A stretch of DNA of 64,000 nt, taken from the NCBI GenBank assembly GCA_973895155.1, contig OZ316897.1:9633832-9697831 (forward strand), in the 5' to 3' direction. Every line of letters begins with the position of its first letter. Position 1 is the first letter of the stretch. The stretch comes from Marsupella aquatica. Its lineage: Eukaryota; Plantae; Marchantiophyta. The notes below the pieces were generated by a model. The model worked only from the letters and a program-made list of their open reading frames with translations, had not been told where the DNA came from and searched no databases. Made by a program: the position numbers and the translations under genes. Positions 1 through 64,000 of the stretch are shown piece after piece.

Positions 1-2054
1 AGTGATTAGAATGTTAAATAACTCATGGCGTTTGGGGGGGGGGGGTGGCTTTAGCCATTGTATTCCTCGTTCTGTAAAGTAATGTAAGGATGAGTGTTAT
101 AGTGACTAGCTCAAATACCCACCCATAGGAAAGGCTCAGTATACCCAGACTCCCCATGCAGTGCCTACTCACAACAAATCCAAGATATGAAAATTTTGTG
201 TTACCAGACAAATGACAGGTTATGGCTTCACTCTAGGGAGTAGAAATGACAGGTAGACTTGATTGCAAATTATAATATAGATCTGCATTTTATGGTCCTA
301 TGACATGTGCTCCAAGAAGGGTTCCTGGTAACTGCACATCAAAATATGACATATACTATGTACGACATCACTCCATACCATGATAAATCTTGTTATTTTC
401 TTTAAATCAATGAATCAATGAGTGCACACACTATATTTCCATATTGTGATTGCCGGCAGGGCCAATAAGGTGTCTCGTGTCAAACTGTAAGTGGACCTCA
501 TGTGGGTCTTCCATATATGGTTTGGGGGGACTTTGCCCCTTAGTTTGCTTCCAGGCAGGCTTTTTCTTTTTCTTTTTTCAATAAAACCCAAACTGGATCC
601 AAGCGGGTTGACAACGAGGCAAAGAACGCCCAAGTCAATATGGACACCAGGTGCGGAGCAGGGGCCAAGAGTCATGGTATCATTAGTCACTGACAAATGG
701 CATTTGCATTTGTATGGTACAAGAAATTATAGTAGCCTTGGGGGGTAAGGGTGCGGGGGGGGGGGGAAGGGAGATATTGGATTTAGGGTAGCGCTACCTG
801 TAGTCTTTCCTACATTGCCCACTCTAAAGCAAGCACCGGTTGGGGCAAAGTTCTTTTTTCTCTTGAAGTGAAGGGCTATCTTCCTACTAACACTGGGAGT
901 ATGTTGTTGATTGTCAGGTTCTGGTCATACAAGTACCCTATACTAAACAATAAATCTGCTTAAGAAAGTAAACATTGGAGGAAAAGGGGCTATTTTGTCC
1001 TCTCCCACAAGTGCACACTATAGGTTTAAACCACGGACCACTCTCCCTGGTCAAACCTGGTAATCACTGGTAACCGGGTGTAATTAACAACTTTTTTCCC
1101 AATTTTTTTGAGCTGACTGGGATCATAAGGGGGAAATGTAAAAAAAGAGGGAAGGTTTGGAGTTTTCCCTTTATAATGCTAGTTGTGGTTTTTAAAAGAA
1201 GAACATCCAATGTAAAGGTTTACTTTATTTTCAGATTGCAAATTACAAGTAATTGTAAGGTCTGTTTCACAAAGAGAATATGCAAATGACACAAATTTAG
1301 AAATTTGTAGTCACGATTGAATCCCAATTAATGCACCTCACCTGCCTACAATAGGGCACAAGTTTTGTACCCGCTTGGTTGGTGTGTGCTATGGCACTTT
1401 GGGTTTGTATATCTCTCTGCCCCGCTGGTCATACAAATACATTGGTTGCCCCTTTTTTTATCAAAACAAAAAACAAACAAAACAATTGGATCCACTTGAT
1501 GCAACTCACATGCCTTGCGTGGCACAAGTCTCTTCTGTTTACTATCTATCCTATGAAACGTGGCATGTAGGAGTAAAAACAAAACTATGGCATGTAGGTA
1601 CTGGTAGTGTTGTATCTTTTATAATTTTTCAAATCAGCAACACATTATATTGCAAAGGGAGTTGATAGTGTTTTGTCTCAGATTTTGCTGCAAAGGCTTC
1701 ACTTTCCTGACTTGCTGAAGAATCTTGGTTTACTTTAAAATTCTCAAACCAAATCTCAAATGCTGAAGAATCTGTGTTACTTCAACAAGAATTATTGTGA
1801 AATTTACAGTATATAACTAAGCCACAATCGTAGAGAATAACTTACATCTATGCCATTGCTGAATGGATTTGTCAAACTGACAACCCGCACTTGTCGGCCT
1901 TGAAGAAGTTTCTCACAAGGGCAACCAAAAGCTATCCATACTTTCTGGGAATCTAGCTCAATTACTGCTTTCTGCGAATGGACTCAATTACCATATCATT
2001 GAATTTAACAAGGTCAAAGCCACTAATTACTTGTGAACTACTTATAGCTACAGT

Positions 2055-5000
2055 TTACGCTACTTTTGAGCGGTACTCTCCCAGTGCCCATATAGGAAAG
2101 ATATTTCGATATGCTGAATAAGAGATCATGCAGTTCTTGTTGAAAACACCGGAAATTTCCTGGAACCAAACAGGTCAGATCATAAGGAATCTCCAAAACA
2201 GAAAGAAAAATGAGAAATAATCTGTTTCTAAGTTCTACTTGGAGACCTCTGCATTGTGATAATTTTCAAGTAGTTACGGCCAACTTAAATATCTTCATGC
2301 AGACATCCTACATGATATGGCGAGACACTACAAACACGACCATAAGAACGTCATCCTGCTGTGTAAAACATATTCACCTGCTGTGGAAAATCCCCATTTT
2401 CAAATTGGGAATTGATTAGGACAGTTGCTCCTCTGTGAAGGGGCTTTGGATCTCTTTCAGCCTGTGTAAACAAATTTGACCAGCTAGTATGAGTACCTTA
2501 GTTGGAGAACAGTGAATGTGCATTGTCAACAAAACACATCAGATTGACCATATAATGAACTTCTTGCTAGGCTTAGAGTTGAAATCCACAGAAAGTATGA
2601 CTAAAAGTTCCACTACTCTTTAACGGTGCACTTTAGCACTAGACTTCACCTGCCCAGCAGCTATTAAAGCCAGGAGTGCCCATGAGGTACCAACCACTTG
2701 GGCCTTGCCCCCTTCTAGTGATGTATAAACCTGTAAAATGCAGTCCCTGTAAGTCGTTAAATAATTGCATTCGATTCCAGCACTGAAGGATTCGCAAAAG
2801 AAGCTCATATTCAAGGAGACTGTATATGGTGGCTACATACCATATCCTGGCAGGACAAATGACTCTCCCCCCAGCCACCTCCTTGTTCCTGCTTCTCGAG
2901 TAGGAAGTCACAAGCCTTCCGAATGGCACTTGAGGATGAGTAGGTTTCTCCTGCAGCGATCAGACCCACCACTCCAAACCAAGTGCCATATAAGTAGCAC
3001 ACGCCCCAGTTGCCATACCTGAAATCAGTACCGTGACGATTATTCTAAGCCTCTGATTGCGTTCCTTTCAATCCCCATGGTAAAAAAAGCTTGCACATGT
3101 AAAAAATCTTCTTCAAATGCTTTCAGGTGCGCACTGACGCTAGACATGTTTCTGGTAACATTTAAACTTCAAATGCAAAGAGGTGCTACGTTGCGACAAA
3201 GATTCTGAAATATGAACATGATTGCCTTCTGCCCTTAGAACTCGTTGAGGTCAATTCGATTTTGCAATCCGATCAAGAAATGGAGTCTGGAACATTTCAG
3301 GTGGATACAGAAGCCACAGGTGTGATTAAAAACATCCCAAATTTCCCTACCAATCATCACGCGAAGCTCACAAACGCTTTTCTTCTAGTTATTTTCTGGG
3401 TGTGAAGAACCACAATTGCAGTCACTTAAAAAGAGTATTGAAGCTTAGACCGTGAACATGTCTGCTTAAAATAGACGCTAAATGGAATAATGACGCCACG
3501 AAAATAAGGGATTGGTACCATGATCCATTTGGAGCTTGGTCATTTTTAATAAAGCTCCTTGCACGAGCGATAAATGTTGACACTTCGTGTGTCCGATGGG
3601 TTGGATACTTTTTGCGGAAAGCTGCCAATGCCGTAAGACAGGCTGATGTGCATTCCACGAACCTGGAAGCACCGTTTCATTTTCCTTAGTAGCCAATAAT
3701 CGATATCATATCCAATAAGAACAACTCCTACTGATAAAGTTTCTCCCTAGAGTTCACTCAAATGATTTTTGCAGCATATCCAATAAGAACAACTCCTACT
3801 GATGAAGTTTCTCCCTAGAGTACACTCAAATGATTTTTGCAAAAATCATTTGAGTGAACCTGCCTTTCTCTCACACATTGAATTATCCCTCGAAGAAAAT
3901 AACCCAAATACTCACGAGTAGTCAATCATTATCTTGCAGAGAGACTCCGAGGGGTTTAAGTACTGGATCATATTATTGCCAACAGTGTGTCAGTTAGCGT
4001 TTGCCTGACAAAGCAATATTTCGTTCGACCCAAGCCTGAACAGAATGAGAGCTAGGAAGTGGACGGGAAGCAATTCAAAGATCAGACTCCACATCTCACG
4101 TCTTGCAACTCCTTCATGGTTATCTTGCAGCAAAAATGTCAAAAATCAAGTCTAAAAACCCTACGGTAGTGGCACCTGTGACTTTGATGCTTTGAAATTT
4201 ATCCGAAACACTCTCTAATGGATTGTTGAGGTTCTGCTTACTCACCTCAAGCCAGGGATAAGAACGAGTACTCTCATAACTTGCACATCCGCCATCTTTG
4301 TTCTGTAAATGCCCACCGAATAGCTTTAATTAGGGTCCACATCTATCTAGCCCAAACCATGCAAGACAACGCCTTCAAGAGGGTCCAGCCGGAAAAACCC
4401 AACAAAATTCTCTTCGTTGGATTGTTTAGAATATCATTAATTAATGATTACTTTGGACGATAACTAATCATGACATCACGTGAAAGTAGCAGCTCATACT
4501 TGGTAAGTTAGAATAACATTGACGCAATCGAACAGTCTCTCATCCGGAATGGGCTCCCCAACAAGATCGCTTGGAAAACTTGAGAGAATCAGTTCAGCCT
4601 GCAGTGAGATATACGTCAATTTTGCAATTTTGAAGAGGCAGGACTATTCCAGATTTCAAGAAATCCTTCGGACAGGAAACCTAGTTGGCAGAGGTGTACC
4701 TTCAAACCTTCAGATGAGCAGTCTGAAACTGACCATCCGTGATCTCCTACAGAGAACGGCCAAGCACCCTTAGAAACATGCCTGTACCAATCACTCAGTA
4801 TGCCTGGGCTGTCTTCTTGTACCTTGAAGCACACAGAAAATTCACAAGCTGGAATTACTACTTCCTGTAAGACTAAGCATGATTATTACATTTTCTTAGG
4901 GCCAAGTCCCAACACAGTATGAACATCTCCTAGACTCGTCTTCTGCCGGATGAGAAAGGTTTATTCAACTTTTTCTGCTGGAAACAATTGTGCAGATCCT

Positions 5001-8000
5001 CAACGACGTTTCAGAAAGATCAAGAACGTTCTGACATGACCTGTAACCTATCCAACTCTTACTGATGCATTTCTATTCTCACAATCTAGAATGACGTAAC
5101 CTTGAAGGCGTAATAAAAAGGATACCTGTGTCTGGTCAAGGTAAAAGTGGGCCTTCTTCAACAGAGAGCTAGTTTCCTTTGGCAATCCTGTGGAGGCTAG
5201 GGCTTGAATCGCAAACGCTGTGTCCCACAGTTGACTACCATTGTACCCCTGCAGTTACACGGATCATACACAGCATATTCACGGGATAAGGTAAGATGAC
5301 AACTACAATCTTTAGGCAATTGGCGATTGATGAAAGTTCAAAACGGAAGTGACTTAGATCTTTGAAGCCTCTATTCGAAAACTATTAAAGTTCCCCAAAA
5401 GGAATCACTGACACTCAGGTTCCTGGTCCTATTGTTGTGGTGTGATACACATACCTGCATTTTCAAGCCATCTTCAGCAAGCCATAGATAGTCTTTCACT
5501 CTTGCTAGATGTTTTCGGAAGGCATCTGAGTTCGGATCCTCCACCCAGCATGCCAACATGTTCAGAGCCTGCACCAGCACACCCGAACACCTCAGAAATC
5601 TTAGGACGGAACCAATCTGAAAGAGAAAGCACAGCAACACTAGATTACTGATGAGTTTTGAATCTTTATGACAAGAAACAACTCTTCTAGGATACAAAGA
5701 TTCTTATCACCACAACAGGAGGTTAATTGCTGGGTCTGGAAAGAAAAAAAATAGATAGAGAAGGGGCCGAGAACCTTGTTCACAGGTCCAATATCAATAT
5801 AATGGGTACTCTCATCCTCATAGTGTATGTGCTTGATTGCTTCAGCCAAAGCTATTTCTCTGAGTTTAGATCCTGGCCAGCTTTGCAGCACAGGCTCGCC
5901 CACTTTATGTAGCGTTCCCCATAGAACGATTTGCAGCTTAGAATGAGGATTATACAGGTCCTCCTGATTTAAGTTACGAGGAAGTCAAAATGCAATCCAG
6001 CAGCCATGAACGGAAAACTGAAACTGCAACATTGCAAGCCATGAAACCAGTATGAAAAAATTGCCATGGTCGTTACCTGCCAGAACTTTGTGACAGGAAA
6101 TTGGATTCTGCTACAAGTAACACACAATACTGAGAACAGATTAGTGCTAAAACTGTTTCTATGTGTACAAAACCCTTCCGAGAAAACTTCCGGATATCCA
6201 ATATTCAGATGAGTAGTCATCAACACACCTTGCAACATTCATTTCGGGCTCTATTCCAGTCGATGCTACTGTATTTTTGACAAAAGATTTCTTTCCTGAT
6301 ATCCTTGACCAAAGACGTCAATTCTCCAGTGAATCTCCGTCCATAGACATAGCTCATGGGTAGATATACCATTCGACAATGACACCACATCCGACCTGTA
6401 ACCAGTCAATTTATCTCTTAGCAACACCACACGCAGATTGACGAAATGCATCGGCCCCAGATGCAATATGTAATGACCGAAACGCAAATTAGAAACGACT
6501 CACCTGGGTGCACAGGTAAGACGTAAGGCAATAACCACATTTCTGGGAGCAATGGATTGTTGCCAGACCATTCAAACACTCCCAAAACCTGTACGTCCAG
6601 CACACAACTTAGTACAGCTTAAAAGCAAAAAGCAACTGCAAAAGATGCATAGGAGGTCTGTTGGGTGTGGAAATAAATCAGAAGGAGGTAAATATTATTC
6701 ACAAGAAGTAATCACCGAAAGCCAAAACTTTCCCCATGAAGTTATTCCTGTAGCTCCTCCGTGCAGCAATATCCAGTCTCTTCCACGTTCAAGTGCCTCT
6801 TGATACCTGACATCGAATCCGCCACCGTCTCCTAGCAGTCTAAGAGTCACGTAATTGAGAGCTGAGCCAATCATCGTACTGTGTCCAGCGATATGTAAAC
6901 CCCATCCTCCATCCGAGTTCTGCATTAAATCATGACCATAAACCGTCATTTAGTTGTATCTGTTGGAAGTGAACCACACACAAACAGATGATGTCATGAA
7001 AGGCCTGTAGCTCACTATTTGAGCAGTACGATATAGTGACGAGGTCCTAGGTCAATTCCAGCCGGTCCATGTAGATGAAAATTCCATTATGGTATCATAT
7101 ACCCACAGGATAGGGAATTTCTTTTGAACCGAGTGTGGCTCATGGGAAGGTGTTGGAAATGAACCATGATGCTGCAGGCATAAGGGCCTGTAGTTCAGTG
7201 GTACAGCACTACAATGCACACGGGTCCTAGGTGCAAGTACTAGCAGATCCATGTTGATGAAAGTTCGAGCAGTTCCTGTTACCTACTAGACGCTACGTGC
7301 GATGGACAATTAGTTGCACAGAAATCAGTCGAAGCTTAGTCAAGCTTGAAAGTAGAGTAACTGATCTTAACAACCTTTTACCTACTAGAGGCTACGTGCG
7401 ATGGACAGTTCCTTGCACAGAATCAGTCAAGCTTGAAAGTAGAGTCCCTAATCTTACCAATTATGCGTAGTTTCTTCACAGTATTCCACGACGTTGCTTG
7501 TATGTCAAGATTGAGAGTCACTAATTTTAACAATTATACTATCTTCACATTATTTCACGACGTTTCTTGTATGTCAGGAGTCCCGTAGAGACTGCAAAGT
7601 CCAAACAAAACCTGATGGGCTACGTGCGATGAACAGTTCGTTGCACGAAAATCAGTCGAAGCTCAGTCAAACTTGGAAGGAGAGTCAACAATTATACTAT
7701 CTTGACATTATTATACGATGTTTCTTGTATGTCAGGATTCCCGTAGAGACAGCAAAAACATTTCTCAAAGTCTGAACAAAACCTGATGGTTGTACAGATA
7801 TCGTCGGATTTCGTGTCGGTAAGGTTCAGGTAAGGTCTCATCCAATGCTCTGGTGACATAAAGGGCAACGACCTGAAACAGACACACAGTAGTTGAAGAA
7901 GTGACGAACAAAGACTTGCTGCCGGGAATCCGAACGAAGCATCAGCAGACTTAAGAAGTGGAAATGAGAGCAGCTGACATAATTTTCGAAAGATCAGTCG

Positions 8001-8953
8001 GTAGAACGCCACTCCGAGCCACATGTGCAGAAAAGTTTATTGTCATCAACAGGCGTCTTACCAGTCCTGGCAAGAGAAACAGTGGTCCCCCATAATCACC
8101 AGGCCAATGTCCATCGTCCGCCTGAATGGTAGAATAGAATCTGACGGCTCGAGTCAACGTGGTTTCTACCGCTGCATTGGTCAAGTCCTCACAGGCACTT
8201 ACTTCCACTTGAGCAGGTAAAGGTGGCAAAGGATTCTTCTTTGCAAACTGAAACATGAACCAGGTACAAAATCAATATTCAGTCAGGGCCAGAGGATACA
8301 GCTGCAGAACAAAATCTCCCTTGACATGAAAAACTTATTCGTCGATCTTATAGCTCCTTGCATTTCACCATTCAAGACGAATCAGCTCTGAAAGAAGTTA
8401 CGAGCTAAAATACCCCCTGTTCCATCAAGAATAACCGAAGGTCGAAGAGGGCTTGTGCAATAAGCTTACTCCCATTTCATCAAGAAGAATATGTATGGTC
8501 CAGGACGATTTATAAGATAAGAATCCTCCAATGTCATCAAGCAAAACTAGGTCCAGGAGCTAATGAGATAAATCTAATCCTACTTCAGGACAAGCTCTTG
8601 AAGGATTTTATGAGATAGACTTCTCCCATGTGATCGAGAAGAGCGAGCTCCAGGAAGATGCGATGAGGCAATTCTCCACCCCATCACCTCAAAACGAACA
8701 AAGTCCAGAACGATTCATGAAATGATTTGGAATGTGGCATTCGAAGTGTACGCACTTGGAGCCGCATGGGAATGTCGGCACTGTGGCGTTGCTCATGGCA
8801 AGTCTTCGTGAAGAGGGCCCGTGCCTCGTCTAGCGTAGCACTGTCAGCAAGCGTGGCGGCCTCGTCTTCGTACTCCCACACTTGCCGACCCACATGCCCA
8901 TTCGTCGTTTGCAGCCAGTCCCCCCCTCCCTCTCCGATTTTTAACGTCCACAT
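2055..8953 (-). CDS. 2,3-oxidosqualene cyclase (cycloartenol/lanosterol synthase family triterpene cyclase), 18 exons, ~757 aa
   Basis: GT-AG exons traced by hand: 8756-8953, 8062-8247, 7783-7872, 6716-6919, 6504-6588, 6229-6395, 5775-5963, 5455-5568, 5126-5248, 4700-4822, 4500-4598, 4246-4302, 3916-3962, 3519-3662, 2841-3018, 2650-2730, 2378-2461, 2055-2159. Total 2274 nt in one frame with no internal stop seen. Motifs: [85 protein letters not shown]. Confidence 0.96.
3708..3859. repeat. ~67-bp tandem duplication ending in a fold-back palindrome, in an OSC intron
   Basis: catatccaataagaacaactcctactgat...caaatgatttttgca occurs twice; then cactcaaatgatttttgcaaaaatcatttgagtg is self-complementary. 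Confidence 0.85.
7280..7750. repeat. Degenerate local duplications in OSC intron 3
   Basis: gctacgtgcgatg(g/a)aca...aatcagtc...agagt occurs three times; ttgtatgtca(a/g)ga occurs three times. Confidence 0.75.
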
Positions 8954-8959
8954 AGCAAC

Positions 8960-9540
8960 CTCTGTCCTTCACAACAATCCAGTCGGTCGATTGGCCGATG
9001 AAATGCGCCTCCTCCTTTGTCACAAGTCACCTGACGTTGAAGCTGAAGCAGAATCTGAGTCTCAGTCAGTCTCTTGGCAATCGCCCTCTGTCCTTCCCAG
9101 CAAACCAGTCCGTCGATTGGCCGATGAATTACGCTTCCTCCTTTGTCACAATTGAACTGCCGATGTAGCTGAAGCTGAAGCTGAAGCTGAATCTCAGTCT
9201 CAGTCCTCCGTTGTCACAATCCAACTGCCGATGAAGCTGAAGCTAAATCTCAGGCTCAGTCCTCCGTTGTCACCATTCGTGCCGATGAAGCTGAAGCTGA
9301 ATCTCAGTCTCAGTCCTCCGATGTCACAATTCAACTGCCGATGAAGCTGGAGCTGAATTTCAGTCTCAGTCCTCCGTTGTCACAATTGAAATGCCGATGC
9401 AGCTGAAGCAGAATCTGAGTCTCAGTCTCAGTCAGTGGCAATCGCCCAATAACTCTGCCAAGCAGAGCATTTGCACCAACGTCTTCTTCAAACTGGGATT
9501 TAAACCTCAGCATCGCTGACGCTCAGTCTCAGTCACTCTC
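8960..9540. repeat. Degenerate ~50-57-bp minisatellite directly upstream of the OSC start codon
   Basis: Repeated gtcacaatt-caactgccgatgaagctgaagctgaatctcagtctcagtcctccgtt units. Confidence 0.85.
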
Positions 9541-9898
9541 CTGGCAATGCCAAACATAGAATTTGGTCCTTAAACTCGGATTCGATCAGTTTGCAAGCAG
9601 CGGGGATTCATAAAAGGGATTCATAAAATACAGGCCGGGAAATTCATCCTCTGTAACACTGAGAGAGAAATTTTCGGCAACAATTACGGACGTCCGAGTA
9701 TGAATGTGGAGTGCATATTTTGTTACTTAGCGATGAATGTGGTGGAGTGCTTACTTTGTTACTTAATGCCCACGAGCCCTATGCCAGTGGGTTGCATTGT
9801 GCAAGGAGGGCCGGCCCTTTGGGAATCGGGTCAAGGCATTTATGGGGCACTTGGAAGCACATATGTGAGAGTGGTGCACATTTTGTTTATCAATGGTT

Positions 9899-10139
9899 CG
9901 GGAAAACAATTAATCAAATCCAATGGCTATGGATCTTTCCCGCCCAGGAGTATTTTTTGTAGTGAGACTAAGGACTGAAAAGAGCGGGATCCCTTACTAT
10001 AGTTGTAAATGTTCTCTATCAATAGTTAGGGAAAACAATTAATCAAATCCAACGGCTATGGATCTTTCCCGCCCAGGAGTTTTTTTGTAATGGGATGAAG
10101 GACGAAAAAAAGCAGGGTCCCTTATTATAGTTGTAGATG
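9899..10139. repeat. ~130-bp direct duplication
   Basis: gggaaaacaattaatcaaatccaa(t/c)ggctatggatctttcccgcccaggagt...cctta(c/t)tatagttgta occurs twice. Confidence 0.85.
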
Positions 10140-10470
10140 GGCCTGTCAAAGCACAGTTGATGGCTAATGCCCATTAGGGAGTGTCAAAAGCACAGTTGAA
10201 CCTGAGTTATGGCAGCTAATGCCCATTAGGGCGTGTCAAAGCACAGTTCTCCCTGAGTTACGGCGGCTAATGCCCATTAGGGCGTGTCAAAGCACAGTTG
10301 AACCTGAGTTATGGCAGCTAATGCCCATTAGGGCGTGTCAAAGCGCAGTTCTCCCTGAGTTACGGCGGCTAATGCCCATTAGGGCGTGTCAAAGCACAGT
10401 TGTACCTAAGTCACGATGGCTAATGCACATTAGGGCGTGTCAAAGCACAGTTGTCCCTGAGTTATGGCTT
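10140..10470. repeat. 51-bp tandem minisatellite, ~6 copies, with alternating unit variants
   Basis: ctaatgcccattagggcgtgtcaaagcacagtt core recurs every 51 bp; ORF 10219-10479 is only its translation. Confidence 0.92.
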
Positions 10471-11599
10471 AGGACATAAAATGCACTTACAGCCATGACA
10501 GAATCATGATGGGTACCAAAATAAGTACCCCATAAGGGTGTCAAAAAAAAAAGCTGTAACCAAAGTGTTATGGGAGAACTTTGACAAGCCCTATTATTGG
10601 CTTGCCTAGAAGAGGTGGGGAGCTCATGGATCCATGCCTAGGGAGGGGTAACAATCTATCTCCCACCCAAGGTATATGTTTGGCGAGCAATTAGATCTGT
10701 TAGATCACTTGGTGAGTACTTCCTGGGTGTCCACAAGTCTAGTGTCTAAGATTTGGCAAATTCAAAGCACAGCCTCTAATAAGAACAAGTGAGGAAAAGG
10801 CCATGTAAAGAAACAACTGAACTAAATCATAATCATTGATAGCAATCATTAAATCAATGTGAAGAAACAACTGAATTGAATCATAAATACTGATAGCAAT
10901 TGTTATATCAATGTGAAATGCTAAACTTTAGAGTGCTTATCATAAGATTTGGCAAATTTGAACCACAGCCTTTAATAAGAACGAGTGAGGAAAATTAAGG
11001 CCATAAACAACTTAACCAAATCACAAATCACTGTACCAACGGTTCAATCAATGTGAAATTGAACCCCCACCCCCAATCCCCTATGCTTCCTAGCGCCAAG
11101 CAGCTAGCCACCTTTCCAACTACTACATACCTTTCCAACCACTCAATTTTTTAATTTCCCCTTATGTCATCTCTGTTTGAGTCTCCCAAAAACTTTATGT
11201 TATTATTTTAATTTTAATTCCAGCCTATGATAGCTTCTTCTTTCTTATTCTTTCCATTTTTAAAATAAATGAATCCCCTTATACATAACTTTAACTTTTT
11301 CATTATCAAATTATTTGAGCAATATCTATTTTTTATCATTTCTGTCTCTGCGCCCCCCAACCCATCCAACGGCCCCTCATTAGGTGCCCTAGAATATAGG
11401 AAAGAAAAATCCAGCCACGGCTGAGCCCTCAACCTCAATACCTTATTATAGTTGTAGATACATTTAGATTATGAATCCTTACGGCTCTAGCCCCACCAGC
11501 AACCCCTGGCCTGGTGCCTCCTTGCATGTGGTCAAGACTGTTGAGCCTCAATTCTCCACGCTTTTCAACAATAAAAATTATACACTGAATACTAAAATT

Positions 11600-12003
11600 G
11601 ATGCTCCCATGGACCACAAGGTTGGTCTTGGAACCCCCATGCACCACATTTCCCAAAATTTGAATTTATTTATAATAAGTTGATGTTCATAAATGCAAAT
11701 ATTTTTTTAGTTTTGAGTAAGTGCTAGAGGAATAGGTAAGCTACACTTCCACCAAAGTGACAGTGATTTTTTTGTCAGGGTTGAATTATTCATCATGGAA
11801 TGAGAAGGGGTAAGCTTTATTAGTTTTTTTTGCGTTAATATAAAATATTAGGGCTTGTGTTTTATTTATGTTTCCACCTTCTCTAGCTGCCTTGCAACTG
11901 AAAATCTAAAACATAGTTTCTGAAAATCTAAAACATAGTTTTAGGACTCATAATCGTCAAGTTATGAACCCAAAATTCCCATCGATCACCAAAATGTGGT
12001 CCA
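11600..12003. repeat. Dispersed ~400-bp repeat (old MITE-like family); inverted copy at ~42381-42724
   Basis: taggactcataatcgtcaagt...caccaaaatgtggtcc and tagttttgagtaagtgctagag...taagctacacttcca match the reverse complement of 42381-42724 colinearly. Confidence 0.7.
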
Positions 12004-12289
12004 GGGGACGTGTCCAACACAGACATCCATCTGAGCTTCACTTTCCACTAATTAGTTCGTGGACCCCCATCTATTTTGAATTGAATGAGATTGAAAAGTA
12101 GATAGTTATTGATATAAATAAATTATGTGTTAAAAATTAGATAGTTATTGATATAGATAAATGTGTTATACAATATTGATTAGTGTCGGACAATGGGTAT
12201 CTTTATTGGGACTAGTCAATTTGTTTTTGCATGATAGGTGATAGTGTTCTGAAAAATAAAATTATGTACTACATCATGGAAACAACTGT

Positions 12290-12850
12290 CACATCACATT
12301 GAATTTCGCTATGCTTGGGGTTAGCCACAAAGGTGAGCTCTATGAAATTGGAGTCAAAGTCTCTGGTCAAGTTGCAGTTGAAGATGCAATGCCCAGAGAA
12401 GGTTAAGGTCATTTCTCCCACCCTCAAGAGCCTAGCTCTGTGCATGGGGCAAAACAGGACGCTGGAATTTGAGAAGGTGTCAGAGTTGAAGGAACTTCTC
12501 ATGGGTGCATCTGAGTTTTCCACTTTGGCGAGGCTGACTGAAACGAACGCTTCCTTAGGGAAGGTGTTTCTGGATATCCCTTGTATGCCATTTGAAGAAG
12601 GTTGCAAGTGGAAAGGGGTGTTGCATCAAGTACCCCTGACTGTGCCCAACATGGAAGCCATTCCGATATCTTGTCCCAGGTTGGAGACCATGAGTCTGGG
12701 TCCTAGACTATGGTATTCTTTTGATCTGGAATGTGTCCAGATCGTGCAGGTCACTAACTCCCCAAAGGCCTGCCCGTGCAGCCTCAGCTAATTAATGGCT
12801 ATGATACAGTGTGATTCCAATAGGAAGCTTTTCTGAACTATTGGGACCAG
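12290..12850 (+). pseudogene. LRR-like fragment, possibly from an F-box/FBD/LRR gene
   Basis: ORF 12315-12791 has LxxLxL periodicity (SKSLVKLQL, SPTLKSLAL, SELKELLM, CPRLETMSL). No F-box or clear start seen. Confidence 0.4.
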
Positions 12851-15033
12851 CTAGTGGAGCTTAACAAATAGTACCCACCCAGGGGGGGAACCAATCACCA
12901 CGATGTGCTCCTAAGCTTAAGGCAACACTGCTCATGCAACACTCCTCTTAAAGCCCCACTGTCCATGACAAAACCAGGTTTCATCATTTTTAGTATCTTT
13001 TCCTAATATTGTGGAGCAAAGTCTCACCCGAGAAGAGAGAAAAGTAAAAAAGTAAGGAGTTTGGACACTTCTCCTTTTATATGGACAATGGTGGTTTAAT
13101 CAGGCGCAGGAAATCAGAGATAATAAGTTAAGCTTACCTAACATAAACAAATCCTACCTAACAGAAATATTATCTAAAGAAGAAAACACTAAACACTAAA
13201 CTATGTACTTTTGGTGTGTAACAAAGTAAAGTTCCCAACAGTTTCCTGTATCTTTGCTCATAAATTCACCAAAAATTAGACGTTCTGAGAAGTACGTCAA
13301 AGATCCAAATCACACAGCCGCGACAGAAACAATAATTTCAGCCCGAAGTATGTCTTTGCGCCTTGATTTGGTGCTCACAATGTGATAGCTTTCTAAATTC
13401 GCTAGTGAAGTTCATGCTCAGAGATGGTAAATGCACTTGCGAGCTATGCAATTTGGGACATGGCCGGATTCTGATTCGTGCTTTTCGTCTGTGAAAATTG
13501 TGTGTTGTCAGTTGAACTTCCCTGCTACTCCACTTACTACTTACCTCTCGTAGACGACAATATGCATATTGGTTTACGAACTGGAGATCCAGACGATGAT
13601 TTGTAGGAGGGGAAGAGAAAAGAGATGTCGAAAGGAGGGCGCAGTCGAAGTCGAAGAAGGAATAGTGTGGAATGGTTGTCGCAGAGTAGACAGACGGTGT
13701 GCAAGTGGATGTCAGTGGAATGGCTGTAGACCTAGCAGCACAACAAAACGGAATTAGTTGAACTACGCTCGCTGTGGTGCACCAGGAACATTGTTGAGTA
13801 AACACTGTGCACTAGCATTATTTACCTGACCGGGCCAAAAGATAAAATGACCGGGTCAGAAGGTGTCAGGTTGACCGGGGCCAAAGAGTATCAGGAATGC
13901 CGTGGACTACTGGACTCCACCAGGTTTTTCTCTTGGGTAGTGGCGGTTTAATTAATCATGCACACGTCTTATGATTTTGTCAGATAACGCAAACCGCAGC
14001 TTCCGACACCACGCGCACAAGACAAGTTCAAAAGTCGTCAACAAGTCAACCAAACTTCTTCTATTGTTCAAAGAGATGGAACTTTACTTTTACTCCATGT
14101 GCCGTATCGTCTTTCCTGACTAAATATGGAAAGTAAGAAGCGATCGACGGACAGTGCATAGCGGTATATAGCTCCAATGTTTCTGCGAAAGTGGTGTGTT
14201 TCGAAAGCAGAAAAGTGTGGAACAGGATTTACCATCCTTCATTTCTGAGAGGTATGAATTCTCGCTTTCCCGCATAGCGAGCGAGGCCCCACAACATTGT
14301 GACGAATTGGTGACCGCAGACTGCAATCCAAAGAAAAGGAAATTTCGCAGGACTTCCGTCGAAAGGCTTCTCGAAGGAGCTACCTCAGAAGTCGTCCAAC
14401 GCGTTCGCTGTACTGAATTAAGTGTGGGGCCCGGTCCTGTGCTTAACGAGTAGGTTGTTTGTCTAGTATGTCGGAGCCGCATCGGTTCACTCCGGCTATG
14501 GGGCGCTGAGCGAGAGCCTGAGGTGATCGACATACAAATGTTTGGATTTCCGAGACTGCAGTTAATTCGAACCATTGTCGGACACAGAGTTGCTAATACA
14601 TGATCTAAATCCTCTACACCATTCTGACGTAGCTAAACTGGCGCTCCCGTACTCCGGTAATTGTTGGAAGGCTAATTGTCCTACAATTATACGAGAGCTA
14701 CAAGCGGAAAATCTAGCTACAAGCGGGAAAACTGAGTCGCCCTCGGGAGCACAATAGTTGTGCAGTACGTGCGATGGCAACGTCTGTTGAGGATGGGCAT
14801 CCAGTGACCTTGTCAGATCGAAGACCTATCGGCCAAATGGATGATAAGGTACGGGAAGACTTGATGGTCAGTGTCAGTATTAACGTACAAGTAATGGTAG
14901 CGTATGGTCAACGATATAGCTCTTCTCGACGTGAAGTCTCATCGCTTTGTGAGTTTAGGACCTCTGTTATTAACTCCAGTACTGAATACATTCTTGTCCA
15001 GTACCTGCTTGATCTGTGACTGATACCAATTGT

Positions 15034-18000
15034 ATGAGTAAACCTTACTTGGCAATTGAATGTAGACTGTTCAGAATAAAGAGATTGGGTTCAAATTCCG
15101 CTGCTGAGGTGTCTTGTGTAGAGTTATACAGTCGTAACTCTGGAGTTCGTGGTCCAAGCCCACAGGATGCCGAAGAAACCGATGAGAGCTTTGTGCTACC
15201 TCTGGACTTCTCCCGCAATGGCAAATGGTGGTATGCAACCTATCACAACGTCACCGCCATTGTGGGAGCCGGTGTGCTTGGTCTTCCAACGGCAATGGTC
15301 TATCTTGGCTGGTGAGTCTTACGATCAATCACCATTTTCATGATTTTTGATTTTATTGCAATGTAAGTCTGACACCATTTTCATGGTTTTTCATTTTATT
15401 GCAATGTCAGTCTGACTACTAGAGTAGTTAGAGCAAGAATGGCTGAATAATTTGAGGACTCTTTGGATGCGAAGTCGGTCCAGTTGAACTGAGATAAGTT
15501 GACGAGACTTTACGTGTTGACTTGGCGCAGGGGGGCGGGTGCCGTCGTCCTCGTCATGTCCTGGTTCATCACCCTCTTCACGTTGTGGCAGATGGTGGAG
15601 CTCCATGAGACCGAGGACGGTGACAGGGCAGATACTTACTACCAGCTTGGGCAAAAAGCTTTTGGACCGACCCTGGGCCTATGGATTGTCCTGTCCCAGC
15701 AGGTCATACATCAGGTGGGGACGAACATTGTGTACATGATCACAGGAGGCTATGCTCTCTGGCATTTCTACGTGCTGATTCATTGTCCACACATTGCGCT
15801 GGTGGCCGTAGGAGCCGGAAACCAGTGTTGCGGAAAACTTGGGAGAGCCGCATTCGTCGTCTTCTTCGCCCTGTTTCCGCTTGTTTTGGCCCAGCTTTCG
15901 GATTTCAACTCCATCGCCAGCGTGAGCTTGCTATCTTCTATGATGTCCATCTGGTATGTATTAGCCTAGCTTCTTCTGCACATTCTCATTGTCAAGTTAC
16001 TATATAGATTTCCTATTGATGGAGACAGAGGGATAGAATGACTGGTTGATTTTCCAGTCCTCGCAGACAGAGAGAGAATTCCTGTCCAGTATGTATGTAC
16101 TGGTTCCTCTGCACACAAGTGATATGTTTCAAGATTTCAATTCTTGCATCCTTGAGCATCCATAAAGTCTAATATTGATTGCTTGGGGCGCAGTTATTGT
16201 ATGATTGCGTGGATCGACTCTCTGCATTTGGGCAAGTCAAATCATTCAGATTTTGCGGATCCCGTGAAACCTCTGGCTGTTTGCCCCACTTCCTACCAGT
16301 TTTCTGGTGCGAATGCCCTGGCGACAGATTATTTACCTCGCATCAGAGAATCAGACCAAGTGTTTGGAGCCATGTCGGCACTCGGAATTGTGCTTTTCGC
16401 ACATTCTGGTCATAATGTGGTCCTCGAGATACAAGCCACCCTCCCCTCCACCCTGAAATGTCCGTCCAAGATTGCGATGTGGAGGGGGGTAATGGTGGCA
16501 TACATAGTTGTGGCGTTCTGTTACTTCCCCGTCGCTTTTGCTGGCTATTGGGCATTTGGAACAACCTTGCCTACCCGTGGAGCTTCAACTGGAAATCCAC
16601 GGAGCGGCAACATTTTGCTCCAGTTGGGTGAGCCAAGAGCACTAATTGCGACGGCCAATTTGTTTGTTGCAATACATCTGGCTGGCGGTTACCTGGTATG
16701 CACAGTACCACCTTGCCATAATGAGCGCTTCCAATGTATAGTCCACTCCTGATCTTTTTGAAGCCCAGAAGCTAGCAACCCGGGAACTGCTGTTGTGATC
16801 TTGCAATTCTTTCTTTTTCCACGTGCAATATTGAAAATACGCGTATCGTTCTAATTATACTACTACCTCAGTTACGGTAGAAATGGGCCTTTCTAATTTA
16901 TGAGAAATAAGGAATGAAACCTGTACTTTGAAATTGAATTGGACACTCACCACTGTCTAGCCTACCCTTTCGATGTAAGCTGGCTTCAATCTTAGACACT
17001 AGGCCAGGAACCTACCCAGGGCCGGGGCTTTATTATTTAGATCATCCAACTTGAAGGAATGTGTAGACCTGGATCATAACAGATGATTGTACAAGTCGGA
17101 GTAAATAAGTGGGTTGTTCCCCTGTGCAGGTGTATGCAATGCCAATGTTCGACTTGATGGAGAAGATTTTGGTCAAGCGGTTTGGCTTCAAGCCTACTCC
17201 ACCGGGAGGCACTTCAATGATGCGAATTGTCACTAGAAGTACTTACGTTCGTAAGTTGTCTGCTGAAAACATTTTTCCTTTGTCATTTTACAGTAATATG
17301 GCATTGTCAGGAATTGTGAAAAGCTTTTCAGTTCTTGACAGGATTGCTTTGGTATATAACGCTTATTACCCTGCAATTCCTGACAACCTTGTTTTTCAAG
17401 GTTCTGCCATGTGACGCCTTTCATTTGTTGTCTGCAAAGTGATCTAACATGTTTGGTTTGTTTTGCAGTGTGCACGGCGTCTGTCGCTTTGGCTTTCCCG
17501 TTCTTCAAAGATTTACTCGGTTTTGTGGGAGGAATTGCAATGACTCCGACCACCTACTTTGTATGCACTAAGAACTTCTCTTCAATCAATCTAATCATGG
17601 ATGTTGGGCATGCAGCACCCTTGCTATGATGTCTTGAATACGTCTACTTGAAGAATTCTGCGTTCAAGTGCAATGAAGTTTCATTACTCATGAACCAAAG
17701 AGTAATACCAAGAAAACAACCATTGTTGACGTCCAAAATTGCTCTGTGCAGATGCCTTGCATCCTATGGTTGAAATTGAAAAAACCCAAGGTTTTCAGCG
17801 TCTCTTGGCTGATCAATTGGGTAGGTGTTATTGTTTCCTAATTGGTTATCTTAACGTCTATTCTTGCTCATTTATTCTCACTTCTTCCTTTTAGAGATAA
17901 TTGTAATTCCTTGGCTTAATCTCGTGACTCGGATAGGTGTTAAATTTGACACCGTCATTGGGGTTTACTATCCCAAGTAAATAGACACTGCTAATCTTGT

Positions 18001-18282
18001 ATGCAGTTATTTAATAACTTTAATTTGTAATTGCAGGCTTTGATAGTCATCGGGGTGATCATGGGATTATTAGCTTCAATCGGTGGGCTCAGGAACATTA
18101 TTGTGGATGCTTCTATTGAGGAGCATTTAGATTATCTAGATTGTACTGATACCATTCAGTATCCCAGACATTGTTCGCTTAAGTCGCTCAATGCTACTGG
18201 TAGGTACAAGTTCTTCGATGAATTTTCTTGTAAAAGTACTAGTAATTTTACCTCTGTAATTTGTAAAGTGCACTTTCAGTAA
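15034..18282 (+). CDS. Lysine/histidine transporter (LHT)-like amino-acid permease, AAAP family; 5' end uncertain
   Basis: Exons ?-15311, 15531-15953, 16194-16695, 17130-17250, 17469-17560, 17752-17820, 18037-18282, with GT-AG borders in phase. Motifs: SRNGKWWY, HNVTAIVGAGVLGLP, TLWQMVELHE, GHNVVLEIQATLPST, AFCYFPVAFAGYWAFG, VYAMPMFD, FPFFKDLLGFVGG, PTTYFMPCILWL, IGGLRNII. The start at 15034 is only the nearest in-frame ATG. Confidence 0.9.
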
Positions 18283-19781
18283 TTTTTCCCACTCAGCCTT
18301 TCGGGATGGGGTGCCCCTCCCAAGTAGAAATTTTAATCAATTGGGTTTGCTGTCAAAGAGAATACATACATGAAACAAATCCTACGAGTATAGATAGGAT
18401 TGATTCTGTTCCTCTTGGGGTGTGAGCTATTGATATTCTGTTTCTTTACCAGTGAATGTACCTTTTCCAGTGGGGCAGTTGTAACTTACAAAGCATTCAA
18501 TTTTAGGATAGGATAGGATACATTAAACCCTTAAGTAGATTACCGATGGAGATGTGGAGACACAGTTATGTAAAGTAGTATTTATTCCAAAACTGCAAAA
18601 CGTGAGTAAGCTAGCCTGAGTAAGAGGTGAACACAAAAAAGTACCTTGCAAAAAAGAAGATTCCTGGCTGTTTCTTTTCATGTTTCCCCCGCTCTGTTTT
18701 TTGTCTACAACCCCACTGTCAGTTATGCCCATAGTTAGAGGGACTATTCCTGTTCACCTTTCCCCTCTATATTTTTAGTTTGCACCTTCACTTTCAGTTC
18801 TGTTCTTAATTAGAGTCACTGCCTTGAGGTTTCCCTTTAGCCTTACAGTAGGCCCAGAGAGCAGCTTTTGATTGCTATTATATACTTACTAGCCTTGACT
18901 ACCCGGAAAGAGATGAGAACCAAAAGGTAACTTGCACAAAAAATTATTCCTAGATGTTTTGGTTCATCTTTTACTCTGTGTTTTGAGAGTTAGAGTAGAG
19001 TCACGGTCTAGAGGCTTCACTCTGGACCCCGTAGACCTTTGCAGTAGCTTCAGTTCACGAATTATTAATAAGATAGATAGACAGACTGCCATAATGGGAG
19101 TAAAGCAAAATATGTCCTAGTATTACATTCAATTTGTGCCCTACTCTACTCGACCATTGGATGAAGTCTTTCCCTGGAACCTAAGCATGCATGGCCGTAT
19201 ATTTGAATTATTACAGTCATACGGTTACTCCATTCCTTTAGCACATCTGTTTTGGTGGACTAAAGACAGGTGAAGATGTTTTGGGGACACCTAACAAAAT
19301 GCTCAAAATAATATAAAAATGCTAAAGCCAATTGACCTTGGTCATAGGTTACAGCCATCCATGCTACCACCGTCTCTTGGTTTACTTCAATCCCACGCTT
19401 GAATACCTGGTGGCCTGAGTAAGTTGGAAGGGACCTCTAGTGTGGTCTGTAAATACATCTTCATTTTCATTATTTTATACAAGACTATTATTTTAATAAA
19501 TTTTAAAATGAGATGATAACCTAGCATATATAGACTTTGTGAAGTACTTAAAATTGTAAAGCACTAGAAAGATTCAAGAGTACATTCCAGTCCCACTTGC
19601 CGATTTAGTTTCAACCCTTGATGTGGACCATTAGCTTTTTGTCACATTTGCTATGAATGATGAGGACCTCTGTCCATAGTTTTAGTTCCTCTTTTTTGGT
19701 TTTTAGGGGTTTCTTTTTGCACACTACTTTTGCGTTTGGTTTTGTCCACATGCACTAGTAGAAAACGGGGTCAACTATGAC

Positions 19782-20820
19782 TTCACATAGGACTAGGGTA
19801 TGACTCACTTAGGACTCACTTTCACTTGAGTCATTTCTAGGACTCAAGTCATTTGTCTTGCCACTCAAATGGTCAAGAGTCATTCGAATGACTCTTGTGT
19901 AAATTACTCCACTAGTCATCAAAAATGTCTATAGTAGTCATGACATATGACTTTAATTTAGTAAAGTTACACTGCACAGTCATAACAAATGTTTGAACTA
20001 GTCTTTAAAAACAACTCAAATTCTTGTAAAAATGACTTGGCTGGTGATACCAACTAACTCCACTTGCCATTTATATGGCTCCCCTAGTCTTGACATATGA
20101 CGTAGCTGCTGTAAAACCCCACTCCATGGTCCTAACAAATGTCTGAACTAGGCTCCACAAACAACTGATATTGTTGTAAAATTTGACTTAGCTGGTCAAA
20201 AAATATCACTCCTTTTGCCATTACTATGACTCTACAAGTCATAACATAGTACATAGTTTGATGTAAAGCCCCACTCCATGGTCATAACAAAAGTCTGAAC
20301 CATTCGTTCCAAACAGCTCATATTGTTGTAAAAGTTTACTAAGCTGGTCATAAAACATGACTCCACTTGCCATTACAATGCCTCCAACAACAACTCCTCT
20401 ATTCATAAGAAATAGCTCCCCTTGTTGTCAAAAACTACTCCATTTGTCATAATAAATGGCTCCACCAGTATTTACAAACCACTAACCTGCCTGTAAATAA
20501 TAGGCTTCACCAGTCATAGCAGATGACTTTACTAGTCCTTTTAATGACTCAGACTGTTGCCACAATACATGTGCTAGTTATAACCAAATACTCATTTTGT
20601 TGTAAAACACCACTTCACTGATCATTACAAATGACTTGCCTGGTTGTAATAAACTGCCCTTCATGTCGTAAGTAGTGACCACAAGAGTGAAAATTAATGA
20701 CTTTTTTGGTTGTATGTATGGATTGGGTATAGGGTAACTTAGGGTTTAAACAGTTACAATTGAAGAGTCTCTTTGTTGTAACTAACTACTAGTGGTGTAA
20801 TAGGCAATGAATGAGTCACA
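19782..20820. repeat. CACTA subterminal repeat region
   Basis: Dense ATGAC/GTCAT motifs plus three ~150-bp degenerate units (gtc[ac]taacaaa..gt[tc]tgaac at ~19979, 20129, 20281). The same motifs recur at ~57810-57915. Confidence 0.8.
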
Positions 20821-21195
20821 ATCACTAGTATCATATTAAGAAGAAAATTGAACAGATCATTCAAATTGAGCAAGGAGAACTATTATTTTTTAGAATCACC
20901 CTAGTACTGAAAACATCCACAAGCATTGCAAAAGGTAGAGAGTGACAACCACTCTGCCCAAGAATATTACCACAAATTGCACAATCTCTCATACTGTTTT
21001 TTTTCCTGAAACACATGAAGTGCCATGGGAAAGGAAGCCGCAAAGGCAATACAAGGGCCAAAACAGCCAAAAAGGGAATACAAGGGCCAAAATAGCCAAA
21101 AAGGGGCCAAGCAGATCAGAACAAATTTACTTGGACAACAAGGTACTACATTCCTACACATTGTACCTTTCCTACTTGTCTGAAACTCATTTCAA

Positions 21196-23160
21196 TCAAG
21201 ACTGAATGCCTTGCCTCACATGGGCTGTTGGCCATAGTACCAAGGAGCTAATTGCATCTCCAACAAGTAGTTGAGGTGGGTCATCTCGCATATTTGGAGA
21301 TGGCAATGGATACTTTGGCTTACTAATCAAATTCAAATGCACAACACTAAAACCATCTGGTACTTCCATACCATGAAATAGGTGATGATCAGCCCTTACT
21401 AAGCCATAAGCCACCACCTCAAGACCACCATCTTCAAAGACACCATATAAGCTGTGCACTGGCTCTGACTCTGTTGTCACCTCCTTTGCACTCCCACTTC
21501 TTCTACTCTTCCGTGGGACTCTGTAATCATTCCCACTACTTGGAATAATTTTCCGCTTGTAAGTACGTGAAACCTGCAAATTAACTCCAGGGTCAGTATG
21601 TTTGCCATCTCTAACAATTTCACTTTTATTGCCTGCTCTTCAGCCAACTGTATCATGCAGCTTCCAAGCAATACAAGACTCTTCTGGTAGAAGCTGTACT
21701 CCACTCACCTCACCGGCTTGGACAGGTGTAGACTCATCCCGTACCACTTTCTCATTTGAAGACTCACCAAATTGGGTCACGGCCAAGTGATGCCTTTGCT
21801 TGGGAGCCTTACCCAAAGGTTTTTTGGACATGCCCTCCTCCAGGCCTTCTTTTCCATCTACACCTCCATTGAGCAATGTGTACAGTATCAGTTTTCATTG
21901 CTTGTATATATCCCTAACAAGTACACATACAACCCAAATTATTCAATTTCAAACAATAAGTAAAAAATGATTAATGAATGTCTCACCTCGTTTATCCATA
22001 CTAATGTCATTTGGAGACACCATCTTGGTATTCCCAACTGCATTTTCAACCGCTTCACTTGGTGATGTAACATGTCCTTGCATTCCTTGAACCATTGAGG
22101 TCAAGTGTTTAATTCCATCCATGAGGAACTTAAAATCGTGCTCTTGCCTTGACTTACATTCCATGATGGCGGAGTTTATATTATCAAAATGATTCTCTAT
22201 CATCTCTGAGAGACCATTAAGAACAAAGGTATTGCCAGCCTGTAACACAATATTGTGAGTGAGAGACTTTCTAAGTTAGTGTCACTTATAATCATATGCT
22301 AAAAATGCAAAATAAACAACAGATTAAAGCTTTGTTTTTTACTATCCCTGTCACTTGCCTGACTGCTCTTCTGGCTTAAGGCTTCAGCCCGCACCTCCTC
22401 TTTGGTGGGGGATTGCCCATTGAGGGTTTTCTGCATGAATCAAAGTTACCAAATGTTATCTTACCCATCATTGCTCAACACACAATCCATGATGAAAACA
22501 ATTATTCAGTACATTTATCAGGTTCAATCATCATTGACATACAACCCATATCATGACATGTAACACAAGGCTAGGGGAATGTTTACCAGATGTTCTCGAA
22601 TTGGGGCATTGCCACCTCTGCCTCTTACACTAGGGTTCTTCACACTGGCCCTAGCAAAAGACATTCTTTCACTTCTTTGCTTACTAGACTCAAGACTAAA
22701 ATGATTGACTAGTCTTGCCCATTGTTCACTTTGCACCGATGGGGGTGGGGGCATTCTTCTACCATCTCTACATTTCTCCTGCCATAGCTTCCGTAGTCGA
22801 AACCTCTCAGTTTTAAGATTTTTGTTGCACCTGCCTTAAGACAACGCTGATTTACTCCCTTCCCATTATTACCAACATACTCATAGCGCCCACGGATGTA
22901 GGAAGCAACACTATTCCAATCCCCTGCATCCTGATCTGCAAAGTTAATAATGCTTACATCCAACCACCTCAATACTTCTTGTCTAAAATCAGCCTGCCAA
23001 CTGTTTTTGCCCACACTAGCGGTAGTAACCCAACCATCTGCGTTCACAGTAACTGACCCATACTTTTCATGACCCTCTGTTACATTGTTGTTTGCAGTAC
23101 TTGGTTGGGTATAAATATTGCACCTCCCTGTTGCAAATGACAGAATACTTAGTGTCACTA
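21196..23160 (-). pseudogene. CACTA TnpA/Transposase_24-like multi-exon gene, frameshifted
   Basis: PPPSVQSEQWARLVNHFSLESSKQRSERMSFARASVKNPSVRGRGG resembles the Ptta/En/Spm (Transposase_24) core. It lies downstream of TnpD on the same strand; ORFs 22709-23158 and 22551-22754 overlap in different frames. Confidence 0.7.
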
Positions 23161-24509
23161 AGAGAATCCAATTGATTTAATTCTAAAAATATGTTCACAA
23201 AATAATACCTCCATTACCTGTTTGAGTGTTAAATTGATCCAAGGGAGCACTGCAGCCTTGTTGTGGTCCACTGTTATTCTCAGCATGTGCATTCCACCAG
23301 TTGTTGCCATTTCTGCCTTTGGAGCTATGACCCACTTTTGGTGGATTTGTGTAGTAACTCTGTTCATCATAATTTCCCCAATGTGGCATGCTGGGATCTG
23401 CATAACATGTAAACTCATCTCATTGGTGAACAATAGAATCATCAGGAGCATGACACCACAAAATACCAATGCAGCCTTTAATAGAGTCATTCGAACAATA
23501 CTCACCAATCCTGTGTTCAGCCCTATCATCATAGCCCTGTGATCGTGGCCCATGTATGTCAGACAAACGTGTACCTTGGCCAATGTGTGCCCTATGAATT
23601 GTGGGAGTACTGTATCCTTTTGTCATTGGAGTGTTCATAACACTCGCTTTGTGTGGCCCACGATAAGACTTTGGGGCCCCTCCAGAATAGCCATGACTAG
23701 TATGAAATTCTGTAGTCTTACTCTGTAGGAGAAATCAAGCATTGAACATTAATTACAAAGGACACCACTAAAACTACAAAGGGCACCACTTCCGACGATT
23801 TTTCTTCAACTTAATAACAAATGATCCCAATATGGTCTCGTCATTGACTGCATTCTATATATTTGCAATATTAAAATAAAATTTGATTTCAAACCTGATG
23901 GATTTCTGGTGTGAACTGTATAGGCTCCTCATCATCTCCCAACGGAGTAATATTATCTGAGTCGTCAAGATCATATTTGCCATCATCTCTCACATAGTCT
24001 CCATCAGGTAACAAAGCATCTGTGTCATCCTTAGACTTTGTCATTGCACGCTTAGACAATGACAATAGTCTCTCACTTTGCCTAAGAGGTCTTGTACTGT
24101 GGTAATGCTTCTTGTGTGATTGCTTCCGCTTGCCTTGTTTTAAATTGCTATTGACCCTGCATGTGGTCAACTGCTCAGATCACATGCATATTAAAAATCA
24201 TGAATACATGCGAAGTAGCATATGAATAGGACCAAACAATAAACACATCACAGACAAAACATCTCTCCTTGCTTACAATTCAGCCCATCCTTTCCTCAGA
24301 TCAGCCTCCAATTCAGCAATAGCCTTATCCACAATGGCTCGTTGTGCCAATGCTTGCCTTTCATACTCACCCACTTCATGCATGTTGTCCATGTTCTGGA
24401 TGTTTTCACAATGTGTATGCAATTTCCAAGACATCATAAAACAAAACAAAAAGGTACATTTTATAGTTTTGCAATCAATGCATGCTTATTTAGGGTTTGC
24501 AGAGTTTTG

Positions 24510-25769
24510 TTATTCATCCTCGACCTCTACAAATGGCATCTCCCCTTCCCCTTCCCAAATTTCTACTCTGGTTAGAGGAATATAATCTATCCCAGATTGA
24601 GTAACACAAGCAGACTGAACGTGAGGTTGCTCAAAGGCTTTGTGATCATCCAAACTGAACTCTACTGCCTGCTTTTCCACTCTCCGACTCCGGGCTTGCT
24701 TATGGCAAACAACTCGCCATCCAGGGGAACCCTCCACATCAAGGAAGAAAGCCTGCTCCACTTGAGATGGAAATACAAATGGCTCCTCCCACTCTCCCAA
24801 TCTTTGGTTGAAATTTGCTAGCAAGAATCCGTCCTGGTCCCGCTTCATGGTGGGCCGTCCTCCACGCCAATCTGGTCTTACCCATGCACCTTTCATGATA
24901 ATCACTTTTTCAGTTGTTCCCCCATAATTGAGAACCCAAATTGCATCCAACTCTCCCACATAGCCCATTTCCATCCACCTCTGTTGTCGGGGATTTTGGT
25001 GCTCAAATACAGAAATCAACCCAGAATCATATGATACAAAATTATCAGTCTCCTCCCCTCCCCTTACTCTGAAGTGATTCCCATATGTTGTCATCTGCTT
25101 GTAACTTTGAATAGTTCTTCTGGGTGCATTGGACATCAGATACACATCTCTATCCATATTTGGATGATCTCTGTGATGATGTCGAATTACATCACGGATC
25201 CATTCTGCCTTCAGAGGAAAGCTTGAAAAGTTGTTGATAGAATGGGCTTTCTTTTGCCTCTCATACTCCCTGACACAACACAAATCAGCAGGATTAAATT
25301 AGCTTGCCTCACTAAACAGTACCGGCATAACCAAGCACAAAGCAAATTGTACAGACATTATAAGCATAGAAATTATAGGGGGGAATGGTGTGCTCACTCC
25401 AACCATGGGCGCATGCCCTCCGTGTTTTGTAAAACAAAGTCATGAGCAAGATCTTTCACTCTCTCACTCAATCTGAATGACCTGCTAGCACCTTTCAGCA
25501 CTTCATGGGTAACTCCATCATCTGATTCACTCTGCCATACCCTCCTCTTTACATGCTCATACTCTGCCATGTACTCCGAGAGGTACCCCAATGTCTCATC
25601 CTTCATGTAACCCAAGGCCATACTAGCCTCAGGCCTATAATATGTCCTTATATGACCTTTCAGTAACTTCATGTAGCGCTCTAATGGGTACATCCACCTA
25701 GCACCCACAGGTCCAAAGTGACCTACTTCTTCTACAGCATGAATAATCAAATGAGTCATCACATCAAAG
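24510..25769 (-). pseudogene. CACTA TnpD transposase C-terminal half (DUF4218- and DUF4216-like), 5'-truncated
   Basis: FDVMTHLIIHAVEEVGHFGPVGARWMYPLERYMKLLKGHIR..RPEASMALGY and YGNHFRV..YDSG..YVGELDAIW..EPFVFPSQVEQAFF..WRVV. Homology stops at 25769, where a duplicated block begins. Confidence 0.9.
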
Positions 25770-26839
25770 ACAGAAAAATATGCAAATGTTCCCTTCCCCG
25801 TTGACTGTCCACCCGAGACGAAAGCATTTGAAATCCATATTTAATCATGGTCATTGAAGACTATAGACATGTGTGCGGTACCTGAATAATCATGAAATTA
25901 CTTTCGTGTACAGTGGCATGCATGTGTATTACCAACAGAAATCCTCCAGGTCCCCTCTTCATTACAGAGTACGCTTTGGTATCTCCATAGGTATCTTGCT
26001 AGTGTTCCTGCCGTCTGGAAAATTGAGAAGGAAATTAACTCATCGTGCACATGAAGCCTCTCGTCCATGGACATGCTTTTGTTAATTAACTTCAACAATT
26101 CTACTGAGACGTACGGGGCTTATTACGACTATTCCTTTCAATGTTATCAATCGACCACGAATCTTTGACTGGAGGAATTAGTTGACAATGTTTGACTGGA
26201 GGAATTGACAACAATGTTGAGAAGTCAAGAACGAGGAGCTTACAAAGATGTTGTTGTTTTCCGACAGAACTCCTAACCCCGCAGAAGCAAATTTACTTGT
26301 TGCACAAGTACTAAACCGCATGGGAAAGATGGCACCAGCGGAAGTCCCATATAATTTACTGGAAAAACATGTCGTGCATCCAATTTGGTCATTATATTCA
26401 CGTAATCCGATGACAAAGCATAAGACACTTTCGGGTTTTGCCAATTTTTGTGATCCTAATGTTTCCCCATGGACACGTAGGTGCTTACAAGTTGGATTTT
26501 GACTGCTAACTGTGACTTACTGTCCCAGTCAGGGTTCCTAAGATCTATAATGGTCATGCTCCTACATACCATGCACACTTCAACCAGGCAGGCATGCACA
26601 CAAGTTTCACTTCAGGTAGCGCACCATATATTTAGCTGCAAAATAGAGTAATAAAACAACAGAAAAATATGCAAATGTTCCCTTCCCCGTTGACTGTCCA
26701 CCCGAGACGAAAGCATTTGAAATCCATATTTAATCATGGTCATTGAAGACTATAGACATGTGTGCGGTACCTGAATAATCATGAAATTACTTTTGTGTAC
26801 AGTGGCATGCACGTGTATTACCAACAGAAATCCTCCAGG
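25770..26839. repeat. 181-bp near-identical direct repeat (25770-25950 and 26659-26839)
   Basis: acagaaaaatatgcaaatgttcc...cagaaatcctccagg occurs twice with about two mismatches. Confidence 0.92.
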
Positions 26840-27063
26840 AACTGTTTCATAGCTCCTCTGAAAATACATGTTTCATGTACAGTCCTTCGCAAAAGACTTA
26901 CCGGATCAACAAGCATGCGGGAAGCTTTGCTTGCCTGGAAAACCCTAGTGCTCGTATTTCCTAGGATCCCATAGGTACTCCCATGGATGGCCGCAATGAC
27001 GCCAGCCCTTCATCACATCAAACGGTAGAGAGTAGGCATAGGGGTAGGTGAAAATCCAACGGT

Positions 27064-27452
27064 TGTGAGAAGGCGCATGGTACTCTTTTCTTTTTTGGCT
27101 AGAGTTTGCCTAGTGGGACAAAAAATGGCTCGCAACAGTTTTGCCACATCATTTCACATTTTATAAAGATTCTCGACAAAAGATTGGATCATTGTGAGAA
27201 GGCACATGGTACTCTTTTCTTTTTTGGGCTAGAGTCGTGCCTAGTGGGCCAAAAAATGGCTCGCAACAATTTTGCCACATCATTTCATATTTTATAAAGA
27301 TTCTCGACAAAATATTGGATCATTGTGAGAAGGCATATGGTACTCTTTTCTTTTTTGGGCTAGAGTCGTGCCTAGTGGGCCAAGAAATGGCTCGCAACAG
27401 TTTTGCCACATCATTTCACATTTTATAAAGATTCTGGACAAAATATTGGGTC
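27064..27452. repeat. ~131-bp tandem repeat, 3 copies
   Basis: tgtgagaaggc..atggtactcttttctttttt...aaatggctcgcaaca...gacaaa occurs three times. Confidence 0.92.
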
Positions 27453-29618
27453 ATTTTGATGAAAAGATGCCACCTATGACAATGCGTTTAATAACCTTTT
27501 CTTTCATTGGGAGTATTATGAGAAATGAGGGGTCTTTTCCCTTAATGCCCTCACACATGGTTAATTTATTTATTATTCTGTCCCCTCACACCATATTGTT
27601 TGAAATTTGGCAAGTTCCAACCTGCTCTTGAGGAGTTTTTATTTGGTGTCTGTTTTTATGTGTTTTCTGTTTAATTGGGATAAAATATTTTGAGGTGAGA
27701 AGGATGATTTCTGTTTTATTGGGGGGGAGGGGGTTTGGGGGGGGGGGAATTGTTTAGGATAGCATTTTAACTATTTTTTAATTCTATTGTTTGTTCTACA
27801 GAGGAGAAAGCCACTTTTGTGTTTATTAAGTGTAACATCTTAGCTTCTCTGATTTATATATATATTTTATGGTTCCAAATGAAATCCACTTTAAACTATA
27901 GTGCAAACCTACACCCTAACCTCTGTCATTAAACTTAAAGAAAAACCAAAAATGTACCACTACAACTATACAAAACAATTGATGCCAAACATAGTAGAGT
28001 AAGTATGTGATCTTCAAACAAATTCTGAAATCCGTTATTACACTTCTTAAAATTCAACTACTCAGGATTGAAGAGGAGAAGCGGATGAAAAGTAGGATCC
28101 AAAAAGCAACGAGAAGAAATATTGGTGCCCTAAACCGGTCAGGTCATAACGAGCATCCTTCCCGCCGACCCGGTGATGAAATAACGGTCAGCCAAGTTCA
28201 TAAATAAGTGTGTAGTGGTGCCCTTAGTATGCTTAGTGTTGCCCTTTGTAACTTCCCAACATATAAACAGTCAAACAATTCACAGGGACATTTTGAATTT
28301 CACATTTAGTGTGCCACCGGGAACGAGATTGACTCCAAATTTCCTCTTGTTTTTGCTTGTAGATTGCAGACGATCTCGTTTTTGTATGTAGGCTACAGAC
28401 GATCATCAAGATCAAGAATGTGTGCTTGCAGAACGATTGCTTGTAGATTGTAGACGTTTACAAAACGATTGGTTGCAAAACATTCTTGCTTGTACATTGC
28501 ATACGACGATCGCCTATGTGTAATCAAATGACGACCACAGATTGGGATTGGGATTGTAGATTTTGTAGCAGTTCCCTGGGCTTTTTGTTTGTAATGTGGG
28601 TACAACCTTTCTCTTCGCTGCTTCTGCCCCTTCAATAACTTGTGTGACTTGGATATCTATTCCTAGTAACATTCTGGAAATGTGAACATAGTCCTTGTCA
28701 ACTATAGCACAGTTTGTGCTTCCTTTGTTGGAAAAGTTTTGCTGCCATTCAAACACAACCTTGCCTTCCTGAAATGTTTATCCGGATGAAACTTTGGTGA
28801 CAACTCAGCATATACAGTGTTCTAGAAGATCGTCTCTCAAGTACAAAGAGACATCGTTGGCAAAAATGACACAGCCAGCGATTCATTATTCACATTTGCC
28901 TCGGATCACCAAGAAGCTCGTAGCAACAATGTACAGGCATTGGCAATGGCAATTCCACGGGATCGCGTCTTGTAGATTGTATGGCTTTTTGATCCAATCC
29001 TCCTATTTCAGCTAAGGCAATCAAGAGCTATAAATCCTTATGCAAACCTCCCGCGGGATGAGAAGGCTATTATAATGGTGGCACCTTGTAGCAATTCCAA
29101 ATGCTGGGAAGGCCTTGTAAGTAGAATTTGATGGTTCAGATAACAATGGACAATCAAGGCAGGGGCAACATTCGAATGTGAGAAAACAAGCCTGACTAAC
29201 CTTAGCCAAAATGTAAAAATGCGGGGCTGGGTTTTTGGTAGGCAGTCGGGGAGAACCGAGGCATATTAATGAGTATATAGGGTTTAGTCCCTGTGAATCC
29301 TAAATGGCGGAAATATGGCAATCCGACATGACATTCTTGAGGCTCGCAAATTTGGAAGGTGAACACAGTGCCACTCTATGATGACGTTTGCCATCTCTAA
29401 CTCCAGCATGACATCAATTACCATGACATTAATACATATGGAATGTATGAGACGAGGTAAAAGGCAACAATATGCTAACGTTATAGAAATGACTTGATGC
29501 ACGACACACTTCCACTTTACTGAAATTGATAAAAGTGCCACAATGAAAAGTGATATTCCAAGGTAAAAAATGATGCCTCCTCCAACAACTCTACATCCTT
29601 GATGTCTACATCTCATCA

Positions 29619-30101
29619 CTATGGGGACTCTGGATAGTCAGAAATTGTTTTACGCCACTCATCCCATTCCTTCTTTGCTTTAGTACGCCTCTCTTGGACA
29701 TTCTTTCGAAGTTCGGCAATCTTGGACTCAACCATCCTCTCTTGGTAAGTAGCACACTCCTCTTTTGTGTATGTGGATGAACAACGGATTGGCTGATCCG
29801 GCTGCAACTTGAATGGCATGACATCAACTAGAGCAGAAGCCTCTTTACATGCATATATCCAATCCCATGCGATGATATGGTTGTGCTGCAAATGATACGC
29901 CAGCAGAAAATCTGTCTGTTCAAAGTAGCAAACTACTGTTTTCCAATCAGCTGCAACAATGTGAGTGGTCTCCTCAAAGATATGTTTCTCCCATTTCCCA
30001 CCACCAAGAGCCAGTGCATGCACACATTGCTCAAAAACTCTGTCCACTTTGCCATCGCTACTGAGTAAGATGGCACAAACACCTTCAAACATCTTAGCCA
30101 T
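29619..30101 (-). CDS. BRCT-domain-like protein with a charged coiled-coil tail (CACTA cargo)
   Basis: FEGVCAILL..LALGGGKW..TTHIVA..HIIAWDWIYACKEASALVDVMPFKL fits the BRCT pattern (GG, THhh, WhxxC). ATG-initiated 160-aa ORF. Confidence 0.6.
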   Translation of the reverse strand: MAKMFEGVCAILLSSDGKVDRVFEQCVHALALGGGKWEKHIFEETTHIVAADWKTVVCYFEQTDFLLAYHLQHNHIIAWDWIYACKEASALVDVMPFKLQPDQPIRCSSTYTKEECATYQERMVESKIAELRKNVQERRTKAKKEWDEWRKTISDYPESP

Positions 30102-31946
30102 TCCCTATTACAAAGTCGTTCCACTCAAGCCACCAGGAAGAATTGTTTGCAGTTCAATGTCTTTACAATTTCTGGTTCATAGTAAGTAAATTCCCCACAA
30201 AGGCAAAGAATGGTATGACAAGTGCTGCCCAAGATGACTCTAACTTAATGTCATCAGAAGACGTGACATGAAGGTATGTAAGTATGTTAAGGTGTTCTTT
30301 GAGAATGTACGTATTAAAATTTTATGTCATCTTTCAAAGCCTAAACTTAGCCCATAATGAATGTCCTCTCTCACAACCTAAACTTAGCTTGCAAATGTAG
30401 ATGTGCCTCCTTGCCCATTCCATGCCACTCCCACACCCCCACGACGTCCCTGAGAATTTGTACTTAGGTGAAAAAGCACACCAGTCCCTTGGCCTCGCTT
30501 CCGGCCAAAATGTCCAACTCCCTCACAAAAGATTTTATGGCAAGCAACATTGCCACCATTGATTGACCCCATACGGTTAATTAAAGATTGTTTGAGTATG
30601 GGCATGCACACTCCCCTCATTCCTTCGTTAGCGGGCTCTTCCTTGGTTCTCCATTTGTCAGGTTACCCTTGCCCATTCCTAAAAGAAAATTGTGCCCATT
30701 TTAAAAGACAACAAACTCCTGTAGCTGACTATTTAAACCCTAAACCAAGCAGCCAACCAGGCTGTTCAACACTACTAGTAAATTGATTAGAAGATATCTA
30801 GGATGGGTTCCCTCCTACTTGTTAAGTCTCCATCTTGCCACATGGTGAAATTGCATTAAACACCTTTCAGCCCCCCAACCAGCTTTCATCCCCTCTTAAT
30901 TCCCTATTGGCTACATGCACAATTGTTGGATCCTTTCCCCTCCTTTAATTAGATCACGGATCAAGGTACAGTCGCAACAACGCTGTATTTACGCTAACCA
31001 CTACCTTAAGGCGTCAATGAATGATTGTGGCCAGCTATACATAGGGTAGTCCATAGAAAAAATTGTGTTTTTACCACTTCACACAAGTGGAGTTTTAACA
31101 CGTGACAGACTATTTTGCAGTAAGGACATTGAGCTGGTAGGATAAGGACACCTTCCAGTTCACATAAACCCAATCATATCAAACCACATTCAATTGATAA
31201 GTCTTTCCTAAAGGTACTACAGCGTTGGAAGGACCAGTGTAGTCTTTCACTCATATTGTTATTTGGTTTGACTGAATCCATAACAGCGGAGCAGAGAGCA
31301 GAGCAGCCCACCTTGACAAAAGGTTTGTCCTTGGAGTTTTTATGTTTGCTCTTAGGTAGTCTATAGCTTTGAGTAGAACCTCTACGTACTTGTGCATAGC
31401 TTGGAATACAATGGAAATTAATTGCAAAAGTAAATTGCTAGCTTGGCTAAAGAGAATAACTTGGCTCCCAAATTGTCACCTAGACTACTCGTGAGGAAAG
31501 TCTACTGTCGCCTCAACATCGATAATATGAGGAAGGATTGTTTACCCTTGTCGGAAAACAAGGGTGAATTTTTTATGTGCAATGGAAGAAGATGGAACCA
31601 GGGTCGTGGCCTTGGTCATGGCTTGTAGTGAGCACAGAAAAAAAGACTGGCGTTATTGGACAATTCCTTTTATGAAGCCTTTCAAACAATTGATGATTGT
31701 TGGCAACAAGCATAAGAGTTCTCATGTTTGGAGGTAATTTTTGGGACTCTACACTTTGGTTTCATCATTGCAGTGCATCAGCCATGACTAACATTTTATT
31801 TTCTTATGCAGTCCCAACAGCATTGTTGGCAGGCAAAGGACCGCATTCAGTTCTTTTTTACATTCCAGCATGGATAATCTCAGGTTCATTTCATCTTTGC
31901 TTCATCAAGTTTTGTTGAATGTACTTAGCTTTTGATTAATGTTTTA

Positions 31947-32286
31947 TGTCACACCATTCTGAGTAGTGTAGTAGTATATCGTGCTATTAGAGTATGTACG
32001 TTTGGTATGAGTGCTATTGGAGCCGATAAGGTTCTGTCAGGTTTGTGTGAGAGGGTACTTCTCACTTGTGAGGCATTGAAAGGTCATCTTTCAATGTTGA
32101 GCCTTGGAGAGAGAGGAGCTTGAGGAGCTTGAGTGTGGCTGTGGTGACTGTGAGCTCCGCTTGTGTAACGTGGATTCCTTGAGTAGTGCAAGGTGCGTTG
32201 GCTTGACATACGTGTGTGATCGGATCAGTGCGGGATCGATGGGGTATTGTTGACCGGGATCGTTGCACCGATTGTATGGGAGATTA
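31947..32286 (+). repeat. Terminal repeat A1 (340 bp); second copy A2 at 41016-41355
   Basis: tgtcacaccattctgag...gtatgggagatta; four substitutions counted between A1 and A2. Confidence 0.95.
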
Positions 32287-32297
32287 CATTGAAAGAT
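32286..32297 (+). promoter_or_regulatory. Putative self-priming primer-binding site (Tf1/sushi type)
   Basis: ACATTGAAAGAT is the exact reverse complement of ATCTTTCAATGT at 32086-32097 inside A1. No TGG-type tRNA PBS follows the repeat. Confidence 0.65.
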
Positions 32298-32555
32298 CAC
32301 ATTCGAAATCTGTTGTACGGACTGTGCGGATAGAAGTTCGATTGATTGAGTTGTCGACGGTTCGTGGTAGCTCGGATCGTGTGTTGTTATCGAACAGATT
32401 GTTGGTATCTTGACCTGTATCGTTGTTGTTCGATCGGCCTGTTTCCTGATCGATGTACAGATCTGTGATTGGTGACAGGTTTTGAGTTGGAGGTCGATTG
32501 ATGATTCATGGAGGAAAGCGAATGTTGAGTAGATGTTGGACAGTGGAAGTCGATC

Positions 32556-32646
32556 CGTGAGGCTTCAGATCCGATTGCCGGCTACTGTGAGGCTTCAGAT
32601 CTGATTGTCGGCTACTGTGGGGCTTCAGATCTGATTGCCGGCTATT
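32556..32646 (+). repeat. 30-bp tandem repeat, 3 copies, in the retroelement leader
   Basis: gtg(a/g)ggcttcagatc(c/t)gattg(c/t)cggcta occurs three times. Confidence 0.9.
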
Positions 32647-32873
32647 GTTGGACGATGTTGGCAAGGCGCAGGTGAAGCGACGGCTCTTTTCCTGAAGGAA
32701 CGGAGCTGCCAATGCCCCGTGCGACGGTATCATCGTTTCAGTGAAAGAAACGAGGGTCAAAGGTGTTGAATCAAGCTGCTGCCAATTCTGCGTTTTTCAT
32801 GAAAGAAATCGACAGTTTTCGGGAGCTTTTCGTGAAGGAAGTAGTCGTTTTTGGGGTCAGGTGTGAGGCGCAT

Positions 32874-33070
32874 GAGGCCACCCATCCCGAAAGTGCTCCC
32901 AACCGCGAGCGCGAAGTCACCCATTGCGAGCGCAGGCAGGCGCGAGGTCGAGGTCACCCATCCCGGGGCTATTCCGGGCCGTGAGCGCGAGGGGAGGCAC
33001 AAGGTCGAGCGCGAGGAGGTCACCCATCCCAGGGCTATTCCTGGCCGCGAGCGCTTAACTGGCAAGTTCT
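32874..33070 (-). promoter_or_regulatory. 5S rRNA-derived Pol III internal control region: one full A-IE-C copy plus three partial copies
   Basis: Reverse complement of 33014-33070 is AGAACTTGCCAGTTAAGCGCTCGCGGCCAGGAATAGCCCTGGGATGGGTGACCTCCT. It aligns ungapped to plant 5S as recalled from memory (AGAACTCCGCAGTTAAGCGTGCTTGGGCGAGAGTAGTACTAGGATGGGTGACCTCCT), 43/57 identical. Confidence 0.85.
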
Positions 33071-33792
33071 CATCCCACCTTGTGTACACACAAGCTTTGA
33101 CAACTTGTTGTTTAGATTCAAGCGCCAGGGGGCTTTATACACTTCCCGGTTTGTTTAGAGGCCTATTTTAGGCCAAATCAGAGGCTGTTTTAGGGTTTTT
33201 GATACTTCTGAGTCCATCTAGACTCACAGATTGAACCAATTTTGCCTTGGTTCTCATCTACAACATTGGAGTGCCATTGTGAAGCCTATTATGAAGGCTC
33301 TTCCTTGAACCTTATGCACATTGTCATATTGATTTGCATTTGCTTTTGTGTGGAGAGTTGAATGGTATCCATTCTTGTTTCTGGATCCTCTTCACACATG
33401 TTTCCTGTTTATGCGCCATGTTAGTTTCGTGTGGGCGCTTGATTCCATAGGAGTGATCCGGGTTTGCAACTGGACATTCTAGTGTGCTGTGTATTTCTCT
33501 CTTGGTGATGTTGGAGTGATGCCCAACACACCATGGTGAGTGCTTGTGGTGCTGACAGGGATAGATTGCCCTTAGGGTTAGCACATAGATTAGGTTAGGG
33601 TTGGTCACCACGGATTCTTCTGGTGCTGCTGGATTACCCGATGAACGACGGACCGGTTTCACTCGGAGTGGGGCACAGTTTTGGCCAACGGCATTGGTAG
33701 CAGTCAGCAGTGCAGCTTCAGACAGTGATTTTGATGAGGACTCAGTGACCAGTTCTCCTCATCATCAGGTGGTTGCACCTTTGTTGTGGGAT

Positions 33793-36700
33793 ATGGACGA
33801 GATGTACGGGGCTACAAAGGGCCCATGACGATACTCTGGTGCAGTTGGCACAATTGATCTGGATGACTTCATCCAGGAGTTTGATACGTGGTGCGATATG
33901 CAGACATTGCGTAATGTCACGTTGTTTACCCCTTTCATGGCATGGAAGGGATTATTCCAGCATTTGGAGGGGTCACCCATGGATGACTACCATGAGTTTC
34001 GGAAGGCTCATTTGGTTGAGATTGAGGCATGGAGGCAGCATTGGTTGCCTAATTACGTGTCCATCACCTATGGCACTAGTGCGGCTGCCCAACCAATTAC
34101 CACAGCTGCTGCTTCTTCTAGTAGCACTAGCCAGAGTGGCACACCATCCACCAGCAGCACTCCAGCAGCATCCACCACTACTCCTGCCGGTGTGATTGTG
34201 ACAGGAACTGGAGTTGCGCCAGCATTTAATCCTGTGGTGGAATTCTTTGAGGTACTGAAGTAGAACTATCAGGGTGTGAGAACTGATAAGTTGAAGGGTC
34301 TTCAAGAGTTCCAACGCAAGACTGGAGAGAGCCTACGTGAGGCATACACACGTATGCGCAGATTGATCACTGTCACCAAGGGAGTGACAGAGGCTCAGGC
34401 AGTCCAGTTTTGGTATGCAATTCTGGACAGAGAATTGCGACGCAGAGTGAGAGATGTCACTCTACTTAGGGATGCAGATCCCACATTAGTAGTTGTTTTC
34501 ATCCTTTCTGAGCGCATTGAGCTCAATATGGTGAATGAGAAGGTGGTGACTTTCGGATTTGCCAAGGAAGCACCAAAGGCTGCATCTACATCCACACCAC
34601 AGCCTACTGCACGGAAGAGCCAGAGGGAGAAGCCTACTGCACGAGAGTCTACTAGCCAGAGACCTGTGCCCTCTTATGCTGGACAACAGTCAGGATGTTG
34701 GACCTGTGGTGGGGATCATGCACAGAGATATTGTCCAGATCATAGAGGATCAGGGGGAGCATCAGCGCCTGATCAGCGACAGTGTGATCACTGTGGAGCT
34801 CCTGGACACACCAAGGATAGGTGTTTCTCACTCCACCCTGAGTTACGGAGAGGAGGATCCCGTACACATGATCAGGGAAGAGGAGGAGGAGGTAGAGGTG
34901 GTGGACATGGTCGTGGCATGCCACATGCAGAGAGACAGGGAGGTGACGCTGCCCCTCCTATAACCATAGATCCAAAGGATGCTAAGATTGCTCAATTGGA
35001 GCAACAACTAGCTGCCATGGCTAGTTCCCAGGTGAGACCTAATTCTGGTGATGGGGCATCTACATCCTATGGACCTTCCACATCCCATGGTCCTTCCACA
35101 TCTTATGGAGCTGATGGAGACCTTGCCACCATGGGATTCATGTGTGGCACTGCACATATTGATGCATCAGCAGCTTTGACACGTGGGGCAGCCAAAGCTC
35201 TTGAGCCCCGAGGAGCAGTAATGGAGTTAGATCCACAAAGGGGGGATGCACGTCGGCAGACAAAGCTTCCTCAGTCTTTTACATTATCAGAGACAGTTCA
35301 GACTGCCTCTATGAACCCGGTTCGGACAAACCCTGATGTGGGTAAGTTGGCAGAATCAGGTAGTGATGCAGTAGGGATGACAGGTACCTTGCTGGGGGCG
35401 GCTACTGCCATAGTACGCACCCCATTATTTTCAGTGACAGACATGCTAAACTTGGGAGTTGGTCCTGCAGAAGTGTTCAGATTGGCAGCTACACTCTGTG
35501 AGGACACTCCAGTGGTTGCTTCCCATGCAGAAGCAACTTGCAGTGTTGATGCAGTGAAGACCATGCCACCTACTGCTACTAGTGAGACATGGCATGCAGC
35601 AGCAACGAGGTTGGTGGATTTACCAGCACACCCTGCATTTGAGAGGACTAGGTTTAAACCTAGTGTTGTGTCATTGGATAATCGGAGGGGTATCTTCCGA
35701 TTAGTTGGGCCTTGTGGAGCAGTATACCAGCCAGAGAGAGTGTTACTGGATACTGGTGCTCAGCCCTTGATGTTGGGGAAGTCTGCCATACGTGGATTGG
35801 GATTGCGTCCAGAGGATTTGGAGGATTGTCCCTTTCCCATTCAGACTTCATTGGGGGGACCTACACCTACACAGCATATCATCAGGAGACCACTTGATTT
35901 GAGGATTCAGGAAGGTCATACCACAGATAGCTCCCAGATACAGGCGCGAGCTATTCTGACTAAGGCAGAGTCATATGATGTGTTGGTGGGATGTACAGTG
36001 CTCTACCCCATGGGATTTATTCTTGATTTTTGGGAGGAATCAGTGTCATATAGACCTGATTGGCAGTCAGGAGATGCTCAATTGAGCAAATTGCCAGTGA
36101 GATTTAGTGGACCTGTGGGAGGCTCTAAATCCACACCATTGTCTTTGGCAGCATTCAGTGGTGTAATTGCTGGACCTGATGATTTGATTGAGGGTAATGC
36201 GCATGCAGCCGATGTTTCACCATTGGAGGAGTCTCATGAGGAGCACATCATGCGAGGGTTACCTATTGGCAGTGTTGTGCCACCAGTGTGGGGCACTACA
36301 CAAGCCTTGCCACAGGCAACAGCACGATTGGTACATGATGCATGGCGTCATGCTTTTACACCACAGTCAGGAGTAGAGCAGTCTCTTGCAGATGGACCAT
36401 TGGATACCACTCCTATTGCTTGGCAATATCCACCGGAGGGTATTTGTTTGTTGGATCTTTTTGGTGGGATTAGCACTGGATTGGCTGCTGTTCTTCAGGC
36501 AGGAATTCCTGTGCGTCGTTATTTGTATGTGGAGACAGATGAGACAGCACGGAGGGTCTCATTGCGACATGTGGCTATGTTGGTGGATAGATATCCATAG
36601 TTGCTACCAGTGGATGTTGTTCGTGGTTATCAGCATGCACTACCTGCTGATATTTCATTGCTGGGGGCGGATCATCTGTATCGTGTTGGCCCCATTGATT

Positions 36701-37548
36701 TGGTGATTGCTGGTTGGCCATGTCAGGGCCAATCTAGAGCTGGCGTTGGGCATGGACTTCATGATCCACGCTCTGCATTGTTTTGGGAGATGTTACGGGT
36801 GCTACGTCATCTCTAGCTACATCAGACACAGTCTCCAGCATACATTTTGGAGAATATGCCATTGTTAGGTGATGATCGTAGTCGGATTGTTGCTAGTGTT
36901 CACCAGGTGAGGTCATGGATTGCACCTGCTATGTTATTGGATGCTGCACGTGTGGGTTCTCGTGCACATCGTCCACGCTTGTGGTGGACTAATTTGATCC
37001 CATGTGAGGTGCTGAAGCGTGCATTTGACAGCATTCCACGCTCACCAGCCTTAGTGGTGGATAATATTTTGGATCCAGGGCGTCGTGCACAGGGTGTGAC
37101 CCAACCTGATAGACCTCCATTGGCAATGGTCAATTCAGTTGGGTGCCCACGTTGTGCATTACCCACTCTTGTCAGCCACTCTACTTCATATGCATTCAGA
37201 GCAGGTGGCCCTGGACTTGTATGGGACACAGCTCTCCAGCAGTTAGTGGAGCCTACAGCTGATGAGAGAGAGCAAGCTATGAGATTTTTGACTGGCACCA
37301 CTGCAGTTGCCTCTGTGTCAGAGGGTTTGCGGCGCCAGGTTCTTGGTCAAGCAATGGATTTGAATTGTTTGACTTGGATTATTAGCTTAGGAGTAGCTGA
37401 ACAGTTGTGGATGCGCTTTGCTGGAATTACTGATTGTCCCTTGGTGAGCTTGCGGTCCACTGAGACAGTATTGACCACAGCTGGGGGCGAGCAGACAGTC
37501 CATGGACCTATGGCAGGATTGGCCAAGGCTGGACAAATTGTTGAGTAG
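33793..37548 (+). pseudogene. Retroelement ORF1: Gag (two Zn knuckles) - aspartic protease - C5 cytosine methyltransferase, with four in-frame stops
   Basis: ORFs 33601, 33898, 34276, 36601 and 36847 share one frame. Motifs: QEFQRKTGESLREAYTRM, CWTCGGDHAQRYC, CDHCGAPGHTKDRC, VLLDTGA. Stops at 33826, 34261, 36598, 36814. Confidence 0.9.
36439..37380 (+). pseudogene. DNMT3-like DNA (cytosine-5)-methyltransferase domain inside the polyprotein
   Basis: Motifs in canonical order: I LLDLFGGISTG, II YLYVETD, IV DLVIAGWPCQG (catalytic PC at 36718-36723), VI YILENM, VIII RAHRPRLWWTN, IX EPTADEREQAM, X RRQVLGQAMD. Confidence 0.9.
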
Positions 37549-40500
37549 GAAGGGACTGCTCAATCTACTGCTAAATAGCAATCATCGGCTATCTCTTCTA
37601 CCCTACAAAGAGATTAGGGATTTGGTGGAGAGTTGGGAACCACAGCTTGGCCCTAAGTTAACAGGGGAGGAGAGACGTCGCATGCATCGATTCCTGAAGA
37701 GTTATTGGAATTGTTTTGCATTCAGCATGAAGGATTTGGGGACATTGAAGGGCCCTGGTATTCAGATTGAATTGGCTAGTGATGCGCCAATCTTTCGTAG
37801 ACCATACCGTTATAGTGACATGGAGAGAGCTCTGATTCAAAGCAGAACTCAAGATTTGTTGGAGGCTGGATTGGTGGAGATTTCATATGGGGAGTATGCA
37901 TCTGCCACAGTGATGCCAGCCAAGAAGGATGTGCATGGCAATTACACAGATAGGCGCATGTGTGGTGATTACAGACCTATTAATCGCCAGACAAAATCTG
38001 ATCGATATGCCATGCCCACACCTGAGGAGATCTTTGATGCTGTGGGGCATGCAAAGGTTTTCAGTTCATTGGATCTGAGGGCAGGATACCATTAGCTTCC
38101 AATTAGGCATGCTGACAGGTCCAAGACAACATTCTGGGGGATTGATTCTTATGGCAAAGATCGTTTATATCAATGGTTATTCTTACCATTTGGGTTGAAG
38201 AATGCACCAGCTGAGTTCCAGAGAGTCATGGATCGAATCCTTGCAGGTTTGGATTTTGTCAGATGTTATATTGATGATATTTTGGTCTATTCTTCTACTG
38301 TGGAAGAACATCAGCAGCACTTGCAGATTGTGTTGGAGAGATTGAGAGCACATGGGTTGAAGCTCCATCCTGGCAAGTGTAAGTTCTTCCAAGACCAGAT
38401 TGAGTATTTGGGCCACACTATATACCCAGGGGGATTGGGTGTACAGCAGACTAAAGTGGAGGCCATTACACAGATTCCTCATCCTACTGATGTGAGCAGA
38501 GTTCGTGCATTCTTGGGATTGGCGAGCTACTATAGGAGGTATGTTAAAGGATTTAGCCAGCTTGCTAAACCTTTAACCATACTCACTAAGTTGGATCAGG
38601 AATGGACTTGGGGTGATGACCAAGAGCATGCCTTTCAGGAGTTGAAGCAAAGGTTGGCATCATCCCCTATTTTGAGAAGATCCATTTCAGGCAGACCATT
38701 TCAGCTACACACTGATTGGAGTGGAGTAGGACTTGGAGCAGTGCTGACTCAAAAGGATGATGAGGGGAATGAGTTTGTTGTGGCTTATGCCAATAGATCA
38801 AACAATTCAGCAGAGGCTAAGTATAGCTCTTATGAGGGAGAGTGTTTGGCAGCAGTGTGGGCTGTTGCACACTTTCGTTGCTACTTGTTTGGTAACCCCT
38901 TCACCTTGATCACTGATCATCAGCCTCTTAAGTGGTTAATGGAGTCTGACAAGCTTACAGGGAAGCTTGCACGATGGGCATTGTTGTTACAGGAGTATGA
39001 TTTCCAGGTGGTGCATAGGCCTGGAAAAGTGAACTTGGATGCAGATGGATTAAGCCGCAATCCATATACCAGTCAGCAAGATGAGACTGGAGCTAGATGG
39101 CATGATGAGTCAGATAAGGAGATGGTGCCAGGATGGCATGCATCTGCCTTTCTTTGTTGGGTGCCAGCATACAGTGGATCTATGGACTCTACCTCATTGG
39201 ATGGAGTGGATGATGAGTCTTCAGATGTGGATGTTGGTGAGGTAACTTCTGGACAACAAGATATTCACAATGATGTGAGAGTGTTGGAATATCTGCGCAG
39301 TGGTTCTATTGTTGGCAGTGTTGATGCCAAGGAACGTGACAGGGTTCTACAGAGAGCCAAGAGATTTCGATGGGAGGGAAACCATCTTTTGAGAGTACTG
39401 CATGATGGTAGGATGTTGGTGGTACCAAAACCATCACAATGAGTACATTTGGTGCGACATGCGCACGAGGAGTTGGGTCACTTTGGTGTGAAGCGCACTT
39501 ACAGCTTGCTGCAGACACAGTATTGGTGGCGTGGTATGCACACTCATGTCCAACAGTTGATAGCTAAGTGTGTGGTATGTGATAGAGTGAGAGCATCATT
39601 TAATGCTCCCACTCCCCAGTTGCACCCATTGCCGATCATGGGTTTGGGATATCGTTGGAGTTTGGATTTTGCTGGTCCATTACCTCTTACCCAACGTCAT
39701 AATCGGTATGTTTTGGTCATGGTGGAGCACTTCTCCAAGTGGATTGAGCTAGTGGCGTTGCCAGATAAAGCCAGTGGAGGAGTTGCTGCTACATTTTTGG
39801 ATCGTGTACTCAGTCATTTTGGAGCACCAGCTGAGGTGTTGACTGATCAAGGAAGTGAGTTCCATGGAGAGTTTGAGAGTTTGTGTGAACAAGCTCTGAT
39901 TGATCATCGTACTACCTCTCGTGATCATCCTGAGGCAGATGGATTAGCTGAGAGAGTTGTGCAAACTGTGAAGAGAGGATTGCGTAAGTATGGCTTGCAG
40001 GTTGGTCATCTGGGAGATTGGGATCTCCAGCTACCTTGGTTAGCTATGGGCTACCGTTTCAGTCGGCAAGCATCACTTGCATCCTTCTCACCTTACTTTT
40101 TGCTCTATGGTAGAGAGCCAGATTTGCCAGCAGCTATTCGTTGTGATGCTGCATCAGTTGTGAACTTGGATGATCCTGATGTTTGGGTCAAGGTGTGTTC
40201 AGAGAGAGCATGGGTATTCCAGCGAGTGATGCCCATGGCTTTTGACAACCTTGCTATTGCCCAACATCGTGATACTTTGAGGTATGTCACTATTCGTGGA
40301 GGAGGTTACCGTGCAAGCATTCGACGATTTCATCCTGGTGATTATGTTTATTTGCAGCAGATAGCACCCACCACACTTGATGTGACCGCAGGCTGGCCAA
40401 TCTTACGTGTGCGTGAAGTATTGCCTTCTGGTGTCCTGATGTTGGAGGGACGCGATGGTATGGTTTGGAAGGATCATGTGCGCAACTGTGCACCATGCCA

Positions 40501-40702
40501 CCTTCCCAACATTGATGGTACAGTAGATCCAAGCTTGGCACATGTTCGTGCTGGCTTGAAATGTATGTTGTGTGGATCTGCTCAGGGAGCAGCTACTATA
40601 TTGATTTGTGATCAGTGTTCTAGAGGATGGCACATGTCATGTTTGACACCACCATTGCAGGTGATTCCTAGTGGATCATGGTTGTGTCCTCAGTGTCGGT
40701 GA
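37502..40702 (+). pseudogene. Retroelement pol: reverse transcriptase - RNase H - DDE integrase - PHD finger, with two in-frame stops
   Basis: RT: RMCGDYRPIN, LDLRAGYH*L, LPFGLKNAP, YIDD. RNase H: LHTDWS, TDH, DADGLSR. Integrase: HAHEELGH..CVVC, SLDFAG, LTDQG, GLAER. PHD: CMLC..LICDQCSRGWHMSC..GSWLCPQC. Stops at 38093 and 39440. Confidence 0.95.
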
Positions 40703-40866
40703 AGCCGACTAGTTATCATTTGTGTTCTCTTGGCAGATATGGATTGCAGGTAGGTGATCGATGGGGCTCACTTGCACCCGGCCTCCTGATCTTCACACCT
40801 AAAAAGGTGTATATCAACCTTGTAGAACTCATGGCTAGCTAGAGTTAGGGGACCTTACTCCCAGCT

Positions 40867-40877
40867 AGGGGGGCGAT
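40867..40877 (+). promoter_or_regulatory. Polypurine tract
   Basis: AGGGGGGCGAT lies directly before TGTGGG, the start of repeat B1. Confidence 0.7.
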
Positions 40878-41492
40878 TGTGGGTTTTGGACATGTGTGGA
40901 CATGAGTTCCACTTGTATTCCATTCTCTTGTATTTATGATGTGGCAGTGTGACTATGTCTGGATGTATGTGACAAGCGATGTATGTTGTGTAGCGATATG
41001 TATGCGCACGACAGCTGTCACACCATTCTGAGTAGTGTATTAGTATATCGTGCTATTAGAGTATGTACGTTTGGTATGAGTGCTATTGGAGCCGATAAGG
41101 TTCTGTCAGGTTTGTGTGAGAGGGTACTTCTCACTTGTGAGGCATTGAAAGGTCATCTTTCAATGTTGAGCCTTGGAGAGAGAGGAGCTTGAGGAGCTTG
41201 AGTGTGGCTATGGTGACTGTGAGCTCCGCTTGTGTAACGTGGATTCCTTGAGTAGTGCAAGGTGCGTTGGCTTGACATACGTGTGTAATCAGATCAGTGC
41301 GGGATCGATGGGGTATTGTTGACCGGGATCGTTGCACCGATTGTATGGGAGATTATTGTGGGTTTTGGACATGTGTGGACATGAGTTCCACTTGTATTCC
41401 ATTCTCTTGTATTTGTGATGTGGCAGTGTGACTATGTCTGGATGTATGTGACAAGCGATGTATGTTGTGTAGCGATATGTATGCGCACGACA
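40878..41492 (+). repeat. 3' terminal block B1(40878-41013)-GC-A2(41016-41355)-T-B2(41357-41492)
   Basis: B copies are 136 bp and differ at one position. B1/A2 junction is the palindrome GACAGCTGTC. Confidence 0.95.
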
Positions 41493-43399
41493 TTTATCCA
41501 TTCATGTGATCATTCTGTAGTTGCTTGCACATAATGTTTTTGTCATATATGCCATGTAGGGAGGATCCAAATAGACCTGCAGAAATGATATCCTATGGTG
41601 GGGGATTGTACCATTTATCATGGCCAGTTGCTTCATCAAACAAAAGGAGAGCTCGTCTTTTGAGGCATGGTGATATTGTTACAAAGTTCTCAACATTTTG
41701 TCAGGCCATTGACGAGAGCCTTGTTGAGCTAAATGCTCCCCTTGAGTCTTCATTGGATGCCGAAGACTGCATGGTCTTACGTTGAGACCATTCCTAGTCA
41801 TCAGTGTGATATTGTTTTCCACAAGTTGGCATCATTAGTTGGCAACTTCTTTGACAGGACAACCTTTCCTGGGAAACTTACATCAGCCATACATGCCACT
41901 TGGGAGACATTTGGCAATTAGTTTGTTCTTCATATTTTGGACTTAGTTTGTAATTGTCAAGACCTTGTATGGGTGTTTGTTCAATTGTTTGCTTCTGTGA
42001 TATTTACTTCTAAATCATCTCTTTCCTCAACATTTCAATTTTTCGGGGAATAGAGTGTTGACATGGGTTCTTTGTTATAGTATTTTGGTATATTTTGGCC
42101 TGTGCCCCTGGCTGGCCTTTGTCATATGTAGGGATGGAAGTCTTGTTGGATGGCCACAAAATGGGTTCAAACCCACTTGGGAGTAGTTGTTTTCTCAATT
42201 ATAGAAAGACATAATAAGGAAAGTGGGCATTTTCCCTCTCTTTGCTAGACTCTCCATATAGCAGTCTCAAAACAATTGTCCCTTTCATATGTCCACCATT
42301 GAAAATATTTTTAAGCATATTCAAATTTTGGGTTTATCTTCTATATATATTACAGATTCTTATGGTAAACTGAAGTAGGAAGGACCACATTTTGGTGGTC
42401 CATGGGAGTTTGGGGCCCATGACTTGATGATTATGAGTCCTATAATAGTCTTTAGTTTTTCACTTGCAATATAACTAGAGAGGAGGAAGTCAAAGTGAGG
42501 CAAGTCCAAATATTTCATTTTAACACACTGCAAATTAATCTAATGGAATAACTCTTATTTCTTTGATGAGATACTCAACCAAAATTCCAAAAGTACACTC
42601 AGTTTGATGGAAGAGTAGCTTACGCACTTCTCTAGCATATACTCAAAACTACAAAATATTTGAATTTATAAACATTGACTTTTTTCAATTAAAATAAAAT
42701 TGGACCAACTTTATTGTCCACGGGCTTTTGAGTTCCCCTAACACATTTTTCTAATGTTTGAGAAGATAATTATGATGGAAGTTTGTGCTCTCAAAATAAA
42801 GTGTTCTAACTTAGTATGTTTTCTACATACTATCCAATCTGGATTACCCTATGTATTTTTTTAGTCTGGATTACAATAAGCATTTTTTAACTCCAGGAAA
42901 TAATGTAAATGGCCAGTGTTGTGTTTACTTGTTGTTAGTTTTCTACTTTGAAACTTATGCATACCCTATGTAGTACATGGTCAAATGCACAGTCAGTTGA
43001 CAATTTTATATCTATAAACACTGTCTTTCATGCAGCAATTCCAATCTCATGCATCACCATCAAGAACTTAAATAGTGTAACACATTGCATTCTGGAATCT
43101 ATTATTACACCTTTCAATATTCAACATCCCAAAGCTTTACTTCTTTATATTCTTGCCAGGGTGCAATGGTACAAAGATAAACCCTTCAAACTAAAGCAGG
43201 CCTGAGTCTAAACAACTAAAGGTCTTCCTAAAGTATAATTAGAGTTTAGGAAGATGTGGGTGAAGAGACATACCTCTTCACCGAAAATATCCTAAAGTAG
43301 ATGTGAAAGAACTAGCTACAAACTAATAAATGCTGAATGGTGGTGCCCTGAAGAAAATAAGTGGTGCCATGAGTAAAAATTAATAACCTAAACATGAAC

Positions 43400-45625
43400 T
43401 CAACGCCGGTCTATGGGTGAAGGTTGAACAATGAGTGGTGGTAAGTTTGCAACCCAACCAAGTGACTTTCGACCTTTTGAAGACTTCCCAAATTGCTGAT
43501 TCTTTCGTAGTTGAGCTCTTGTCGTAAGTAGCAATCGGATGTGACGTTCTTGGGCAGGAACTCCATCGGGTCCAACCCAACAGGAGAATACTTCAGGCCA
43601 AGGAAAGTCAGGGTCTGGAAAAGGTAAGGGAGGGTGAATATGGGTGCAATGATAAGCCCACGACCATACATCAGAAGATTCTAAGGTATCTCTCCTTGGT
43701 ACTTCTATGGGTAGGAGTAGTTTAGAATCAGCAGGATTGGGTGCATAAGTAGATACAAAAGGAATGTGTCGACCATGGATTGTACGGAATGGTATAGGGG
43801 GGAGAATGGCAATGTTCCGTAAGGCATAAGAATCCACTAATTCCTTAAAATGAAAATCCCACACTAAGGGTGCCCATCGAGACACATGTTCCATAGGTTC
43901 ATGAGTCTGAATTGGTTGTGCAGTAAGGACTTCAGGAATTTTACCTTTATCCCTATTCAAGGTAGAAGAAGATGGCAGAGGTGAACTCGCGGGTACGTCC
44001 GGTGGTACCACAGTATCATGCCAAGGTAGAGAAAAAATAATGGAAGGTGTAGGAGAAGAGTTCACCAAATCTTTATATGCTGCTTTGATTGGATCAGGTG
44101 TAGTTGATGGCTGCTCCTCAGGTACAGTATTCTTCTCTGAAGGTAGAGGAGGATTGACAGCAATAGGGACTGAAATTCGCTCTTCGTGAATGTCCCCTAC
44201 TGATTTGACCTGCTGAGATGGTGCATTCTTTGTTGAATCCTGGTCAGTGATGACAACATCAATCGGATCTTCATCAGCATAGTGTGTAAACTCCACAGCG
44301 AATGGCTCAAGCAAGGGATCCGGCAGACTGCCTTCCATTAAATCCTCCTGCTTGGAATGTAGCATCGGTTCCTCAATTAAATGATCAATGGTCATCTCTA
44401 GAGGTACCATATCATCACAGTCTTTAGAATCAGAATCATCTTCCCCCTTTAACTCTCCAGATTGCTTATTTGTGTTGGGTTCCTGCATGAGAGCCTCTGT
44501 AGCTGTAGGTGAGGTGGTAATTTCCACCAATACTTCCTCCATAGGTAACTTGTCCTTCCAAGCTGAAACGGAAACAGTAACAGGGATATCCGTAATTTCC
44601 TCAGGTACGGTGGCATCAACAGCAAAATCAGGAGAATCATGTTGGGAACTAATAGGATCATCACAGTCCACATGATCGTAAGGATTAAATCCTGATGGTT
44701 CTCCAGGATGAGTCGTAGGTGCTACGGAAGTGAACTGATAAGTTCTGATGTTCTCTTCTTGTGATGGAAAGGGAAAAGAATCATGTGCCTTGTCGGTCAC
44801 CACATCATGTTTGAGTCTCTTCACAACTGTAAGCAATTGATCTCGATCGCAGGTCAGAATTTCAGTGAGTTCCTTCACTAGTTTGTGATCAGTCAAGGGG
44901 ATTGGCTTACTCGGGGCACTCTTGGGAGGATCAGGAAAGACAATCTCTTTCCACCTTCAGCTTTCTTCCAGATTCAGACAACCTGCTGCATGATAAATGT
45001 GTGCAAGGAAAGGAGCTACGTATGTAAAGGAAGGATATTTCAATAAGCATTGGGCCTGGTTTTGAATGAGCTCTAACAAGACTTTAGCCCAATTCACCGT
45101 CAATAATCCTTCTAGTGATGCTACGACAGTAATGGCAATAGTCAGCATGATACGCCCGGGCCTGTCAGGATGAAGGATTGGATTCAGGAATTCAAACAAC
45201 CTCTGTAATTCAGGATCGATGCAATGTTCAATCTTCCACCCCTCTTTGCGCTTCCTGTTTTCTGATTTGAAATACTTGTCAGCAACATTAGAAAAAGGGC
45301 CATTGGGATCACACCAATCATCTCCGGACACTGGTAAAGAATAAGCCTTGGCAATCAGCGCTTTAGTCCAATTTGGAGGTTGAGCACGGATGGAACCTTT
45401 CACTCTGGTCGCGCGTGTTGCTGGCATCAAATCAGCAATCAAACTTGAATGACTGACATTCCAGGGCAAGCAAAGGAGATGAGCTAGGCGTAGTACCTTC
45501 AATTGGACTTGTAAAGATCTAAGTTGCCCAGGATCGGAAGGAATGACTGCCCGAATCTCCCTGGACTTTGGTAGCTTCTGAGGCGCAGTCGGTGACATTG
45601 GCTCCTTCCTTTTTGACCGAACCAT
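43400..45625 (-). pseudogene. TE-associated protein (~740 codons, one in-frame stop): plant-transposon-type N-terminal domain, acidic/Pro-rich linker, unknown C-terminal domain
   Basis: ORFs 44957-45625 and 43400-44896 are in frame across a TGA. CIDPELQRLFEFLNPILHPDRP..VNWAK..APFLAHIY resembles accessory ORFs of bryophyte retroelements (from memory). Confidence 0.55.
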
Positions 45626-47025
45626 GTTTTACCAGCATAAGATTCCCAACAGAGTGCTAGTGGCGGCCTTCGGAACTTAGTCGCAAAAAGGAGGAAAACC
45701 GAAAGTCGGGATGACATTGTTTTAGGGTTGGTTGATTGATGCTTACCCGAGGCTTCAGGTGACAGGTGTAACTCTTCCAGAGACATGTAACCATCCCGGA
45801 AACTTAAGTAGTGGTGCCCTTATGAGTGTTAGTGGTGTCTTATGTAATTTTCATTTGTGGAAGGTCGTAAACACTAAAAAATATATAATTCTCACCTTTC
45901 TAAAATAACTCCCAAGATTACAACTTAACACCCTAATCACACCCTAAAAATGTGAGAATGATCAAAGTATGTGTTTATGTTAGAATGCTCAGAGAACATC
46001 TCAAATTTTCATCAAAATTTCCTGTGGAGGTTAAGCACTCGAAAATTTTTTATCAGTCCAATTTTTAATGATTACTAGACAAGTTACGAATCTGGTTTAG
46101 TCCAACACTACTAATCTGGATATATTAGTCCAAAGGGGTTGGTAAAGGGCCAAATTTGGACGATGCTTTCATAAGTGAGACAGTCCTTGTGCTTAACATG
46201 CAAGCACGCGCTCTCCACACTGTGGTGTGCATGCTTTCATTGCTTACTCAGCTTGACGGTAAGAATAAAGTAAGTTGATGGTTAGGAGGTGGAGAACTTC
46301 AACTGTACATATATTGAGCTGCATTTGATATTTGCATAATTAAATTCTCCACCAGAGCAAGTTCTACGGACACACAGCTCCCCCGCCCCCTTGTATTGTG
46401 AGTGTCAGCATTGCCAGTATTTGTTTAATTGACTAATATTCACCACAAACTTACCTCCTCCATGACTCCCTCATACTACAAAAAATTCGAGGAAAATAAA
46501 CTAAATCCACCATAATCTGCCCTGCAGCTCCAGCCCTTGGAAGATTTTGCAGCTGTCCATAAGATCAGACAAGTGAAGATCTCATGGCTATAATTCATAT
46601 ACTGAGGGAAAATTATAAATAATTATTGGGCAGGTCCAACCTCTTTTTCTTGCCAGTTCAGCTCTCTAACAAATGAAAAAGCAACTGAGGCTAGCTTATG
46701 GAAAGGGTGGGGGATTCTAGCTATAAAAAAATCAATTGGTTTTTATAAAAGATGTCCCCTAGCAAAAAACAACAAAATTGATGAAAATGTATACTAAAAA
46801 AATTGCACTTCAGTCTTGACGTACACTGGTCAATAAATAATACCACAAATAGTGACTAATTAATTAGTTGTGAACAAAAGGGAAAAGCCACACACAAAAG
46901 ACAAAGGAGAAAACAAAGTATAAAAAGGAAATGAAAGGGAACAAAATACACAAAAGACAAATGTGAAAAGGTACCATACAGAAAAGATATAAAAGGGGAT
47001 GGTATCCAGAGGTATGTATTTTTCC

Positions 47026-47141
47026 CAATCCAGGGTCACAAACAAATATATTTTAAATCTAATGGCTGGGATTGATTCCCGTTTCCAATCCAGGGTCACA
47101 AACAAATATACTTTAAATCTAATGGTTGGGATTGATTCCCG
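47026..47141. repeat. 60-bp tandem duplication
   Basis: caatccagggtcacaaacaaatata.tttaaatctaatgg.tgggattgattcccg occurs twice. Confidence 0.9.
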
Positions 47142-47579
47142 CCAATTCTAGTTTCATAACCTGACAATGCCTACAAAAAGAGGGGGATTGTTTATAATTA
47201 TAGTGTGTAGATACCCCTTTTAGAAGTAACCACTATATATCACAACATTAAGTACAAACAGTTCACGATAATTAGAATAGAATCGAATTGACTTTACTTC
47301 TATCTCATTGAGTCTTATATTGTACAACTCATGAGCTTGTGCTGATGACCTTTGAATTGTAGCTACATGCTTTCAAATTGAAGCTAAGCCATTGTTGTAG
47401 TACAAAAACAAACACTTTACTTATTTATAACTTTTGAATCAAATTAAAAAATAATAATTTCATTGGGGTTCTTCTCACACCTGCTTCTATTCATCACTTC
47501 TTTCATATTTAAGTATTAACAATCGTGCAAACTCTAGAAGATATGAGATATTCAAACATGTCATCAGATGGCCAAATTA

Positions 47580-49020
47580 CTAAACAAGCGTGGGTTTCTT
47601 CCATTGTTGCCTACTTGTCGGGTAAGTCACCTTCTTTTTTGACTCAAGTTGCTCCTTCTTATGAGAAATTTTGTTTTTTCGTTGTAAAAGTTGATAAAGA
47701 GGTAGATTGACTGCAACAACTCCAACATAAGTTGCATTTGAAGTTGGAATTCTGTATCCTGTACCATGGAGAACACTGCTCCTGAATGCAAACAAATCTC
47801 CATCCCCAATTGGTAGTCTAATTCCATATTCAGGAATTACAAAATCAATTGGAGACACCTCAGCATCAGGATGGCTTGCATCTAAACTATCTAAACTAAT
47901 GCAAACTAAAATCTGTAATATCCTTATCCATGTGCACTTGGCTACAATAATCTTTTGAGATATATTTTGATAAGCTGACGGGCCAGAACACTCCAACAAT
48001 CTCTCCCATTCTGTCTTTTCATATATGATGTCAGTTAGGTATGGATTTGAAAACTTGAAAAAACTATCCGACACCTCTGGGCACCACCAAAGATACAAGG
48101 CCAAGATTATGTCCGTCAATTCAGTATGTGCATACTTGTCAATAAGCTCCTCAAATTGTCCAGCCAAGTGACATTCTTGCAAAATTTTGCTCATTTTCAT
48201 CACATGGGTAAAAAATGAAACTTTGTTTGGTGCATCCTTCTGAAATCTGTGATAGAAAGGCCCAAATCCTGACATGTGGCTATCCAAAGAGCGTTTTTCT
48301 TCTGCACGGCTCAAGGCAGGATGAGCATTGAACAAGTTAACAAGTATTGATCTAATTTGCTTCAAACTCTCTCCTTTTAAAATCTTTTGTGTGATCATAA
48401 TTGCTATCAGAATGGGCCTTGAACCAGAACGATCATAAAAATAAGTACATTGTTTTTGCTTCACTTGAATGATGAATTCAGTTGACATTAACCTGTAAAA
48501 TCTTCTATCTTTCAGTTTTAATGATTCCAAGAAATCAATGTCCCAATCACCTAGAAAACATCCATTATACTGTTGAAGAAATGAATCATTGAGTTTTGAG
48601 ACACCAATGTCAATCTTAGAAAATGCTGTACAAGATTGTGAAGCCTCAATTCTTTGTTGATACATTGCATCAATGTCAGTATTTCTCAATGCCGCACCAT
48701 AAATTCGGATTGGCTTGGGAAAACTCATCCAACTTTGAGGATTGTTGAAGAAAAGATCAATCTTGGTCCACTCATCAGAAGAAAAAGTCTCATATCGAAA
48801 GCTCTTACAATTGTGATATCCATTGAAAAAATAGCCCTTTTTGAACTTCCCCAACCTCCAAATTCAAAACACTTTCAACAAAAAGTTTGAAAGAACCCTG
48901 TGTTTTCAGTATCCAATTCAAAGCAAATATTTCCTTGTCCTTCAATAGCCGAGATAAGTATTTCCACATCATCACAAATATACGGATTGACCGGTCTTCC
49001 CCTTTTGTCAACTTCTGCAC
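47580..49020 (-). pseudogene. TET/JBP-like Fe(II)/2-oxoglutarate dioxygenase with frameshifts (CACTA cargo)
   Basis: Main ORF has MSGFG and DFVIPEYGIRLPIGDGDLFAFRSSVLHGT (distal His at 47766-47768). The overlapping frame 47896-48018 reads ..YISKDYCSQVHMDKDITDFS (HxD at 47926-47934), just N-terminal of that block. Confidence 0.65.
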
Positions 49021-49379
49021 ATAAGCCAAACAATGTTGATAAGAGAATAGAGACAAAGTGCTTAATTCTAAAAAATGAATGCAAAAAGACCAAAATAAAT
49101 CTATGTGACCAAAGTGAACATCAAAGCCAAAGTTTGAGCCCTTCAAACTTAGCCTAAAAAGAACAAAATTTAAGACTCCACCATCCACTTTTAGACCCTA
49201 AACTACCAACCAAAATGATTTAAGAGAAGTTTGTCCCACTTATAGTAACATTAATATTCCAATCTAAGCAAGAATGTCCAAAACACCAAACAAACCATCC
49301 ATGTTTACTGCACTGGAAGGATAACATTCCCAAGTGAATATTTGAGTTAAGTTTACATAAACCACACCCAGTCTAACAT

Positions 49380-50220
49380 TGATGGAAATCTTGATAGAGA
49401 AATTCTGGAGCTATGGACAAATGATTATCATAACCATCATGTTTTTGGAGAACAACAAAAATTGAATGGCCATCATAGCAATGGACATCATAGCAAGCGT
49501 CACACAATCCACCCCCAAAAATATTGATGGACAATCTTGATAGGGAAATTTCAAAGCCATGGTCAAATTGTTGCTGACCACAAGGATCCGCAGACATCTA
49601 AGCCATGGTCAACAAATCCCTTACCATAACCATCATGCTTATGAAGGACAATGGACAAATTGAATAACATCACAATGAGGGTAACACTATCCATCCCCAA
49701 AAAATTGATGGACAATCTTGATAGGGAAATTTCGAAGCCATGGTCAAATTGTTGCTAACCACAAGGATCTGCAAACATCTAAGCCATGATCAACAAATGC
49801 CTTACCATAACCATCATACTTTTGCAAGACAATGGTGACAAATTGAATGAACATAAGGGCAAGGGTCACACTAACCACCCCCACAAAATTGATGGATAAT
49901 CTTGATAGGAAAATTACGAAGCCATGGTCAAATTGTTGCTAACCACAAGGATCCGCAAACATCTAAACCATGGTCAACAAATGCCTTACCATAACCATCA
50001 TACTTTTGCAAGACAATGGTGACAAATTGAATGAACATCAGGGCAAGGGTCACACTAACCACCCCCACAAAATTGATGGATAATCTTGATAGGAAAATTA
50101 CGAAGCCATGGTCAAATTGTTGCTAACCACAAGGATTCACAGACATCTAAGCCATGGTCAACCAATTCCTTACCATATTAACCGTCATGCTATTATAGGA
50201 CAATGGACAAATTGAATGAA
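49380..50220. repeat. ~182-bp tandem repeat, ~4.5 copies, upstream of the TET-like ORF
   Basis: gatgga(c/t)aatcttgatagg..aagccatggtcaaattgttgct.accacaaggat at ~49526, 49707, 49891, 50075. Confidence 0.92.
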
Positions 50221-53200
50221 TATACCATAAGCATCATTCACTAATGCCACATAACCTTTTGAATATCAAAGTCTAGACTTCAAGGCTGAAAATCATTTCA
50301 TTATACCATTGGTTTTATGGCAAACAATCTTGAATACCTTATGCAATACATTCCCAACATAACTCTACTACATTATTTGCAAACAATGTGAAAGACTACC
50401 TTTGCACTAGAAGCCAAAATCAAAATTCTATAAGAAAATAGTTTGTATTGAGTTACCTACCTGGTTTGTAAATTGATTAGCCATGAAAAAATGTGGTAAC
50501 ACAACCTACATCAACATTTCAAAATGGTCAGCAAAAGTACATTAGATCAGACTAAGAGCTTCAATAAATGTCATGACAACATTGGAGGGTTGTAAAAAAT
50601 TCAGGTTTCTTTGATATCTAGTATACAATGCGAGCTTTGTCTATATTGTGTCTAAGCTTTAATGGGATATTGATCATATGAATGGTGGACAGATCTTACT
50701 TGGCTTGTATAAAGTACATAGTATTATGATTGTGGAGAAGTGCACTCATTAAGAATACTTAGATAACTTTACCAAATGAATATAAAATGTTAACTGGACA
50801 TATAATAGCTAGTTTTGCATTGCTAAAGAGCGTTCCAATATTGCAACATATTTGGATATCCAAGTAATCAAAATATTTTTCATATCCAACATCAAGAATA
50901 ACATCACACAAAATCAAGGACATGTAATATCAAGAATACTGAACATCAAGAATAAGAAACATCAAGGATAAGAAATATCAAGAATCCATAACATGAAGAA
51001 TATGGCATATGAAGAATAAAACATTACACCAAGAACGAGGGATTTGCTTGATCAAACCCCAAAATGAAATTGACATGCTATTTGGTCAGACCCCTGAGTG
51101 ATGCAGACCATTGATTGACCTTGAATCAATGTACACAAAACTTCAGCGGTCCTATCAAGTACGGAAATTCAATGTGGGATATGATCATGCAAATCCCTCC
51201 ACCAGGAATACATAATTGGACAGCCAGGTTGCAGGCAAGGCTTTTCTAGTCCAATCCTTCCATAAGTTGTATTAATCTTCTTCTTGTCTAGTTTGTGAAT
51301 CAAAAGGACCCAGCCCTTTTAAAGAGTGACTCTCTACTGATTTAAATGAATTTTTATTATCAAGTGGTTCAACCCTAAACAATTTATGGTCCTAAGTTGC
51401 CTAAGGCAGAGGAATAATCAAATCCCGTGAAACAGGTTGATAAGGAGAAAGATAGACCAAAGCAGGACACTGACCAGACTAGCTTATGGAGAAATGCCTC
51501 CAGGTATCTAAACATAAATTTCTAAATCTTTGGTTGTTTTTTGGAACTGAAATCTCACAGAAAAGGAGACTAAAATAGGCCAGTACAATATCAGGGGGGC
51601 TCAAGTCCACAACAAACCCTGACAACCAGACACATTTATGAGCCATCCCAATCAAGGGACAAAAGGCCCAGAATCCAAAAGAATCCCCCCTGCCCCCCCC
51701 CAACTTCTCTACCGCAACAGAAATCTAAAACACCAAAGAATACAACCTACAAGCTCAAATCCCACCCACCCCTAAAAAAACCTAGGAGCCATCCCACATG
51801 TAAGAGGATGCAGTAAATCAAGCCCAACCTAATCAAACCAAATAAGAGGAGAACAAGCTGACATGGATGTATTTCCTAAAGGACAGTTTAACTGTTTTCA
51901 CCAATGGATAGCCGCACTAGGGCGGATCAAAATGCCTACACAACATACAACCCCCACAGACCTCAAAAATATTAGGTCCGAGGGAAAGAAGCAACCCAAC
52001 ATGCCCCAAAGCACCAAGGGAAGGGAGAACTAATCCAACTCTTACCATAACCCTGATCAACCACTCCCTTTTAAGTCAAGATGCCTCCAGACTAGGGCTA
52101 CAGAACAACACAACAACCCCAAAGGGAATCCGAGGCTTCCCAAGCATAGCAGCAGAAGGCTGAGGGAACTGGCAGACATTGGGCCAGTGTGGGTATGAAG
52201 ATAGCAATGCGTGCTCCATCCATGAGACCCCGATCCCCAGCCTCAATGAATTCTAGTTCAACCGAGCTCCAATGACACAATTGTGCAAATTAAGCCTCAA
52301 TTTTCATGACGTACTATCCGCAGTTGGCTCCACACGAAACCAAGATCAAAGTAGGATTCAAACTCGGCTGGATTCAGGTGGTTCGGTGATAGGAGAAAAG
52401 GGTGGGCACCCAAGTTTTTCAGAGGGCAATGTGCAGAAGGGGAGACTTCACTATAATTTGCAAGTTATTTGTACATACAACAGATCACTGCAAAGCAGGA
52501 GACTAGCAAAAACAACGTAACCTTTTCACTTTCTTGCTATTGAGAATACATTATCGCTGGACATATTCGTGATGAATATGATAAGAACTGTCAGCATGAA
52601 ACTAACGATAACAACTACTGGCTCTAAACAAATCTACAAACATTTGATCAATCATTGGAACACCTTCAACAATAATTGACAGACAGCGTCTCATGTACAA
52701 GAGCAAGTGGGAGGCAGTGCATGTGCCAAAGGATGCAGCGATTTTGACTGCATTAGGTTTCCAGTTTAGAGATCACAGCAACGGTAGCAGGTTTTGGAGC
52801 CTAGCACACGCACAGAGGCCCATGTCCATGGCAACAGCTTTGGAGCCCAGCGGACTGATGAATCTCCATGGCTATGGCAGCTCGTGAGTGTGGTCCTGTA
52901 CACTCACAAGCCCCTCGACGAGACCCCGCATAGCTAAGGGGCATTCCGCTAACATTCCCACTGAGTCAGAAAAGTAACTCTGGCACTTTTTGGCAGACAC
53001 TCAACGGAGCCTGGTTGGGGCTACGGGCTCTGGCTGGGACTCAGGATCCGAGCCTTTGCTGGGCACCTCTAGACAGAATGACTGACCAATACTTGGCTTT
53101 AGTGGTATTTATATGGACAGTGGCGATTTAAAGAAATCAATGGTGCCCAATGTAAAACTAAATCTGGAAATAAATTTCAAATTTTATTTTTTTTAACTTT

Positions 53201-53399
53201 GATTTATTCCCCACGGATGTGGGGACCAAGCAGGCCAAAGGCAACAGCCAAAAGAGGCAAAGGGAAAAAAAACAGCCATATCAGAGAGTGTTGTTGTATA
53301 GGATGATACCCTCTCTAATAGTAGGCCAGTATCAGGCCTTGCAATTCACATCTTAAGGCGTACAGAGAAAAGCATGATCAGAGTCAATGGACCATGTAC

Positions 53400-56300
53400 A
53401 GCCTGCTAAACACCTAATAGGTTCCGTAGCAGTTCATCACATGCTGACAACGTCTCCAGCCTATATCAACCAGTATGTGATGAAAGAAACCCCAAAGAAC
53501 CTGGTTGTCTCCTTTTCAGGCATCACAACAGCACCCACCAAGCACGTGTGTTTTCTATGGATCCAGACGTGGCTGCCGCTGCTATCAGTTGATCAAGAGT
53601 GTCAGACATTGTAGAGATGATCTGGCCAAAGATAAGTTTCTTCTTCCTGGTCAAATCAATGGTCTGACCATTCCTGGAAATCCAGATACTCTAGAGAATA
53701 GTGTCAAGAAAATCAAGTGATTCTAAGGAGGGAACGGACTTGGCTTAGCCTTTACTGCAAGCAGCATAGGGGATGCTACATAGCACCTCTCAGGTTAGAA
53801 AGTAGCCCTCCAAAACAATGAGTAAATGTGACTGAATCCCCTCCACCATTGTCAGCAATGAAGTAGTCATTTCCACGAGGTATCACCATAAGCCAGCATC
53901 AAGGTAAAGTCTAATTGAGAGAGTTGCAGCATCTAGAGACCAAAAGCTCACTACCACAAGTGATTCTTGTTGGGCTTAACAATGCCATACTCTTTAGCTC
54001 CTCTTTGTGCAAATAGCACCGGTTCTCAGTATCGGGTCTTATCTCCTCTAGCCTTGACTAACAATAATGTCAAGCCAGCGATAGAATTTTGGTCTGCTCC
54101 AAACACAAAGCCACAAAGGAGAGTCTGACTCTAGTCAACCAACATAGGCTCAAAGTCCACTAAGCCGAATAGAAACTTCCAATAAGCAGCACCTTGGTGA
54201 ATTCCTCACGTGTCCAAATGTCACAGTCTAGCAGAGACGCAAGGATAACAGAGATCCAACATCCCAGTGAGAACAACGCAATAGCAGCTACATATCCTCC
54301 GACATCCACAACATCCAAGCAAATCCCAGCCAACTTGCAAATCTCCTTCTTTGGCATCATTGATCTGCTCCTTCGCGCTCTCACAAGCTACGCCCAATGG
54401 AATCACCAGTGTCTTGGCAATGTCCATTCTGGCCACAACCAGTCTTGCTCCAACTCAGCCTTCCACCAAGTTCACAAAGCATAAACGCTCTCCCCTCAAG
54501 GACCCAAAGCTCTGCTAGCATTGAACCTTCTTCAAATTCAATCACCCGGGCTGCAATCTTGGACCACTCACATAGCTCGACCACCCCAAGGGGAAGCACG
54601 TACCCTGCTCTGAACTCAGGGCAAAATCTTGTAAGGCCCAAAAATGACTCCCTCCACACACAAATTAATGCACCTCAAGGGTAGGTCATTCCGGCTCAAA
54701 ACTTAGTACACCTGGTGCCACAATCTTGAGTCCCATCACCAAAACAGAAGAAAGTAAACCCTAAAGTCCTTGCACACTTAACAACCCCCATTACCCGCAG
54801 CTGAACTCAGCGAGAAGGAAGACATTTCTCCGAGTCCTTCCTTCAATCATTCAACCCCCTTCACAGAGAGCTCACATTCCAGCAAACTCAATTTCTGGAT
54901 CCCTGCAAAAGCTGACAAGAGCTCTAGCCCAAGTTGACATCCTGAGTTCCATCTCCCCAACAAAGACTAATAGTAACTCGTTCAGATTCATGAACGAGTG
55001 TGCATCTCCATTCGGCAGCAGCATGAGCCCCCCCCGTTTCACTTCACTTATAAACACCAAAAACCAACAAAGCCCTCTTGAATCCATGTAATCGTAGACA
55101 GCCTCAATGTCCAGTCGATCAGCAACAGAATATTGCAAGCCATCTTGATTTGTATATAAAAAACTTTTGTTTGAGCCATTTGTAGTAACAAGAAGCACAA
55201 ATTCCAAGAGCTCTGTTTCTCAGCATTCCAATGCCAAAAAACAATTCTATGCGTTCACCCAAAAGCAAATCCTCAAGCGATCCTGGAGCAATCCTCAGAA
55301 GTGTCCTGACAGACAGCAAAAGTTCTTTCATAGCCCATGGCAGTCCACGGCCATCAAAGCTAAACCCCACACTTTCCAATGTTCAGTTCACACAGCTCCC
55401 ACAGCTCCGCCTAGATCTAAACAATTGCATTATGGCATATTGCTTCAAGACAAGACGCATATCCCAACGAGAATTCATTGAACTTGTTACCAACTTCAAT
55501 CCAACTGCACGCAATCATGACCCAAACTCCTCTCGTATGCAACAAAGTGCATGAAAGACCCATTCTAAAAATATTGTGTTACATCACCGCCCACTCCAAG
55601 CCAAGATTCCTCTGCTGCTGCTAGAGTCCTCCCCTCCTAGTCATAAGCACTGAGCAGTGCCAAAAAAGGAAAACAGAGAATGCAAAGCTAATCTGTTCCC
55701 ACTCCCTTGCTACCAAGACCCCTCATTGGACCTCATCTTCTCCTTATCTTGATCGATCAGTCATCCACCGACCCTAAGGTGATTAAAGTTACAACCAATG
55801 CTTTCTTCCCAAGCAGTAGTTGACAGGAAGAAAGTAACACAAGGCATCAACAATCCATTGTAAACGGGATCCCAGTTGATAGCAGCGCCCAACACCAGGA
55901 TCAAAAATCAGCAAGCCCCATTGACAATGAGATAATTACTCCATGTAGCATTGCACCAGACTACTCAATACCCCCAAAATGTTTAAAAGCCATTGTCAAT
56001 CACCAGCGCTTGCCCTAAACAAATTCCACCCTGTGCAAACCAAAGTTCTTCCTCTACCATAAGAGCTCAACATCTCACAGTCAATTCATCTCATTCCAGA
56101 GTTTTCAGTGCTTCCACGCACGATCCCGACTCTGTCCTCAAAAATTCAGCAGATAATAAATGTGCTACCATAGTCCATAGTAAGTCCATGCCCATCCCAA
56201 CGCTGGGGAAGAGCTCTCAAAAGCCGCCCAGCACATCTGCAGATTAATATTTTCTCCAAACAGATTTTTCAACGCTCTCCTTCAAAAGCAAACAACTGAG
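53400..56300 (-). mobile_element. Highly degenerate L1-like LINE remnant
   Basis: Eroded motifs in the expected order on the minus strand: VGGDV (~55590), FLYTNQ..VADRLD (~55120-55160), IL*SIWISRN (~53680). No RT core recognised. Confidence 0.35.
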
Positions 56301-56497
56301 AGATTTCATCTCTCAATTCAGTAAGTAGAGGCAGAAGCAATGTGCCAACAATAGATCATCGGAAGCCAAGCGAAAGACCAGCCATCGAGCTCTCACAGCT
56401 CAAACTCAACACTTCCATACTTCATGTATTGGTGAACAATCTGAAATTAATAAAGGTGTCCGAAGGAGAAACAATGGTGCCTCGAGTAAAATGAATC

Positions 56498-56816
56498 TCA
56501 AATGGAGTCTTTTCGGCAATCAATTGGTGGAGGTTTGGGAACCAACAGAGGAAGTCGTGCAACCCAACCAAGTGACTTCCTACCCTTGGAGGTCTTACCA
56601 AACTGCTGGTTGGCTCGGAGTTGCCTTCGAGTCTTAATAAGAAGCCGAATATGTCGTTCTCGGATGGGAACTCCATCAGGACTGATCCAAGTAGAATAAA
56701 AATCAGGCCATGGGTGATTTGGATCAGGGAAAGGAAGTGATGGAATCACATGGGAGCAATGATAAACCCAGTTCCATATGTCAGAAGCAACTAAGGTATC
56801 TCGATAACCTTCAACC
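56498..56816 (-). CDS. Exon encoding a second copy of the unknown C-terminal domain found at 43400-43695
   Basis: RDTLVASDIWNWVYHCSHVIPSLPFPDPNHPWPDFYSTWISPDGVPIRERHIRLLIKTRRQLRANQQFGKTSKGRKSLGWVARLP; preceded by a pyrimidine tract and AG acceptor (ttttcttcttttag). Confidence 0.6.
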
Positions 56817-59029
56817 TAAAAGAAGAAAAATACCAAAACCTTCAAAATGAAAGAATAAAGAGACGATAAGCTTCAATCTGAGAGAAGAAAGAGACGTGAA
56901 CCTGCTAACTGAAAGAAGAAACGGAGAGGTGAGTAACAATGAGCGACTCAGAGAGCAACATTTGGAAGTTAGCTGCGCGTTTGTTCAGTACGATCTTAAA
57001 TGTATGGTGCGCGTTACACCTATCTAATGAGTTGTCTGATGCTCTATATGGATCGACAAGATGGATTTGAAAGAACAAAGAAAATCACAACCTCTAGTCA
57101 TCACAGTTTCCTGTTAGAAGAGGTGATCGGCGAGAAAGTAATCCAATGAAACCAGATCAAAAATTGTGCATGTGAAATCAAACAACGAAGAGGAGTCAGA
57201 TAGAAGGTCAGAAATGAGAATAAGCCCCACTGGTTCATGGTGAAGTCTTCAAGAATTGCTACAAGTAGCGGGGAAGAGTTTCGAATCCAACAGTGGGAGC
57301 TCTTTCAAGTTCTCATGAGTAAATGTAGAGAGAGCGAAAAATACTAACCAGATGTACATCCAGAGGAAAGTCAGTGACAGGCCAAATAGCATCCACCACA
57401 AGTGGCCCGATAGTAATTTTGGTCACGACCGTCCATAACATCTACATGAATCCAGTCTCAGCCGGCATCATCTACGGCCTTAATCTGCAAAGAATTTTTG
57501 TCCTCGACGGCATGCACATTTGTTGGAACAACCCAAAAACAACGGTCCTCCACATAGAGGATAAATTTGAAGCCTAATAATTCAACTACTGAGACATTCG
57601 GGAAGGATTGCTCTATTCCATTGTGTGCACAATGTGGTATGTACCTCAAGGTTTATGGGGCTGATCGAACAGTGCCCCTAGGATTCACCACGAACTCAAG
57701 TCGAGACAAGTAAACTGCCCGGGACGGTGAGTCCAGTGGAAGCAACTGCGGGGCGCCTAACATTGCGCCGGCCGCAGCTGCGATATGGACCCACGGAGGG
57801 GCAATGGCAATAGTCATAACAGAGTGATCCAAATGACTCCATGCCAGTTGGAGTCATTGAAAATGATGTGGAGTCTTACAAAATGACCGGGGTTGCACAA
57901 GTCATAAGTAGTTGGGTCATAATTGACCCCGTTTTCTACTAGTGATGGGACCTCTTTTGTTTATTCTTTTGTACTTCGTTTGACACTTTTCTATAAAAAG
58001 TTTATATATGTACTCTTAAAATTTTTATAAAATTTTATTAAAAAAAAGTAGAAAGATGTAGCTACGGTAATGCCATTTTCATTAGATGCATTTGAAGTGA
58101 GCAAAGTGTCAAAAAAATTGTGTTGCCTCAAAGCTCAATTGTTTTTCTTTTTTCCCAATATTGCTCATCATAAATTTATTTTTTGGGCCTTTGTGTGCAA
58201 CTTGGTTTTGAGGAAAACATAAAAATAACACTTACTCCCACAATTCATACACTGGGTGTCTTCAGTAGAGCGAAATCTGACAAGGGCAAATAAATTCCAA
58301 ATTTTGTGGAAGGCCCATGGCCCAAGATATGTCATGAAAATTCTTGTTTGGACTTACCAGGGGGCCTCTGCATTTTTCTGGACTCAACAGTCTAATTAAT
58401 CCGTGGACCCCCATGTTCATCCAAGGAATGTTTGTGTGATTAAGTGAAATCAATTTTCATCAAGGCGGTAACCAACGGTTTTGAGTCTCCCGATGGTGTT
58501 GGTGTGTGCTCGTACTAAAACAAATGCTCAAAAGATAGAGATTAATCAAACAGAAGGTTGAATGTGGAGGAATTGAGTTTTCTTATAGGTTTTGCTTACA
58601 CATTGGAGAAATAATCTTTCAACCATTCTTGATTGATTGTTTGTGAGTTACATTGAGCATTACCGCCACAAGACAGACTAGAGCACAACACTCAGTTGTT
58701 GGCAAAAGAGCGCTGGTCAATTTGGTGGGAAGAATGTTCACACAAAACGAACGAGCCATCATTTCAAACAAAGGATTTGTAGTTATTTTTATTTAAGAAA
58801 GCTATGGTGTGAGGGGAAGACCAACAATTGTTTCTTTGACATAGAGGCTGCACTTGGCATCAACCTGTGTTCAGAGTGAGCTTTAGTTGAAGACTATCTA
58901 AGAGATGCGAACAGTTCAAGTCGGGAAGCAAGCATTGTGGACAAGCGATGGTGACGTAATCAAAGAAATCAATTTGTAGCGGCTAAATTTGTGACGGTGA
59001 CGAGATTGTGATATCTCTTAATCGAGAAA

Positions 59030-59530
59030 GGGTTTCCAATGAGCCTCAAATTGACAAATTTTGTCAAGTTCCATATGAGTTTTTGAATATCTTTGCCTTT
59101 CCAATGAGTGTTAGTATAAGAAATTTTGATTATGAGTTCATAAATTCTTTTAGCTTTCTAATATGAGTCTGACATTTACAAATTTTATGTCAAATTTTGT
59201 CACGGTGCTCAAGAGATCAGGAGGTTTTCAATCTTTTTAGCTTTCTAATGTGTGACATTGAGATTATTTGTCAAGAAATTTAGGGAGATCATGAGTATCT
59301 AAATTTCTCTAACTTTCCAATGAACCTAACATTGATAGATTTTGTCAAGTACTAAGGAGATGATGAGTTTTTAAATTTACTCTAGCTTTCCAATGAGTGA
59401 CATTGAGAGATTTTATCAAGACATTACTAAAGATATCACGAGTTTCTAAATCTTGATCTTGAATTTTCTAATGAATCAAACATTGGAAAATTTTATCAAG
59501 TACTAAGGAGATTTATTATTTAGTTTTACA
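59030..59530. repeat. Degenerate AT-rich ~60-70-bp repeats
   Basis: Recurrent ttt(c/t)caatga...acattga..atttt(g/a)tcaag...gagttt units. Confidence 0.6.
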
Positions 59531-61029
59531 ATGTGAAGCCAAATGGGTTTTAATTATGTACATTTCTATCGATTGATTTTTTCAAACTTGTAAACAATTA
59601 AAAAAATAGAAACATTTTGATATAAAACACTGATATATCTTTGACAAACATCAAAATGGTAACTTTGTTTTACTAAATGACATCTCTTCCTTTGTATTTT
59701 GGTTTTTTTTATGTTTAGTATTTACGGCATGGTGCCCCAAAAATTACGTTGCTTTTGCCACAAACAGGAATGTGCACGTTTGTTATTGTTAAAAGTATGA
59801 TCATTCCTGTTTGTGGCTAGTTGTGATGATGTGGTGCAACCTCATGGCAGAGAATTTGCAAGAGACCCCTAATGGGGGTCCCTAACAAGATGCCATTGGG
59901 ACTTAACCGGGCCCCTATTGTTGTCAACAGTCGCCCGGTTCTTATCCGGGCTTTGTAAGAGCTTGGCTCACTATTTTACAAGAACATCACCTCACCACAC
60001 AATACAGTGCAGTTGGGAGCAAAATAATGGCAATTCAGCTAAGGCCCCTCAAATAGCAGCAACATCAAGTGTAAGGGAGGGAGCACCGGAACTTGCACAC
60101 AGCAAATGTGGGGGAGGGAGAGGGAGATCCCAACATTGTGCGGCAATGTTGAACATCGCAAGGGAGGGAAGGAAGCATTGATCAAAAACACCTCGATCAG
60201 GCATTCCAGATTAGAAAGCAAGCAAGAGGAAGGATTGAAAGAATTTTCTGGCAGTAGAAGGATTATCCAGTACTGATTATCATGTTCTTGAGAATTTAAA
60301 TTTTGCCTTGCCTCATCAACCGGGCTCATCAATGCCAGATATCAGACTGAGAGATTAGTTTTGTGTGGTGAAAAATTTGTAGCACAGTAGTAAAGTTTGG
60401 GTCAGTGGGCACTGGTCCCCTTATGTCAATCCCCAACTGTGGACTGTAGTGGAGCATTGGAGGGAAACCAGCCGGATATTTTCTGCTTCGGACAGTAGCT
60501 ATGACTATTTGTGACAGTAATCATGGTGCCATTGAAATACAAAGGGTGCCTTTCAGGTGTCACTACATTCTGGAATTTTGACAATTGCACCATAGCAAGC
60601 CTCAAGCAAATCAAAGAAGAAGTTGTGTCAAAACAAAAATTGAGTATACCATAAGCTAGTATTGGTACCTTGGAGGTGCCAACTCTTCAGTCACTCTATG
60701 ACACATAGTGCAATCCAATCAGCCTGCCATCCACAATACAGCGCCTTCGTTACAGAGCATAGCAAACACCCCACACCACACAACAATCCCAGTTCAGGCA
60801 GTGTTTACCTCCTTTCACTTCCTTATTCAAAAAATTGGCGCTCTCGACTCTCCCTCCCGCGTTCAACCATTCCTCCCAGGTGCCTTTCACATTCCATGGT
60901 GAACTCTTGCTCCTCCACCCTTCTACTAAAGTCTCAGCTTAAATCTATTGCGCATGCCTACTATGAAACACTCACTCAGAATGTATTGTGCATGGTTTCT
61001 TGCGTCAAGAGGCTCCCACAAGATCTCGA

Positions 61030-63150
61030 GGAAAGAGTTAGTGTACCGAGTTAACAAAATACTTTATGCAACACACTATTGTTGAGCTAATCATCATTCT
61101 ATATGTAAATGTGAAACTCTCATCTTTAAATGTGAAACTTCAAGACTCCCTATTGGGTCATTTGACTATAACTCTAGTGTAATTAATTATCTGTTGGCAC
61201 TAGTAAAGCGTTTTGGACAATAAACTCATGTGCATTCAAGCAAAAAGTTAGTGCAGCGAGTTCATTGAGGAATAACTTGCTGACCATTTGTTTTATGGCC
61301 AGAAACCATCATCTCTAACTATAAAGCTTTGACACCCCTATTATAGTGATAAGATTAGGTAGATAGATTCGATCATTTACTGATAACTATAGTGTAATTA
61401 TCTTTTGGCACTTGTAAAGCGTTTTGGACAAGAGACCGGTCTGTGCTTGAGGAAAGAGTTAGTATACTGAGTTAGTCAAGAAACAACCTCGGGAACAACC
61501 AACCATTTCATTATGGCCAAAAACCATTCTTATTGGGGATAATCATTATTCTGAAACACCATGCACATGTAAACACCATACAAAGTAGTCGACATAGCGA
61601 GTACGTGGTTCACCTCACAACTGAGGCTACGTCCACGGGAAAGCAAGAGACCTTTACTTCTCTCTTGCTCCACTCCAACAATGAACAGAAGATCCACCAG
61701 GGGCTGGCATCAGCCCTGGTTATATACAACATGCATCACTACTAACCTAAGCTAAGTCCTAACCTGAGTTAATTAGCCTAACTGCAGTCAGCCCTAGAGT
61801 CACAAGACTAAGAGCAATACTCAACAACTCTCTCTAACTCTTTGAGACCCCATATTATAGTGATTTAGAACATGATAAAACCATGGTCTAGCTCTAAGTA
61901 TAAAGCATTGAGATGCCCTATTAGAGTAGATAGTGAAGTGATAGATAGATTGGGTCATTTACCAATAACTGTAGTGTAATCATCTGCTGGCCCTTGTAAA
62001 GCGTTTTGGACAAGAGCCTTGTGTCTGCTCGAGCAAAGAGTTAGTGTACCGAGTTTGTTGGGAACAACCAACCATTTCGTTATGGCCAAAAACCAGTATC
62101 TCTAACTCTTTGAGACCCCCTATTATAGTGATTAGAAGACTAGATAAACCATTTCTCTAACTATAAAGCTTTGAGATGGCCTAGTATAGTAGATAGTGAA
62201 GTGATTAGATTAGATAGATAGATTGGGTCATTTACCAATAACTCTGGTGCAATCATCTGCTGTAAAGCATTTTGGACAAGAGCCTCGTGTGCACTCTCGA
62301 GCAAAGAGTTAGTGTACCGAGTTTGTTGAGGAACAACCAACCCCATTTCATTATGGCCAAAAATCAGTATCTCTAAGTCTTTGAGACCCCCTCTTATAGT
62401 GATTAGAAATTAGATAAACCATCGTCTCTAACTATAAAGTTTTGAGATGCCCTAGTATAGTAGATAGTGAAGTGATTAGATTAGATAGATAGATTGGGTC
62501 ACTACTCATAACTCTGGTGTAATTAAATAATGGCCCTTGTAAAGCATTTTGGACAAGAGCCTTGTCTGTGCTCGAACAAAGAGTTTAAGTGTACCGAGTT
62601 CGTCGAGGAACAACCAGCCATTTCATTATGGCCAAAATCCAGTATCTCTAACTCTTTGAGACCCCCTATTATAGTGATTAGAAGATTGGATAAACTTTGA
62701 GATGCCCTAGCATAGTAGATAGTGAAGTGATTAGATTAGATAATGTACTGTAGATAGATTGGGTCATTTCCCGATAACTCTGGTGTAATCATCTGCTGGC
62801 CATTGTCAAGCGTTTTGGACAAGAGCCTTGTGTGCACTCGAGCAAAAAGTTAGTGTACCGAGTTCATCGAGGAACAACCAACCATTTCATTATGGCCAAA
62901 AACCAGTATCTCTAACTCTTTGAGACCCCCTATTATAGTGATTAGAAGATTAGATAAACTTGAAGATGCCCTAGTATAGTAGATAGTGAAGTAATTAGAT
63001 TACATAATGTACTATAGATAAATTGGGTCATTTACCGATAAACTCTGGTGTCATCATCTGCTGGCCATTGTCAAGCGTTTTGGACAAGAGCCTCGTGTGC
63101 GCTCGAGTAAAGAGTTTTACTGTACCGAGTTCGTCGAGGAACAACCAACC
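61030..63150. repeat. ~265-273-bp tandem array (5 well-conserved copies plus degenerate copies to the left)
   Basis: ttgggtca..aactctggtg..ttttggacaagagcc..gtgtaccgagtt..gaacaacca..tatggccaaaa starts at ~61950, 62223, 62494, 62759, 63023; older copies at ~61153 and ~61370. Confidence 0.92.
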
Positions 63151-64000
63151 ACGCACAACACACAGTTTTGTAGAGTAGAGAGTTCGTCACCGTCCGTTTC
63201 ACAATTCGTTCTTCCTTCATTCCTTCCTTCCTTCCTTGCGCATCTGTTGTTGTGTTGTTCTCGAGCGAAGCTCTTCCTCAATCCTCACACATTGCGACGA
63301 TATGCGCTCTCCCTCACCACGACGAGAACAGAACAATACCTAAAACGCGCGAGGCTACAGTTCGTTGTGTCCTTCTTTCGGGCAAGCTCGCGAAGTTTTG
63401 TGAATCGACATCGCAACTGCACTGGTTGTCCGAGGCAGCACTCCGCGGTACGGTTCCCGATCACTCGCATGACTGCCTGCGCTCCTTATTATGTGGTTTT
63501 CGCTTGCTCTCCTCGTTTTTCTTGCGGCGTTTTTTTTGTTTTTTCTTTGTTTAGAGTTTTTTTTGTCGATTGAGTGTCGATACTCTTGCTCCGCGCCAGC
63601 GCTCCGCGATGTACGTGTTTTCTGACCACCCATTTCTTGCGCTTGTTTTTATGGGCTTTTCTCTTGCCCTCGACGTCGTTCCTCGTTTTTCTGCTGGCGT
63701 ATGTCTATTTTGTGAATTTTTTTATTAGGTGTTTGTCGTCCCCTGCGTTTTTCAACCTTTCCCCAGTCGATTGTCAATTGTGTCGTTCAGAGTCTGGAAC
63801 GCTTATTTTCGGTTGGTTGGCGATTGCGCATCGTCTGCCTTTCGATTATGTAACAGTCTGTGGACGGTTTTTGGAAAATTTGTGTCCGTTATGGAAAATG
63901 GGATCAGTTGTTTCCCTACGTCCTTGGCAGCGCCTTCCGTTCTCACATGTATGAAATTGGTTGGCAGGAAGAACCAATGTTGTTTTCCTGCTTAGTTTGC

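Follow-up and report, generated by a model that had tools for sequence, protein, structure and literature searches.

Structure of the element

The window, the whole 64-kb stretch of Marsupella aquatica DNA that was analysed, contains a single dead element belonging to an old streptophyte (green-plant) Ty3/gypsy lineage, which encodes a DNA methyltransferase together with an integrase bearing a PHD finger (Table 1). A search of the rest of the window gave no further copy or fragment of the element. Translation and Pfam matches establish the pol order of Ty3/gypsy elements (protease, reverse transcriptase (RT), RNase H, integrase) downstream of a Gag with CCHC knuckles. The gag/protease/methyltransferase frame is interrupted by premature stops at 33826, 34261, 36598 and 36814, the frame shift between gag and RT falls near 37472–37546, and further stops are present within the RT/RNase H region (38093) and between RNase H and integrase (39440). 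A Pfam search of the stop-ridden gag/protease/methyltransferase ORF of this copy gave no match; the best homologues of the ORF carry PF00145, and the related locus L017 carries Asp_protease_2, DNA_methylase, RVT_1, RNase H and rve. Integrase residues H6, H11, C41, C44, D73, D133 and E168 are conserved in an alignment of 15 sequences and are all present in the Marsupella copy, with a catalytic spacing of D-D-35-E. No tyrosine recombinase (Pfam Phage_integrase) was found in the 14 ORFs of at least 100 amino acids on both strands.

Table 1. Features of the Marsupella aquatica element and its insertion site
Feature	Position	Strand	Basis or remark
Left target-site duplication TTTA, 4 bp	31943..31946	+	direct reading; identical to 41493-41496
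A1, reverse-transcript LTR part downstream of the palindrome (rest of U3, R, U5)	31947..32285	+	repeat comparison
ATCTTTCAATGT within A1, complementary to the primer site; putative self-primer at the 5' end of genomic RNA, cf. Tf1	32086..32097	+	
Primer-binding site ACATTGAAAGAT, 12 nt, directly 3' of A1; sets the U5 end	32286..32297	+	
Gag (two CCHC knuckles), protease (LLDTGA) and cytosine-5 DNA methyltransferase (DLFGG, PCQ, ENMP), single frame	33766..37548	+	translation
Reverse transcriptase and RNase H, frame differs from gag	37502..39442	+	Pfam RVT_1, RT_RNaseH, RT_RNaseH_2
Integrase: HHCC zinc domain, DDE core (D73, D133, E168), C-terminal PHD finger	39449..40702	+	Pfam Integrase_H2C2, rve, PHD
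Polypurine tract AGCTAGGGGGGCG, directly 5' of B1; sets the U3 start	40863..40875	+	
B1, first 138 bp of the reverse-transcript LTR (U3 start); 3' end ...GCACGACA	40876..41013	+	
Palindrome GACA-GC-TGTC at the B1/A2 joint	41010..41019	.	two integrase end sites back to back, 2-bp spacer
A2, second A copy; B1, GC spacer and A2 form one complete reverse-transcript LTR	41016..41354	+	
B2, second B copy, directly joined to the A2 U5 end (GAGATT/ATTGTGGG)	41355..41492	+	
Right target-site duplication TTTA, 4 bp	41493..41496	+	direct reading

The order across the locus is TTTA, A1 (339 bp), the 12-nt primer site, the coding region, the polypurine tract (PPT), B1 (138 bp), GC, A2, B2 and TTTA. The split direct repeats A-internal-B-A-B of the preliminary description are borne out almost to the base, A being 339 rather than 340 bp long, and differences are found at 4 of 339 positions between A1 and A2 and at 1 of 138 between B1 and B2. 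A1 begins TGTCAC and B2 terminates in GACA, giving the integrated unit the claimed TGTC...GACA outer ends, with TG...CA termini, and the flanking duplication is 4 bp, not 5. The palindrome occurs once in the window and is an uncut, inherited copy. As was also noted at the outset, the PPT adjoins B1 and the primer site adjoins A1; the latter is the exact reverse complement of A positions 140–151. Both signals are placed as in LTR elements, but they delimit B...A and not the integrated ends. Two complete identical LTRs are absent from those ends, which comprise A only (5') and B-GC-A-B (3').

The integrated unit corresponds, as originally read, to a circular permutation of the predicted reverse transcript BA-internal-BA that is opened at GACA-GC-TGTC, has lost the 2-nt spacer and is flanked by a 4-bp duplication. 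The A2/B2 joint had been described as lacking the CA seen after A1, which is a mis-parse: that CA is part of the primer site and not of the repeat. The joint therefore consists of a complete U5 end and a complete U3 start with nothing missing.

Related elements and their ends

Comparison loci were picked by integrase homology alone from Klebsormidium, Marchantia, Riccia, Calypogeia and metagenomes, and many of them are short-read metagenome contigs. Liverwort genomes contain the lineage, and so do moss-like (Sphagnum-type) contigs from metagenomes. The Marsupella integrase is 53–55% identical to K. nitens KFL_015960010 and KFL_005000010 (E below 1e-138).

After duplicate removal, the 3' ends comprised 28 independent B-xx-A-B ends, 17 B-only ends and one in which B-A is followed by other sequence. 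The A-genes-B-A-B layout was seen in at least five taxa, and the ending PPT/B...CGACA-GC-TGTCA...A/B...CGACA/flank is common to Klebsormidium, Riccia, Marchantia, Calypogeia and one ENA contig; at Klebsormidium locus L003 it matches that of Marsupella (PPT/B...GACA-GC-TGTCA...A/B...GACA). Perfect 4-bp duplications, all different (TTTA, GGTC, ATGT, ACCT, ATAA, GTGT and CATA), flank seven of the eight complete copies, L061 being the exception, and TGTC...GACA ends with a 4-bp duplication are shared by the Marsupella locus and six other complete copies. The 17 B-only ends all terminate precisely at ...CGACA. Of these loci only two or three have 5' sequence; two carry A alone, and one of those with 5' sequence (L055) has no matching duplication. 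Neither a canonical BA...BA copy nor an A-B-A-genes-B copy was found among the integrase-homology loci, and B was upstream of A in 0 of ~10 observed 5' ends. One locus, represented by both L085 and L087, ends B-A/non-B precisely where U5 ends and may represent a canonical 3' LTR. In sequencing runs of the source organism, contigs leave the B end into diverse sequence, and the word depth of the element is 100–1000 times that of the flank.

The only repeat block conserved across lineages is ACGACA-GC-TGTCA. The tips of the reverse transcript (U3 start and U5 end) are variable across lineages and are without TG/CA. The polypurine motif of the Marsupella element is also found directly before B1 in Riccia, Marchantia, Calypogeia, L017 and L027. 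In two lineages the primer site and its complement inside A covary, the moss-like family (L044, L061) having an equivalent 12-nt pairing of different sequence.

The A2/B2 joint varies in length by −2, −1, 0 or +2 nt. Within one family it may be full, shortened by 2 nt at an AT microhomology, shortened by 1 nt, or extended by a TC copied from the primer site, whereas the A1 ends are constant in the very copies whose joints vary. On the tree, joint types show no clustering (9 changes compared with 8.6 in shuffles). Because the joint varies without following the family tree, it appears to have been formed anew at each insertion, although in old copies some of the variants may reflect point mutations acquired later.

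A proposed model for integration

We consider it likely that in this Ty3/gypsy lineage integrase uses ends that do not coincide with the boundaries of the repeat set by reverse transcription. The best reading is that integrase acts on back-to-back ends inside the LTR and that the cDNA tips are closed by host end-joining. Reverse transcription would be of the ordinary LTR type, self-primed from the 12-nt site right after A, with plus-strand priming from the PPT right before B, to give a linear cDNA B-GC-A ... B-GC-A. The DDE integrase would ignore the tips of this cDNA and recognise the two back-to-back sites inside the LTR (...CACGACA/GC/TGTCAYG...). Nicking 3' of each CA would produce a pair of recessed CA-OH ends that carry 2-nt 5' overhangs, as 3'-processed retroviral ends do, and these would then be inserted with a 4-bp stagger and loss of the GC spacer. 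The tips (U5 end and U3 start) would be joined by non-templated end-joining, either before insertion, as a 2-LTR circle, or after it. The product would be A-genes-B-GC-A/B, with the cut always in the LTR unit adjoining the primer site. If integrase cuts the mid-repeat palindrome and not the tips, every inserted copy should therefore be A-genes-B-A-B or A-genes-B, and the B-only copies would arise from the same intermediate, through annealing of one B repeat to the other or through cleavage at an earlier stage.

The preliminary description had a circular intermediate integrating through a site inside the LTR. Opening at the internal site stands; for the closed circle, we infer from the topology either a circle or joining after insertion, and likewise the order of events. 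Because a simple 2-LTR circle carries the palindrome twice in identical form, A-B-A-internal-B copies would also be expected; since none were found, some asymmetry must be added to the model. We suggest a kinetic reason, namely that the LTR unit adjoining the primer site would be the first to become double-stranded after plus-strand transfer and that integrase would assemble there. More tentatively, a whole ancient streptophyte branch of Ty3/gypsy elements might have obligate 'inside-out' integration. Integrase would never touch the tips and would assemble on the first double-stranded LTR palindrome (the plus-strand strong-stop duplex beside the primer site), and host double-strand-break repair would close the tips, by end-joining to give A-genes-B-A-B and by single-strand annealing between the B repeats to give A-genes-B.

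An alternative that we regard as unlikely is that a free closed 2-LTR circle is obligatory and that either of its identical palindromes is opened at random, the A-B-A-genes-B copies having been missed or having rapidly collapsed to A-genes-B by A-A recombination. The topology agrees with this, the A2/B2 joint resembles that of a 2-LTR circle, with a heterogeneity that includes primer-site nucleotides, cleavage of circle junctions by integrase is known (PMC1180852, PMC4372172), and most 5' ends of the 17 B-only loci are unseen. However, none of the ~10 observed 5' ends is A-B-A, and the two B-only loci noted above have A alone. Even when all the remaining B-only loci are counted as A-B-A, 15 against 28 gives P = 0.03 under equal use of the palindromes. 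Moreover, B-only copies are not older than B-A-B copies (median end branches of 0.054 and 0.051, respectively; P = 0.93).

Replication of the DIRS/PAT type is less probable still. By this account a transcript from A1 to B2 is copied and its ends are closed into a circle on the internal B1-GC-A2 template, integrase has merely replaced the tyrosine recombinase, and the A2/B2 joint is inherited through RNA. The repeat layout is indeed identical to that of Ngaro/PAT/DIRS-type elements, as pointed out by de Mendoza et al. (2018), but the conserved PPT at the start of B and the covarying self-primer site at the end of A are LTR-type strong-stop signals. The A2/B2 joints vary without regard to phylogeny, do not match the A1 end of the same copy and in one case include 2 nt of the primer site, which is unexpected if the joint is templated; a tyrosine recombinase is absent from the ORFs of the locus.

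The preliminary description had weighed a family-wide mechanism against one aberrant event, in which a single circle of an ordinary BA...BA family was integrated or one copy was rearranged after insertion. One locus by itself cannot distinguish the two, but the comparative data uphold the former and refute the latter, with the same layout at 28 independent loci, seven independent 4-bp duplications around the permuted unit and no canonical copy found.

It is equally improbable that LTR reads were mis-joined in tandem during assembly: Marchantia, Riccia and Calypogeia, each assembled independently to chromosome scale, show the same layout, as do Klebsormidium and many metagenome contigs, and an exact 4-bp duplication and an exact U5/U3 joint are not products of a mis-join. 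The right flank and B2 end (41464-41800) match contigs of sequencing runs X19 and X21 without a difference and are likewise difference-free against runs X19, X20 and X21, which are labelled as two organisms; none of these public-run contigs is long enough to cross the complete 3' end, the best of them reaching 29 nt into B2, below the 31-nt bridging threshold.

Relation to known systems

The layout itself was already on record: the Fig. 4c legend of de Mendoza et al. (2018, Nat Commun 9:1341, PMC5890265) gives Klebsormidium Gypsy-Dnmt3 a DIRS repeat structure with Gypsy domains. KnitGypsy-Dnmt3 of K. nitens and the Marsupella element are of the same lineage, both with a DNA methyltransferase in the polyprotein and related PHD-finger integrases, and the A-coding-B-A-B repeats are likewise present in the Marsupella copy. 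KnitGypsy-Dnmt3 is presented in PMC5890265 without ends, target duplications, palindrome or mechanism and is treated as an algal acquisition. Our analysis adds the occurrence of the lineage in liverworts and moss-like contigs, the mapping of the integrase sites and the behaviour of the joint. We found no explanation of the layout's mechanism in the literature.

Ngaro, PAT and TOC1-like DIRS relatives have the identical A1-internal-B1-A2-B2 layout, which likewise implies that the cDNA ends are brought together before or during insertion. They possess a tyrosine recombinase and no DDE integrase, and make no target-site duplication. In the Marsupella family, by contrast, the DDE integrase is of the intact type, the ends are TG...CA, insertions are flanked by 4-bp duplications, and the PPT and primer site are positioned as in LTR elements. 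The split direct repeats are shared with the DIRS/Ngaro/PAT group.

Self-priming in Ty3/gypsy elements of the Tf1/sushi type relies on a primer site right after U5 whose complement lies within the repeat and not at a tRNA end, and the same holds for the Marsupella primer site. Unlike the Marsupella element, Tf1 has two ordinary LTRs, and its cDNA tips serve for integration. Insertion sequences of the IS3/IS30/IS911 type transpose through circles with abutted inverted repeats, in which a DDE enzyme acts on back-to-back ends and a 2–3 bp spacer is lost on insertion, as proposed for the Marsupella family. They differ in being bacterial DNA transposons that do not involve reverse transcription and in that their transposase itself creates the junction.

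Retroviral integrases cut the palindromic LTR-LTR junctions of 2-LTR circles (PFV: PMC1180852; HIV-1: PMC1905944, PMC4372172). As in the pathway proposed here, a DDE integrase cuts abutted end sites within a palindrome to give integration-competent ends. In retroviruses, however, this is a side pathway, and the palindrome is the joint of the cDNA tips, so that cutting restores the normal linear order. In the Marsupella family the palindrome lies within the LTR and is passed on with it, the joint of the cDNA tips stays uncut, and a permuted product is the norm. If the inside-out pathway is correct, it would provide a parallel to the DIRS/PAT layout that is built on a DDE integrase, and a naturally occurring example of an integrase that works on abutted ends.

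Structure of the element

A repeat finder returned two direct-repeat families within the element, whose boundaries were then refined by reading the sequence, and the split-repeat layout claimed in the preliminary description was confirmed at the locus in this way. The Ty3/gypsy copy has the order A1-internal-B1-GC-A2-B2, where A and B are direct-repeat segments and the numerals denote their first and second copies. The unit begins with TGTC and ends with GACA, and the B1/A2 joint, GACA-GC-TGTC, is the sole site of its kind in the 64-kb window, in which a search for GACA-NN-TGTC returned no second site. The window yielded no further copies or fragments of the element and, allowing up to three mismatches, no paralogous empty site consisting of the joined flanks and a single TTTA. 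A tandem array lies downstream of the element, and both further direct-repeat pairs are unrelated to it and lack a GACA-NN-TGTC site.

Features of the element and other repeats in the window
Feature	Position	Strand	Remarks
Direct-repeat pair	25770-25950 / 26659-26839		181 bp, 99% identity, 889 bp apart
TTTA, left 4-bp duplication	31943-31946	+	Read from sequence
A1	31947-32285	+	Differs from A2 at 4/339 positions
Hairpin in A	32074-32098		Self-primer ATCTTTCAATG preceded by its own complement CATTGAAAG
Primer site ACATTGAAAGAT	32286-32297	+	Directly 3' of A1
DNMT3-type cytosine methyltransferase	36400-37400		Between protease and RT
PHD finger	40560-40700		C-terminal in integrase
Polypurine tract AGCTAGGGGGGCG	40863-40875	+	Just before B1
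B1	40876-41013	+	Differs from B2 at 1/138 positions
GC spacer	Between B1 and A2	+	Centre of GACA-GC-TGTC
A2	41016-41354	+	Pair of A1
B2	41355-41492	+	Pair of B1
TTTA, right 4-bp duplication	41493-41496	+	Read from sequence
Tandem array	49497-50229		Four ~184-bp units, 73-94% identical to reference unit
Direct-repeat pair	62588-62777 / 62852-63041		190 bp, 94% identity, 264 bp apart

The internal region codes for a Gag carrying two CCHC knuckles, a protease (LLDTGA motif), a cytosine-5 methyltransferase (DLFGG, PCQ and ENMP motifs), RT, RNase H and an integrase. The integrase combines an HHCC domain and a DDE core (D73/D133/E168) with a PHD finger at its C terminus. No tyrosine recombinase was matched by any of the 14 ORFs of at least 100 amino acids on the two strands. 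With premature stops at 33826, 34261, 36598, 36814, 38093 and 39440 and a frame change near 37472-37546, the locus is an ordinary dead member of its family. Marchantia polymorpha has 14 or more annotated gag-protease-DNMT proteins that belong to the same lineage (for example, Mp_4g09160 and Mp_8g17980).

Four public sequencing runs that hold the stretch are available as short Logan contigs, none of which spans the 3' end of the element. Contigs from two of them (X19 and X21) match 41464-41800, into the right flank, and those from a third (X20) match 41464-41567, in each case with no differences; all extend only 29 nt into B2, the bridging threshold being 31 nt. Contigs exit the B ends (41013/41014 and 41492/41493) into diverse sequence, and those reaching B2 from its left side have variant A ends, not diverse flanks. 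Summed word depth over the element exceeds that of the unique right flank by 2-3 orders of magnitude, a figure that does not represent copy number. These contigs partially support the assembly of the locus.

Family-wide survey of element ends

Integrase homologues were found in Calypogeia fissa, Marchantia polymorpha, Riccia sorocarpa, Sphagnum, Klebsormidium nitens and many metagenome proteins. Comparison loci were picked solely by integrase identity or homology, so their choice was blind to end layout. Five loci, from Klebsormidium (L003), Riccia (L014), Marchantia (L015), Calypogeia (L016) and an ENA contig (L017), all have the 3' structure PPT/B...CGACA-GC-TGTCA...A/B...CGACA/flank, where PPT is the polypurine tract and slashes mark boundaries. 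The census of ends covered these loci and 80 metagenome loci, with duplicates of the same insertion dropped by 3'-flank comparison; loci too decayed for the repeats to be read were excluded from the counts, namely L001 (Calypogeia), L002 (Marchantia Mp_7g09570) and L004-L013, which are a single locus in ten metagenome samples. There remained 28 independent B-xx-A-B ends (xx being the 2-nt spacer), 17 independent B-only ends, each terminating exactly at ...CGACA, and one locus in which B-A gives way to unrelated DNA precisely at the U5 end. Perfect 4-bp duplications surround TGTC...GACA in seven of the eight copies having both ends on one sequence, and all seven differ (TTTA, GGTC, ATGT, ACCT, ATAA, GTGT and CATA); a match is expected by chance in 1 of 256 cases per copy. 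B lies upstream of A at none of the ~10 observed 5' ends, which thus include neither a canonical BA...BA copy nor an A-B-A-internal-B copy.

These 28 ends and the duplications support the family-wide mechanism put forward in the preliminary description, and the recurrence of one layout in several lineages rejects its alternative of one aberrant event. Mis-assembly is likewise rejected by the presence of the layout in independent loci with distinct duplications.

The only complete copy lacking a matching duplication (CTCT versus AAAA) is L061 (140-180 and 8700-8740), the B2 end of which is mutated (GTCATTACA); it may be an old copy or a recombinant of two copies. The single B-A locus, sampled in two metagenomes (L085:1809-2400 and L087:3510-4100), has the 3' end PPT-B-AC-A, with unrelated DNA beginning exactly past the U5 end (...GCAATTCAAT/AGTGAAAC...). 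Its 5' end lies off the contig and no B2 occurs within 2.5 kb past the U5 end; it could be a canonical 3' LTR, or else result from mis-joining of a cDNA tip or from a later insertion.

Reverse transcription signals and definition of the LTR

The primer site is the exact reverse complement of ATCTTTCAATGT at positions 140-151 of A, the arrangement of primer site and repeat-internal complement that is found in Tf1-type self-priming. A family of unrelated appearance from metagenome contigs (L044 and L061) has TCTAGAAAAACT as the 12 nt after A, again with the complement in the middle of A; the pairing therefore covaries, being retained in a second family of different sequence. The self-primer can form a hairpin with its preceding complement, and A in the copy from Klebsormidium contains a comparable hairpin (L003:1814-1848); such structures may compete with or regulate priming.

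Since the primer site directly follows A, the last base of A (...GAGATT) is the end of U5, and the polypurine tract just upstream places the start of U3 at the first base of B (ATTGTGGG...). From these signals the LTR of the reverse transcript is expected to be B-GC-A, and the cDNA BA-internal-BA. An LTR consisting of A alone was rejected, there being no polypurine tract before A2 and no CA after it, as was an A-B unit in reverse-transcription terms, the primer site coming after A and not B. A third rejected scheme, in which unusual priming would yield A-genes-B-A-B directly, requires primer-like sites at places that have none. The A2/B2 joint, GAGATT/ATTGTGGG, is a complete U5 end abutting a complete U3 start; the CA previously described as missing there is the start of the primer site and lies outside the repeat.

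A conserved palindrome and integrase processing

The A and B sequences diverge freely between lineages, with U3 starts of ATTGT, ATAGT, AGTTG, GTTTG or ATACA and U5 ends of GATT, TCAC, TTTC, TTGT, TTTT or CAAT, and in this comparison neither terminus has TG or CA. The sole block conserved across lineages is (C)ACGACA-GC-TGTCA(Y)G, so that TGTCRYG...CRYGACA at the integrated ends makes up a short, imperfect inverted repeat, as in ordinary LTR ends. Copies with the least decay have the spacer GC; in older copies (L044, L052, L056, L057, L062, L076, L090, L004 and L026) it reads GT, AC or AT, changes that would be expected of deamination at methylated CHG cytosines, CAGCTG containing two CHG sites. 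No insertion boundary retains the spacer. A pair of nicks, one on the 3' side of each CA dinucleotide of the palindrome, would generate recessed CA-OH ends with 2-nt 5' overhangs. Recessed CA-OH ends are the normal product of integrase 3' processing, and by analogy we propose that the same chemistry applies to the integrase of this family at the palindrome.

The A2/B2 joint

In the moss-like family from metagenome contigs, the A1 end beside the primer site is constant (...CAAT/TCTAG). The A2/B2 joint is the full CAAT/ATACATG in five copies, CA-AT-ACATG in six (2 nt shorter, at an AT microhomology), CAA/ in one and CAAT+TC+ATACATG in one, where TC is the dinucleotide with which the primer site begins. 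Two copies (L074 and L086) have a full A1 end and a short A2 joint. On a B1+A2 sequence tree the joint types are dispersed (9 changes versus 8.6 in shuffles). This scatter, and variability at the joint while the A1 end is constant, speak against DIRS-like inheritance of the joint through RNA. The variation instead fits non-templated joining of two cDNA tips, made anew each time. The tips would be joined either before strand transfer, as a circle, or after it, in repair of the chromosomal break, and the sequence data could accommodate both orders.

Asymmetry of cleavage and the B-only class

A closed 2-LTR circle would contain two identical palindromes, and opening the other one would give A-B-A-internal-B, so this intermediate would need an added asymmetry. 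Counting every B-only locus without 5' sequence as A-B-A-internal-B, the ratio is 15 versus 28 (P = 0.03 under equal use), and both B-only loci with 5' sequence (L055 and L093) carry A alone there, making them A-genes-B copies without any terminal repeat. The skewed counts and the lack of observed A-B-A-internal-B copies indicate that the cut falls in the LTR unit adjoining the primer site. During the synthesis of retroviral DNA, the LTR first becomes double-stranded as the plus-strand strong-stop duplex. Plus-strand transfer would place this duplex at the LTR proximal to the primer site long before the other LTR is complete, and an integrase assembling on the first available palindrome would always pick that LTR. 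By this reasoning, the asymmetry may reflect the order of DNA synthesis.

B-only copies (L048, L050, L053, L054, L055, L063, L066, L075, L078, L081, L093, L047, L020, L023, L031, L073 and L039) are interleaved with B-A-B copies on the integrase tree, and their end branches are equally short (medians of 0.054 and 0.051, respectively; P = 0.93), which is unlike slow decay after insertion. We propose that the class could arise at insertion by one of three routes: annealing of the two B repeats, cleavage ahead of plus-strand transfer or integration of a 1-LTR circle. The 4-bp flanks of L055 do not match (TAGC versus ACTC).

Discussion

By definition, the integrase of LTR retrotransposons and retroviruses processes the reverse-transcript tips, leaving two whole LTRs per integrated copy. 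This rule is broken throughout the present lineage, which has members in liverworts, a charophyte alga and moss-like metagenome contigs, despite its ordinary DDE integrase. Split direct repeats are therefore not diagnostic of tyrosine-recombinase elements, and the lineage is prone to being mis-annotated or missed by standard LTR finders. The layout appears in a figure legend on KnitGypsy-Dnmt3 of Klebsormidium by de Mendoza et al. 2018, who give no ends, duplications or mechanism (PMC5890265), and beyond that legend no explanation of it was found in the literature. The integration geometry of this family is thus a new variant of LTR-retrotransposon biology, documented solely in a figure legend. 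The family provides a natural system for the long-debated question of whether end-joined cDNA, with 2-LTR-type junctions, can feed integration, and it also bears on intasome assembly at abutted ends. Marchantia polymorpha is genetically tractable and has many gag-protease-DNMT genes, so the pathway would be testable there if an active copy were found. Foamy-virus and HIV-1 integrases cleave the palindromic LTR-LTR junction of 2-LTR circles (PMC1180852, PMC1905944, PMC4372172), and this reaction is the nearest biochemical precedent.

Follow-up and report, generated by a model that had tools for sequence, protein, structure and literature searches.

The closest described system for the locus analyzed here is Cassandra, the 'TRIMp3' of Kojima 2024, for which Kalendar 2008 is cited (PMC10886601, PMC10853983). 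Cassandra elements keep an ~70-bp core of 5S rRNA, comprising the A box, the intermediate element (IE), and the C box, as their promoter (PMC10853983; PMC10886601). They have been reported from monocots, dicots, and ferns (PMC10853983), and their autonomous partner is unknown (PMC10886601). Promoters derived from 5S also form the heads of SINE3, AmnSINE, and Ajax, in SINEs and nemertean TRIMs (PMC10886601). Upstream of plant Pol III (tRNA) genes, a TATA motif with a CAA motif after it represents a conserved signature (PMC3082873). As hosts of retrotransposons that carry a DNA methyltransferase (DNMT), the abstract of one report names dinoflagellates and the charophyte Klebsormidium (PMC5890265). 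In our literature searches, we encountered neither an autonomous LTR element nor a bryophyte for which a 5S module has been described. Here we analyze a 5S-derived cassette located in the leader of a coding gypsy element from the liverwort Marsupella aquatica, within a 64,000-nucleotide stretch of DNA to which we refer as the window.

Results

We first describe the element that hosts the cassette. It is a 9.4-kb Ty3/gypsy element that carries a gag-like region, a PF00145 segment, RT/RNase H, and an integrase on the plus strand. Its features are as follows.

31947-32286, plus strand: 5' terminal repeat 'A', 340 nt, 98.8% identical to 41016-41355
33773-34195 and 34276-36600, plus strand: gag-like region in two frames, carrying a weak protease match
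36601-36816, plus strand: C5 DNA-methyltransferase fragment (PF00145, 36.1 bits)
38195-39442, plus strand: RT/RNase H
39449-40702, plus strand: integrase with a C-terminal PHD finger (PF00628, E=1.9e-10)
41016-41355, plus strand: 3' terminal repeat 'A', 340 nt, 98.8% identical to the 5' copy
40876-41013 and 41355-41492: 138-nt 'B' repeats on either side of the 3' 'A' repeat, from repeat comparison

The order of RT, RNase H, and integrase, the terminal direct repeats, and gag-like homologues that bear PF00145 together place the element in Ty3/gypsy. In the window copy, the coding part is distributed over several frames; from its 98.8% identical repeats, we judge this copy to be young. Full-length homologues of the gag-like protein, 42-50% identical, are found in Marchantia polymorpha, and most of them carry PF00145 (P0001 among them), with shorter matches in Calypogeia and Sphagnum. 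Two M. polymorpha loci, L001 and L002, hold the whole leader of ~2.9 kb and share an A-internal-B-A-B terminal design in which the B copies are 100% identical (repeats at 2826-3122 and 13134-13657 in L001, and at 3123-3412 and 13144-13663 in L002). Because these two relatives share the layout, it does not represent a defect of the window copy. In L002, an ORF with a PHD match is located at the position corresponding to the PHD finger of the window integrase. A block at the gag start (33788-34045) is 83-84% identical at the DNA level to L001, L002, and the Calypogeia fissa locus L004; it is far better kept than expected from the remainder of the protein, which is 45-50% identical, and it has the highest read depth of all in read contigs from other organisms.

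The 5S patch is located in the untranslated leader, 590-850 nt inside the 5' repeat and antisense to gag-pol. The initial annotation had described it as lying antisense in the leader of an autonomous-type gypsy element that encodes a methyltransferase, and the PF00145 match, the RT, and the integrase on the plus strand bear this out. Box searches of the window revealed a single 5S module (32873-33139) and none in or near the 3' repeat. The leader contains two further repeat types, both downstream of the cassette when read on the minus strand: three 30-nt tandem repeats at 32557-32648 (GTGAGGCTTCAGATC...) and a palindromic 15-mer, CTTTTCNTGAAGGAA, which occurs three times at 32686-32840. Tandem arrays elsewhere in the window, at 10136-10519 (51 nt), 49497-50229 (184 nt), and 61348-63151 (~265 nt), are unrelated to the 5S patch. 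The parts of the cassette, in minus-strand order and with identities to the reference 5S introduced below, are as follows.

33133-33139, minus strand: TATAAAG, -30 to -24 from the predicted start
33101-33110, minus strand: CAACAAGTTG, initiator block of the CAACAAG type, with the predicted Pol III start at ~33109 and a C at -1 (33110)
33046-33060, minus strand: box A (5S positions 50-64), core AGTTAAGCG exact at 33060-33052, 11/15 identical to the reference
33038-33043, minus strand: IE (5S positions 67-72), CAGGAA, 5/6 identical to the reference (CCGGAA)
33013-33030, minus strand: box C of unit 1 (5S positions 80-97), GGATGGGTGACCTCC exact at 33029-33015, 16/18 identical to the reference
32949-32988, minus strand: unit 2, a second copy of 5S positions ~56-95 that covers IE, box C, and the 3' part of box A but has no AGTTAA
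32904-32933, minus strand: unit 3, shortened, GCGCTCGC and a partial box C (AATGGGTGAC)
32873-32912, minus strand: unit 4, GCGCTCGCGG, then an unrelated 14-nt middle, then box C (14/15)

We compared the cassette with a true 5S gene. As reference we used the 5S of a metagenome contig (L044), which is Rfam-confirmed (105.8 bits) but is not the host's own gene, and all identities are gapless. This 5S was found 0.7 kb downstream of the 3' end of an LSU rRNA; it lies on the strand opposite the LSU rRNA, as linked L-type rDNA (positions 1-530 and 1212-1330 of the contig), and its 5S type is the nearest to the window module. A pattern consisting of AGTTAAGCG, a 22-nt gap, and GGATGGGTGACC has one match in the window, an exact one on the minus strand (33060-33018), and 0 of 100 dinucleotide-preserving shuffles contain the box A-22 nt-box C pattern. 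The claim that box A, IE, and box C are kept at exact 5S spacing on the minus strand is thus confirmed. A drift of the positions between the boxes had been noticed as well, and the control elements are indeed identical to the reference at 32/39 positions versus 25/58 for the remaining positions 1-97 (Fisher p=1.4e-4), a contrast that is subject to ascertainment bias as the boxes themselves had drawn the annotator's eye. Limited to 5S positions 28-97, the same contrast yields p=0.035. Outside the boxes, positions 73-79 and 28-49 are identical to the reference, again not the host's 5S, at 5/7 and 12/22 sites, respectively. Positions 1-27 match at 7/27, and a 1-nt shift improves the match (TCAAAGC versus TCAAACC). 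The 22 nt that separate box A from box C match the reference, a bryophyte-type 5S, at 14/22 positions, and match angiosperm-type 5S and fetched Cassandra modules at 10-11/22 (hand-counted).

Positions 98-119 match the reference at 7/22, which is the random level, and the 3' arm of 5S is thus absent, as originally proposed. The 5' arm had been described as absent too, but the 5' half is present, although badly decayed. A full-length ~120-nt RNA with helices I-V and a T-run terminator just past position ~120, as expected for a 5S rRNA gene, were not found next to the internal control region. The patch is a 5S derivative made of promoter parts only and not an rRNA gene, again in line with the initial annotation.

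The same annotation had named the lack of a significant 5S match as an outcome that would refute its reading, and with the Rfam 5S family RF00001 this outcome was obtained: no match was found at the gathering score (38 bits) or at E<=10, in the whole window or in 1 kb around the patch. We calibrated this result with the same tool. True 5S genes score 73-106 bits, and genuine Cassandra LTR modules score 25-26 bits (E 0.2-0.3), below threshold, with one Cassandra type not listed at all. Since genuine Cassandra modules also fall below the threshold, the absent match does not refute a 5S origin, and we discounted it. The covariance model penalizes missing helices, and the shuffle-tested pattern statistic is decisive alone. 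A different 5S-like module with 37.3 bits, just below the Rfam threshold, was seen in several metagenome loci (L106 at 269-369, L109 at ~7400-7540, and also L015, L092, and L017). In L109, it is located in sense orientation between the two halves of a gypsy-type RT frame and may represent another 5S-insert retroelement family.

We next analyzed the box C array. With GGATGGGTGACCTCC as query, box C-like copies are found at 33029-33015 (exact), 32963-32949 (1 mismatch), and 32887-32873 (2 mismatches). A repeat finder reports three 39-nt units (33016-33054, 32950-32988, and 32874-32912), and it assigns the short unit at 32904-32924 to a 21-nt family; all four coordinate pairs given for the patch by the initial annotation hold. 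Unit 2 is identical to unit 1 at 36/39 positions (92%), with 1 mismatch in its box C. Units 1, 2, and 4 can be written as GCGCTC(G/A)CGG, a 14-nt middle, and box C. In unit 4, the outer motifs match unit 1 at 24/25 positions and the middle at 4/14 (Fisher p=1.5e-5). In unit 3, minus-strand position 32925 is an A in the window and a G in most other copies among the read-contig sites listed. The AGTTAA half of box A is present in unit 1 only, and for this reason only unit 1 would qualify as a complete promoter; the downstream units appear to be tandem partial duplications that contain IE and box C but no usable box A. Each box C unit (32873-33054) is preceded by GCGCTCGCGG, a motif foreign to 5S that is as well kept as box C. 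A box C-like site on the plus strand at 30801-30815 has no box A at proper spacing, and we read it as a chance match.

Upstream of the internal control region, we identified two elements that add to the original observation, a TATA motif and a CAA-type initiator block. The predicted start at ~33109 lies 49 nt upstream of box A by 5S-type counting, and the CAA triplets of the cassette start at -1 and +2. For comparison, we used ~120 metagenome loci matching box A-N22-box C, which a rough sequence screen sorted into 45-54 true 5S genes and at least 55 Cassandra-type modules. In this set, the TATA-like motif starts at -29 to -27 in true 5S genes (n=45) and at -30 to -25 in Cassandra-type modules (n=55). 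A CAA triplet starts at 0 to +4 in Cassandra-type modules and is rare there in true 5S genes. An identical CAACAAGTTG is found in this position in a number of Cassandra-type modules, L007, L029, and L036 among them. The motifs TATA[AT]A and CAACAA each occur at ~0.0007-0.0009 per window position, and the chance of finding both in the correct 5-6-nt slots is ~2e-5, a product of frequencies that was computed after the motifs had been seen. The TATA motif at -30, the C at -1, and the CAA motif are the upstream elements of a plant type-1 Pol III promoter. With TATA and CAA at the proper distances, the cassette thus shows a complete plant type-1 Pol III promoter layout that goes beyond the internal control region alone, and this strengthens its reading as a promoter.

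These upstream elements also bear on a role of the opposite strand. The sense leader RNA could pair with cellular 5S rRNA or the 5S RNP, for example for localization or packaging, as it shows perfect 15-nt and 9-nt complementarity to 5S rRNA, with the box C complement repeated and up to four leader stretches complementary to 5S positions ~56-95. Such pairing explains neither the minus-strand TATA and CAA motifs at promoter distances nor the spacing kept at the DNA level, and the 5S region in question (~56-95) is structured and protein-bound in vivo. We consider this explanation highly improbable.

We then asked how the cassette behaves in other copies of the element. The family is very abundant in two organisms, A and B (thousands of read-derived contigs from four runs), and the 5S patch is covered throughout in the family read contigs. 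Array joints differ among copies, leading from 33026 back to 32869, from 33053 back to 33016, or from 32975 with a skip to 33050, and unit number thus varies between copies by gain and loss. In one variant contig, eight other letters replace the 74 nt of 32976-33049, and box A and box C are still 22 nt apart. A second variant has a diverged 5' part with ATTTAAGCG, after which come the 22-nt spacer of unit 2 and box C. The block at ~32572-33243 has 2-6x the read depth of adjoining leader segments, which is not a clean measure but fits wider conservation. A depth spike at 32992-33075 in organism C was set aside, as it may be caused by true 5S rDNA aligning at ~83%. A metagenome scan with an element-specific pattern gave 0 matches, and a protein search with a 110-amino acid minus-strand ORF spanning the array gave none.

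On the relevant strand, no box C with up to 3 mismatches was found in the M. polymorpha loci L001 and L002 and the Calypogeia locus L004, and these loci have no nhmmer match to the module at E<=10, no Rfam match, and no tRNA-like gene; no tRNA-like module was found in the window either. Since relatives with equal terminal design are without the module, it is probably a lineage-specific addition that is dispensable for the clade and lies outside the clade's replication machinery. Likewise, we rejected a function of the antisense RNA as reverse-transcription primer, with no terminator at the repeat boundary and relatives of equal terminal design that lack the module.

The deeper coverage of the block would also be expected if a foreign element, either a Cassandra-like solo LTR or a 5S-headed SINE, had inserted backwards into the leader of the founder, and the architecture of the cassette is that of Cassandra LTR modules. 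However, we found no LTR-like or terminal repeats and no initiator tRNA-Met primer binding site (PBS) around the block; a probe for this PBS gave only chance-level matches in the window. No SINE body, tail, terminator, flanking repeat, or target-site duplication was seen around the block, the CpG-rich domain described below continues unbroken into the terminal repeat, and the spacer is nearest to bryophyte-type 5S rather than to the fetched Cassandra modules. A nested insertion is thus very unlikely in our view.

We next considered the product that the predicted promoter would generate. On the minus strand, there is no T4+ run between the predicted start at 33109 and the left end of the element; the first such run, at 31644-31638, lies at a distance of 1466 nt. 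With the base composition taken into account, the lack of T-runs is not significant (P=0.25), and we thus rejected the idea that they are selected against on the antisense strand. Compared with shuffles, the predicted RNA folds no better in either its first 120 nt or the following 340 nt (z=-0.78 and -0.73, respectively), and the fold is not 5S-like. Because no T4+ terminator is found inside the element, no defined small RNA is predicted, and the idea of a defined antisense RNA is weakened. From the anatomy of the cassette, we infer the following sequence of events. TFIIIA would bind to box C, IE, and box A, and TFIIIC and TFIIIB would assemble over the TATA/CAA region. Pol III would then start near 33109 on the minus strand and read through the box C array and the leader toward the 5' repeat. 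With no canonical terminator in the element, transcription would continue across the leader and the 5' repeat.

The missing terminator, the lack of a special RNA fold, and the absent RF00001 match would also be in agreement with an inert relic, that is, a 5S gene or pseudogene captured once in the founder and decaying since, with the array arising by slippage in a GC-rich minisatellite. Relatives from M. polymorpha and Calypogeia manage without the module, unit number varies among copies as in ordinary leader minisatellites, and, the window copy being young, part of the apparent conservation in the family may represent shared descent. Simple decay, however, does not account for its uneven distribution, with well kept control elements next to drifted positions and a 3' arm at random level. 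It also does not account for TATA and CAA at proper distances, the latter rare at this place in the sampled true 5S genes, for a unit 4 in which box C is kept around an unrelated middle, or for a 22-nt gap maintained in variant copies. We therefore consider a relic unlikely, while giving it serious weight.

Finally, we analyzed the base composition around the cassette, where the following domain is apparent.

32150-33050 (approximately), no strand: CpG-rich domain, end of the terminal repeat and first 760 nt of the leader

The CpG observed/expected ratio is 0.95 in the patch versus 0.0-0.6 in the coding part, where TG/CA ratios are 1.3-1.8, in agreement with the contrast drawn by the initial annotation between a CpG-rich patch and a TG/CA-rich coding region. 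CpG density peaks in the array and falls sharply at 33050-33150, and the domain is far wider than the patch. In the module-less L001 and L002, the CpG ratio is ~0.7-1.4 in the leader versus 0.57-0.78 from the gag start onward. As these M. polymorpha relatives show an equal contrast, the CpG-rich leader is independent of the 5S module, and the suggestion that the array forms a barrier against methylation is weakened, although a local effect is possible.

This suggestion corresponds to an explanation in which the array provides a TFIIIA/TFIIIC platform that acts as a chromatin boundary without producing a useful RNA and divides an unmethylated leader near the promoter from the methylated body of an element with a methyltransferase of its own, which may be likened to extra-TFIIIC sites and tDNA barriers. 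The array is indeed found where the CpG-rich domain ends on its 3' side and CpG falls, and box C, a high-affinity TFIIIA site, is the part that has been multiplied. A boundary would also be indifferent to the missing terminator. On the other hand, a CpG-rich leader followed by a CpG-poorer body is found in M. polymorpha relatives without the module, and the kept TATA and CAA initiator motifs suggest initiation beyond mere binding. We regard a pure boundary function as improbable.

Discussion

Our preferred reading, which we believe has about an even chance of being correct, is that the cassette is a promoter-only derivative captured from a bryophyte-type 5S gene and kept antisense in the leader of a very high-copy, methyltransferase-carrying gypsy family, where it would probably fire on the minus strand. 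Its role would most likely be regulatory for the element, exerted either by an RNA antisense to the leader or by a complex of Pol III factors bound there. Among LTR retroelements, only Cassandra, from ferns and flowering plants, has so far been known to reuse the internal promoter of 5S. The window module would add autonomous elements and an older plant lineage to this picture, and it would demonstrate that an element can carry a Pol III promoter facing the opposite way. The window cassette, a case defined at the sequence level, provides a concrete object for asking how 5S modules get into retroelements. It may also serve as a cheap test system, in which a single Pol III promoter is combined with a box C array of variable length and natural relatives without the module exist in M. 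polymorpha. In a broader scenario, an autonomous family would have domesticated a host 5S-type Pol III promoter and would adjust its own expression or chromatin state with it, by way of a leader antisense RNA or of bound Pol III factors, such modules in autonomous elements of early land plants being the source of Cassandra-type TRIMs. If true, the family would be the first candidate relative for Cassandra, but we consider this scenario improbable.

We compared the cassette with the known 5S-derived and DNMT-carrying systems. As in plant 5S genes, the native spacing of box A, IE, and box C is kept, and a TATA motif near -28 to -30 and a C at -1 are present. The cassette differs from these genes in that helix I, the 3' arm, the T-run terminator, and the Rfam match are missing and the 5' half is decayed. 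SINE3, AmnSINE, and Ajax resemble it in that the promoter part of 5S alone has been retained and reused by a retroelement; these elements, however, are short, non-autonomous, and sense-driven and belong to animal lineages. With the DNMT retrotransposons, the host element shares a C5-methyltransferase segment within the polyprotein region. The abstract describing those elements names dinoflagellates and charophytes, whereas the window element belongs to a bryophyte gypsy clade that is common to M. polymorpha and has a PHD-finger integrase.

The most detailed comparison is with Cassandra. In six fetched paired modules, TGGTATCAGAG is located 155-188 nt downstream of box A on the same strand. This PBS on the module strand identifies the six as Cassandra TRIMs with a sense LTR module. 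Modules located 2.8-3.0 kb upstream of a gypsy RT in two further loci (L111 and L104) had raised the possibility of an autonomous Cassandra, but they represent Cassandra arrays beside unrelated LTR elements. Cassandra elements are non-autonomous, non-coding, and 565-860 bp long, carry the module in both LTRs and in sense orientation to the initiator-tRNA PBS, and have a terminator. The window host, in contrast, is a 9.4-kb coding gag-pol gypsy element, not a short non-coding one (<~1 kb), with a single module in the internal leader, antisense to gag-pol, without such a PBS in the window, without a terminator, and with a box C array. The initial annotation had suggested that the patch may bear on the origin of Cassandra; the likeness in architecture is real, but leader location, antisense orientation, and a bryophyte-type spacer make independent capture appear more likely than common descent with Cassandra. 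In both, an ~70-nt 5S core is present in which A box, IE, and C box are kept while other 5S positions drift, and both remain below the Rfam 5S threshold. Both also have a TATA motif near -30 and CAACAAG(A/T)TG at the start, at equal distances, and this shared TATA/CAACAAG layout could reflect either common descent or convergence on the needs of plant Pol III.
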